Positions 1 to 44,212 of a DNA stretch of 44,212 bases are shown piece after piece. The position numbers were made by a program, and so were the translations under genes. Each line of letters opens with the position of its first letter. Position 1 is the stretch's first letter. The stretch is taken from the NCBI GenBank assembly GCA_038216165.1, contig JBBQQJ010000002.1, forward strand, positions 1 through 44,212, read 5' to 3'. Under the pieces are notes generated by a model. It was not told the origin of the DNA. It did no database searches and saw only the letters and a list, made by a program, of their open reading frames with translations. Origin of the DNA: Gemmatimonadales bacterium (lineage in GTDB: Bacteria > Gemmatimonadota > Gemmatimonadetes > Gemmatimonadales > GWC2-71-9).

Positions 1-164
1 CCTGCATCCGTGCCGCGACGGGCGGGGTGGAGCGCACCCACATCATCGATGGCCGGGCGCCCGATGCCCTCCTGCTCGAGGTGTTCACTGGGGCGGGGTG
101 CGGCACCATGATCGTGGGACGAAAGGAAAAGGCGACCTACCTTGGCGTCGACCTGGCCGACTGA
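1..164 (+). CDS. argB: acetylglutamate kinase, C-terminal fragment (5-prime end outside window; frame begins at nt 3)
   Basis: Frame 3 reads ...[35 protein letters not shown]..., matching the conserved ArgB C-terminal block. Stop TGA at 162..164. Arginine genes follow directly. Confidence 0.7.
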
Positions 165-1218
165 GGTCGCGTTCCTCCGCGAGCTGGTGGCGATCCCGTC
201 GGTCAGCGGGAACGAGCTGCCGGCCGCCGAGTTCGTCGAGGCCGAGGCGCGACGGCTGGGCCTCGACGTGGTGCGCGACGAGACCTCCGTCCGGATCGCC
301 GTGGGCGACGAGAGGACGGGGCCCACGCTGGCGCTCGCCTCGCATCTCGACGTGGTGCCGCCAGGGGAGGGGTGGACCCGCGACCCGTTCACCCCGGTGA
401 TCGAGGGGGACCTCCTCTACGGTCGTGGGGCCGGCGATGCCAAGGCCTCGGTGAGCGCGATGTTCTGGGCGCTCGCCGATCTCGCGGCGCGCGGCGGGCC
501 GGCACGCGGCCGGTTGCTCGGCATCTTCGCCTATGGCGAGGAGACCCGCGAGGCGACCATGCCGCTGGCGGTGCCACGCGCAGGGCGGCTCGATGCGGCG
601 CTGATCGGCGAGCCGACCAACCTCGAATTCAGCGTAGCCCAGCGTGGTCTGATGATGGTGGACCTCGTTGCCCACGGCGACCAGCGCCACGCCGGCTATG
701 CCACGGCGGGGGGCGACTTCACGAACGCGATCACGGCACTGGCCCGCGAACTGGTCAAGCTCGACGGGATCGTCGCGGAGCGGGTGCATCCGGTGCTCGG
801 GGTCACCATCGTCACGCCGACGATGCTTGAGGCCGGCGTCTCCCGCAACGTGACCCCACCCGTGGCGCGGGCCGTGCTCGACATCCGCTCCACGCCGGCC
901 TGGTCACACGAGGCCTTGGCGGCTGCCCTGGTGGAGCGCCTCGATTGCGAGGTCGTGGTGACCTCCACGCGTCTCGTCCCCTGTGAGACGCCAGCGGACT
1001 CGCGCCTCCTGGCGGTCGCCCGGGCGGTGCGCCCCGAGGCAGTGCCCTACGGCTCGCCGACGTGCAGTGACTGGTGCTTCCTGCAGCACCTGGATGCCAT
1101 CAAGGTGGGGCCCGGCACCTCGCGCCGCTCCCACACGCCGGATGAATCGGTAAACCTCTCCGAGGTGACCGCGGCACGCGCCTTCTACGCCCGGGTGGCG
1201 GAGGAGTACCTGGCATGA
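142..1218 (+). CDS. M20-family metallo-deacylase (acetylornithine deacetylase / succinyl-DAP desuccinylase-like)
   Basis: M20 motifs [17 protein letters not shown] and YGEE. TTG start overlaps the argB stop; its stop overlaps the argH start (ATGA at 1215..1218). The position between argB and argH suggests an ArgE role. Confidence 0.85.
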
Positions 1219-2594
1219 CCGATCCCGAGACGCTCTGGAGCCCTGGCGCACCACCCGATGCGCAGATGCTCGCCTACACGATCGGTGACGACCGCGAGGT
1301 GGACACCCGCCTGCTGGGCTGGGACGTGCTGGGCTCCCTTGGCCACGTCGAGGCGCTGCGTGGGGGGGGGATCATCACGACCCGCGAGCATGCCGCCCTC
1401 CGTCTCGCGCTGCGAGCCGCGCTCCAGGCGGTGGCCCGCGGCGAGCTCACGATCGGGCCGGCCCACGAGGATGGGCACAGTGCGGTCGAGGCGTGGCTCA
1501 CGGCACACTTCGGCGACGCCGGTGAGCGGCTGCACGCGGGGCGGTCGCGGAACGACCAGGTCACCACCGACGTGCGGCTGTTCCTGAAGGACCAGGCCCT
1601 GACGCTGCATGCCGGGATGCTGCAGCTGGCCGAGGTCCTGCTCGCGTTCGCGACCACCCACCGCAGGGTGGTGTGGCCGGGGTACACGCACCAGCGCATT
1701 GCGATGCCGTCCTCCGCGGCGCTCTGGGCCGCCGGCTACGCCGAATTGCTCCTTGATGCGGCGGAGGCCATCCACGGTGTCTGGCCGCGTCTCGACCGCT
1801 GCCCACTGGGCAGCGCCGCTGGCTACGGCGTGCCCCTGCCGCTCGATCGCGAGCGCGCCGCGGCGGCACTGGGCTTCGCGGGACTCGACCAGGTGGCCAC
1901 CTCGGTCCAGGCGGCTCGCGGTCAGGTGGAGGCGGCGGCGCTCTTCTGGTGCACGGAGGCGGCCCATGCCTGCGCCAAGCTCTCCGCAGATGTGATCCTC
2001 TTCAGCAGCGATGAGTTCGGGTGGCTCGTGCTCCCGGACGCGCTCTCGACCGGTTCGAGCATCATGCCGCAGAAGCGGAATCCGGACCTCTTCGAGCTCA
2101 CGCGGGCCCGTGCCGCGGCGCTCGAGGGCGACCTCGTGACCATTCTGGCACTCAAGGGACGGCTTCCCGGCGGGTACCACCGCGACTTTCAACTCCTCAA
2201 GGCACCGCTCTTCCGCGGCCTCGACCGGATGCGGGAGATGCTCGGCATGCTTGCGACGGCGATCCCCCGGCTCGGGGTCGATCCCGATCGGGCCCGGGCC
2301 GCGCTCCGGCCGGAAGTGTTCGCCACCGACGAGGCGATGCGCCGTGTGCGCGCTGGCGAGCCGTTCCGGCGCGCGTACCGCGACGTGGCCGCCGCCACCA
2401 AGCGAGGCGAGGTGATGCCGACCCCGTCCACGCGCACGCTCCTCGAGGCACGACGGAGCACGGGCGGCATGGGGAATCCCGGCGTGCAGGCGCTGCGCCG
2501 GCGGCTCCGGGCACTGGAGCGCTGGAACGCGCAGCAGCGGGCGCCTTTCGATGCGGCCATGGCACGGCTGCGCGGCACCGGGCGGTCCCGATGA
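1215..2594 (+). CDS. argH: argininosuccinate lyase
   Basis: Fumarate-lyase superfamily motifs GRSRNDQV, GYTHQRIAMP and signature GSSIMPQKRNPD. 459 aa. Confidence 0.95.
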   Translation: MTDPETLWSPGAPPDAQMLAYTIGDDREVDTRLLGWDVLGSLGHVEALRGGGIITTREHAALRLALRAALQAVARGELTIGPAHEDGHSAVEAWLTAHFGDAGERLHAGRSRNDQVTTDVRLFLKDQALTLHAGMLQLAEVLLAFATTHRRVVWPGYTHQRIAMPSSAALWAAGYAELLLDAAEAIHGVWPRLDRCPLGSAAGYGVPLPLDRERAAAALGFAGLDQVATSVQAARGQVEAAALFWCTEAAHACAKLSADVILFSSDEFGWLVLPDALSTGSSIMPQKRNPDLFELTRARAAALEGDLVTILALKGRLPGGYHRDFQLLKAPLFRGLDRMREMLGMLATAIPRLGVDPDRARAALRPEVFATDEAMRRVRAGEPFRRAYRDVAAATKRGEVMPTPSTRTLLEARRSTGGMGNPGVQALRRRLRALERWNAQQRAPFDAAMARLRGTGRSR

Positions 2595-3058
2595 GCCTCG
2601 ATCGCAAGAAGCGCCAGCTCAAGATCCTCGAGCTCGTGACCACCCGGCCGATGCGGACGCAGGACGACTTCGCCGATGCCCTGGCCCAGGAAGGATGGGA
2701 GGTCACACAGAGCTCGGTGAGTCGTGACATCTCGCAGCTCGGCCTGGTGAAGATGGACGGCATCTATACCCGCCCGGTCGCCGCACGCCTGATCGAGATC
2801 AGCGATCCCAACGAGCGACGCCTCGCCGAGTCGCTCCTGACGGTGGACCCCGCCGGCGACGCGCTCCTGGTGCTGCACACGCCGCCCGGGGAAGCGCAAC
2901 GCGTGGGGAATGCCCTGGACCTGTTGGCGTGGCCCGAGATCGTCGGCACCATCGCCGGCGACGACACGATCTTCATCGCCGTGGGCAACGCCGCAGCCCA
3001 GTCACTCGTGGCTCGCCGCCTCGGCGCCGTGATGCGGGATGGTGTCGGTGGCGCCTGA
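2591..3058 (+). CDS. argR: arginine repressor
   Basis: Internal ATG at 2591 overlaps the argH stop (ATGA). N-terminal winged-HTH (KKRQLKILELV...TQSSVSRDISQLGLVK) and C-terminal GTIAGDDTIFI arginine-binding/oligomerisation motif. The upstream part of ORF 2021..3058 is out-of-frame overlap with argH. Confidence 0.9.
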   Translation: MSLDRKKRQLKILELVTTRPMRTQDDFADALAQEGWEVTQSSVSRDISQLGLVKMDGIYTRPVAARLIEISDPNERRLAESLLTVDPAGDALLVLHTPPGEAQRVGNALDLLAWPEIVGTIAGDDTIFIAVGNAAAQSLVARRLGAVMRDGVGGA

Positions 3059-5000
3059 GGGGTGCGCGTCCCTGCGCCGTGGGGTGCTGGGGTTTCTCCT
3101 CGTCGGCTGTGGGGGGGGGACCGGCGACGTGGAATGGCCCGTTGTCCTCGGCGATCCGGGCGGCCAGCGACACTCGGCGCTGGCCGATATCGACACCGTG
3201 AACGTCGACCAGCTGGAGGAGGCCTGGCGCTGGTCCACCGGGGAGATGGCGGTCGGCGACCCGGGGCCAGACCAGTTGGTGCCTGGGCGCTTCCAGGCCA
3301 CGCCGGTGATGCGTGACGGCCGGCTCTTCCTGAGCACGCCATTCGCCGCGGCAGTGGCGCTCGATGCCGGCACCGGCGCGGAACTCTGGCGGTTCGACCC
3401 CGCGATCACCAGCCTGGGTCCCTCCTCCAATGGGCACGGTGCCTTCGTGCATCGTGGGGTGGCGGTGTGGGGGCGGTCCCGCGCGGAGCGGGTCTTTCTG
3501 GCCGCCCGGGGCACCCTCTGGGCGCTCGATGCCCGCACCGGCGCGCCGGTGGCCTCCTTCGGGGAAGCCGGGCGGGTGGACCTCGGCGCCCACCTCCGCT
3601 GGCCGGTGGATCGGCGCCATCTCGAGCACACCGCGCCACCCATCGTGGTCGGCGACGTCGTCATCGTGGGCAGTGCCATCGGCGACCAACTCATCTACGA
3701 GCAGGATCCGCCCGGTGACGTACAGGCGTTCGATGCCCGGACGGGTGCGCGCCTGTGGCGGTGGGATCCAGTCCCCCCCCCAGGAGACAGCCTCCGTGCC
3801 GGCTGGGGTGCCCGCTCGGCTGACGTGGCCGGTCATGCCAACGTCTGGTCGTTCATGACCGCCGACACGGCCCGCGGCCTGGTGTTCCTGCCGGTCAGTG
3901 CAGCGAGCAACGACTGGTACGGCGGTGCCCGGCCCGGCGACAACCGGTGGGCGGAGTCGGTGGTCTGCCTCGAAGCCGCGACCGGGCGCCTGGTCTGGGC
4001 GCAACAACTCGTGCACCACGGGCTCTGGGACTACGATCCCGCCGCCCCGCCGTTGCTGGCGACGGTGACCATTGGCGGCACCGCCCGCGACGTCGTGGTG
4101 CAGGCTGCCAAGAGCGGGTTCGTGCACGTGTTCGACCGGACGACGGGCGCCCCGCTGTGGCCGGTCGAGGAGCGGGCGGCGCCGGCTTCCGACGTGCCCG
4201 GCGAAGTGACCTCGCCGACCCAGCCGGTGCCGGTCCGTCCGGCGCCCTTTGCCCGCCAAGGCAGCCGACTCGAGGATGCGGTGGACTTCACCCCGGCGCT
4301 GCGCGACTCCGCCCGTGCCCTGCTCTCCCGGTATCGTCTCGGCCCGCTGTTCACACCACCCTCCCTTGAAGGGACCGTCGTGCGCCCCGGGTGGCTCGGC
4401 GGGGCGGGGTGGGGAGCCACGTCGTATGATCCCGCGAGCGGACTCCTGCTCGTCAAGGCCACCGAACAGCCCTCCCTGGCGCGTCTGGTGCCGCGCGACA
4501 CGGTGGACGCTGCTGGGGCCTACCGCCTGGGTGCCGGGTCACCGAGTGCACCGCTGATCTTGCGGGTGACCCTCGCGCGCCCGGAGGGTGGCACCTATCC
4601 TCCCCTGATGATCTCGGCCGTGAAGCCGCCCTGGGGGACGCTGACCGCCATCGACCTCGCCGATGGGACGATTCGCTGGCAGGTGCCGGTGGGAGATGAT
4701 GCCCGGCTGCGCGAGCATCCCGCGCTCGCGGACCTTGCCCTGCCGCCTCTGGGCGTGGCCGGGCCGTCCGGCGGGGTCACCACCGCGGGGGGACTCACCT
4801 TCCTCACCGGGGGGGGGGATGCCCTCTATGCCATGGACACCCGGACCGGCACCGTGCGCTGGCGCCAGCCATTGGGCATTGCCGGGCACGCCAATCCGAT
4901 GACCTACCGGTCAGGGGGCCGCCAGTTCGTGGTGCTGGCGATCGGGACCGGTGACCGGGCCGAGTTGGTCGCGTATGCGCTGCCGGAGCCGGGGCGATGA
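3039..5000 (+). CDS. PQQ-dependent dehydrogenase-like beta-propeller lipoprotein (quinoprotein glucose/alcohol dehydrogenase family)
   Basis: Signal peptide with lipobox (RRGVLGFLLVGC). Repeated propeller blades with W-docking pattern (ALDAGTGAELWRFD, ALDARTGAPV, AFDARTGARLWRW, AIDLADGTIRWQ, AMDTRTGTVRWRQ). 653 aa. Confidence 0.8.
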   Translation: MVSVAPEGCASLRRGVLGFLLVGCGGGTGDVEWPVVLGDPGGQRHSALADIDTVNVDQLEEAWRWSTGEMAVGDPGPDQLVPGRFQATPVMRDGRLFLSTPFAAAVALDAGTGAELWRFDPAITSLGPSSNGHGAFVHRGVAVWGRSRAERVFLAARGTLWALDARTGAPVASFGEAGRVDLGAHLRWPVDRRHLEHTAPPIVVGDVVIVGSAIGDQLIYEQDPPGDVQAFDARTGARLWRWDPVPPPGDSLRAGWGARSADVAGHANVWSFMTADTARGLVFLPVSAASNDWYGGARPGDNRWAESVVCLEAATGRLVWAQQLVHHGLWDYDPAAPPLLATVTIGGTARDVVVQAAKSGFVHVFDRTTGAPLWPVEERAAPASDVPGEVTSPTQPVPVRPAPFARQGSRLEDAVDFTPALRDSARALLSRYRLGPLFTPPSLEGTVVRPGWLGGAGWGATSYDPASGLLLVKATEQPSLARLVPRDTVDAAGAYRLGAGSPSAPLILRVTLARPEGGTYPPLMISAVKPPWGTLTAIDLADGTIRWQVPVGDDARLREHPALADLALPPLGVAGPSGGVTTAGGLTFLTGGGDALYAMDTRTGTVRWRQPLGIAGHANPMTYRSGGRQFVVLAIGTGDRAELVAYALPEPGR

Positions 5001-6934
5001 GGGCCGGGTGGCGCCGCGTGGTGGTGCTGGCCGTCGTGAGTACCGGCGCGTGTGACGCTCGGCAAGCGATCACGCCGGCCGTGGCGGACCTCACCCCAGC
5101 GACGACCGTTGGCCCACCGGCACCCTGGCGCGTCTCCGACAGCGTACCGCTGACGCGATATGAGCACGCCACGGCCGTCATCGGCCGGGAGCTGTTCTTC
5201 ATCGGTGGCTTCTACAATGAGGCCACGCAGGCGACCGTGCAGGTGGACGTGCTCCACCTCGATACCGGGGTCTGGCGTCAGGCCGCCGAGATGCCGATCC
5301 CCCTCACACACGTGAACGCCGTGGTCTTGGGGGACACGGCGATCTGGATCGTTGGCGGCTTCCGTGGCGACCATCCGGGGCCGGCCGTCGCCGAGACCTG
5401 GCGCTACCGAGTGGCGGCGGACCGCTGGGTCGCCGGACCACCGCTCCCTGCACCGCGCGGCGGTGGACTCACGCTGGCGCGCGGCGACACGTTGCACTTC
5501 GCTGGCGGCTGGTTGCCGGACCGCAACACCGACTCGCCCGATCACTGGATGCTTCGCCCCGGCGCCACGACATGGGAGCCTCGGGCGCCCATTCCCTCCC
5601 CACGCGGGCACCTCTCGGGCTTCGTGTACGACGGGCATCTGTACGCGGTGGGTGGCAACATCGGGCATGATCCGATCCCGGTCGATGTACCGTTCGTGCA
5701 CGTGTACGACCCCGTTCATGATCGATGGAGTGAGGCCCCCCCCCTGGCGCGCCCGCACACGCATACCGAGCCCGGTACGGTGTGGTGGCGCGACCGTGCC
5801 CTCTTCATCGGGGGGCGGGACCTGACGAGCTGGCGCTGGAACCTCGATGAGATCGTCAGCTGGAATCCGACGAGCGGTCGCTCGCGCCTCGAGGCCCTGA
5901 TGCCGGTCGGTCTCCTCGCGCCGACGGGCGTCGTGGTGGGCGACACCCTCGTGGTGGGGGCGGGCGCTCCCCGCATCAACAATCCCACCAACCCGCTCAT
6001 CTGGCGGGCGCCATTGCTCGGGGCGTGGCACCGCCTGCCGGCATTGCCTGCGGCACTCGGCGAGGTGTCCGCCGCCGTCATGGGCGACCGCCTCTTCCTG
6101 CTCGGGCAGGGCCATCGCATGACGTGGATGTTCGACCTCGCCCGCGGCCGGTGGGAACCGGCGGATCGCTGGGCGGCCCGGCCGATTCCCGGTCACCATC
6201 ACGGTGCCGAGGTGCTGGGCGGGGAGTTGTGGCTGCTGGGCGGACTCGGGGCGAGCGGTTCACGCGGGATGGTGCAGGTGTTCAATCCTGCACGAAATGC
6301 CTGGCGTCTCGGGCCCCCTTTGCCCCGTCGCGTCGGGGCTGCGGCCACGGCGATGATTGATGGCCGTCTGTACGTCGCCGGCGGGATTGCGGGTGATCAC
6401 ACCGTGCAGGATGCGTGGGTCCTCGACCCGCGGGACAGTGTGTGGCAGCCGATCGCGCCGTTGCCGTGGCCCCGCAATCATGCTGCCGCCGCCACCGATG
6501 GCGTCCGGTTCTATCTCTTCGGTGGGCGCGGGCCCGACAGCGGTGACGGCGAGATGGTGGCGAATGGCTATGACGATGTCCAGATCTACGATCCACGCAC
6601 CGACCGGTGGGTCACCAGCGACGGCAGTCCCGGGTCGCCGCCGCCACTGCCGGTTCGTCGAGGCGGGATGGGAAAGGCCGTCTTCCTGCACGGGGAGTTC
6701 TGGGTGATCGGGGGGGAGACGCTCGATGGTCCCGGTGCCAATGCGGGCGGAACCTTCTCACGCGTCGATATCTACGATCCCCAGCGCAACACCTGGCGTG
6801 AGGGACCACCGCTCCAGGTGGCGCGCCACGGCATCTTCCCCGTGATTGACGATGGGCGCATCCTCGTGGTCGGCGGGAGCGAAGTGCGCGGTGAGGGCAG
6901 CTCCACGGTGTTCGAGGTCCTGCGCCCGCGCTGA
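4997..6934 (+). CDS. Kelch-repeat (galactose oxidase / NanM-like) beta-propeller protein, secreted
   Basis: ATGA overlap with the upstream stop and an N-terminal signal-like segment. At least 10 Kelch-like units of the form hhhhGG...W..h..hP..R (e.g. LFFIGGF, IWIVGGF, LHFAGGW, LYAVGGN, LWLLGGL, LYVAGGI, FYLFGGR, FWVIGGE, ILVVGGS). Confidence 0.8.
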   Translation: MRAGWRRVVVLAVVSTGACDARQAITPAVADLTPATTVGPPAPWRVSDSVPLTRYEHATAVIGRELFFIGGFYNEATQATVQVDVLHLDTGVWRQAAEMPIPLTHVNAVVLGDTAIWIVGGFRGDHPGPAVAETWRYRVAADRWVAGPPLPAPRGGGLTLARGDTLHFAGGWLPDRNTDSPDHWMLRPGATTWEPRAPIPSPRGHLSGFVYDGHLYAVGGNIGHDPIPVDVPFVHVYDPVHDRWSEAPPLARPHTHTEPGTVWWRDRALFIGGRDLTSWRWNLDEIVSWNPTSGRSRLEALMPVGLLAPTGVVVGDTLVVGAGAPRINNPTNPLIWRAPLLGAWHRLPALPAALGEVSAAVMGDRLFLLGQGHRMTWMFDLARGRWEPADRWAARPIPGHHHGAEVLGGELWLLGGLGASGSRGMVQVFNPARNAWRLGPPLPRRVGAAATAMIDGRLYVAGGIAGDHTVQDAWVLDPRDSVWQPIAPLPWPRNHAAAATDGVRFYLFGGRGPDSGDGEMVANGYDDVQIYDPRTDRWVTSDGSPGSPPPLPVRRGGMGKAVFLHGEFWVIGGETLDGPGANAGGTFSRVDIYDPQRNTWREGPPLQVARHGIFPVIDDGRILVVGGSEVRGEGSSTVFEVLRPR

Positions 6935-7011
6935 TTCCCCAGTGCGTCCCTTCCTGCCATGCGCATCGTGATCATTGTCGACGCGGACCCCCGGCGCCTC
7001 CCGCGTGCCGC

Positions 7012-7659
7012 CTAGACCTCGAGCAGGGCCAGCACCTCAGTCGGGGAGCCGCAGTAGTAATGCGGTCCGGCAGGTGCCAATTGCTCCCGGGTGAACGGTC
7101 CCCATGTCACGCCGATCGTGGTGACGCCTGCCCCGCGCCCGCTGTGAATGTCGTGCGTGGAGTCACCGATGAACACGGCGTCGGCGGGCGCGGTCCCGAG
7201 GGTCTGCAGCGCGCGTGCCACGGGCTCGGGATGCGGCTTCGGATGCTCGACATCGTCGGCGCCCACGATCACCTCCATGATCCCCTCGAGCCCCACGAGA
7301 CGCAGCCCGCGTTCGGCCCCATGGCGGTTCTTGCTGGTGACGAGCCCGAGGCGGCACCCAGCGGCACGGGCCCGGCGGACCATCTCGACCGTCCCGGGGA
7401 AGGGACGCACCCGCTGGTCGTGGTATGTCAGGTTGTACTCGCGATAGCTCGCGATCCACGTCTCGATCTCCACGGCGCTGCCACCCATCTCCCGGAACAC
7501 CGTGCGCAGCGGCGTGCCGATGCCCGCCACGATCACCTCGCGGGTGAGGGGAGGGAGGCCGTGGACCGTGAAGGCATGCAGATAGCTATCGATGATCAGT
7601 TCGATCGAATCGATCAGGGTGCCGTCGAGGTCGAAGAGTACGGTGGGGAAGCGTGGCAT
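7012..7659 (-). CDS. HAD-superfamily phosphatase (phosphoglycolate phosphatase / PpaX-like)
   Basis: HAD motif I VLFDLDGTLIDS, motif II VTSK, motif III/IV K...FIGDSTHD. I chose the internal ATG at 7659 (MPRFPTVLFDLDG). The upstream 59 codons of ORF 7012..7836 overlap the helicase gene and look non-coding. Confidence 0.85.
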   Translation of the reverse strand: MPRFPTVLFDLDGTLIDSIELIIDSYLHAFTVHGLPPLTREVIVAGIGTPLRTVFREMGGSAVEIETWIASYREYNLTYHDQRVRPFPGTVEMVRRARAAGCRLGLVTSKNRHGAERGLRLVGLEGIMEVIVGADDVEHPKPHPEPVARALQTLGTAPADAVFIGDSTHDIHSGRGAGVTTIGVTWGPFTREQLAPAGPHYYCGSPTEVLALLEV

Positions 7660-7663
7660 CGGT

Positions 7664-9751
7664 TCAACGTAGCGGGTCCCGCCCCACCGGCAACGTGGCG
7701 CGCGCCACCACCCACCCCGTGACGCGTGCGGGCCGGATGATGGACGGCAGTCCGTGCACGAGCAGTGCCGCATCGGGGGCGGTGGCCAGACTCTCGAGCC
7801 GCCAGCGGATTCCCAATGGACCGCCACGGATGGCATGGATCACGAGCTGGTCGAGCGCGGCCAGGCTCGCGGCATCACGCACCCGGGCTGCACGACGTGC
7901 CAAATGCTGGCAGCGCCAGACGAGGCCGCGGTGGGCCACCCTGGGTTCCGTCGCGGCGATGGCGGCCGCGAGCACCACCGCCTCGTCGGCACCAGCCACG
8001 CCGATTGCGGCAGGCGGGATCATGAGGAGGCGGGAGAGTCGTTCCGGGGCGATCGGCCCTGGTGCGGTCACATCGGCCACCACCAGCACCGCGCCGTGGT
8101 GGCACCCGGAGCGCAGCGCCACGAGGGCAACGGGGAGCGCGACCGGGATGGCCGGGTCGGTTACGTGCACGTGTGCGTGATCCGGCCATGAGGCGGCGAG
8201 CACCGTGAGCCACCGCTCAGCGAGGGCGCCTTTCCGGTGCACGCGCGCGGCAAGATCGAGGAACGGGACCAGTGCCGGGGCGGGATGCCGCTCGATCACC
8301 TCGACGTGCGCGGCGGCCTGCCCGGGACGGATCACCCGCCCATTCCGCTGGTCGCGCCGCATAGCGGTCCACGGCAGGTCGAGGTGCACCACGCGTGATG
8401 CTCCCTGCAGGTCGAGCCCCTCGGCCACGACATCCGTCGCCACGAGCACGGTGGGTGTGCGCTGCCGAGCTCGCCAGGATGCGCGTTTCGGTCCGAAGGC
8501 TCGCAGGACCAGGTCGCGTGGCACGCGGTGCGGCCCGATGCCGGCCTCCGTGCCGGTGATCCACGCGATCCCCCCCCCAAGTGCATCCCGCAGGAGATGG
8601 GCGGTGGCACGGTGGCGACAGAACAGGATGGTGGGGAGTTCGTCCCGCAGGAGGTCCTGCACGGCGGCCAGCCAGTCCGCATCGGCCGCGGGATGGGACA
8701 AGGCCCCGTTGATCCGCGTCAGGTCGGCGGTGGGAAGTTGCGGCCGGCCCTCGGCGTGGTCCGGGATGACGAGGGCCCAGAGGACACCCTGGGCACAGTC
8801 CGGGCCCGCGAACTGGCGCAGCAGGGCCCGGCTCCCGCCTCCGGCGAGCTCCCACTGCTCGAGCAGCGTCCGGTACCGGCGCAACGCGGCATGAAAGGCG
8901 GCGTCGCTCGAGGCCGCCGCGTCGGCGAGCACCGACCGGAGGAGGCGCCGGGTGCCGGCCTCGGGCGCGAGGGCGAGGGAGCGGATCACCCGGGCGGCTC
9001 GCCGTGCACGACGCGCCTCCCGGGCAACCTCCGGGAAGCCACGGTCGGTCCTCACGGCTGCTGACGATGACGCCTGCGTGCGGATCACCACCCGACCGAG
9101 CGCGGGGGGCGGCGCCTCCCAGCTCGGCAATGCGGCCAGACTGGGAATCCCGTCCAGCACGAGGGCCTCATCGGCCAGCAGCAATTGCAGCAACGCGGCC
9201 AGATCGGACAGCGCATTGACGATTGGTGTGGCCGTCAGGAAGGCGGTGGGCCGCCCGACGATCCATCGGCCAACGGTCCGCGTGCACCGCGCCTGGAGAT
9301 TGCGCAGTCGATGTGCCTCATCGACGATCACGACGTCGGCCTCCACCGCGGGCGGCGTGCCGCGGCTGCAGCGCTCGAGGGAGTGCAGGTGGACCCGCCG
9401 CAGCACGGTGTCAGCCGCCGCGCGCCACTGCGGCAGCAGCACCGCCGGGGCGATGACCGTCACCCGGCGACCGACGGCGGCCGCCGCCGCCAGGGCGATC
9501 CACGTCTTGCCCGCCCCCACCGGCTCGGCGAGGACTGCCCCCCCCAGGCCGCGCAGCGCTGCGACGAGACGGCGCCAGGGCTCCTCCTGTCCCCGCCGGA
9601 GCCAGGGCGGGGGTGGATCGGCACACTGTGCGGGGGTCCACGCCTCCCGGCACGCGGCCATCAGGCCGGCGCCATCGTCCGACTCCGCCACGCGGGGTCG
9701 CGGTGCGCGGGTGCGCACCCGGAGATGATCAGCGCGGATTTGTGGCCACAT
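7664..9751 (-). CDS. SNF2-family (SF2) DNA helicase/translocase with uncharacterised C-terminal extension
   Basis: Walker A EPVGAGKTW (9503..9517), DEAH box VIVDEAHRLRN (9311..9322), motif III LTATPIVNALSDL, helicase-C LVATDVVAEGLDL, motif VI QRNGRVIRPGQ (8317..8349). ATG at 9751 lies 23 nt inside the 3-prime end of the methyltransferase gene. Confidence 0.85.
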   Translation of the reverse strand: MWPQIRADHLRVRTRAPRPRVAESDDGAGLMAACREAWTPAQCADPPPPWLRRGQEEPWRRLVAALRGLGGAVLAEPVGAGKTWIALAAAAAVGRRVTVIAPAVLLPQWRAAADTVLRRVHLHSLERCSRGTPPAVEADVVIVDEAHRLRNLQARCTRTVGRWIVGRPTAFLTATPIVNALSDLAALLQLLLADEALVLDGIPSLAALPSWEAPPPALGRVVIRTQASSSAAVRTDRGFPEVAREARRARRAARVIRSLALAPEAGTRRLLRSVLADAAASSDAAFHAALRRYRTLLEQWELAGGGSRALLRQFAGPDCAQGVLWALVIPDHAEGRPQLPTADLTRINGALSHPAADADWLAAVQDLLRDELPTILFCRHRATAHLLRDALGGGIAWITGTEAGIGPHRVPRDLVLRAFGPKRASWRARQRTPTVLVATDVVAEGLDLQGASRVVHLDLPWTAMRRDQRNGRVIRPGQAAAHVEVIERHPAPALVPFLDLAARVHRKGALAERWLTVLAASWPDHAHVHVTDPAIPVALPVALVALRSGCHHGAVLVVADVTAPGPIAPERLSRLLMIPPAAIGVAGADEAVVLAAAIAATEPRVAHRGLVWRCQHLARRAARVRDAASLAALDQLVIHAIRGGPLGIRWRLESLATAPDAALLVHGLPSIIRPARVTGWVVARATLPVGRDPLR

Positions 9752-12674
9752 CACGGAGCGCCCGTTGTTCGTCGGGGGACAACTGGAGCACCACCGCGGC
9801 GAAAGCGTCGGCATCCTCGGCCTGGAGGAATGGCATGCCAAGTCGGCGTGCAGGGAAGGGGAGGCCACCCACCACCCGCGCCCCGAAGCGACGGTACCCT
9901 CCTGCGGCCGCCTCGGCGCCCAGCGCGGCGAGCGCCCGCATCCAGGTGGTGGTAAGCCACCGCGCGATCACTTCGGCCTGTTCCGCATTCCCGGCCACCA
10001 CCACGTAGCAACTGTTGAGGGGGACCACGTCGGCTGGGAGCGTCGCCGTGGCACGGAGTGTGGGCGCCAGATCTGGCCACGCCACCCGGTGGGCGGCGGT
10101 GGCGGCCTCAGTGCGAAACAGCCGCCACCAGCAGGCGCCTCGCTGATCGGCACGATGCTCGAGGCGGGATCGAAACTGGGCCAGGTGCGCTGCCACTGGG
10201 GGGGGGAGTTCACGCCACGGTTCGCCGCGCCGGTCCGCCGGCCAGAGGATCCGACTGCCGGGCCGCGGGCCACCCGGGCCGAAGTCGCGTCCGCGCATCG
10301 CGGGGCGGGTCCATGCCGCGAGCGCTGCCGGTGGATCGAGGAACGCTGCATTGGCGCCGGTCTTGACGCCGAGCCGGGGCGGGTGGGTCTCCCCGAGGGT
10401 GGGGAAGTCCTCCGCGAGACGTCGGGTGAGGCGCTGGACCTCCGGATCGGCCAGCGACCAGGTGGGGGCCATGCGCCAATCGGCCTGAGGCACACGCGGC
10501 CCGTCACCGGCGAGGTCCGTGCTGATCCCATGCCCGGGCGGACTGGCGCCACGCGAGGCGATGAGGGCCATCGGATAGATGGTTGCGTCGAATCCGGCAC
10601 GAGGATCACCCGCGAGGTCGGCGACGCGATGCAGCGTGTGGTGATGGACCAGCGCTGCGCGCGCTGTGCGCGCGTAGGAGACGGTGAGCAGCTTGCTTGG
10701 CAGCAGGAAGGCCACGGTGCCTCCCGGGCGCAGCAGTTCCACCGCCCGCTCCACGAAGGCGATGGCCAGGTCGGGCTGATGGCGGTAGCCGTTGCCCGAA
10801 CCGCGCCACCACCGGTAGCGGGCGCCCAGCGCCGTGCGGGTGGCCGTCGCCAGCCGCTCGGCGCGCACCCACGGCGGGTTGCCGACCACGAGATCGAATC
10901 CACCCTGTCGCTCGAGGATCGGAGCGTAGGCGGTTTCAAGCGCGAAGGGGGCGGCCGTGGCATCGCGCTGCATCGCCGCGCGCTCCCGGCGCACCCGCCG
11001 CAGCAAGGACCGCAACCCTGCGAGGTGCTGCCGGTCGCGGGCATGGGGAGCGGAGCGTTCACCGAACAGGGTTGGAATGGCGGTGGATGCGACGGCATCC
11101 CGGACCCGGTCACGCAGCATTGCCTCGTGGTCCGCGAGGGCGGCCTCAAGGGTGCGGCGCTCGGCGTGGCGCAACGCACGCACTGCGGCTCGCTTGGCGG
11201 ATCCGTGGCTGGAGACCACCGCTCGCCGATGGACGGCCAGTGCGAGCCCCGCGCGCGGGGCGAGCGGGTGACCATGGAGTGGATCAAGGAGGGCATCGCC
11301 GGCCCGGATGGCGGTATCGAGATTCGGGAGCGGGGTCACCTCACGCGGGGCGCGACCACGCATGGCACGCAACGACTCGAGCCAGAGGCGCAGTTCGGTG
11401 ATCCGTACCGCTCCAGGGTGCCGATCGACGCCATGCAGTTGCCGGGTCAGGATGTGGCGCACGCGCCGTGCATCGCGCACGCCGGGGCCATGGAGCAGGT
11501 CGAGCGTCCCCACGAGAAAGGCCCCGGAGCCCACGGCCGGATCGAGCACCCGCAGCGTCGACATCCGGCGGAGCAAGGTCGGGTCCGGGTCCTCCAGGGC
11601 GGTCGCGAGCCGCTCCTCGTCCATGCCGACGCGCGGGGCGAGATGGCAGGCGACGGCTTCACGAACCAGTGCGCGCACCATGGCCGGCGGGGTGTAGTAC
11701 GCACCGGCGGCCCGGCGACTCTCCGGTTCCATCACTCCCTCGAACACGCGGCCAAGCAGCCCGGGGGTCACGCGGCCATCCTCTGCCTCCGGGTCGAGGG
11801 TGACCTCGATGCGATCGATCACCAACTCGAAGAGCGCCATCCAACCCGGTCGCGACAGGTCCCAGGCCCGGGCGCGCTCGAGCGCATGCGGCTCGAACAG
11901 CCCCCCGTTCAGGAACGGCACAGCGCCGAACGCTGCGGCGCGGCGGGAGCGGTCGCGCACACGACGATTGAGGGTGCCGAAGAACAGGGGGTGCAACAGG
12001 TGGCGACCCGGATCGCGGTGGCGCGCGAGCACGTCGTCAACGGCGCAGCGCAGAAAGTCCTGCCGTCCGTCGAGCCATCCCTCCGCTTCCACGAATCGCA
12101 GGAAGAGGAGGCGCGTGGCCTGCAGCAGTGCCCATCCCTCGCGATCGGCGCGTGGCACCACCGCGGGCAACGCGGTGGCCACGCGGTCGATCGCGGTGTG
12201 GAGCATGCCGAAGGCACGTCGGCCCGCGGCATCGATGTCGAGGGCATCCGCGGCGCGGGCGGCCGCGGCCAGCAGTGGCGCATCGGCCAGGCGTTCGCGC
12301 TGCAGCCGGCGGATGGCAAGCGGCAGCAGGTCGTCGCACGGGACCACCGTGGCCCGGATCGGGGCGATGGTCACGATGAGCGTCCGAATCCCACTCGCTG
12401 CGTCGTCTGCGAGCATGAGTCCCAAGTACCCGCGCCGGGCCAGGGTGCGCGCCATCGCGGTGGCGCTGCGCGGCGGCGCCGCGATGCTCCAGCAGGGGAG
12501 GGGGCCCAGGCGGCCAACCTCCAGGGCCGGTACCGGGAGGCTCGCCGGGACGGGCACGACCCATGCCTCGCCCCCGAGGCGATGGATCAGGGCAGCATGG
12601 CGAGTTGCGTGGTCGGGAAGGGTGGCGAGCGGCATGCCGGGACGATCACGGGCCGGTGCCGTCGGGGGGGGCAC
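9729..12674 (-). CDS. N6-adenine DNA methyltransferase, type IIG/IIL / BREX PglX-like (Eco57I-family MTase with TaqI_C-like specificity domain)
   Basis: FLNGGLFEP helical-domain motif (11889..11915), SAM motif I VLDPAVGSGAFLV (11511..11549), catalytic motif IV VVGNPPWV (NPPW at 10869..10880), and C-terminal GVKTGANAAFL typical of TaqI_C target-recognition domains. 981 aa from GTG 12674; alternative ATG at 12635. Confidence 0.85.
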   Translation of the reverse strand: MPPPTAPARDRPGMPLATLPDHATRHAALIHRLGGEAWVVPVPASLPVPALEVGRLGPLPCWSIAAPPRSATAMARTLARRGYLGLMLADDAASGIRTLIVTIAPIRATVVPCDDLLPLAIRRLQRERLADAPLLAAAARAADALDIDAAGRRAFGMLHTAIDRVATALPAVVPRADREGWALLQATRLLFLRFVEAEGWLDGRQDFLRCAVDDVLARHRDPGRHLLHPLFFGTLNRRVRDRSRRAAAFGAVPFLNGGLFEPHALERARAWDLSRPGWMALFELVIDRIEVTLDPEAEDGRVTPGLLGRVFEGVMEPESRRAAGAYYTPPAMVRALVREAVACHLAPRVGMDEERLATALEDPDPTLLRRMSTLRVLDPAVGSGAFLVGTLDLLHGPGVRDARRVRHILTRQLHGVDRHPGAVRITELRLWLESLRAMRGRAPREVTPLPNLDTAIRAGDALLDPLHGHPLAPRAGLALAVHRRAVVSSHGSAKRAAVRALRHAERRTLEAALADHEAMLRDRVRDAVASTAIPTLFGERSAPHARDRQHLAGLRSLLRRVRRERAAMQRDATAAPFALETAYAPILERQGGFDLVVGNPPWVRAERLATATRTALGARYRWWRGSGNGYRHQPDLAIAFVERAVELLRPGGTVAFLLPSKLLTVSYARTARAALVHHHTLHRVADLAGDPRAGFDATIYPMALIASRGASPPGHGISTDLAGDGPRVPQADWRMAPTWSLADPEVQRLTRRLAEDFPTLGETHPPRLGVKTGANAAFLDPPAALAAWTRPAMRGRDFGPGGPRPGSRILWPADRRGEPWRELPPPVAAHLAQFRSRLEHRADQRGACWWRLFRTEAATAAHRVAWPDLAPTLRATATLPADVVPLNSCYVVVAGNAEQAEVIARWLTTTWMRALAALGAEAAAGGYRRFGARVVGGLPFPARRLGMPFLQAEDADAFAAVVLQLSPDEQRALRDVATNPR

Positions 12675-12711
12675 GATCCGCCGCGCGTGGGCACGCCTCC
12701 ACGCGGCACCA

Positions 12712-13443
12712 TCAGGGGAGTCGTGTCACCTCGATCGCGCGACTCCCCGTGCCGAGCATGCGGATCCCCTCGGCGCCGCGCACCTCTTGGGTGCTCTCCT
12801 CCTCAAGCTGCGCGGAGAGCACCGGGCCCGCGAGGTTCGTCACCACCCGATGGGTACCGGTGGTGGTGGTGCGCAGCGTCGCCTGGCCGAACGGGGTGAC
12901 GCTCCCGCCGGCGGTCTGTCCCGTCAGCGCCACCGTGGCGCCGTTGCGCGAGGCGATCCGCCACGTCGTGGCGGTCCGCGCCTGCTCCCGCCCGTTCCCC
13001 GTGGTGGTGTCGCTGACGGTCGAGTCGGTCCAGGGGATGCCGTCGAGCCGGCCGAGGACGCGCGTCGGGAAGAGCAACCCGACGGCACCGAGCAATTGCG
13101 TGGCACCGACGTTTCGTGGCTGGAGTCCGATCGGCGCGACGAGTTCCCCGTCGTCGACCCGGAGGGTATAGCGGGTGCCAGTGGCGGGGACCAACGCGGC
13201 CAGGGAAACGCGGGTGTTCCCCGAGCGGAAGGCGACGGTGTCGATCGTCACCTCGACAAGCCGCAGGCCGGCTGAATCGCGGGAGACAACGAGCAGGCGG
13301 CCCGTGGCAGCAATGTCGGTGCGGTCGGTTCCCTGTCCGATGGCGCTGGCGTCCACTTCCTGCCGCGAGGCGATGGTGAAGGCATAGCGCGCCGTGTCGA
13401 TCGGAGCCTGCAGGGCGACGGTGGCCAGGGCAGTGAGCAGCAT
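12712..13443 (-). CDS. hypothetical secreted protein
   Basis: 243-aa ORF with N-terminal signal-like MLLTALATVALQAP, an AAGGA Shine-Dalgarno upstream, and a Thr/Gly/Val-rich beta-type composition. No family recognised. The competing 333-aa ORF 12803..13804 is Arg/Pro-rich and looks spurious. Confidence 0.55.
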   Translation of the reverse strand: MLLTALATVALQAPIDTARYAFTIASRQEVDASAIGQGTDRTDIAATGRLLVVSRDSAGLRLVEVTIDTVAFRSGNTRVSLAALVPATGTRYTLRVDDGELVAPIGLQPRNVGATQLLGAVGLLFPTRVLGRLDGIPWTDSTVSDTTTGNGREQARTATTWRIASRNGATVALTGQTAGGSVTPFGQATLRTTTTGTHRVVTNLAGPVLSAQLEEESTQEVRGAEGIRMLGTGSRAIEVTRLP

Positions 13444-13467
13444 GCAGGACGTCCTTCGGCAGGTCGG

Positions 13468-14595
13468 CTAGGTGGCCACGCGGTAGGTCCGGCCGCGCCA
13501 TTCGATGCGGCGTCCCCCGCGGGCGGTCGATCGCGCCACGATCAGGAGCGCGAGCAGTGCGCCCAGTGGATAGCCCAGGGCGCACCACACAGGGATGCGC
13601 ATCCCGAAGGAGACGAGGGCCCAGAACAGCAGTGACACACCGATCGCCACCGTCGCCGCCCCGACGCCCACGCCGGCAAGGAGCAGGGCGAACGGGACCA
13701 GCCACCAGGCAAAGCCGAGGGCCAGGCCGAGCGGGGCGAGGGCGCGGAGCACCGGGTTCGCCGGTGCGGACTGACGCGCACCGACGTAGAGGTTCTTCGA
13801 CCACCCCTCCACCATCTCGCGCAGTGATCGGTACATCCGGGTGCTGATCAGCGTCTCGCCAAACATCAACCGCACGCGCTGCCCCGAGCGGAGGAACGCC
13901 TGCGCGAGCGCCAGGTCCTCGACCACCTCGCCCTGCACGGCGGCATGGCCACCCACCGCGTCGTAGGCCGTGCGGCGCACCATGATGAACTGCCCATTGG
14001 CCACGAGTTGGTCGGGGCGCGTGGCCGTGTTGACCCGATGGGGCGGGTAGCGGAGCCCCAGCACCACCCAGATCTGCGGCATCACGATCCGTTCCCAGAA
14101 GGTGACGCAGGTTTGCTGGGTGGTGAGCGTGAGCAAGGCGGCACCGTCAGCCTCCATCGCCCCGGTGGCGTGCGCCAGCAGGGGGGGGGAGTGCGTGGTG
14201 TCGGCGTCGGTGAAGAGCAGGTACTGCCCCGTCGCCTCGGCCGCGCCCTGGGCGCACGCCCAGGGTTTGCCGAACCATCCCGCCGGCAGCTCGGCCCCGC
14301 GCACCAGACGGAGCCGCGGGTCCGTGCGCGCCATCGCCGCCACCCGCTCGGCGGTGTCATCGGTGGATCGATCGTCCACGACGATCAGCTCGAAGGCGTC
14401 GTATGTCGAGGCGAGGATGGACTGCACCACCGTCTCGATGGTGCCCGCCTCGTTGCGGGCGGGGATGATCACGGAGACCGGGATCCCCGAGGCGGGGTCG
14501 GCCTTGGCCACATCGGGGTCGCGCCGGGCGAGCTTGGCGATCCCCAGGAAGGGGGCACCCCAGAGCAGTCCCGGGAGGGAAGCGAGCAAGCTCAT
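13468..14595 (-). CDS. family 2 glycosyltransferase, membrane-anchored (HpnB / carotenoid-glucosyltransferase-like)
   Basis: GT-A motifs VSVIIPARNE, LIVVDDRSTDDT, GWFGKPWACAQG, LLFTDADTTH, plus C-terminal TM helices. Confidence 0.85.
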   Translation of the reverse strand: MSLLASLPGLLWGAPFLGIAKLARRDPDVAKADPASGIPVSVIIPARNEAGTIETVVQSILASTYDAFELIVVDDRSTDDTAERVAAMARTDPRLRLVRGAELPAGWFGKPWACAQGAAEATGQYLLFTDADTTHSPPLLAHATGAMEADGAALLTLTTQQTCVTFWERIVMPQIWVVLGLRYPPHRVNTATRPDQLVANGQFIMVRRTAYDAVGGHAAVQGEVVEDLALAQAFLRSGQRVRLMFGETLISTRMYRSLREMVEGWSKNLYVGARQSAPANPVLRALAPLGLALGFAWWLVPFALLLAGVGVGAATVAIGVSLLFWALVSFGMRIPVWCALGYPLGALLALLIVARSTARGGRRIEWRGRTYRVAT

Positions 14596-14605
14596 CTGCG
14601 GCGCC

Positions 14606-15163
14606 TCAGCGGCGCACGGCGACGGTGTCCAGCTCGGCCTCGAGGGCCTCGAGTTGACGCTCGATGTCCTCCGTGGAGGCTTCCGTCAGTGACTGCGTCT
14701 GCCGGTCGGTCATCAGGAGCGAGGCCACCAAGGCGTCGGTGTAGCCGACGACCGCCTGGGCGATGCCGCGGTCGACGATGTTGTTGAGCCGGATGAACAC
14801 CGCCACCGCACGGCGCGGGCGCATCGCGGCCACGAAGGCGCCAATGTACCGGATGAGGAGGAGCCGGAGCTGTTGGATCTCCTCGACCACCTCGCCCGCA
14901 GCGAGCCCGCGAGTGGCCGCCGTCCGCCCGTAATGCTCCATGAGGTGTCCCCAGACCGGCTTGGCTTCCCGGCGCAGGGGGCCTAGCATTTCGATGAGCC
15001 CGTTGGCGACCAGCCGGAGCTGGCGGGTAAGGAGCGGACGGGGAAAGCCGGTGCTGCTGGCGTGCTCCTCAAGCCAGTCGGCCCATTCCGTCACCATCGG
15101 CTCCCGGGTCTCGAGAATCGCCCGGGCTGCGGCAATTTGTGTCGAATGGGACGAGCGGACCAT
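14606..15163 (-). CDS. hypothetical all-helical protein (weakly RsbRD-N sensor-domain-like) with C-terminal coiled coil
   Basis: I chose ATG at 15163 because AGGAGG lies 8 nt upstream. The longer ORF start (15358) would overlap the divergent ldcA gene. The G..AA.RGLAAGEVVEEIQQLRLLL pattern resembles RsbRD_N; the assignment is tentative. Confidence 0.55.
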   Translation of the reverse strand: MVRSSHSTQIAAARAILETREPMVTEWADWLEEHASSTGFPRPLLTRQLRLVANGLIEMLGPLRREAKPVWGHLMEHYGRTAATRGLAAGEVVEEIQQLRLLLIRYIGAFVAAMRPRRAVAVFIRLNNIVDRGIAQAVVGYTDALVASLLMTDRQTQSLTEASTEDIERQLEALEAELDTVAVRR

Positions 15164-15206
15164 TGCATTCCCCTCCTGAAGTCCACCAATCGTAACCGGA
15201 GCCGCC

Positions 15207-16166
15207 ATGTCGCCCAACCCGATCCTTCCTCCCCGGCTCCGTCCGGGGGCCCGTGTGGCGCTCGTCGCCCCGTCGGGTCCCCTGCTGGAGCGGGATGACC
15301 GCACCCGGGGGAGCGAACTTGCGGTCGCCCTGGGATACGAGCCGGTCCTGATGCCCAATGTGGGCAGTGCCTACGGTTACCTCGCCGGGCGGGACGACGA
15401 ACGGCTCGCCGACCTCAACGCGGCCCTGGGCGACCCCAACATCGACGCCGTCTGGTGCCTCCGCGGCGGGAACGGGATGAACCGGATCATCCATCGCGTG
15501 GATTTTGCCGCTTTCGCCCGCCACCCGAAGCCGGTGATCGGCTACTCGGACATCACTGTCCTCCTGCTGGCGCTCTGGCAGCGCACCGGCATCGTGACGT
15601 TCCACGGGCCGATTGCCCGCACGCCGATGGGCAACTTCCAGCGCTATCACTTCGACCGGGTCCTCACCGACATCGCACCGGCGGGGGTGCTCGGGCGCCC
15701 GGCCCCGAAGCCGGACGTGCTGGTGCCCACCGACGGTCGGGTCATCACCATCACGCCCGGTCGGGCGCGCGGGCGCCTCGTGGGGGGCAACCTGACCCTG
15801 GTCCAGTCGCTGATCGGCACGCCCTATTTCCCCGATCTCACGGGAGCGATCCTCTTCCTCGAGGACGTAGGCGAGGACGTCTACCGGATCGATCGGATGC
15901 TGGCGCACTTGCGCCTCGCCGGGAAGCTCGCCGGACTCGCCGGCGTGCTGCTCGGGCGCTTCACCGACCTCACCCGGGCCACCGGAGACGGCGGGTTGGG
16001 GCTCGACGAGATCTTCCATACCTACTTCGGCACGCTCGGCGTTCCGGTCGCCGCCGGCTTTCCGTTTGGCCACATCGACGAGCAGTGGACGCTCCCGGTG
16101 GGGGTGATGGCGGAGCTTGATGCCGAGCGCCGCGAACTGGCGCTGCTGGAGGGGGCCGTGCGCTGA
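15207..16166 (+). CDS. ldcA: LD-carboxypeptidase (peptidase S66, muramoyltetrapeptide carboxypeptidase)
   Basis: GARVALVAPSGP, YLAGRDDERLADLNAAL, CLRGGNG, nucleophile motif IGYSDIT, C-terminal GHI. GGAG Shine-Dalgarno 7 nt upstream. Confidence 0.85.
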   Translation: MSPNPILPPRLRPGARVALVAPSGPLLERDDRTRGSELAVALGYEPVLMPNVGSAYGYLAGRDDERLADLNAALGDPNIDAVWCLRGGNGMNRIIHRVDFAAFARHPKPVIGYSDITVLLLALWQRTGIVTFHGPIARTPMGNFQRYHFDRVLTDIAPAGVLGRPAPKPDVLVPTDGRVITITPGRARGRLVGGNLTLVQSLIGTPYFPDLTGAILFLEDVGEDVYRIDRMLAHLRLAGKLAGLAGVLLGRFTDLTRATGDGGLGLDEIFHTYFGTLGVPVAAGFPFGHIDEQWTLPVGVMAELDAERRELALLEGAVR

Positions 16167-17002
16167 TGGCCACGCCCACCCTGACCCAGCACACCATCCC
16201 CGGCGCGCTCGGCGAGATCCTGATCGACGTCCGGGCCGGCTCGCGTGCCCAGGCGCAGCCCGCGGTGCTGCTTGTCCATGGATTCAAGGGATTCAAGGAC
16301 TACGCTTTTCTCCCGGTCTTCGCCGAGCGGCTGGCGCGCTCCGGGTTCGTGGCGGTCACGACCTCGGTGAGCGGGGCTGGCGTGGATGCGGAGGGGGAGT
16401 TCAGCCGGCTCGAGCGTTTCGCCGTGAATACCTACTCGAAGGAGCTCGACGATCTCGGGGCAGTGCTCCGGGCCCTCGGCGCGGGCGATCTCGGTGTCGC
16501 CGCCCCCACCAGTCTCGGCGTGGTCGGGCATTCACGTGGGGGGGGGATGGCGCTCTGCCTGGCACGCGAGACACCGGCCATCCGGGCCGTTGCCACTTGG
16601 GCCGCCATCGGCCGCGCGCGGCGCCACACCGACGCCGAGCTCGCGACGTGGCGCGCGCAGGGCACCATCCGGATCCTGCACCAGCGGCTGCGGATCCACC
16701 TGCCGCTCGCCTTCGACGTGGCGGAGGATTGTCTGGCGCATGAGCACGGCCGCCTCGACATCCCGATGGCGGTGGCGGAGCTGGCCCGGCCGTGGTTGCA
16801 GGTCCATGGGATGGCGGATGAGACGGTGCCCTTCGCCGAGGCGAAGGCGCTCCGCCAAGTGGCGGGCCCGGGGCACATCTCGCTCATGCTGGAGGGGGCC
16901 GACCATACCTTTGGAACTTCCCATCCGTGGGCGGGTCCCACGCCGCACATGGCCACGGTGTTCGACGAGACGGCGCGGTTTCTGGCGCGTCACCTGGAGT
17001 AG
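16166..17002 (+). CDS. alpha/beta-fold hydrolase
   Basis: LLVHGFKGFKD, nucleophile elbow GHSRGGG, C-terminal D...H. Start overlaps the ldcA stop (TGATG). Confidence 0.8.
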   Translation: MATPTLTQHTIPGALGEILIDVRAGSRAQAQPAVLLVHGFKGFKDYAFLPVFAERLARSGFVAVTTSVSGAGVDAEGEFSRLERFAVNTYSKELDDLGAVLRALGAGDLGVAAPTSLGVVGHSRGGGMALCLARETPAIRAVATWAAIGRARRHTDAELATWRAQGTIRILHQRLRIHLPLAFDVAEDCLAHEHGRLDIPMAVAELARPWLQVHGMADETVPFAEAKALRQVAGPGHISLMLEGADHTFGTSHPWAGPTPHMATVFDETARFLARHLE

Positions 17003-17004
17003 GC

Positions 17005-17226
17005 ATGCCGCTCTTCGATTTTCGCTGCACCGCCTGCGGCCGCGTCTTCGAGCAGCTTGTGCGCACCGACGACGTGGTGAGCTGCCCGGACTGCCGAGCC
17101 ACCACTGCCGATCGGCTCCTGGCTGCCCCGGCGCGCCCCGCGCGACGCGGGGCCGGGACGCCGGACCTGGGCAAATTCGGGCCGCCACCGGGTGGTGGGT
17201 GCTGCGGAGGCGGGTGCGCGCATTGA
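17005..17226 (+). CDS. FmdB-family zinc-ribbon protein (CxxC...CxxC)
   Basis: MPLFDFRCTACGRVFEQLV...VSCPDCR is the FmdB/CxxC_CxxC_SSSS signature, with a Gly/Cys-rich tail GGGCCGGGCAH. Internal ATG at 17005 within ORF 16927..17226. Confidence 0.75.
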   Translation: MPLFDFRCTACGRVFEQLVRTDDVVSCPDCRATTADRLLAAPARPARRGAGTPDLGKFGPPPGGGCCGGGCAH

Positions 17227-17804
17227 GCGCGTTCGACGACTTGCTCGACACCCTCGCCCGGCGGCATCCGCAGGCCCTGGACGACCCGACACGTCCCCAG
17301 GCCGCCGTGGCGATCCTCCTCGCGCCCGACCCGGCGCGCCTCCTGCTGATCCGCCGTGCCGAGCGTGTCGGTGACCCGTGGTCGGGCCAGCTCGCACTGC
17401 CGGGCGGACGGCGCGAAGGACAAGACGCCGATCTCCTTGCGACGGCGCTTCGCGAGACCGAGGAAGAGGTCGGACTGCGCATCGGGCGCGAGACCCTTCG
17501 GGCCACGCTCGATGACCTGGCCCCGGTCATTCCGGTGCTCCCGCCAATCCTCGTCCGACCATTCGTGCTCCGCGTCGGCTCCGGACTGGCGGCGGGGCTG
17601 AGCCGCGAGGTCGCCGCCGTGAGTTGGGTGACGCTCGATCGGCTCATCGCGCCCGAGGCCTATCGCCCCGCGACCCTCACGGTGCGCGGCGCGCCGCGTG
17701 AGGTGATCGGCTATCACCTCACGGAGGGCCTCCTCTGGGGGATGACCGAGCGGATCCTCGCGCCGCTGGTGGCCGAGTGGCGCCTGCTCGTCGGGCACCG
17801 GTGA
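17214..17804 (+). CDS. NUDIX hydrolase (CoA pyrophosphatase-like)
   Basis: Nudix box GGRREGQDADLLATALRETEEEVGL. Start uncertain (GTG 17214 or TTG 17223) and overlaps the zinc-ribbon stop. The rest of the 436-aa ORF 16494..17804 is out-of-frame overlap with the hydrolase gene. Confidence 0.8.
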   Translation: MRALSAFDDLLDTLARRHPQALDDPTRPQAAVAILLAPDPARLLLIRRAERVGDPWSGQLALPGGRREGQDADLLATALRETEEEVGLRIGRETLRATLDDLAPVIPVLPPILVRPFVLRVGSGLAAGLSREVAAVSWVTLDRLIAPEAYRPATLTVRGAPREVIGYHLTEGLLWGMTERILAPLVAEWRLLVGHR

Positions 17805-17854
17805 GGCACTCCCGCCGGGTGATCGGTGCACATCCCTTCCCATGGAGTCTGCTG

Positions 17855-19111
17855 ATGCGTCAGGTCGTGCCGGTCCTTCTCCTTGCCTTCGGCGCTGTGG
17901 CCTGTGCCGACACTCCCCCCCCCAGTGAGGGCGGCCTGGTCGTCACCCGCGATTCCACCGCCGACTCGCTGTTCGTCACGATCACCGGCGAGGTGCCGGC
18001 GGCGGACGTCCGGCAGGTCGTCGAGGAGCTGCGGATCGCGCCGGGGATGGACGACACCACGTTGTTCACGACGGCGTGGGGGTTCGAGGTGGACGCGAAT
18101 GGGCGCACCTGGGTGTTCGACCAGGACACCAAGGCGATCTTCCAGTTCGACGCCACGGGGGAGTTGGTCAGGCGGATCGGCCGCAGCGGGGGCGGGCCGG
18201 GCGAGTTCCAGTCCAACAACGGGATCGCCGTGCTGCCCGACGGGGGGATCGCGCAGTGGGATGGGCAAAACGGCCGGCTGTCGTTCTTCGACAGCGCCGG
18301 GAGCTTCGTCGAGAGTTGGCCGATCGCGTCCGGATTCGGCACCTCGAATGGCGTGGTGACAGACCGCACCGGTCGCATCTACCTCCACCAGCCCGTGACC
18401 GAGCGCACCGAGACCGACATCCACGGTCGCGTCGGATTGGTGCGGCTGTCGCCCGGCGGTGCCTTTGGCGACTCGCTTGTCCCACCGGACCTCGGTGTGG
18501 AGGCGGTGGCCTACGTGGCGCGCATCGAGGGCCGCAGCTCGAGCGCCCGGTCGCGGTACGGTCCGCAGCGCCACTGGGCGTGGCACCCGGACAGCGGGTT
18601 TGTCCTGGGGCACGGGGGCACCGGCGACATCGTGGTGACCCGTGCGTCGGGGGTCCCCCTGGTGATTCGTCGTCGGGCCTCGGCCGTGCCGGTGGATGCT
18701 GATGAGCGGACGACCGAGGAGCAGCTCATCACGTGGTGGATGCGCCGGATGCAGCCGGACTGGAACTGGAGCGGGCCGGCCCTTCCCACGACCAAAGCCC
18801 CGCTCACGGCGTTGCAGGTGGCGCAGGATGGCCGGATCTGGGCCCAGGTGCCGGTCGAGTCCGAACTGATCCCCGCGGCCGAGCGCACGCCGCCCCGCGA
18901 CTCGACCATGCCGGTCTACCGCCACCGAATGCCGAGTGTCCATGAAGTTTTTGGAGGGGATGGCACCCTTCTGGGCCGCGTCGCGTTGCCGTCGGGTGCG
19001 TGGTGGATGGAAGCCCGGGGCGACTTCATCTGGGCACTGGTCACCGACGAGAACGGGCTGCCGGCGGTGGTGCGCTATCGGGTGAAGCCGGGGTTCGGGG
19101 ACAAACGATAG
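17855..19111 (+). CDS. six-bladed beta-propeller lipoprotein (NHL/TolB-like)
   Basis: Internal ATG at 17855 with GGAG upstream; lipoprotein signal MRQVVPVLLLAFGAVAC. Repeated blade motifs (GGGPGEF, DANGRTWVFD, PDGGIAQWD, DRTGRIYL). Confidence 0.75.
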   Translation: MRQVVPVLLLAFGAVACADTPPPSEGGLVVTRDSTADSLFVTITGEVPAADVRQVVEELRIAPGMDDTTLFTTAWGFEVDANGRTWVFDQDTKAIFQFDATGELVRRIGRSGGGPGEFQSNNGIAVLPDGGIAQWDGQNGRLSFFDSAGSFVESWPIASGFGTSNGVVTDRTGRIYLHQPVTERTETDIHGRVGLVRLSPGGAFGDSLVPPDLGVEAVAYVARIEGRSSSARSRYGPQRHWAWHPDSGFVLGHGGTGDIVVTRASGVPLVIRRRASAVPVDADERTTEEQLITWWMRRMQPDWNWSGPALPTTKAPLTALQVAQDGRIWAQVPVESELIPAAERTPPRDSTMPVYRHRMPSVHEVFGGDGTLLGRVALPSGAWWMEARGDFIWALVTDENGLPAVVRYRVKPGFGDKR

Positions 19112-19125
19112 AGTCCGCCCGACAC

Positions 19126-19153
19126 TTGACATGAGGATGTGCCACCTTAAGAT
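19126..19153 (+). promoter_or_regulatory. sigma70-like promoter, probably producing a leaderless tlpA transcript
   Basis: Perfect -35 TTGACA (19126..19131), 16-nt spacer, -10 TAAGAT (19148..19153) in a locally AT-rich patch. The GTG start at 19160 is 7 nt downstream and has no Shine-Dalgarno. Confidence 0.4.
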
Positions 19154-19159
19154 TTAGTT

Positions 19160-19687
19160 GTGCCTAAATTGCTCGGCTGGTTCATATCCCTCACCATTGC
19201 GACGGCGCCCGTTGCCGCGCAGGACCGCGCTGCGCCACTGCCCCGGAACTGGCGGGTCATGGAGCTGTCGGGGGCCCTCACCTCCTTGGCTGCCGACTCG
19301 GGCAAGGTTGTGGTCGTCAACGCCTGGGCGACGTGGTGCCTCCCCTGCCGGGTGGAGCTGCCGACCCTCGCCGCCCTTGCTGATTCGGTCGCGGGCGATG
19401 GGGTGGTGGTTCGGGCGATCGCGCCGGAGGCGCGCGAGGTGGTGGCCCGCTGGGCCCGCACCCACCGCGTTGCGCTGCCGCTGTTCGTGGAGATCGAGCA
19501 GTTCCCCTCCGCCTGGCGGCTCGACGCCCTGCCTCGCACCTGGATCCTTGATCGCGACGGTCGCCTCCTGTTCACCCATCGTGGCGCCGCGCGTTGGGAC
19601 CACCCGGCGGTGATTGCCTACCTGCGGGACGTCGCCCGGGGCAAAGTGGTGGCCGTGCCGCCACTCTCGCCGGTGGGTGCGTCCTGA
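19160..19687 (+). CDS. TlpA/ResA-like periplasmic thiol:disulfide oxidoreductase
   Basis: Signal peptide MPKLLGWFISLTIATAPVAAQ and thioredoxin active site VVNAWATWCLPCRVELP. GTG start. Confidence 0.85.
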   Translation: MPKLLGWFISLTIATAPVAAQDRAAPLPRNWRVMELSGALTSLAADSGKVVVVNAWATWCLPCRVELPTLAALADSVAGDGVVVRAIAPEAREVVARWARTHRVALPLFVEIEQFPSAWRLDALPRTWILDRDGRLLFTHRGAARWDHPAVIAYLRDVARGKVVAVPPLSPVGAS

Positions 19688-19695
19688 GGGGCGCC

Positions 19696-21864
19696 GTGCT
19701 GAGCCTCCTCGCGGCGTGCGGTGCTGGCCCCCTCGCGGCGCAATACGAGGTGCGCGGGACCGTGCGCGCCGACGCCGCGCCGCTCGTCGACGCCCGGGTG
19801 GAAGCGGTCGGACCGACGCGCGTGATCACCACCACCGACAGCGCCGGACGCTGGAGCCTGCGGCTGGCGTCGGGGGCATGGCAGCTCCGGTTCGCCGCCA
19901 TCGGGCACACGCCGGAGCGCCGCGCGGTGGAGATCCGCACCGACACGACCCTCCAGCCGGTGACCTTGCGCGGTCGACCGGCGGAGATGGACCAGTTGGT
20001 GGTCACCGGCACGATGGCCGAAGCCACCGTGGCCGACGTCCCCGTGAAGGTGGAGGTGATCCTCGCCCGCACACTGCAGCGCAACCTGACCAACAACCTG
20101 ATGGAATCGGTGCGCACCCTGCCGGGGTTGCAGGAGCAGGTGGACTGCGGGGTCTGCTACACCAACTCGATCCGCATCAACGGGATGGAGGGGCCCTACA
20201 CCGCCGTCCTGATCGATGGGGTCCCGCTGATGAGCGCGCTTGCGACCACCTACGGTCTGAACGGCATCAACCCAGCGATTCTCGACCGGGTGGAGATCGT
20301 CAAGGGCCCGGCCTCCACGCTGTACGGCTCGGAGGCGATGGGCGGGGTGATCAACGTGATCACGCGCGACCCGCGCTTCGCCCCCCGGTGGTCGCTCACC
20401 ACCTATGCCACCTCGCACGGTGAGGTGAGCACCGACGTCGCCGCGGCACCGGCGATCGGCAGCACGCGGCTCCTGCTCAGTGGATCTCTGGCGCGGAATG
20501 ATCGCTTCGTCGATGCCAACAACGATGCCTTCAGTGATCTGCCGTTGGTGACCCGCGGGGTGGTGTTTGCGAAGTGGTCGGTCGGGAGCGCCGCCCACCG
20601 GCTGGCCGACGTGAGCGCACGCGTGTATCACGAGGACCGCTTCGGAGGTGTCCGTGCCTGGCGCCGTGCCGATCGCGGCAGCGGTGTCGTCTATGGCGAG
20701 TCGATCATCACGGCGCGGCAGGAACTGATCGCCGGGGTGACCCCGGGGTGGCTCGACCGGAGCATCCAGCTCGAGGCGGCGTTCAACCGGCACCGCCAGG
20801 ATTCATGGTACGGCACCTCGCGCTATGTCGCGGCACAGGACGTGGCGTTCCTGCAGGCACGGTGGGCGCCGCGCGGCAACGGCGTGCTGCGCCCGCTCGC
20901 CGGGGTGACGGCCCGCTACCAGCGCTACGACGACGACACGCCTGCCACCACCACGGCCGATCGCCGATTCGTGCCCGGCGTCTTCGCTGAGCTCGAGGCG
21001 GCGGCACACGCGCGCCTGACGCTGCTCGGGGGGGGGCGACTCGATCACCACGCCGACCATGGTCTGGTCCTCTCGCCCCGGCTCGCCCTCAAGTGGGACG
21101 TCACTGACGCATCCTCTCTGCGCCTCAATCTGGCTACCGGCTTCCGGGTGGTGAACCTCTTCACCGAGGACCACGCCGCCCTCAGCGGGTCGCGCCAGGT
21201 CGTGATCGCGGAGGCGCTGCGTCCGGAGCGGAGCGTCACCGCGACCGTTTCCTACCGGACCGCCACCGGGGTCGGGGCGGTGCCGATCGTGCTCGATGTG
21301 GACGCCTTCGCCACGCGCTTCGGCAATCGGATCCAGCCGGATTACGACAGTGCCCCGAACCTGATCATCTATCGCAACCTCGACGGCTCGGCGTGGACGC
21401 GGGGCCTCTCGCTGGGGTTGACTGTCGATCCGGCGACCGCGCCGGTGGCGGGGCGAATCAGCGCCACCGTCCAGCGCGTCACGCGCACCGATGGCGGGCG
21501 CACCACCGCGATCCCGTTCGCGGCAAGCTTCAAGGGCGACCTGACGCTCACGTGGGCGGTGCAGGGCGATGACCTCACCCTCGACTGGACCGGTCGGGTG
21601 GTCGGGCCGATGACGTTGCCGACGCATCCCGGGCGCGCCGCGCGCTCCCCCTGGTTCACCGAACAGAACGCGCAGGTCACGCGGCGGCTCGGGGGCGAGG
21701 CCTTCCTGATCGTGGGGGTCAAGAACCTCTTCGACATGCGCCAGCGCGACCCGCTGGTCGCACCCGACGACCCGTTCGGCCCGGACTTCGACACCAACTT
21801 CGTCTGGGGGCCCACCCAGGGGCGGCGGGCCGTAGTCGGCGTCCAGTGGAACGCGGGACGCTAG
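19696..21864 (+). CDS. TonB-dependent receptor with N-terminal carboxypeptidase-regulatory-like domain
   Basis: CarboxypepD_reg (VRGTVRAD...TDSAGRWSL), TonB box-like DQLVVTGT, plug motifs INGMEGPYTAVLIDGVP and IVKGPASTLYGSEAMGGVINVIT, then a beta-barrel to the C-terminus. I chose GTG at 19696 (signal VLSLLAACGAGPLAAQ); ATG 19594 would overlap tlpA by 94 nt. Confidence 0.85.
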   Translation: MLSLLAACGAGPLAAQYEVRGTVRADAAPLVDARVEAVGPTRVITTTDSAGRWSLRLASGAWQLRFAAIGHTPERRAVEIRTDTTLQPVTLRGRPAEMDQLVVTGTMAEATVADVPVKVEVILARTLQRNLTNNLMESVRTLPGLQEQVDCGVCYTNSIRINGMEGPYTAVLIDGVPLMSALATTYGLNGINPAILDRVEIVKGPASTLYGSEAMGGVINVITRDPRFAPRWSLTTYATSHGEVSTDVAAAPAIGSTRLLLSGSLARNDRFVDANNDAFSDLPLVTRGVVFAKWSVGSAAHRLADVSARVYHEDRFGGVRAWRRADRGSGVVYGESIITARQELIAGVTPGWLDRSIQLEAAFNRHRQDSWYGTSRYVAAQDVAFLQARWAPRGNGVLRPLAGVTARYQRYDDDTPATTTADRRFVPGVFAELEAAAHARLTLLGGGRLDHHADHGLVLSPRLALKWDVTDASSLRLNLATGFRVVNLFTEDHAALSGSRQVVIAEALRPERSVTATVSYRTATGVGAVPIVLDVDAFATRFGNRIQPDYDSAPNLIIYRNLDGSAWTRGLSLGLTVDPATAPVAGRISATVQRVTRTDGGRTTAIPFAASFKGDLTLTWAVQGDDLTLDWTGRVVGPMTLPTHPGRAARSPWFTEQNAQVTRRLGGEAFLIVGVKNLFDMRQRDPLVAPDDPFGPDFDTNFVWGPTQGRRAVVGVQWNAGR

Positions 21865-21902
21865 CAGCGAACCCCGGGCCCTCGCACGGGTACCTTCCGT
21901 CC

Positions 21903-22727
21903 GTGCCTCGCCTTCTGCTGCTCCTTGCGCTGTTCCTTCCCGTCGTCGCCGCGGCGCAGGCCCCCATGGACGTGGCGGTGGAACGGCGCCTCGCCGAGCT
22001 GCTCCGCCTCGAGGTGGGCGACAGCATCACGGTGGCGGCGGAGCTCGACGCACCAGCCCACCCCGCGCGTGTGGCCGCGATCTACGAACCGCGGGCCGAC
22101 CCCGCAACGATCATGCGGCAGGACTACCGCGTCCGCTTCCACCTGCCCGACCTCGCCACGCTGCTGGGCACACCGGACCGGGTGGATCGCATCGGCCTGG
22201 CGCTGCGCCCGGGGGTTGATCCCGACAGCGCCGCTGCCCGGTTGCAGCGCACCGCCTTCGGCTATGACCTCCTTCCCACCGCTGCCGTGGCGGCCGAATC
22301 GTCCACGACCTTCGCCGTGGTGTCGCGCTTCCACCGGGCCATCGCGATCATCGCCATCCTCGCCTCGGCGATCTTTCTGCTCTGCCTGATGCTCCTCAAG
22401 GTGGAGGCCCGGAAGCTCGATGTCGCGATGCTGCGCTTCACGGGGATCTCCCGTGCCACGGTGGCCAAGGCCTTGGTGCTCGAGGCCACGGTGATCGCCG
22501 CGGTCGGCTCGGTGGTGGGCGTCGTCCTCGCCGCCGGGGCGAGCGCCGTCGTGAACTGGCACTACCGCCGCCTCTTCGACACCACGCTCCTCTTTTCCCT
22601 GCTCGCGCCCGACACCGTGCTCGCTGCAGTCGTCCTCTCGCTGGTGCTCGGCGTCGTGACCGGCGCCGTCGCAGCCTGGCGCCTTGTACGAGTGGCGCCG
22701 CTCGAACTCTGGGGGCGGCGCGGATGA
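21903..22727 (+). CDS. FtsX-domain ABC transporter permease, short form
   Basis: N-terminal hydrophobic segment PRLLLLLALFLPVVAAA, a periplasmic domain, then a C-terminal 3-TM FtsX-like block (IAIIAILASAIFLLCLML...LVLEATVIAAVGSVVGVVLA...). Start GTG 21903 or GTG 21846. Stop overlaps the next start (ATGA). Confidence 0.7.
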   Translation: MPRLLLLLALFLPVVAAAQAPMDVAVERRLAELLRLEVGDSITVAAELDAPAHPARVAAIYEPRADPATIMRQDYRVRFHLPDLATLLGTPDRVDRIGLALRPGVDPDSAAARLQRTAFGYDLLPTAAVAAESSTTFAVVSRFHRAIAIIAILASAIFLLCLMLLKVEARKLDVAMLRFTGISRATVAKALVLEATVIAAVGSVVGVVLAAGASAVVNWHYRRLFDTTLLFSLLAPDTVLAAVVLSLVLGVVTGAVAAWRLVRVAPLELWGRRG

Positions 22728-23917
22728 CGTGGAACTGGGCCTGGCGCGATCTCTGGCGGCATCGCGGGCGCACCCTCCTCGCCCTCCTCGGCGTGGGGGT
22801 CTCGGCCGCATTGCTGCTCGACATGATGCTGCTCAGTGGCGGCATCGAGCGGTCCTTCGAGCGCCTGCTGCTTGGTCGCGGATACCAGCTTCGCGTCTCG
22901 CCGGGCGGGACCCTGCCGTTCGACACCGAGGCGACGCTCGGCGGGGTGACCATGCTGGTGGCGGGACTGCGCGCCGACCCGGAGGTGGCGGCGGCCGGGG
23001 CGATCCTGGGGACTGCGGTGCAGGCGGTGGCCGAGAGCGGTGGGATGGTCGGTCTGGTGGGCTACGGCGTGCAGCCCGAGGCACAGGGGATCTACGTGCT
23101 CGACGCGGGACAGGACCTGCGTCCCGATGATGCTGCCGGCGTGGTCCTTGGCTTGCCGGCCGCGCAACGGCTTGGCGCCGCGGTTGGTGACACGGTGCGC
23201 CTCCTTGGCCGGCTCGATCCGCAGACCGCCGCGCCGGTGGCCGAAGCACGAGTGGTGGTGCGCGGGCTGGTGCGGTTCCTCTACGATGCGAAGGATCAAC
23301 CTTCGCTGGCGATGTCGCTCGTCACGGCCCGCCGCCTCGCCGGGCCGGCCCTCGACGATCGGGCCAGTGTGCTGATGGTCCGGGTGGTCGAAGGCGTGGC
23401 CCCCGCAGCGGTCGCAGCGCGGCTCCAGGCCGCCTGGCCCGGCGTGGGCGTGAGCAGTGTGGACGAACTGGTGGCCCAGTTCCGGCTCCGGCTCACCTAC
23501 TTTCGCCAGCTCTCGCTGATCCTCGGGGTGATCGCGCTCGTGGTGACCGTACTGCTGGTGGGCACGCTGCTCACCATCACGGTGCACGAACGGCTCCCGG
23601 AGATCGCCACCCTGCGCGCCATCGGCGTGGGGCGCGGCACGATCCTCGGGCAGGTGCTGGCCCAGGGTGCACTCCTGGTGATTGGGGGGGGGATCATCGG
23701 CATCGCCCTCGGCCTCGGGACCGCCCGCTGGCTCGACACGATCCTCACCGCCTTTCCGGGGCTCCCCGCCTCGGTCTCGTTCTTCGTGGCTGCTCCGCGG
23801 CCGCTCGCCCTCGCGGGCGCCACGCTGCTCCTCACCGGATTGCTCGCCGGACTCTGGCCCGCATGGCAGGCGGCACGCGCCCCGATTGCCCACACCCTGC
23901 GCCAGGAGGCGACATGA
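22724..23917 (+). CDS. FtsX/MacB-type ABC transporter permease
   Basis: WRDLWRHRGRTLLALLGVGVSAALL N-terminal TM, a periplasmic domain, and C-terminal FtsX helices with the conserved E...LRAIGVGR loop. Confidence 0.85.
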   Translation: MTWNWAWRDLWRHRGRTLLALLGVGVSAALLLDMMLLSGGIERSFERLLLGRGYQLRVSPGGTLPFDTEATLGGVTMLVAGLRADPEVAAAGAILGTAVQAVAESGGMVGLVGYGVQPEAQGIYVLDAGQDLRPDDAAGVVLGLPAAQRLGAAVGDTVRLLGRLDPQTAAPVAEARVVVRGLVRFLYDAKDQPSLAMSLVTARRLAGPALDDRASVLMVRVVEGVAPAAVAARLQAAWPGVGVSSVDELVAQFRLRLTYFRQLSLILGVIALVVTVLLVGTLLTITVHERLPEIATLRAIGVGRGTILGQVLAQGALLVIGGGIIGIALGLGTARWLDTILTAFPGLPASVSFFVAAPRPLALAGATLLLTGLLAGLWPAWQAARAPIAHTLRQEAT

Positions 23918-24588
23918 CGCCGGTGCTCGCCGCGCGCGACGTGACCAAGGAGTTCCCGCTGCACGAGCGTCGCGTCGCCGCGCTGCGCGGCGTCACCCTC
24001 ACCGTCGATGCGGGGGACTACCTCGCCATCGTCGGCCCGTCAGGGTGCGGCAAGTCCACGCTGCTTACGTTGCTCGGCGGGCTCGACCACCCGACTGGCG
24101 GATGCGTCGAACTGCTCGGCACCGACCTCACCACCCTCGATGACCGCGCGCTCACCCGGCTCCGGCTCGAGCGGATCGGCTTCGTGTTCCAGCGCTTTCA
24201 CCTGCTGCCGGTACTCACCGCGCGCGAGAACGTCGAGCTGCCGATGGCCGAGGCGGGCGTCCCGCGCGACGCCCGACGGGCACGGGCGGAGGAACTGCTC
24301 GCCTACGTCGGTTTGGCGGAACGGACCGGACATCGCGCGACCCAGCTCTCCGGCGGTGAAATGCAGCGCGTCGCGATTGCCCGGGCGCTCGCCAACCGTC
24401 CGGCCATCGTGCTGGCCGATGAGCCGACGGGTGAGCTCGACGCGGCCACGGGCGCGGGGATCCTGTCCCTCTTCCGGCGGTTGCATGCCGACGGCACCAC
24501 GCTCGTGGTGGTGACCCACGACGACCGGCTCGCTGCCGAGGCGCGCCGTGTGGTGCGGATGCAGGACGGGCGGATCCTTCCCGGATGA
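23914..24588 (+). CDS. ABC transporter ATP-binding protein (MacB/LolD-type)
   Basis: Walker A GPSGCGKST, Q-loop, signature LSGGEMQRV, Walker B IVLADEPT, H-loop VVTHD. ATGA overlaps at both ends. Confidence 0.92.
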   Translation: MTPVLAARDVTKEFPLHERRVAALRGVTLTVDAGDYLAIVGPSGCGKSTLLTLLGGLDHPTGGCVELLGTDLTTLDDRALTRLRLERIGFVFQRFHLLPVLTARENVELPMAEAGVPRDARRARAEELLAYVGLAERTGHRATQLSGGEMQRVAIARALANRPAIVLADEPTGELDAATGAGILSLFRRLHADGTTLVVVTHDDRLAAEARRVVRMQDGRILPG

Positions 24589-26027
24589 TCGCGCTGCTGG
24601 CGTTCCGGCACCTGCTGGTGCGCCCAGGGCGTGCTGCTGTGCTCCTCGGTGGCTACGGGCTCGGGGTGGCGGTCATGATCGTCCTCCTGTCGGTGGGGGA
24701 GGCGATGCTCGAGCAGTCGCGCGACGTGGCGCTGGTCGGGGGGGGGGATCTGGTGGCCATCCCGCAGGGGCTCGACCTGGAGGCGCTGCGGACCGGTGCG
24801 GTGACCGGGCTCTTCCACGGCATCGACCGGGCCCGGTTCGTGACCCGCCAGATGGTGGCCGGGCCGCGCCATGCCGACCTCGTGGTCGTCGCCTCACCGG
24901 TGCTCGAAGAGAAGCGCGTGGTGCTGCGCACCGCCGACACCACCCTGTTGGTCCGGGCTGGGGGGGAAGTGCCGTCGGCCGCGGCCGCGCTGCAGGCAGG
25001 GCTTGCCGTGGTAGCCGGCACCTGGGAGGACAGTCCCGCCGACCGGGCCTTCACCGCTCCCACGCCCCAGGTGCTCTACGACGAGCTCGATCGCTTCCAC
25101 CTCCCGCGCGGTCGCGATACGACCTGGGGGGAGTGGCACTATGTCAACGTGGTGGTGAGTGACCAAGAGTGGTGGTACGTCACCCTCCTCGTGGGTGGCG
25201 ACCTGCTGGGCGAGCGGTGGGGGGGGCAGGTGCTGGTCACGCACCGCCGGCCCGACGGCCGGCATGTGCGGCACGTCACGGCCGTGCCGCGCACCGACGT
25301 CACCTTCGACACAACCCGGGCCGACCTCACCCTTGGCGCCTCCTCCCTGCTGCAGCGCGACGGCCGCTATCGTCTTGTGGTGCGCGCGGATGGCGTCCGC
25401 CTGGACCTCGACCTCGATCCGGCGCCCCGCCGCTACTTCCCGCCGGTGGAGCTCGCCGATGACGCCTTCCGCTCCGGGTACGTGGTCCCGGCCCTCGTGG
25501 CGCGCGCCACCGGGACGCTCTGCACCGGCGGCTCCTGTACCCGCGTGACCGACGCCGCCGCGTATCACGACCACAACTGGGGCACTTGGGCCGACGTCAC
25601 GTGGGAATGGGGGATGGGTCACGGTCGCGGCCTCGCCCTCCTCTATGGCGGCGTGCGTGGTCCCACGGCGGGCGGCAATGTGAGCGAGGCGCCGTTCTTC
25701 TTCACCCTCGTCGACAGCCTCGGCGTGCGGCAGGTGTATCGCTTCCGCGCGGTCATGCGGCACGGCGGCCGACCGGTGCCGGGTGAACCCGGGATCCTCG
25801 CGCCTGATTCCCTCGCCATCCTCGCCACCCGTGGCGACGATACCGTCCGGGTGGGCATCGCCATCAGGGACGTGGCCGCCTCCCGGTCCGGGGCGGCCGG
25901 GATGACCAGGGTCTTCCTGCAGATGCGGGGGCAGTGGCGCCTTGCCGGGACTGCGGCCGGCGTGCCGGTGGCCGACACGGGGTCCGGCTTCTTCGAGACG
26001 TGGCTCGATCGGGCACTGAAGGAGTAG
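24585..26027 (+). CDS. membrane-anchored AttH/CrtC-like (lipocalin-like) domain protein
   Basis: N-terminus resembles the first TM of FtsX permeases (AFRHLLVRPGRAAVLLGGYGLGVAVMIVLL). The C-terminal half has AttH/CrtC hallmarks (EWHYVNV...QEWWYVTLLVGG and AAYHDHNWGTW). Family call is from motif memory only. Confidence 0.65.
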   Translation: MIALLAFRHLLVRPGRAAVLLGGYGLGVAVMIVLLSVGEAMLEQSRDVALVGGGDLVAIPQGLDLEALRTGAVTGLFHGIDRARFVTRQMVAGPRHADLVVVASPVLEEKRVVLRTADTTLLVRAGGEVPSAAAALQAGLAVVAGTWEDSPADRAFTAPTPQVLYDELDRFHLPRGRDTTWGEWHYVNVVVSDQEWWYVTLLVGGDLLGERWGGQVLVTHRRPDGRHVRHVTAVPRTDVTFDTTRADLTLGASSLLQRDGRYRLVVRADGVRLDLDLDPAPRRYFPPVELADDAFRSGYVVPALVARATGTLCTGGSCTRVTDAAAYHDHNWGTWADVTWEWGMGHGRGLALLYGGVRGPTAGGNVSEAPFFFTLVDSLGVRQVYRFRAVMRHGGRPVPGEPGILAPDSLAILATRGDDTVRVGIAIRDVAASRSGAAGMTRVFLQMRGQWRLAGTAAGVPVADTGSGFFETWLDRALKE

Positions 26028-26060
26028 ATTGCTCGCGCGGGGCTTTCACACCTCCGTGCT

Positions 26061-26074
26061 CCTCACCCTCACCC
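26061..26074 (+). repeat. CCTCACCCTCACCC motif abutting the kinase start codon
   Basis: The 13-mer CTCACCCTCACCC (26062..26074) is identical to 35461..35473. It lies 1 nt upstream of ATG 26076. Confidence 0.4.
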
Positions 26075-26075
26075 G

Positions 26076-28961
26076 ATGGCGGCCATGTCCAATACGCTGG
26101 AGCGCCTACGCGCCGCGTTGCGCGACCGCTACGATGTCCAGCGTCAGGTGGGCGAAGGCGGGATGGCCACCGTCTACCTGGCCGAGGACCGCAAGCATCG
26201 GCGTCAGGTCGCCATCAAGCTGCTCCGTCCCGATGTCAGCGCCTCGATCGGCGCGGAGCGCTTCCTGCGCGAGATCGAAACCGCCGCCCGATTGCAGCAC
26301 CCACACATTCTGCCGCTCTACGATTCCGGGTCGGCCGACGGGTTCCTCTACTACGTCATGCCGTTCGTCGAGGGAGAATCACTCCGCGACCTGCTCCGGC
26401 GCGAGGGCCGCCTGCCGCTGCCGCGTGCTGCCGAACTGGTGCGCGAGGTGGCCAGCGGATTGGCCCATGCCCATGGTCAGGGCATCGTTCACCGCGACAT
26501 CAAGCCAGAGAATATCATGTTGTCGGGTGGCCACGCGGTGGTGGCCGACTTCGGTATTGCCCGGGCCATCGATGCCTCGCGCGAGGGGGACCCAAATCTC
26601 ACCGGCGCCGGCCTCGCCATCGGCACCCCGGCCTACATGAGCCCCGAGCAGGCCACCGCCGACACGGTGGACGCCCGCTCCGACCAGTACGCGCTGGCCT
26701 GTGTCTTCTACGAGATGGTGTCGGGGAAGCCGCCGTTCAGCGGCGGCAGCATGCAGGCGATGCTCACTGCCATGCTCACCGGTCCACGGCCGCGGCTCTC
26801 GGCAGTGGTCCAGGAGACTCCGCCCGAGGTCGACGCCGCTACGCAGCGCGCGCTCGCCTCGGATCCCGCGCAGCGCTTTGCGGACATCACCGCCTTCGCC
26901 ACTGCCGTCGCCCAGGAGAGTTCTGGTGCCGCCGCCGCCACGCGCGAGAGCCGCCGATGGAAGCGCCTGGCGCTCGCCCTGCCGCTCGGCGTGGCACTCG
27001 CCGCCGTCGCCTGGATGGCGCTCACCGGCCCGCCCACTTCGGTGGTCTCGGGCGCCGAGTCGATGGCGATCGTCCCCTTCTCTGTGAGTGGTTCGGGCCT
27101 CGAGGGTGTGGGCGAGGGGATGGTGGACCTGCTGGTCGGCTCGCTCGATGGGGTGGGCGACATCCGGACCGTGGAGCCGCGCACCGTGGTGCGCGAGTGG
27201 CGCCGGCGCGTCTCCGACGGCGACGGCGACCTCGAGGATGCGCTGGCGGTCGCCCGCACCACCAAGGCCGCCTCCGTCCTCACGGGCAGCATTGTGGCCA
27301 CCGGTGGCACCGCGCGGCTGAGCGCCCAGCTCTACGATCTGCAGGGGAAGGAACTGTCCCGCGCCTCGGTGGACGGCCCGACCGATTCGGTGCTGACCCT
27401 CTCGAACTCGCTTGCGCTCGCCCTGTTGCGCGAGATCTGGCGTTCACGCGAGCCGCTCCCCTCCGCGAACGCTTCCGGGATCCGCTCTGCCTCCATGCCG
27501 GCGATCCGCGCCTACCTCCGTGGCGAGCGCTACAACCGCCGCGCCGAGTGGGACAGCGCGCAGGTGGCGTTCGAGGAGGCGGTTGCCGCTGACTCGACCT
27601 TTGCGCTGGCGTGGTATCGCCTCGCCAGCACGCTCGGCTGGAAGGGACTCTACCAGAACGAGCTCGCGCTCAACGCCTCCGCCAATGCCGTGCGGTATGC
27701 CGACTCGCTGCCGCCCCGCGTAGCCGCGCTGCTCGTGGCCTACGACCTGTTCGTCCGCGGTGAGCCGGCGGCCATCGATTCCGCGCGCGCCTACATCGCC
27801 CGGAATCCTGGCGACGCCGACGGCTGGTACATGCTCGGCGAAGCGCAATTCCACATCTCGGTCGGCACCCCGCGTGCGCCCGACGCGCTGCGCGAACCGT
27901 TCGACCGCGTGCTCGCCATCGACTCGGCCCTCACCCCCGCCGCGATCCATCCGATGGAGATCGCCACCGCCAGTCGGGACACGACGCTGTTGCGCCGCTA
28001 CGAGCAGGTGTTCCGCCTTGCCGGGTCCACCGGTGAACTCGCGCGCATCGAGAACGCGCGCCGCGCCCTGCGCGGGGATGACTCCGCCTACGCGCAATTG
28101 TTCACCACCACCGGTGGTGGTGGACTCGCGCTGGCGGTCATGCACGGCAAGCTCACCGACCCGGCGGTCGATGCAGCGGCGGTGCTCCGCTCCGCGCGCG
28201 CCGTCTCGCGTGCCGGCCTGGAGCCCGGCATGAGCCCACAGGTGGCGGTGCTCGGGGCGATCATCGCGCAGGCGCTCGGTCGGCGCGACACTGCCCTCGC
28301 GATCTTTGCCGCATCGGGGGTCCCTGCAGACCGTGACATGGGCAACTTCGTGCGGCTGAGTCCGGTCTTCGGCGGCTATGCCGACTCCGCGCTGGTCGCG
28401 CGCTCCGATGGCGCGGTCCGCAACATTCCCGATGCCAATCCGTTCCTCCTCGTCTGGCAGGGGCTCCTTGCGCTCGAAGCGGGTGACCCGCGGCGCGCCC
28501 AGACGGTCGCGCGCCGAGCCACCGCGTCCCCCGAGGACCTGCCACGTCCGATTCACGGCGCGCTGGTCGGCATCGACGGGTTGGCGACCGTGGCGCTTGG
28601 CGACACGACCGCTGGGCTCGCCATCCTGGAACGGTCGATGGCGTTGATTGGGGGCACCCACATGGGGGGCTTCACCCCCCCCGTGGAACTGCGCTATGCC
28701 CTCCTCCTGGCCTCGCGGCCGGTGTCGCGCGAAGCGGGGATCCGGCGTATGCGCGATGGCTTCCGGTACAGCCCGGAGCTGACGCCCATCCTGCGCTACT
28801 ACCTCGGACGTGCGTACGAGGAGGCAGGGCAGCCTGATTCCTCCCGAGCCGCCTACGGCGGCTTCCTGCGCCTGTGGGCCGGTGCGGACAGCGTCTACGC
28901 GCCGTACCTCACTCAGGCGCGTACCGCCCTTCAGCGGCTCAGCACAGAACCTGCGCGCTGA
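26076..28961 (+). CDS. membrane Ser/Thr protein kinase with periplasmic TolB-N-like and TPR sensor region
   Basis: Hanks kinase motifs GEGGMATVY, VAIKLL, HRDIKPENIM, DFGIARA, GTPAYMSPEQ. TM helix LALALPLGVALAAVAWMAL, then IVPFSVSG...LTGSI and long TPR-like helical repeats. 961 aa. Confidence 0.9.
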   Translation: MAAMSNTLERLRAALRDRYDVQRQVGEGGMATVYLAEDRKHRRQVAIKLLRPDVSASIGAERFLREIETAARLQHPHILPLYDSGSADGFLYYVMPFVEGESLRDLLRREGRLPLPRAAELVREVASGLAHAHGQGIVHRDIKPENIMLSGGHAVVADFGIARAIDASREGDPNLTGAGLAIGTPAYMSPEQATADTVDARSDQYALACVFYEMVSGKPPFSGGSMQAMLTAMLTGPRPRLSAVVQETPPEVDAATQRALASDPAQRFADITAFATAVAQESSGAAAATRESRRWKRLALALPLGVALAAVAWMALTGPPTSVVSGAESMAIVPFSVSGSGLEGVGEGMVDLLVGSLDGVGDIRTVEPRTVVREWRRRVSDGDGDLEDALAVARTTKAASVLTGSIVATGGTARLSAQLYDLQGKELSRASVDGPTDSVLTLSNSLALALLREIWRSREPLPSANASGIRSASMPAIRAYLRGERYNRRAEWDSAQVAFEEAVAADSTFALAWYRLASTLGWKGLYQNELALNASANAVRYADSLPPRVAALLVAYDLFVRGEPAAIDSARAYIARNPGDADGWYMLGEAQFHISVGTPRAPDALREPFDRVLAIDSALTPAAIHPMEIATASRDTTLLRRYEQVFRLAGSTGELARIENARRALRGDDSAYAQLFTTTGGGGLALAVMHGKLTDPAVDAAAVLRSARAVSRAGLEPGMSPQVAVLGAIIAQALGRRDTALAIFAASGVPADRDMGNFVRLSPVFGGYADSALVARSDGAVRNIPDANPFLLVWQGLLALEAGDPRRAQTVARRATASPEDLPRPIHGALVGIDGLATVALGDTTAGLAILERSMALIGGTHMGGFTPPVELRYALLLASRPVSREAGIRRMRDGFRYSPELTPILRYYLGRAYEEAGQPDSSRAAYGGFLRLWAGADSVYAPYLTQARTALQRLSTEPAR

Positions 28962-29462
28962 TCAACCCCCGGCGATCTGGGCGGCGTGCCGATCGCCGTG
29001 GGTCGCCAACATCAGCAGCCACTGCCCAATGTCGAGTGCGCCGAAGAACGGATGCGCGACGTGCTGCGCATCCCACGGTGCCGGCAGGGTGCGCGCCAGC
29101 TCGATTGATTGCGCCCGTACCGTGCGCAGTGCCGCGAGCGCATCACTGGTGGCGGCGAACCGTGCTGCCGGGGCGACGGCCGCCGGCGCTGTCACGCGCT
29201 GGGGCAGGGTCGCCAGCCCCGCGACCAGCGCATCCTTCTCGCGCGTGCGCCGAGGCGACGGCGGCGCCTCGAGCGCCGTGCGGAGCAGGCGATGCACGCC
29301 ACCCTCCGTGAGCACCAGGTGCTCGAGGACCTGGCACGCCGACCAGCGGCCGTCGGCGCGAGGGACCTCGCCTTCCGGGGGCAGCTCGGCAACCAGCCGT
29401 TCGAGGGTGGCCAGATTCGCCTCGAGGGCGGCGATGACGACGTCACGGTCCAACGGGTTCAC
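28962..29462 (-). CDS. DinB-family (DinB_2) metal-dependent four-helix-bundle protein
   Basis: RWSACQVLEHLVLTE ... LMLATHGDRHAAQI gives the His triad pattern of DinB_2. I chose GTG at 29462 (GGAG 6 nt upstream); the longer ORF would overlap the divergent gene start at 29536. Confidence 0.75.
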   Translation of the reverse strand: MNPLDRDVVIAALEANLATLERLVAELPPEGEVPRADGRWSACQVLEHLVLTEGGVHRLLRTALEAPPSPRRTREKDALVAGLATLPQRVTAPAAVAPAARFAATSDALAALRTVRAQSIELARTLPAPWDAQHVAHPFFGALDIGQWLLMLATHGDRHAAQIAGG

Positions 29463-29535
29463 GGGCAGCTCCGCGGGGCTGGGAATCTCCAAATCTAGGC
29501 TCTCATCCCGCCCTGCGGCGAGGTACCTTTCCCCC

Positions 29536-29940
29536 ATGACCACTGACCCGGCCGACCTGCCCACGCGGGCTCGCGAACTCACCGACACCTTCGCCAAGGG
29601 GTGGAGTCGCGGTCGGGTTGATATCCTCTGCTCGGTCTTCGCCGAGGACGCCGCCTTCCAGGAGACACCGTTTACTGAGCAGCTCCGCGGTGAGGCCATC
29701 CGCGCCTGGGCGTCCGACATCCCCTACCAGCAGTCCGAGGTGACCTTCACCACCGGTGAGGTGTTCATGGCGGGGCCGTGGTTCTCGACCGAGTTCAAGC
29801 TCACCTTCCGGCGCCGGAAGAGTGGCGAGTGGGTCGAGGCCCGGGGGGCGATGTTCGCCGAGACCAACGGCGAACGAATCACCGAACTGCGCATGTACTG
29901 GCACCGCTGGAACGGCGGTCGGGAGACCTCCAAGGCCTGA
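29536..29940 (+). CDS. SnoaL/NTF2-like small protein
   Basis: 134-aa internal ORF (MTTDPADLPTRARELTDTFAKGW...AEDAAFQETPF...ITELRMYW) with size and pattern typical of NTF2-like folds. The upstream part of ORF 28810..29940 is antisense to dinB and the kinase. Product call is weak. Confidence 0.6.
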   Translation: MTTDPADLPTRARELTDTFAKGWSRGRVDILCSVFAEDAAFQETPFTEQLRGEAIRAWASDIPYQQSEVTFTTGEVFMAGPWFSTEFKLTFRRRKSGEWVEARGAMFAETNGERITELRMYWHRWNGGRETSKA

Positions 29941-29947
29941 TGTGGTC

Positions 29948-29975
29948 CCTGACGGGGCGGTAGCGTCCCCTCAGG
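29948..29975 (+). terminator. possible hairpin after SnoaL-like gene
   Basis: CCTGA-C-GGGG / CCCC-TCAGG, a 9-bp stem with one bulge and a 9-nt loop, 8 nt after the stop. No T-tract. Confidence 0.3.
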
Positions 29976-30096
29976 TGGACACTTCAATCTTCGGCGCCGT
30001 GCCAAGTTGTTCCATGGCAATGATTTGGGTGTGGCACGGAACTGGATACCCCTAGGGACGTTCGCAGGTATCGATCGTCCGTTCCGGAGGTGTGGG

Positions 30097-31683
30097 ATGC
30101 TTTCCCTCGTGCTCGCGCTTGCCGTCGCCACGCCGGCGACCAATCTGCTTCCAGTGTCCGCGCCCGCGTCGGTGACCGACGGGGCGCTCGTGCGTTTGTA
30201 CCTCAACGGTGATGCTGACTACCGGCCCGGCGATCGGGTCAAGGTGGAGGTCGAGGCGGCCGAGGACGGCTACCTGCTGGTGTTCCGGGTGGACGGCGAG
30301 GGGCGGATTCGCGTGCTCTTCCCGCTCGACCCGGATCTCGACCCCTTCGTCCGTGGGGGCCGCCGCTACGAACTGCGGGGCCGGGGTGAGCGCGAGACCT
30401 TCCTCGCCGATGATCGCGGCGGCACCGGTCTGGTGTACGCCGCCCTGTCGCGCGAGCCGCTCGACCTCGGGCGCTACGGCGTGGGGATGCACTGGGACTA
30501 CAGCCGCTTGCAGCTCGAGGGCGAGGATGCCGAGGCGGAGCTGACCTGGTTCGTCCGCCAGATGTCGTCCAACGGCCGCTTCGAGTACGACGTGATGGGC
30601 TATCGCGTGTTCGGGCCGGGCTTCGAGCAGGCCCCGGTGATCATTGCTGGGGGGGGGAACCGGTACTACGACCCTGCCTGGGACTGCCTGTCCTGCGGCT
30701 GGGGCGCCCCGCGCACCGGCGTGAACATCAACATCGGCTCGCGCTGGGGCTGGAACGATCCGTGGTATGACCCGTGGTACGATCCGTGGTCGCCGAGCCC
30801 GTGGCGCTATGGCGGCGGGTGGGGTGGTGGCTGGGGCGGGGGCTGGGGCGGGGGCGGCTGGGATCCGTACTGGGGTGCACCTTGGCGGCCGATCACGGTG
30901 ATCAACACCCGTCCGCGTCCGGTGGTGCCCAACACCATTTACGGCGTGCGCTCGCGGCCTCGCATTGGCGTGCCGATCGGATCCACCGGTGACTACTACG
31001 CCCCCGACCCGACCGGGGCAGTGCGCCCGACGCCACGGGCCGGCTTTGGTGGGGCGAGCGGAGACGACCGCGGTGCCAGCACGGGTGGTACCACCACCCG
31101 CCCGCGGACCCCGCAGGCTGATCCGGGCCGGTCGCGCCAGCCTCAGTCGCGGGAGACGCCGCCGCCCTCGGCTCGGCCGACCGAGCGGAGTGCGCCCCCG
31201 CCAAGCAGTCGGCCGTCGTCGCCACCTCCCTCGACGGAGCGGGAGGGGCGGTCCCGCCGGCCGGCGGGATCGGCCAACCTGACGCCATCGCCGACGGTAC
31301 CGGTGCTCGGTGGGGTGGAAGGATCTCGCCCGGTGATTCGGTCCGCAGACGACCGCGGGGCCGGCGCGCGCCCGGTCGTGCTGCCGTCGGTGGAGCGTCG
31401 GGCGGATGACCGCCCAGTCTACCGTCCGCCAACGCCGTCCACGGCGCGTCGCGAGACTCCCGCGCGCCCAGCAGAACGGCCCGTCTCTTCCTCGCCGCGC
31501 CAGACGACTCGGCCCAGCGCCCCACAGCAACGGGCCGAGCGTCCGGCACCCGCCCCAGCTCCCAGGGTCGAGCGCCCGGCGCCCCAGCCGTCTACGCGGT
31601 CGGCACCGCGGCCGTCAACCCGGTCGGCACCGCCACCGTCCTCCAGCGGCCCGACCAGTCGGGCCCGCCGCCCCAACACCTGA
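30097..31683 (+). CDS. DUF4384-domain secreted protein with Trp/Gly-repeat and Pro/Arg/Ser-rich disordered tail
   Basis: I chose ATG at 30097 (GGAGG 7 nt upstream) with signal MLSLVLALAVATPA. DUF4384-like core YRPGDRVKVEVEAAEDGYLLVFRVDGEGRIRVLFP. The tail has DPWYDPWYDPW, WGGGWGGGWGGGGW and about 270 aa of P/R/S/T/A low complexity. Confidence 0.65.
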   Translation: MLSLVLALAVATPATNLLPVSAPASVTDGALVRLYLNGDADYRPGDRVKVEVEAAEDGYLLVFRVDGEGRIRVLFPLDPDLDPFVRGGRRYELRGRGERETFLADDRGGTGLVYAALSREPLDLGRYGVGMHWDYSRLQLEGEDAEAELTWFVRQMSSNGRFEYDVMGYRVFGPGFEQAPVIIAGGGNRYYDPAWDCLSCGWGAPRTGVNINIGSRWGWNDPWYDPWYDPWSPSPWRYGGGWGGGWGGGWGGGGWDPYWGAPWRPITVINTRPRPVVPNTIYGVRSRPRIGVPIGSTGDYYAPDPTGAVRPTPRAGFGGASGDDRGASTGGTTTRPRTPQADPGRSRQPQSRETPPPSARPTERSAPPPSSRPSSPPPSTEREGRSRRPAGSANLTPSPTVPVLGGVEGSRPVIRSADDRGAGARPVVLPSVERRADDRPVYRPPTPSTARRETPARPAERPVSSSPRQTTRPSAPQQRAERPAPAPAPRVERPAPQPSTRSAPRPSTRSAPPPSSSGPTSRARRPNT

Positions 31684-31689
31684 CCCCCG

Positions 31690-31714
31690 CGCCGCCCCCG
31701 ATCAGGGGGCGGCG
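31690..31714. terminator. bidirectional hairpin between convergent genes
   Basis: Perfect 10-bp GC stem CGCCGCCCCC / GGGGGCGGCG with loop GATCA, 7 nt after the DUF4384 gene stop and overlapping the last codons of the minus-strand phosphatase gene. Only a weak T-tract (TGCTTT). Confidence 0.5.
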
Positions 31715-32190
31715 TGCTTTCGGGCGTAGTCGATCCCCCACTCCATCAACTCGGCGCTGCGGAGCCCGATGCGCATCGCCGCGTCCACGGCGTCCTGTTC
31801 CCCCATCCCCTGGTCAAGAATGAAGTAGGGGATCAACGCCCCGCCCACCCGGTTTGCACTGGCACAGTGGAGCAGGGTCGGGGTGTCGGCATGCTCCCGG
31901 ACCGTGGCGAGGATCCGCTCCAGCGTCGCCTCGGAGAGCGCCGCGGGGTTGACGGGGATGTTGACGTACGTCAGTCCCAACGCGGCGGCCTCGGCGGCCT
32001 CGTCGAACGGCCGGGGTTCCATCGGATCCCGGAGGTCAATCACGACCTTCACGCCCGCCTCGCTCGCGGCACGCATCTGGTCGGCAGAGGGCTGGCCGGC
32101 GGTGACCATCCAGGGAAGCGGTTGGCCAGCGTTGGGGGCGGACTGCATGGCGGCAAGCAGGGACACGATCACCTCGGTGATGGGGAACAC
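31702..32190 (-). CDS. DSP/PTP-like phosphatase domain protein (DUF442 / beta-lactamase-hydrolase-like phosphatase family)
   Basis: Cys-X5-Arg active-site loop HCASANRVG preceded by VVIDLRDP...TYVNIPV. GTG start at 32190; alternative ATG at 32148. Confidence 0.7.
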   Translation of the reverse strand: MFPITEVIVSLLAAMQSAPNAGQPLPWMVTAGQPSADQMRAASEAGVKVVIDLRDPMEPRPFDEAAEAAALGLTYVNIPVNPAALSEATLERILATVREHADTPTLLHCASANRVGGALIPYFILDQGMGEQDAVDAAMRIGLRSAELMEWGIDYARKHAAP

Positions 32191-32219
32191 GGCAATATAC
32201 GGCGGTGGGCGGGTAGATT

Positions 32220-34007
32220 ATGGGGATGACGGCACTTACCGTGGGTCTCTGCCAGTTTCGCCCGTCGAAGGGGCGACCGGAGGACAACTTCGACCGCATC
32301 GAGGCGGCGTTCCGGGCAGCGGCGACCGCGCCGGTCCCGCCCGACGTCCTCGTCTTCCCCGAGGCGATCCTCACTGGCTACTTCCTGGAGGGCGGTGTCC
32401 TCGAGCATGCGCGCAGCGCCGAGGCGCTGTTCCTCGAGTTGTCGGAGCGGCACCAGCGCGCGGCCGCGCCGCCGCTGGAGGTGTGTCTCGGCTTCTACGA
32501 ACTGCACGATGATCACCTCTACAACGCTGCCGCATGGGTGGCGTTGGGTGGCAGCGACGCCGGGGTGCGTCACGTGCACCGCAAGCTGTTTCTCCCCACC
32601 TACGGGGTGTTCGACGAGGCCCGCTTCGTCGAAGCGGGGCGGGAAGTGCGCGCCTTCGATACCCGCTTTGGCCGGGCGGCAATGCTGGTGTGCGAGGATG
32701 CCTGGCACGGGCTCACGCCTGCGATCGCGGCCCTGGATGGCGCCCAGTTCATCGCCGTGGTGGCGGCAGGGGTGGCGCGCGGCCTCACGCCCGACGCCGC
32801 GCACCCCGGGCAGCCCAACTCGGTGGCCCGGTGGGAGCGGCTCGCGCGGGACGTCGCGGGGGAGCACGGCGTCTTCCTCGCCATGAGCCAGCTGGTGGGG
32901 TTCGAGGGCGGCAAGGCGTTCCTGGGCGGATCGATCCTGGCGGGGCCGGATGGCGAGGTGGTGGTGCGCGCCCCGCTCTTCGACGACGCGACGGTGCAGG
33001 CCACGGTGGACCTCGACCAGATCGCGCGGGTGCGCGCCGCCTCACCGCTGCTGTCGGACCTGGCCGAAAAGCTGCCGCACCTCGTGCGCCAGCTCGAGCG
33101 GGTGCAGCAGCCGCGCGCCGCGGCGCCCGACGGCCCCATGCGACGCCCCCCCCCCAGTACCGCCGCCGCGGTGGCGGCCCCGGCGCCGACCGATCGGTTG
33201 GTCATCGACCCGGCGCTCGCCCGTCGCTGGCTGGTGGAGTTCCTGCGTGACGAACTCACCCGTCGGCGCGGTTTCACCAAGGCGATCCTCGGTCTCTCGG
33301 GTGGTGTCGACTCGGCGGTGGTGGCGTATCTCGCGGCGGAGGCGCTCGGGCCGGAGTCGGTGATCGCGGTGCGCATGCCCTATCGCACGTCGAGCGAGGC
33401 CTCGCTGGCCCACGCCCGGCTCGTCACCGACGCCCTCGGCATCGAGGAGCGGACGGTGGATATCTCGGGTGCGGTGGACGGCTATGCCGCTGCGTGCGGC
33501 GAGCCGCCGTCGCCGGCGCGCCTCGGCAACGTGATGGCGCGCATGCGCATGATCACGCTGTTTGATCTCTCCGCCGCGCTGGGTGCGCTGCCGCTCGGCA
33601 CCGGAAACAAGAGCGAGCGACTGCTCGGCTACTTCACCTGGCACGCCGATGACACTCCGCCGATCAACCCGATCGGTGACCTCTTCAAGACCCAGGTGTG
33701 GGCACTGGCCCGCCACCTCGGGGTGCCGGAGGAGATCGTCACCAAGCCGGCCAGTGCCGACCTGATCGCAGGACAGACCGACGAATCGGATTTCGGCGTG
33801 TCCTACGCCGTGGCCGACACGATCCTCGACCTCGTGCTCCAGGGGCATGGTGAGTCAACGATCTGCGCCGCGGGGTTCAGTCCGGCGCAGGTGGCGCTGG
33901 TGCGCGGTCGGCTCGATGGCACGCACTGGAAGCGTCGCCCGGCGAGCGTCGCGATGGTCAGCGGGACCGCGGTGGGAGAGTATTATCTGCGCCCGGTGGA
34001 TTACTGA
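32220..34007 (+). CDS. nadE: glutamine-dependent NAD+ synthetase
   Basis: N-terminal CN-hydrolase triad context (VFPEAILTGY, HRKLFLPTYGVFDE, MLVCEDAWH) plus a C-terminal NAD synthetase PP-loop GLSGGVDSAV. 595 aa; start ATG 32220 or 32226. Confidence 0.92.
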   Translation: MGMTALTVGLCQFRPSKGRPEDNFDRIEAAFRAAATAPVPPDVLVFPEAILTGYFLEGGVLEHARSAEALFLELSERHQRAAAPPLEVCLGFYELHDDHLYNAAAWVALGGSDAGVRHVHRKLFLPTYGVFDEARFVEAGREVRAFDTRFGRAAMLVCEDAWHGLTPAIAALDGAQFIAVVAAGVARGLTPDAAHPGQPNSVARWERLARDVAGEHGVFLAMSQLVGFEGGKAFLGGSILAGPDGEVVVRAPLFDDATVQATVDLDQIARVRAASPLLSDLAEKLPHLVRQLERVQQPRAAAPDGPMRRPPPSTAAAVAAPAPTDRLVIDPALARRWLVEFLRDELTRRRGFTKAILGLSGGVDSAVVAYLAAEALGPESVIAVRMPYRTSSEASLAHARLVTDALGIEERTVDISGAVDGYAAACGEPPSPARLGNVMARMRMITLFDLSAALGALPLGTGNKSERLLGYFTWHADDTPPINPIGDLFKTQVWALARHLGVPEEIVTKPASADLIAGQTDESDFGVSYAVADTILDLVLQGHGESTICAAGFSPAQVALVRGRLDGTHWKRRPASVAMVSGTAVGEYYLRPVDY

Positions 34008-34123
34008 ATGCGAATGGCGACCTGCGAGCGGCGAACCCCGAGCGAGAAGCTCCCTGTCGCGGGGCAACTGGTCGGGGCCGGGCCTTTTGGCGCGGTTCGC
34101 TGTTCGCACCGTGAGGTATCGCC

Positions 34124-34585
34124 GTGAGCCCTGATACCCGGCCGATGTCCCACTCGCGTGGTGAAATCTCCACGCTTGTCATGCCGCACATGGCCAACAT
34201 CCTTGGCGACCTCTTCGGCGGCAACCTGATGTCGATGGTTGACCAGGCGGCGGCGATCGCCGCGATCCGGCATGCGGGGGGGCCGGCCGTGACCGCGTCG
34301 ATCCACCGGGTGGACTTTCGCGAGCGGATCCCGATGGGGGCACTGGTGACCTGTCTCGCGACGGTGGATTACGTGGGGACATCCTCGATGGACATCACGG
34401 TGGAGGTATGGGCCGAGAAGCCGAGCACCGGCGAGCGGCGCAACACGCACACGGCTCACGTCGTGTTCGTGGGGATCGATGACTACGGCCGGCCGAAGAA
34501 GGTGCCACGGTTGCTGCCGGAGACGGACGAGGAGCACGCACGGTTCGCGGCGGCCAAGGCCTACCGCGAGGAACAGCCGCGGTGA
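34124..34585 (+). CDS. acyl-CoA thioesterase (hotdog fold, YciA-like)
   Basis: MPHMANILGDLFGGNLMSMVDQAAAIAA ... TASIHRVDF ... VGTSSMDITVEVW. GAGG Shine-Dalgarno 8 nt upstream of GTG 34124. Confidence 0.85.
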   Translation: MSPDTRPMSHSRGEISTLVMPHMANILGDLFGGNLMSMVDQAAAIAAIRHAGGPAVTASIHRVDFRERIPMGALVTCLATVDYVGTSSMDITVEVWAEKPSTGERRNTHTAHVVFVGIDDYGRPKKVPRLLPETDEEHARFAAAKAYREEQPR

Positions 34586-35406
34586 CCGCACCGCGCGTGG
34601 CGGTGGTGCTGAGCGGGGGGGGGGCCAAGGCGGCCGCCCACCTGGGTGCCGCGCGCGCGCTGGCCGACGCGGGCATCGTCCCGGTCCACTGGATCGGCAC
34701 TTCGATGGGCGCGGTGATGGCGGCCGCACTCGCCAGCGGGGCCACCTCGGCCGGGCTGCTCGAGCGCTTCAGCAAGGTGCAGCGCCGGGACATCCTGCGG
34801 CGAGCGCCCTTCGCGCTGCTCAAGGGCGTGTGGGCCAACGCGCAGCTCGACCCGGCGCCCTTCCGGGCCACCATCGCCTCGCTCCTCACGGTGAGCCGCT
34901 TTGACGAGCTCCAGACGCCGTGCACCATCACCGCCGTCGAACGCGAGACCGGGCGTGAGGTGCGCTTCGGCACCGGAGGCGAGGATGCCCCGCTGCTCGA
35001 TGCCCTGATGGCGGCCTGTGCGCTGCCGCCGTACTATCCTGCGGCGACGGCGAACGGACGCGAGTTCTACGATGGTGGCCTGCGCGGGCCCGTGCCGTTG
35101 CGGGTGGCCGAGGGGATCCTCTGCGATTTCGTGGCGGTGATCGATGTCGGACCCGGCTTCGACGAAACCGGCACCCCCGTCCAGATGCCCCCCCCACTGC
35201 TCGCCGCCGCGGACACCGCCATCGGCTGGCTGATGGCCGGCACGACGCTGCTGCTCCGTGAACGCTGGGACCGCATCCCGGGCCTGCCACCCCTGCTCTG
35301 GATCCGTCCGACCAGCGACCGCGGTGCGACCTTCGCCCTCGACCGGATTCGGGAGTATGAGCGCGCCGGCCACCATGCGATGCAGGCGGCGCTGCAACAC
35401 CTGTGA
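34582..35406 (+). CDS. patatin-like phospholipase
   Basis: Oxyanion-hole LSGGGAKAAAHLG, nucleophile elbow GTSMGA, catalytic DGG (FYDGGLRG). GTGA overlap with the upstream stop. Confidence 0.88.
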   Translation: MTAPRVAVVLSGGGAKAAAHLGAARALADAGIVPVHWIGTSMGAVMAAALASGATSAGLLERFSKVQRRDILRRAPFALLKGVWANAQLDPAPFRATIASLLTVSRFDELQTPCTITAVERETGREVRFGTGGEDAPLLDALMAACALPPYYPAATANGREFYDGGLRGPVPLRVAEGILCDFVAVIDVGPGFDETGTPVQMPPPLLAAADTAIGWLMAGTTLLLRERWDRIPGLPPLLWIRPTSDRGATFALDRIREYERAGHHAMQAALQHL

Positions 35407-35434
35407 CGGCGATCAGCGATCAGCGAACACGGTG

Positions 35435-35474
35435 CCCCGTTCCCCGTTCCCCGTTCACCCCTCACCCTCACCCC
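35435..35474 (+). repeat. C-rich heptad tandem repeat element, copy 1
   Basis: CCCCGTT x3 then CACCCCT CACCCT CACCCC. It shares an identical 31-mer CCGTTCCCCGTTCCCCGTTCACCCCTCACCC with the reverse complement of 43458..43488 and ends 10 nt upstream of the ATG at 35485. Confidence 0.6.
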
Positions 35475-35484
35475 AGCAGGCCCC

Positions 35485-35943
35485 ATGACCGGACTCTGGC
35501 GCACTCTGCACTACCTCTCCTTCGTCGCCTGGATCGGCGGCGCCCTGGCGGCGATGCTCGCCGGCCTCACCATGCGTCGCCTCGATCGCGGGCTGTGGGG
35601 TGGCGTGGCGGAGGTGCAGGGCGCCATCTATCGTGCGCTGGTCGGGCCGGGGGCGATGATCAACATCGCCTCGGGGTTGCTGCTCACCTTCAAGCTCTAT
35701 GGGCAGATGTCGGGGCAGGTGGGGGCGTGGATGGGGACGATGCAGGCCGCCGGGGTGCTCGCCGCGCTGGTGACGCTGCTCGGCTCGATGCCGGCGGCGG
35801 GTCGCCTCTCGCGCCTCGAACCGATGGGTGAAACGGCCGCGGCGTTCGATGCCGCGCGGCAGCGGCTGGCGATCACCGGCTCCATCGCGGGCGCCCTCGC
35901 CCTCCTCGCGCTCGTTGCCGGCGCCCTGTACCGGGTCTCGTGA
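35485..35943 (+). CDS. hypothetical 4-TM membrane protein (DUF2269/CopD-like)
   Basis: 152 aa with four hydrophobic segments (LHYLSFVAWIGGALAAMLAGL, MINIASGLLLTF, AAGVLAALVTLLG, IAGALALLALVAGAL). Stop overlaps the next start (GTGA). Confidence 0.6.
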   Translation: MTGLWRTLHYLSFVAWIGGALAAMLAGLTMRRLDRGLWGGVAEVQGAIYRALVGPGAMINIASGLLLTFKLYGQMSGQVGAWMGTMQAAGVLAALVTLLGSMPAAGRLSRLEPMGETAAAFDAARQRLAITGSIAGALALLALVAGALYRVS

Positions 35944-37184
35944 CGCTCTCCCGTCGTGACCTCCTCGCGCTGGCTGGCACCACCCCGGCGCTGGCCTGGT
36001 TGCCGCGCGTGGGGTCAGGGGGGGGGCGCTCCGGTGCGCCCCTGCCCAGCGGCCCGGCGCCCGATGATGAGGCGGCATGGGAGCAGGTGTCCCGCGCCTT
36101 CCTCGTGGACGGCCTCCACTGCAACACCGGCACCTATGGCGCCTGTCCGATCCCGGTGCTCGAGGCGACCGTGGGTCATCTGCGAGCCTTCGAGCGGATC
36201 ACCACGCAGGCGCACGTGGATGGGGCGGCGTTGCACGCCGAGCTCGAGGCGTTCCTCGGCGCCTGGCCCGGGAGCGTGGCCGTGGTGCGCAACACCACCG
36301 AGGCCATGAACATCGTCGCCAACGGGATCGACCTCGCCCCCGGCGACGAAATCGTCACCACCACCCACGAGCACATCGGCGGCCGGTGTTGCTGGGAGCT
36401 CGCGGCACGGCGGCGCGGGGCGGTGCTCCGGACGTTCGATCCGCCGCTCGATCCCGACAGTGAGGCGCGCCAGGCCGCGGCGTGGATGGAGCAGGTCACG
36501 CCGCGGACCAAGGTCTTCTCGATTTCGCACGTGCACTTCACCACCGGGCTGGTGGAGCCGGTGGAGGCGCTGGTCCGCATGGCGCGTGAGCGGGGGATCA
36601 TCTCGGTGATCGACGGCGCGCATCCCCCGGGACTGTTCGCCCTCGACCTGCAGCGGATCGACGCCGACTACTACGCCAGCTCGCCGCACAAGTGGCTGCT
36701 CGCGCCCAAGGGGACGGGGCTCCTCGTCACGCGCCCCGACCGCGTGGCCACCACCTGGCCGCTGGTCGCGTCGGGGGAATGGGACGTGGACGACGCGCGC
36801 AAGTTCGAGCACGTCGGTACCGCGAATGAATCGCGCCTGGCTGGGTTGCGGGCGGCAGTGGCGTTCCATCAGGCGATCGGCCGCGAGGCGATCGAGGCAC
36901 GACTCCGCCTCCTCGCCGCACGGTTCGATGCCGCACTCCGGACAATCCCGCGCGTGCGGGTGCACTCGCCACGTCGCGAGGCGTTCCGGGGGGGGATGGT
37001 CGCCTGCACGGTGGAGGGGGTGCCAGCGGCGACGCTGCAGGCGGAGCTGGGGCGCGAGCGCATCCGCACCCGGCTGATCGCCGAGCACGGGCTGAACTAC
37101 CTGCGGCTCAGCGCGGGGCTCTACCTCGTGCCGCGGGACGTGGATCGCGTGGTGGCGCGGGTGGCGGACTTGGCACGCGGCTGA
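35940..37184 (+). CDS. class V aminotransferase-fold PLP enzyme with Tat signal (isopenicillin-N-epimerase / cysteine-desulfurase-like)
   Basis: Twin-arginine signal MTLSRRDLLALAGTTPALA. The PLP-lysine context SSPHKWLLAPKGTGLL and FSISHVHFTTG are typical of AAT class V. Confidence 0.85.
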   Translation: MTLSRRDLLALAGTTPALAWLPRVGSGGGRSGAPLPSGPAPDDEAAWEQVSRAFLVDGLHCNTGTYGACPIPVLEATVGHLRAFERITTQAHVDGAALHAELEAFLGAWPGSVAVVRNTTEAMNIVANGIDLAPGDEIVTTTHEHIGGRCCWELAARRRGAVLRTFDPPLDPDSEARQAAAWMEQVTPRTKVFSISHVHFTTGLVEPVEALVRMARERGIISVIDGAHPPGLFALDLQRIDADYYASSPHKWLLAPKGTGLLVTRPDRVATTWPLVASGEWDVDDARKFEHVGTANESRLAGLRAAVAFHQAIGREAIEARLRLLAARFDAALRTIPRVRVHSPRREAFRGGMVACTVEGVPAATLQAELGRERIRTRLIAEHGLNYLRLSAGLYLVPRDVDRVVARVADLARG

Positions 37185-37876
37185 GGCGGGGTGGCGGTGG
37201 CACAGACCGGGCGCACCGGGCAGCGGTCGCAGTGCATCACGCGGGCCGTGCAGACCAGGGCGCCGAGCTCCATGAGGGCCTGATTGGTGGTCCAGGCATC
37301 GAGGCCGCGTCGGCGCACGAGGGCTTGGGCGGTGGCCGCCAGATGGCGATCCGCGGCGGCGCCGTGCCGGAGTCCGGGGTGGAACACCCGCCGGAGCACC
37401 CGGGAGACATTGGTGTCCACCGCAGGCTCCGGGAGCTCGTAGGCGAACGAGGCGACCGCCCCGGCCGTGTACGGCCCGACCCCCGGCAGCGCCCGGAGGG
37501 CGAGGGCGGTCCGTGGCAATTGGCCCTGATGGTTCGTCACCACCTCGCGCGCCAGCCGCTGGAGGTTCGCGGCGCGGCGATAGTAGCCCAGTCCGGCCCA
37601 GGCCTCACGGACGCGGGAGGGTCGGGCGGCGGCCAAGGCGTCGAGGGAGGGGAAGCGCCGAAGGAAGCGATGCCAGTATCCTTCCACCCGGGCCACTTGG
37701 GTCTGCTGGAGCATCACCTCGGACACGAGGATCTGGTACGGGTCGCGCGTACGGCGCCACGGCAGGTCACGGCCCTCCCGGCGGAACCAGGCCAGGAGCC
37801 GGCGTTTGAAACGGCGACGAAGCGCCGGATCCGGGGTGAGGGAAGCGTTCACGGCAGTGCAACATAGGAGTAGCAT
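37121..37876 (-). CDS. mutY: A/G-specific adenine glycosylase, short form (HhH-GPD + [4Fe-4S] loop, no MutT-like C-terminal domain)
   Basis: LPWRRTRDPYQILVSEVMLQQTQV, GLGYYRRA, HhH LPGVGPYTAGAV, and FeS cluster loop CTARVMHCDRCPVRPVC (C-x6-C-x2-C-x5-C). Start ATG 37876 or GTG 37852. The upstream part of ORF 37121..38686 is antisense to mlaE. Confidence 0.75.
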   Translation of the reverse strand: MLLLCCTAVNASLTPDPALRRRFKRRLLAWFRREGRDLPWRRTRDPYQILVSEVMLQQTQVARVEGYWHRFLRRFPSLDALAAARPSRVREAWAGLGYYRRAANLQRLAREVVTNHQGQLPRTALALRALPGVGPYTAGAVASFAYELPEPAVDTNVSRVLRRVFHPGLRHGAAADRHLAATAQALVRRRGLDAWTTNQALMELGALVCTARVMHCDRCPVRPVCATATPPQPRAKSATRATTRSTSRGTR

Positions 37877-37903
37877 GCACCACGAGCGAGCGGGGAACCG
37901 GCG

Positions 37904-38689
37904 ATGAGCAGCCTCGCCACCCAGATTCAGCACCGGACCGGGCGGGCCGTGCTCGACGCCCTCGCGCACGTCGGGCGCTTTGCCGCGCTCGTGGGCGAGA
38001 TGGGGCGGGGTCTCACGGACTGGCGCATCTGGCTGCCCCGCACGGTGCAGGAGTCCTACAACATCGGGGTCGGCTCCCTCTTCATCGTGTTGCTCATTGC
38101 CTCGTTCGCCGGCGCGGTCACGGCACTGCAGGCCGGCTACCAGTTCACCGGTAATATTCCGATCTACGTGGTCGGCTCGCTGGTCACGGAATCGATCGTC
38201 CTCGAGCTCGGCCCCGTGCTCGTGGGCCTGATCCTCGCCGGTCGGATCGGCGCGCGCTACGCCGCCGAACTGGGTACCATGCGCGTCACTGAGCAGATCG
38301 ACGCGCTGGAGTCGCTCGGCCGCGCCCCGGCGAGTCACCTGCTGATTCCGCGCGTGCTGGCCTGTCTGCTGATGATCCCGGTGCTCGTGATCTTCGCCAA
38401 CGTGATCGGCGTGGCGGCCGGGTGGTTCGCCGCCAAGCAGGCCCTGCCGATTTCCGACCAGGACTTCGTCTACGGTGCGCGGGTCTTCTGGCGGCCGTTT
38501 GATGCGTGGTACTCCATCATCAAGGGTTTCTTCTTCGCGGGGGCGATCGGCTTGATCTCCTGCTACATGGGATTCACCACGCAGCAGGGAGCAGCCGGGG
38601 TCGGCCGTTCCACCACCGGGGCCGTCGTGAGCAGCTCGGTGATCATCCTGCTGCTCGACACGCTCCTCGCCAAGCTGTTGCTGCACTGA
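37904..38689 (+). CDS. mlaE: Mla-type ABC transporter permease
   Basis: 261 aa, MlaE pattern: ...ESYNIGVGSLFIVLL..., RIGARYAAELGTMRVTEQIDALESLG, and polytopic TM. Confidence 0.88.
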   Translation: MSSLATQIQHRTGRAVLDALAHVGRFAALVGEMGRGLTDWRIWLPRTVQESYNIGVGSLFIVLLIASFAGAVTALQAGYQFTGNIPIYVVGSLVTESIVLELGPVLVGLILAGRIGARYAAELGTMRVTEQIDALESLGRAPASHLLIPRVLACLLMIPVLVIFANVIGVAAGWFAAKQALPISDQDFVYGARVFWRPFDAWYSIIKGFFFAGAIGLISCYMGFTTQQGAAGVGRSTTGAVVSSSVIILLLDTLLAKLLLH

Positions 38690-39444
38690 TGATCGAGATC
38701 AAGGGCCTGACCAAGCGCTTCGGCGCCGCGGTGATTCTCGATGGCGTGGACCTCACCGTCCATGACGGCGATACCCTCGCCCTGCTGGGGCCCTCGGGCA
38801 CCGGCAAGAGCGTGTTGCTCAAGCACATCATCGGCCTGTTGCGTCCGGACGCCGGCGAGGTGATCGTCGATGAACAGCACGTGGAGGAGCTTTCGCGCAA
38901 GGAACTCTCCACGCTTCGGCGCACGATCGGCTATGTCTTCCAGAATGGCGCACTGTTTGACTCGATGAACGTGTTCGAGAACATCCGCCTCGGGCTCACC
39001 GACCCGAAGGAGTTTCGGGACATCGACTTCGCGCGAAACCGCGTCGCCGAGTGCCTCGCCCTCGTGAACCTCCCGGCCGAGACGGTGGAGAAGATGCCCG
39101 CGGAGCTCTCGGGCGGGATGCGCAAGCGGGTCGGGATCGCGCGGGCGATCGCCGGCCGCCCCAAGTACCTGCTGTATGATGAACCGACGTCGGGGCTCGA
39201 TCCCGTGAACTCCGACATCATCGACGCGCTGATCCGCCGCCTCGACACCGACCTCAACGTGACCGGTGTGATGGTCACCCACGATGTACGCGGCGCCTTC
39301 CGCACCGCCGACCGGATCGCACTGCTGACCGGCGGCCGGATCATCGCCGAGGGGACGCCGGAGGAGTTTCGCGCGTCCGACAACCCCGAGGTGCGCGCGT
39401 TCCTCGAGCGCGACTTCGAGCTGGCCCATCCTGACCCGGACTGA
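38689..39444 (+). CDS. mlaF: Mla-type ABC transporter ATP-binding protein
   Basis: Walker A GPSGTGKS, signature LSGGMRKRV, Walker B LLYDEPTSGLD, H-loop VTHD. ATG overlaps the mlaE stop by 1 nt. Confidence 0.92.
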   Translation: MIEIKGLTKRFGAAVILDGVDLTVHDGDTLALLGPSGTGKSVLLKHIIGLLRPDAGEVIVDEQHVEELSRKELSTLRRTIGYVFQNGALFDSMNVFENIRLGLTDPKEFRDIDFARNRVAECLALVNLPAETVEKMPAELSGGMRKRVGIARAIAGRPKYLLYDEPTSGLDPVNSDIIDALIRRLDTDLNVTGVMVTHDVRGAFRTADRIALLTGGRIIAEGTPEEFRASDNPEVRAFLERDFELAHPDPD

Positions 39445-39447
39445 CCG

Positions 39448-40335
39448 ATGAAGATGCACTCGTATTACAAGGAAGCCGCCGTCGGGCTGATCGTCATCAT
39501 GGGCGTGATGCTTTTCGTACTCGGCACCATGTGGCTGCGCGGCCGGGCGTGGGGGAATCCACCCGCCCTCACCGCCGCCTTCACCGATGTCCTGACGCTC
39601 AAGGAGGGCTCACCGGTGCGGGTCTCCGGCGCGGTGATCGGCTCGGTCGAGCAGATTCGCCTCGACGCCCCCGGTCGCGTGCTCGTCACCATGACCTACA
39701 ATGACAAGCTGGTGATGCCGACAGTCAACGCGCGCGCCGCGCTCATCGGGATTGGCATGCTCGGCGACATGGCGATCGACCTCGACCCGGGGAGCGGTGC
39801 CCCGCTCCCCGACGGGACGGTGATCGACGGGACCGTGACCGCGGGGATCTTCGACCAGGCCGGCGACCTGATGGGCCAGGCGTCCACCACGATGGCCTCG
39901 CTCAACGCGATGTTCGACACCGCGCTGGTGGTGGACCTCCGGCGCACGCTCGCCAGCTCCGAGCGGCTGCTCGCCTATCTCGCCGATGCCCGCACCGGCC
40001 CGACGGCGGAGGTGAATGCCACCATGCGCGCGCTGCAGGGGGTGTCGACCCGGCTCGACTCCACCCTCGGGGCCGTCGATGCCCGGGCCCTCGGGGCCCG
40101 CCTCGACTCCACGCTGCAGAGCACCCAGGCGCTCGCCACCCAGCTGGCGGCCTCCTCCGCCCAGATCGACTCGATCCTCGCCGGGATCCGGCGCGGCGAG
40201 GGGACCCTCGGCAAGCTGGCCGCCGACAGCGGGCTGTACGTGGACCTCCGGCGCACCCTGCAGTCCACCAGCGACCTGATCGACGAGCTCGCCAAGAACC
40301 CGGGCAAGGTGGGGATCACCGTCAAGCTCTTCTGA
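39448..40335 (+). CDS. mlaD: MCE-domain substrate-binding protein
   Basis: N-terminal TM AAVGLIVIMGVMLFVLG, MCE core LKEGSPVRVSGAVIGSVEQIRLD, and a helical C-terminal extension. Confidence 0.85.
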   Translation: MKMHSYYKEAAVGLIVIMGVMLFVLGTMWLRGRAWGNPPALTAAFTDVLTLKEGSPVRVSGAVIGSVEQIRLDAPGRVLVTMTYNDKLVMPTVNARAALIGIGMLGDMAIDLDPGSGAPLPDGTVIDGTVTAGIFDQAGDLMGQASTTMASLNAMFDTALVVDLRRTLASSERLLAYLADARTGPTAEVNATMRALQGVSTRLDSTLGAVDARALGARLDSTLQSTQALATQLAASSAQIDSILAGIRRGEGTLGKLAADSGLYVDLRRTLQSTSDLIDELAKNPGKVGITVKLF

Positions 40336-40377
40336 GGGAACCTTCGCCGCGTCGTGGCGGTACTCCCGTTACACTTC

Positions 40378-40409
40378 GGGCGGCCCGCACCGGGCTGCCC
40401 GTTTCTTTA
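40378..40409 (+). terminator. rho-independent terminator after mlaD
   Basis: 9-bp stem GGGCGGCCC / GGGCTGCCC (one G-U pair), 5-nt loop GCACC, followed by GTTTCTTTA. It lies 43 nt after the mlaD stop. Confidence 0.65.
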
Positions 40410-40440
40410 TGGGGACCAGTTCCCCCCCGGGAGACTAGAC

Positions 40441-41001
40441 GTGTCCGACATCCAGGCCCACGTCCGAGGCATCCTCCTCGCCCTTGGCGAGGATCCCGAC
40501 CGTGACGGGCTGCAGAAGACGCCCGAGCGCGTCGAGAAGGCGCTGCGCTTCCTCACCCAGGGCTACCAGATGAGCGCCGAGCGCGTGATCGGCGACGCCC
40601 TGTTCGAGGAGATCCATCACAACATGGTGGTGGTCCGTGACATCGAGTTCTACTCGCAGTGCGAGCACCACATGCTGCCGTTCTTCGGCAAGGCCCACGT
40701 GGCCTACATCCCCGATGGGCGGATCGTCGGGCTGAGCAAGATGGCCCGCGTGGTGGACGTCTTCGCCCGGCGCCTCCAGGTACAGGAGCGGATGACCGAC
40801 CAGATCGCCGACGCCCTCGTGCAGGAGCTCAAGCCGAACGGCGTGGGGGTGGTGCTCGAGGCGTCACACTTCTGCATGATGATGCGCGGCGTCGAAAAGC
40901 AGAACGCCAAGACGATCACCTCCGCAATGCGCGGCTCCTTCCGCGACGACGGCCGCACCCGCGAGGAGTTCCTCCGCCTGGTGCACAACGGCGGCCGATG
41001 A
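40441..41001 (+). CDS. folE: GTP cyclohydrolase I
   Basis: [51 protein letters not shown] 40441 preceded by GGGAGA. Confidence 0.92.
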
Positions 41002-41918
41002 TCCGCGTCACCTTTCTGGGCACGGGGGGGGCACTCCCCTCCGTCATCCGCAACGTGTCCGGGCTGATGATCGAGCGCGAGGGTGAGCCCCTGCTCTTCG
41101 ATTGTGGCGAGGGGACGCAGCGGCAGATGATGCGCCACGCCGTGGGCTTCGGCGTCAGCGACATCTTCTTCTCGCACTATCACGCCGACCACACCCTCGG
41201 CCTCCCCGGCCTGCTGCGCACGATGGGGATGCAGAACCGGACGATTCCACTCCGCCTCTTCGGGCCGGCAGGCGCCCCGGAGCATCTGGGGGAGCTGGTC
41301 CACCTTGGGCGTGACCGCGCCAAGTTCCCCATCGAGATCGCCACCGTGGCCCCCGGTGACCGGCTCGATCGCGGCGAGTACGAGATCGTGGTGGCCGAGG
41401 CGGTGCACAAGGGGGCGGCGGTCTCCTACGCGCTGGTGGAACGCGACCGACTCGGCCGGTTCGATCCGGAGCGGGCCCGCGGCATGGGGCTCCCCGAAGG
41501 GCCACTGTGGGGGAAAATCCACAAGGGCGAGGCGGTCACGCTGGACGATGGCCGGGTCGTGACGCCTGCGGAGCTTGTGGGCCCGCCACGTCCGGGGCGC
41601 ACTGTGGTCTACTCGGGCGACACCGCCCCGTCTGACCACCTGCTGCGGATGGCCGCCGGCGCCGATCTTCTGATCCACGAAGCGACCTTCGGCGAGGATG
41701 AGAAGGACCGCGCCCTCGAGACCCGCCACTCCACCGCGCGCGAGGCGGCCGAGCAGGCGATGCTCGCGGGGGTGCGCCGGCTCGCCCTCACCCACATCTC
41801 CGCGCGCTACTCGCGCGAGGCCCCCGAACTGCTGGCGGAGGCACAGGCCGTGTTCTCGGCGACGGTGGTGGCGCAGGATGGGATGGTGATCGAGGTGCCG
41901 TACCGGGACCAAGGGTGA
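40998..41918 (+). CDS. rnz: ribonuclease Z
   Basis: FLGTGGALP, metallo-beta-lactamase motif [11 protein letters not shown]-terminal HST..EA and LTHIS. ATGA overlap with the folE stop. Confidence 0.9.
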
Positions 41919-42005
41919 ACGGGGCGCCGCTTCACGGCGCGAGTGAGGGCTGAGGGGGTCCATCGGGGCGCGTTCCGCGAGATGCACTCGCCCGGCGGCC
42001 CAATC

Positions 42006-42020
42006 TTCCCCCTCACCCCT
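42006..42020 (+). repeat. TTCCCCCTCACCCCT 15-mer immediately downstream of phr
   Basis: Identical to 43559..43573. A partial inverted partner TGAGGGGG lies at 41951..41958. Confidence 0.35.
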
Positions 42021-43423
42021 TACCGCTCCCCCCCCGCTATCGACTCCACATACCGCTCCACATCGAACTTCCCCTTGGCCGCCTTGAGCGACATGTAGCG
42101 CACGGTGCCGTAGATCGCCCGCCGGTAGAAGGGGCGGTCGAATTTCCCGAAGCACCAGAGGATCCCGCCGTAGCTGCTCGGGTCGCGACCATCGAGCGAG
42201 TACTTGTTGTTGAGGTGCTCGAGGATGCGGAGCCCATGGGCGGCATCATCGGTCCACGCGATGACACTCTTGCCCCAGAGCATCCGCATGTAGTTGTGCA
42301 TCCAGCCGTGGTGCAGGTAGGAGCGCTGCGCGGCGTTCCAGAGCGCGTTGCCTGTCTGTGCCTGTTCGAGTTCCTCGTCGGTGTAGAGCGCCTCGCGCGG
42401 ATCGGCCTCGCCGGTGGCGAGCTCCTTCCGGGCCCACTCAGGGATCGCCGCCACGGTGCGGTGCTTCGGCTCGAACCGGCAGAGGTTGAAGGCGAGCTCG
42501 CGCCAGGTGAGGGTCTCGTCGAGGAACTTCTCGTACTGCGCCGTGTGCCCGGCGTCGCGCGCGGCGAGCAGGACCCGGTGCACGGCGATCTGCCCGAAGT
42601 GAAAGTACGGTGACATCTTGCTGGTGGCATCGACGTTCGGGTCGTTGCGTTCGAGGTACCGCGGCAACCCGTGCTCGAGCCACCAGGCGAGCCGCGCATG
42701 CGCGGCGCGGGTCCCGCCGGTCCATCCGATCGCAGGCGGCACCGCGTGATCAATCGGACATCCCGCCACCAGCTCGGCGATTGTCTCAGGCGTGACCACG
42801 GTCGGCTCGAACGGCAGCTCAATCGGCGTGGTGACGCGGGGTGCCTCGTTGGGCACGGGCTGCAGCCACGACTCCAGGTGCGCCATCAGCACCGGACGAA
42901 TGTGTCGCGCCCCGCTGTAGGCCTTCTCGAGTGATTGGGCTGGCACCACGCAGGCAGAGTCCACCGCCACCACCGGTGCGTCCACCGCCTCGCGCAACTG
43001 CTTGAGCTGCCGTGGCATGATGAAGGTCGGAAACCAGTCGGTCACCACCAACGCCGACCGCGCGGCGAGCGCCTTGAGGTGCTCGTGGTGATCCACCCCG
43101 TCTCCCTGCTCGCGCTGGTCGAGGAAGTGGGCGAACTGGATCCCCCGCTCGGCAAACCCCGCTGCCATGTCCACCACCCCCTCGAGCATGAAGGTGTGGA
43201 AGCGATCACTGGCCCATGGATAATCAGGCCGGAGCGCGAAGTAGACCAGCACCGGCACGCCGAGGGCGTTGGCCTGCTCGATCGCGTACTCGAGGGCGAA
43301 GTTGTCCTCGGCCCGCTGCGTCACCTGAATCCAGTAGAGGACGTAGTCACCGCCGGAACGCGGGGTGACGTGGTCGGTCCCGGTCGGGAACCAGAGGCGG
43401 GCATCGGGAAGCTGGGAGAGCAT
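42020..43423 (-). CDS. phr: class II CPD deoxyribodipyrimidine photolyase
   Basis: YVLYWIQVTQRAEDNFALEYA ... and the C-terminal class II block HGWMHNYMRMLWGKSVIAW...LNNKYSLDGRDPSSYGGILWCFGKFDRPF...YGTVRYMSL..KGKFDV..Y. I chose ATG at 43423; the upstream 45 codons of the ORF translate the intergenic C-rich repeat. Confidence 0.88.
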   Translation of the reverse strand: MLSQLPDARLWFPTGTDHVTPRSGGDYVLYWIQVTQRAEDNFALEYAIEQANALGVPVLVYFALRPDYPWASDRFHTFMLEGVVDMAAGFAERGIQFAHFLDQREQGDGVDHHEHLKALAARSALVVTDWFPTFIMPRQLKQLREAVDAPVVAVDSACVVPAQSLEKAYSGARHIRPVLMAHLESWLQPVPNEAPRVTTPIELPFEPTVVTPETIAELVAGCPIDHAVPPAIGWTGGTRAAHARLAWWLEHGLPRYLERNDPNVDATSKMSPYFHFGQIAVHRVLLAARDAGHTAQYEKFLDETLTWRELAFNLCRFEPKHRTVAAIPEWARKELATGEADPREALYTDEELEQAQTGNALWNAAQRSYLHHGWMHNYMRMLWGKSVIAWTDDAAHGLRILEHLNNKYSLDGRDPSSYGGILWCFGKFDRPFYRRAIYGTVRYMSLKAAKGKFDVERYVESIAGGER

Positions 43424-43448
43424 CGAGAGGTGGGTTTCCGGTTGGTCA

Positions 43449-43500
43449 GGGTGAACGGGGTGAGGGGTGAACGGGGAACGGGGAACGGTGAACGGGGGAA
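43449..43500 (-). repeat. C-rich heptad tandem repeat element, copy 2 (C-rich on minus strand)
   Basis: The minus strand reads TTCCCCCG TTCACCG TTCCCCG TTCCCCG TTCACCCC TCACCCCG TTCACCC. It contains the 31-mer shared with copy 1 and ends about 25 nt upstream of the phr start (43423). Confidence 0.6.
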
Positions 43501-43542
43501 CACTGGGCCACCGGGTGAAATGATCGCGCGATGAGACCGGCT

Positions 43543-43590
43543 GTTCCCCCTCACCCAATTCCCCCTCACCCCTCGCACGGCGCAGCCGCC
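43543..43590 (+). repeat. C-rich CCCTCAC cluster in opposite orientation to copy 2
   Basis: GTTCCCCCTCACCCAATTCCCCCTCACCCCTCGC...TCCCTCACCC. It contains the 15-mer TTCCCCCTCACCCCT (43559..43573), identical to 42006..42020. Confidence 0.4.
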
Positions 43591-43594
43591 TCCC

Positions 43595-44212
43595 TCACCC
43601 TTGGTCATGCTTGAAGACCCAGCCGGTCCGCTCAGGTTCCAGCGTGGCGAGGAAGCTCCAATAGAGATAGTTGAACGGACAGGCATCCGCCCCCGTGCGT
43701 GCTTTCGGGTCATAGCGGCAGCCGGTGCAGTGGTCGCTCATCCGGTTGATGTAGTTCGCGGAGCTCACGTAGGGCTTGCTCGCCATGATGCCGCCATCGC
43801 CGAAGGTGCCCATCCCCACCACGTTGGGGAGCTCGACCCATTCCATCGCGTCGGCGAAGGCGGCCCAGAACCAGTCCGACAGGGCGCCGGGGTGGATACC
43901 GGTGAGCACCGCGAAGTTGCAGAGCACCATCAGGCGCGGGATGTGGTGGGCGTAGGCATGCGCACGCACTGTCATGACGGTGTCGCGCAGGCAGGCCAGG
44001 TCGGTCGCTTCGGGCTCCCAGTAGAGGCGAGGCAGGGGCCGCGTGAAGCCGAAGTAATTCGCCTCGCGATAAGCGGGCATCTGCTGCCAGTAGATCCCGT
44101 TGACGTACTCGCGCCAACCGATGATCTGCCGAACGAACCCCTCGACGCTCTGCAGGGGAGCCTTCCCGGCGCGCCACGCCGCCTCCGCCGCCTGCACCAT
44201 CTCCAGCGGATG
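43595..44212 (-). CDS. FeS-BCP family cryptochrome / (6-4) photolyase-related protein, C-terminal part (5-prime end outside window)
   Basis: GWREYVNGIYW, HHIPRLMVLCNF, and the iron-sulfur cluster cysteines CTGCRYDPKARTGADAC (C-x2-C-x12-C) characteristic of the PhrB/CryB group. The ORF is open to the window edge. Confidence 0.85.
   Translation of the reverse strand, partial: HPLEMVQAAEAAWRAGKAPLQSVEGFVRQIIGWREYVNGIYWQQMPAYREANYFGFTRPLPRLYWEPEATDLACLRDTVMTVRAHAYAHHIPRLMVLCNFAVLTGIHPGALSDWFWAAFADAMEWVELPNVVGMGTFGDGGIMASKPYVSSANYINRMSDHCTGCRYDPKARTGADACPFNYLYWSFLATLEPERTGWVFKHDQG

Follow-up and report, generated by a model that had tools for sequence, protein, structure and literature searches.

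The 44,212-nt stretch of Gemmatimonadales DNA analysed here (the window) encodes a gamma-class N6-adenine DNA methyltransferase and, in an overlapping downstream gene, an Snf2-family ATPase. The two genes show vertical inheritance, keep the same syntenic position and do not form a recent island. We give about an even chance to the reading that they represent an m6A methylation system that is domesticated, free of a nuclease and coupled to a motor, and that now has a resident role on the chromosome; because they are transmitted together, at one and the same chromosomal site throughout the phylum Gemmatimonadota, they look like a restriction-type defence module turned resident. Within this reading, the pair derives from a mobile module comprising an MmeI/PglX-like methylase and a PLD-nuclease-Snf2 protein, or is a sister of it. 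A preliminary description of the window had offered a stand-alone system and a domesticated epigenetic or repair module as alternatives, of which the latter is now favoured because of the vertical inheritance, the fixed synteny, the constrained target-recognition domain (TRD) and the lost PLD nuclease.

Maximal open reading frames of 981 and 734 aa are present at this locus. The longer one reaches back to a GTG at 12674, and the methylase had initially been assigned this length; the frame exists, but the called gene (protein P0001 in the public collection) encodes 968 aa from the ATG at 12635 (9729..12635, minus strand), where the homologue alignments likewise start. The Snf2 gene (7664..9751, minus strand) encodes 695 aa from the ATG at 9751, in agreement both with the earlier reading and with the called protein P0121. 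The two genes share 23 nt (9729..9751, minus strand), with the methylase TGA at 9729-9731 and the Snf2 ATG at 9749-9751; translation reproduced this overlap, as well as all of the motifs named in the preliminary description at exactly the positions given there. Of 73 related loci, 70 have an Snf2 frame that is already open ahead of the methylase stop, with a start codon located near that stop, often at -4 or -8; the overlap amounts to 4 nt in five Bradymonadia-like loci. Translational coupling of the two genes is a supported conclusion. Since both proteins have hundreds of full-length homologues at E=0, the observation of this methylase and its Snf2 partner lies far beyond chance.

The methylase had been described as a gamma-class enzyme of the PglX/MmeI type with its own TRD and no nuclease, which the Pfam domains, the predicted fold and the motifs in 78 species bear out. 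It contains matches to Eco57I (5.5e-21) and N6_Mtase, and weak ones to DUF7814 and MmeI_Mtase. The N-terminal alpha/beta domain (aa 1-105; 12321..12635, minus strand) is confidently folded in the AF2 model (block pLDDT 82-95) and fast-evolving, with a mean pairwise identity of 0.25 and no column conserved at 95% or more among 78 species; the homologue alignment revealed neither a D/E/K triad nor a D...ExK motif in it. It is followed by a helical spacer domain (aa 106-330; 11646..12320, minus strand) with the invariant motifs ALDVDAAGRR, TRLLFLRFVE and FLNGGLF, the last within FLNGGLFEP (11889-11915). NGGLF is kept in 78/78 species, the spacer harbours the weak DUF7814 match, and the region can be aligned to MmeI by sequence (residues 179-392 against MmeI 182-375). 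The catalytic domain (aa 331-700; 10536..11645, minus strand) carries SAM motif I, VLDPAVGSGAFLV (11511-11549), and the catalytic NPPW (10869-10880); DPAxGSG and NPPW are intact in all 78 species. A long insert (aa 456-570; 10926-11270), predicted to form long helices at residues 460-557, splits the domain in two.

The C-terminal TRD (aa 701-968; 9732..10535, minus strand) contains the motifs GVKTGAN, as GVKTGANAAFL at 10338-10370, LNSCY and GGxRRF. The Pfam domains expected at the outset were found for both proteins (Eco57I, N6_Mtase, SNF2-rel_dom and Helicase_C) with the exception of TaqI_C, which did not reach E<=0.01 on the window methylase, and the TRD assignment therefore rests on structure and on a Nostoc relative. 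Searches of PDB sequences with the methylase gave weak, partial matches, whereas the fold search was run on whole AF2 models. The methylase model (pLDDT 80.5) matches BrxX/PglX best (9ewz, 8q56 and 8c45; 1.8e-17), then CamA, M.BseCI and MmeI; these alignments extend over the C-terminal region, giving a full-length match in which the TRD is superimposed on the TaqI-like TRDs of the same four proteins. The order of elements, with motif I N-terminal to NPPW and a TaqI-like TRD at the C-terminus, is that of the gamma-class Eco57I/MmeI/PglX enzymes. Mean pairwise identity is 0.41 in the TRD and 0.49 in the catalytic domain.

The downstream protein is an SNF2-type ATPase, as originally proposed, with the Pfam domains SNF2-rel_dom and Helicase_C. 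Its motifs GAGKT (9503-9517), DEAH (9311-9322), LTATP (9224-9238) and QRNGRVIRPGQ (8318-8350) correspond to GxGK[TS], DExH, [ST]ATP and QRxGRxxR, which are intact in 56/56 species. A short N-terminal tail is followed by RecA lobe 1 (aa 51-240), a helical insert (aa 241-345) and lobe 2 (aa 346-520). Sequence searches against the PDB produced weak, partial matches, LSH being among the weak sequence matches, so that the fold was taken from the AF2 model (pLDDT 81.8), which resembles RapA (top match, 6.9e-14), SMARCA4, Chd1, Rad54, CSB, ISWI and ZorD. The Walker A and DExH motifs, motifs III and VI, the inter-lobe helical insertion and top fold matches that are all Snf2 enzymes place the protein in the Snf2 family. 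The C-terminal domain (aa 521-695; 7667..8191, minus strand) is poorly conserved and consists of a beta-sheet and a helical bundle (predicted strands at 538-567 and 677-688, helices at 590-664). Its mean pairwise identity is 0.21 and no column is conserved at 95% or more among 56 species, leaving no candidate nuclease active site in this domain. Neither the two proteins nor their surroundings yielded a conserved nuclease site or a PLD sequence.

The next gene (7012..7659, minus strand) begins 4 nt past the Snf2 stop and encodes a 215-aa HAD-family phosphatase similar to PpaX and phosphoglycolate phosphatases (Pfam HAD_2, 1.5e-47; NCBIfam PpaX, 200.9 bits against a cut-off of 218). Most Gemmatimonadota loci that extend far enough have the HAD gene downstream in the same orientation, and in the Bradymonadia-like loci it is not kept beside the pair; it is probably co-transcribed with the pair, while its membership of the system is uncertain. 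On the upstream side the neighbour is not conserved: the 243-aa ORF of the window has no similarity to the 181-aa gene of the related locus L001. Promoter and terminator scans of positions 6800-15500 detected none, and no tRNA is located near the pair. Pfam scans of about 30 further ORFs of the 44-kb window revealed no PglZ, BrxC, DrmABC, PLD, HsdR/S or mobility genes, and the GC content of 0.70-0.74 across the locus equals that of the flanks; on both counts the preliminary description proved correct, including its view that this is not a recent island. Nor do the gene lists of nine related loci (+/-8-10 kb) contain PglZ, BrxC, DrmABC or DUF499. Both genes are set in a housekeeping context, and neither the 44 kb nor the related loci examined contain genes for defence or mobility.

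Relatives are encoded in at least 563 species genomes, and the best 80 of these relatives all belong to Gemmatimonadota. The neighbourhood survey suggested at the outset showed that the two genes co-occur: among these best 80 loci, 72 have downstream DNA present, and the Snf2 gene is directly downstream on the same strand in 71 of them. In addition, the genes are adjacent in 5/5 loci of Bradymonadia-like Myxococcota, where they overlap, lack PLD and occupy non-mobile contexts. The pair is the only unit common to the loci of the two groups, whose flanking genes are otherwise unshared. One genome has the methylase and Snf2 genes 8.7 kb apart, and in two the methylase frame is interrupted. The identity of the methylase correlates with that of the helicase (rho 0.91), the HAD phosphatase (0.88) and an S66 peptidase (0.72), and the window shares macro-synteny, comprising arginine-biosynthesis, S66, hydrolase and MacB genes, with a 53%-identical relative. 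No orthologue was found among 2.9 million viral contigs or PLSDB plasmids, which yielded only relatives of 30% identity or less. Vertical inheritance, a conserved locus and a constrained TRD are the traits of a lineage-wide housekeeping methylase. Family members have diverged to 32-65% identity with full lengths retained in both proteins and all catalytic motifs intact (methylase, 78 species; Snf2, 56 species), which indicates long-term purifying selection on both enzymes.

The closest outgroup is a mobile module comprising an MmeI/Eco57I-type methylase and a PLD(HKD)-Snf2 helicase, which the systems listed in the preliminary description did not include. Plasmids of Nostoc, Deinococcus and Thermus carry such modules, as do IMG/VR contigs, and the helicase is known in PADLOC as C3a139 HKD+Snf2; a passage of PMC9881135 mentions Cj0031-like type II RM genes beside a PLD+SNF CDS. 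Both partners are homologous to those of the window at 22-30% identity: the methylases share the helical spacer, the Eco57I-type catalytic domain and the TaqI-like TRD, the helicases share the Snf2 core including the helical insert, and the two genes lie next to each other in the same orientation. The PLD-Snf2 gene adjoins the methylase gene in 23/25 viral-contig loci and in the three plasmids examined, which makes the partnership older than the chromosomal family.

The mobile Snf2 protein differs in having an N-terminal PLD nuclease of about 230 aa, and the mobile modules also have one to three extra small genes. In the plasmid proteins PLDc_2 occupies residues ~20-195, and residue ~51 of the window protein aligns to residue ~240-250 onward; the window Snf2 protein thus begins where the PLD nuclease of its mobile relatives ends. 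Three PLD domains were used as tblastn queries against the 1.37 Mb surrounding 89 chromosomal copies, without a match (best E=0.26). A further difference concerns specificity. The TRD/catalytic identity ratio is 0.85 in the chromosomal family and 0.42 in the mobile relatives, the latter represented by 22 sequences only, and at a catalytic-domain identity of 0.45-0.55 the TRD identity is 0.43 and 0.20, respectively. On these figures, the TRDs of the mobile module diversify, while those of the chromosomal family are constrained. Unlike the plasmid- and viral-contig-borne modules, the window pair is PLD-less, overlapping, chromosomal and vertically inherited.

Literature searches for the pair in Gemmatimonadetes, as an orphan methyltransferase with SNF2, as COG1002 with COG0553, or in Bradymonas returned no description of it. 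Two metagenomic methylome papers mention Gemmatimonadota in passing. The m6A motifs RGATCY, ATGCAC and CCAGN7TCA are known from Gemmatirosa kalamazoonensis. According to a passage in a preprint, an earlier marine survey detected zero methylated motifs in Gemmatimonadota; should the pair be present in the surveyed genomes, its methylase may act conditionally or at low occupancy.

In a domesticated system, the methylase would produce N6-methyladenine at one specific, probably asymmetric, sequence, like PglX and MmeI. The two proteins, made in fixed proportion, would act as a complex in which the Snf2 subunit spends ATP moving along or remodelling double-stranded DNA, and the motor could either open occupied DNA to the methylase or read the methylation state over distance. 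The resident function would then be epigenetic marking in the service of genome maintenance, of replication or repair bookkeeping, or of gene regulation, and not arms-race restriction. What is said here of the methylation motif, of complex formation, and of ATPase activity and translocation is inferred from knowledge of the two families. Several observations count against this reading: vertical inheritance and a constrained TRD are compatible with defence, for which an effector could be encoded elsewhere; BREX too is without an obvious nuclease; the nearest relatives in defence libraries are DrmMI/DrmD, type IIG enzymes and PLD-Snf2; and there are the split genes of one genome, the interrupted methylase frames of two others and the marine survey without motifs.

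A minimal, nuclease-free defence system of the BREX/DISARM kind is a live but less probable alternative. The methylase would mark self DNA at a specific site, and the Snf2 protein would load at unmethylated sites on incoming DNA. There it would then act as a roadblock or remodeller that stops replication or transcription, or it would recruit a host nuclease encoded elsewhere. Such a role would fit the best PADLOC matches, which are the class 1 DISARM proteins DrmMI (3.6e-27, methylase) and DrmD (3.7e-19, Snf2), as well as the proximity of the methylase fold to BREX PglX/BrxX, the nearest outgroup, a mobile module of the restriction type whose effector is PLD-Snf2, and the tight translational coupling of a modifier with an ATPase that is typical of restriction-like systems. 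However, the fixed position and phylum-wide co-divergence with housekeeping neighbours, and the lack of orthologues on viral contigs or plasmids, point elsewhere, as do a TRD that is constrained where that of the mobile relatives diversifies to background identity, surroundings (44 kb and the related loci examined) free of defence and mobility genes, and the absence of a nuclease in either protein or nearby. It is very unlikely that the pair is part of a described multi-gene system (class 1 DISARM, BREX or BR/Hma) with its other genes elsewhere in the genome. In its favour is a remote similarity to DrmD/DrmMI, PglX, BrxHI and HmaA (the last a weak match of 2.3e-10 on Helicase_C), and the scans for partners covered the window and the related loci; against it stand NCBIfam scores 5- to 16-fold under the cut-offs, namely 14-56 bits for the PglX models (best 56.1) against 400-900 (900 for the best), 64 bits for DrmD against 610 and 950, and 65 bits for DpdE against 500. 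PglZ, BrxC, DrmABC and DUF499 are missing from the nine loci and the window, the BR/Hma methylase has a different architecture (PMC12839542), and the pair alone is common to both phyla.

The genes might instead be merely co-transcribed, encoding a solitary regulatory methylase of the Dam/CcrM/CamA kind and a RapA-like transcription or RNA-polymerase recycling factor. This is unlikely: RapA is indeed the top structural match of the Snf2 protein, CamA is among the best matches of the methylase and both genes have a housekeeping context, but the overlapping adjacency is kept in two phyla with otherwise unshared flanks, and the remote relatives on viral contigs and plasmids are neighbours as well. 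Moreover, the protein reaches 15.9 bits on the NCBIfam RapA model, whose cut-off is 576, and the N-terminal Tudor domains of RapA are absent, the protein starting only ~50 residues before lobe 1. Decay of a restriction-modification remnant that has lost its nuclease and is heading for loss can hardly be credited, given the intact catalytic motifs and full lengths of both enzymes at 32-65% identity, even though the PLD nuclease of the mobile relatives is gone and the methylase frame is interrupted in two loci.

The domesticated, motor-coupled reading, if true, would provide an example of a defence-type module fixed on the chromosome through nuclease loss, with a mobile, ancestor-like form still available for comparison. 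It would also offer a two-protein model for the role of an Snf2 translocase beside a PglX-type methylase, and so touch on the puzzle of how BREX works, apparently without a nuclease, as well as a phylum-level epigenetic marker for Gemmatimonadota, an abundant and poorly studied soil phylum. Work on the pair is practical because at least one cultured isolate, Pseudogemmatithrix spongiicola, carries it in its complete genome (CP130612.1). More tentatively, and with less than an even chance, a housekeeping adenine methyltransferase might have the Snf2 motor as its obligate subunit. Such a pair would be the bacterial equivalent of Snf2-assisted DNA methylation in eukaryotes and would have been fixed in Gemmatimonadota and Bradymonadia, for hundreds of millions of years, once a restriction-type module had lost PLD. 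The motor would be needed to set up or preserve a strand-asymmetric m6A mark over the whole genome, one that serves chromosome transactions and not the killing of foreign DNA.

Among the known systems, class 1 DISARM likewise pairs an Snf2 ATPase (DrmD) with an N6-adenine methylase (DrmMI). The resemblance noted in the preliminary description is real but remote and partial, with only core domains matching (positions 668-936 of 1347 in the DrmMI profile and a stretch of ~100 residues in DrmD), and neither the window nor the related loci contain DrmA, DrmB (DUF1998) or DrmC (PLD). BREX PglX/BrxX is the top structural match to the methylase (E~1e-17) and shares with it the lack of a nuclease domain, its own TRD, and the NPPW and FLNGGLF-type helical-domain motifs. 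However, PglX is a protein of ~1200 aa partnered with PglZ, BrxC, BrxA, BrxB and BrxL, none of which is present here; PglZ and BrxC/PglY were sought in the 44-kb window and in the gene lists of the nine related loci. The methylase-TRD layout is co-linear with that of type IIL/IIG enzymes (MmeI, BpuSI and DrdV) and of type ISP enzymes (LlaGI/LlaBIII), and the latter also couple methylase and TRD functionally to an ATP-driven motor. In those enzymes a PD-(D/E)xK or Mrr nuclease resides in the same chain, and the type ISP motor is fused, whereas here it is a separate Snf2-family protein and not an ISP-type SF2 motor. A type IIG/IIL assignment was rejected on account of the N-terminal 105 aa, which are without conserved catalytic residues in 78 species, and type ISP on account of two separate proteins with no Mrr or PD-ExK domain. 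BR/Hma has a methylase of the DUF1156 type into which a TRD is inserted, together with a DUF499 AAA+ ATPase and an Snf2 helicase bearing Tudor or HKD (PMC12839542); despite its HKD-Snf2 and methylase content it was also rejected, the methylase here being of the Eco57I/MmeI type and the required DUF499 being absent from the window and the related loci.

The pair is thus none of BREX, DISARM, type ISP, type IIG or BR/Hma, and the original label of a minimal BREX/DISARM/type-ISP module does not hold, with model scores far under the cut-offs and the defining partners absent from the window and related loci. In eukaryotes, Snf2 ATPases assist DNA methylation, as DDM1 and LSH-HELLS do with DNMTs and as in the fungal DNMT5 methylase-Snf2 fusion. 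The logic of an Snf2 ATPase with a DNA methyltransferase is alike, by analogy only: these are cytosine-5 methylases acting on nucleosomal DNA, and common descent of the pairing is without support. Conserved solitary methylases, of which Dam, CcrM and CamA are the main examples in bacterial epigenetics, resemble the methylase of the window in being lineage-wide, chromosomal, without a cognate nuclease and of constrained specificity, and CamA is in addition a close structural match. To our knowledge, no such methylase needs a motor protein; they are coupled to no ATPase motor, and the Snf2 partner is the new element here.

The pair is encoded on the minus strand of the window by a methylase gene (9729..12635) and a gene for a 695-aa Snf2-family ATPase (7664..9751). 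Both ORFs are present as the preliminary description gave them, and translation reproduced every motif that it had placed, namely FLNGGLFEP, VLDPAVGSGAFLV, NPPW and GVKTGANAAFL in the methylase, and GAGKT, DEAH, LTATP and QRNGRVIRPGQ in the Snf2 protein. The methylase ORF stands, with a corrected start: the public gene call and homologue alignments place it at ATG 12635 (968 aa), not at GTG 12674. The proposed 23-nt overlap was confirmed, the methylase stop codon TGA (9729-9731, minus strand) lying within the Snf2 gene, which begins at ATG 9751 on the same strand. Pfam detects Eco57I and N6_Mtase domains in the methylase, along with weak MmeI_Mtase/DUF7814 matches, and SNF2-rel_dom and Helicase_C in its partner.

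Both proteins are remote by sequence from any solved structure. AlphaFold2 models of usable quality (pLDDT 80.5 for the methylase and 81.8 for the Snf2 protein) were built from family alignments. In a fold search, the methylase model matched BREX PglX/BrxX (E~1e-17), the solitary methylases CamA and M.BseCI, and MmeI, BpuSI and DrdV, while the partner model matched Snf2-family enzymes only (RapA, SMARCA4, Chd1, Rad54, CSB, ISWI and ZorD). From its N-terminus, the methylase runs through an alpha/beta domain that evolves fast, a helical spacer resembling that of MmeI, a catalytic domain interrupted by a long insert of helices, and a TaqI-like target-recognition domain (TRD). The compact Snf2 protein has a pair of RecA lobes and a helical insert whose 'SS..A' motif is specific to the family; its C-terminal domain is poorly conserved. 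The two proteins are thus a gamma-class adenine methylase and a Snf2 ATPase. The methylase motifs NGGLF, DPAxGSG and NPPW are each retained in 78 of 78 species, and GxGK[TS], DExH, [ST]ATP and QRxGRxxR are all intact in the Snf2 protein (56 species). No column reaches 95% conservation in the N-terminal domain of the former or the C-terminal domain of the latter in these alignments, indicating that neither domain hides a conserved nuclease site.

All homologues of the two proteins that carry a name belong to Gemmatimonadota. When one genome per species was scanned, relatives turned up in at least 563 genomes, the best 80 of which all derive from Gemmatimonadales, Gemmatimonadaceae or Gemmatimonas (32-65% identity). 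At these 80 loci, wherever the DNA suffices, the methylase is followed immediately and on its own strand by the Snf2 gene, and loci without the Snf2 gene stop at, or shortly past, the methylase. In the one real exception, L002 (10001-22937), located on a 3.3-Mb Gemmatimonadota contig, the Snf2 gene is 8.7 kb away; the intervening DNA carries PIN/MazE and PIN/RHH toxin-antitoxin pairs, an acyl-CoA dehydrogenase and glycoside hydrolases, and a GmrSD_N gene lies upstream. The Snf2 frame opens 5' of the methylase stop in 70 of 73 loci, with a start codon nearby, often at -4 or -8. The pair is also present, with a 16-nt overlap, in the cultured Pseudogemmatithrix spongiicola (CP130612.1), which makes experiments feasible.

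The window shares its wider neighbourhood with a relative at only 53% methylase identity; the genes in common include those for arginine biosynthesis, a HAD phosphatase, an S66 LD-carboxypeptidase, an alpha/beta hydrolase and a MacB-type ABC transporter. The identity of the methylase correlates with that of the Snf2 gene (Spearman 0.91), the flanking HAD gene (0.88) and S66 (0.72). No orthologue was found among IMG/VR viral contigs or PLSDB plasmids, and neither mobility nor defence genes were detected in the window, where GC content is 70-74% throughout. The pair is therefore inherited vertically at a fixed locus, in agreement with the original impression that it is not an obvious recent island.

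The HAD gene (7012-7659, minus strand), which is PpaX/phosphoglycolate-phosphatase-like, begins 4 nt past the Snf2 stop. It also follows the pair on its strand at the majority of Gemmatimonadota loci, though not at the Bradymonadia-like ones described below. The E. coli gph gene belongs to the dam operon, a curiosity rather than evidence with regard to this neighbour. The stretch 3039-6934 (plus strand), which separates the arginine genes from the HAD gene, encodes a PQQ-dependent dehydrogenase and a Kelch-repeat protein of 645 aa; the syntenic locus L001 has ArgR at this position, so this segment is a lineage-specific insertion beside the operon. Upstream of the methylase and on its strand, ORFs of 243 aa (12712-13443) and 250 aa (14606-15358) lie on either side of a CruG/HpnB-like family-2 glycosyltransferase. 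Pfam and NCBIfam give no match for either ORF, and the 243-aa ORF, the one compared, has no similarity with the gene that precedes the methylase in L001. At the far end of the window are two DNA-repair genes, encoding an HhH-GPD base-excision glycosylase with an N-terminal extension of ~300 aa (37121-38686, minus strand) and a photolyase (42020-43558, minus strand), with no evident link to the pair.

Searched with a profile, 1.84 billion representatives yielded full-length relatives of 1000-1135 aa; where the more distant clusters have named members, these are Bradymonadia, Bradymonadaceae/Lujinxingiaceae, a 'Myxococcales bacterium' and a 'Deltaproteobacteria bacterium CG2_30'. In all five such contigs examined, a Snf2 gene (565-849 aa) without a PLD (HKD-type nuclease) domain follows with a 4-nt overlap, and the flanks are non-mobile and different in each. 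These Snf2 proteins have the same catalytic motifs and the helical-insert motif. Loci L111-L116 carry this nuclease-free overlapping pair in genomes labelled Bradymonadia, Bradymonadaceae, Lujinxingiaceae, Myxococcales and 'Deltaproteobacteria CG2_30'. The co-occurrence of the two genes, raised as a question in the preliminary description, thus extends to a second phylum, and the pair itself is the only unit conserved across both, reflecting either ancient transfer between phyla or independent loss of the nuclease.

For both proteins, the closest relatives with an annotation (22-30% identity) are encoded on Nostoc, Deinococcus and Thermus plasmids, within a mobile module that recurs across loci L083-L110 (for example L083, 2482-10915; L085, 7611-14396; L086, 4090-10697). 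Its elements are a TaqI_C-containing methylase of the Eco57I/MmeI type, between one and three small unannotated ORFs, and a ~1100-aa 'helicase-related protein' in which an N-terminal PLDc_2 (HKD) nuclease precedes the Snf2 core. In 23 of 25 IMG/VR loci picked by the methylase alone, the PLD-Snf2 gene adjoins it. All NCBIfam matches of the module fall below cut-off and give no curated name, which makes it look like a separate restriction-type system that has yet to be described; PADLOC lists only 'C3a139 HKD+Snf2', and the module is mentioned in passing in a table (PMC9881135). Unlike these proteins, the Snf2 protein of the window has no PLD domain and aligns to them only from the PLD-domain end onward, and PLD-domain queries found none in 1.37 Mb around 89 chromosomal copies (best E=0.26). 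The chromosomal family therefore represents a restriction-type module in its nuclease-less form.

By analogy with characterised relatives, the methylase would perform site-specific N6-adenine methylation, probably modifying a single strand of an asymmetric site, as PglX and MmeI do, and the Snf2 subunit may translocate on or remodel double-stranded DNA, the two presumably acting as a complex. Gemmatirosa kalamazoonensis has three m6A motifs with occupancy >99%, among them the asymmetric ATGCAC, a plausible candidate target of the type suited to this enzyme class. A 2026 preprint states that an earlier marine metagenome survey detected no methylated motif in members of the Gemmatimonadota, which calls for caution and would be hard to square with a phylum-wide intact methylase if those marine lineages carry the pair.

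The analyses establish two intact enzymes, obligate adjacency with overlap, absence of a nuclease, vertical inheritance and a constrained TRD. Of the two original proposals, domestication is favoured by inheritance, fixed locus, TRD and lack of nuclease, and we give about an even chance to the reading that the pair is a domesticated methylation system, coupled to a motor, whose role is resident on the chromosome. Filing the pair under BREX, DISARM or type ISP did not hold: curated thresholds for PglX, DrmD, DpdE and a PLD anti-phage protein were missed by 5- to 16-fold or more, the defining partners of BREX and DISARM are absent from the window and from the related loci examined, and the pair is not a single-chain enzyme of type ISP or type IIG. 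BREX-related BR/Hma systems (PMC12839542) need DUF499 and a DUF1156-type methylase and were also rejected. Membership of a larger known system is very improbable. Decay is harder still to credit, since catalytic motifs are intact across species. In two MAG loci (L030, ~12010-12070; L037, ~11887-12160) the methylase frame is seemingly interrupted, the tblastn match continuing in another frame, which could represent a frameshift, pseudogene or assembly error. A solitary methylase and a RapA-like factor merely co-transcribed would fit the CamA and RapA fold matches; given the adjacency retained in two phyla, we consider this unlikely.

Nuclease-free BREX-like defence is a stronger competitor, in keeping with the PglX/BrxX fold match, and remains doubtful in view of TRD behaviour. 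For sequence pairs matched at a catalytic-domain identity of 0.45-0.55, TRD identity is 0.43 in the Gemmatimonadota family (TRD/catalytic ratio 0.85) versus 0.20 in the mobile relatives (ratio 0.42), the latter being a small sample of 22 sequences. The constrained TRD is, besides synteny, the main argument for a role outside the arms race: in the mobile modules, as in restriction systems, the specificity domains diversify, whereas those of the chromosomal family do not.
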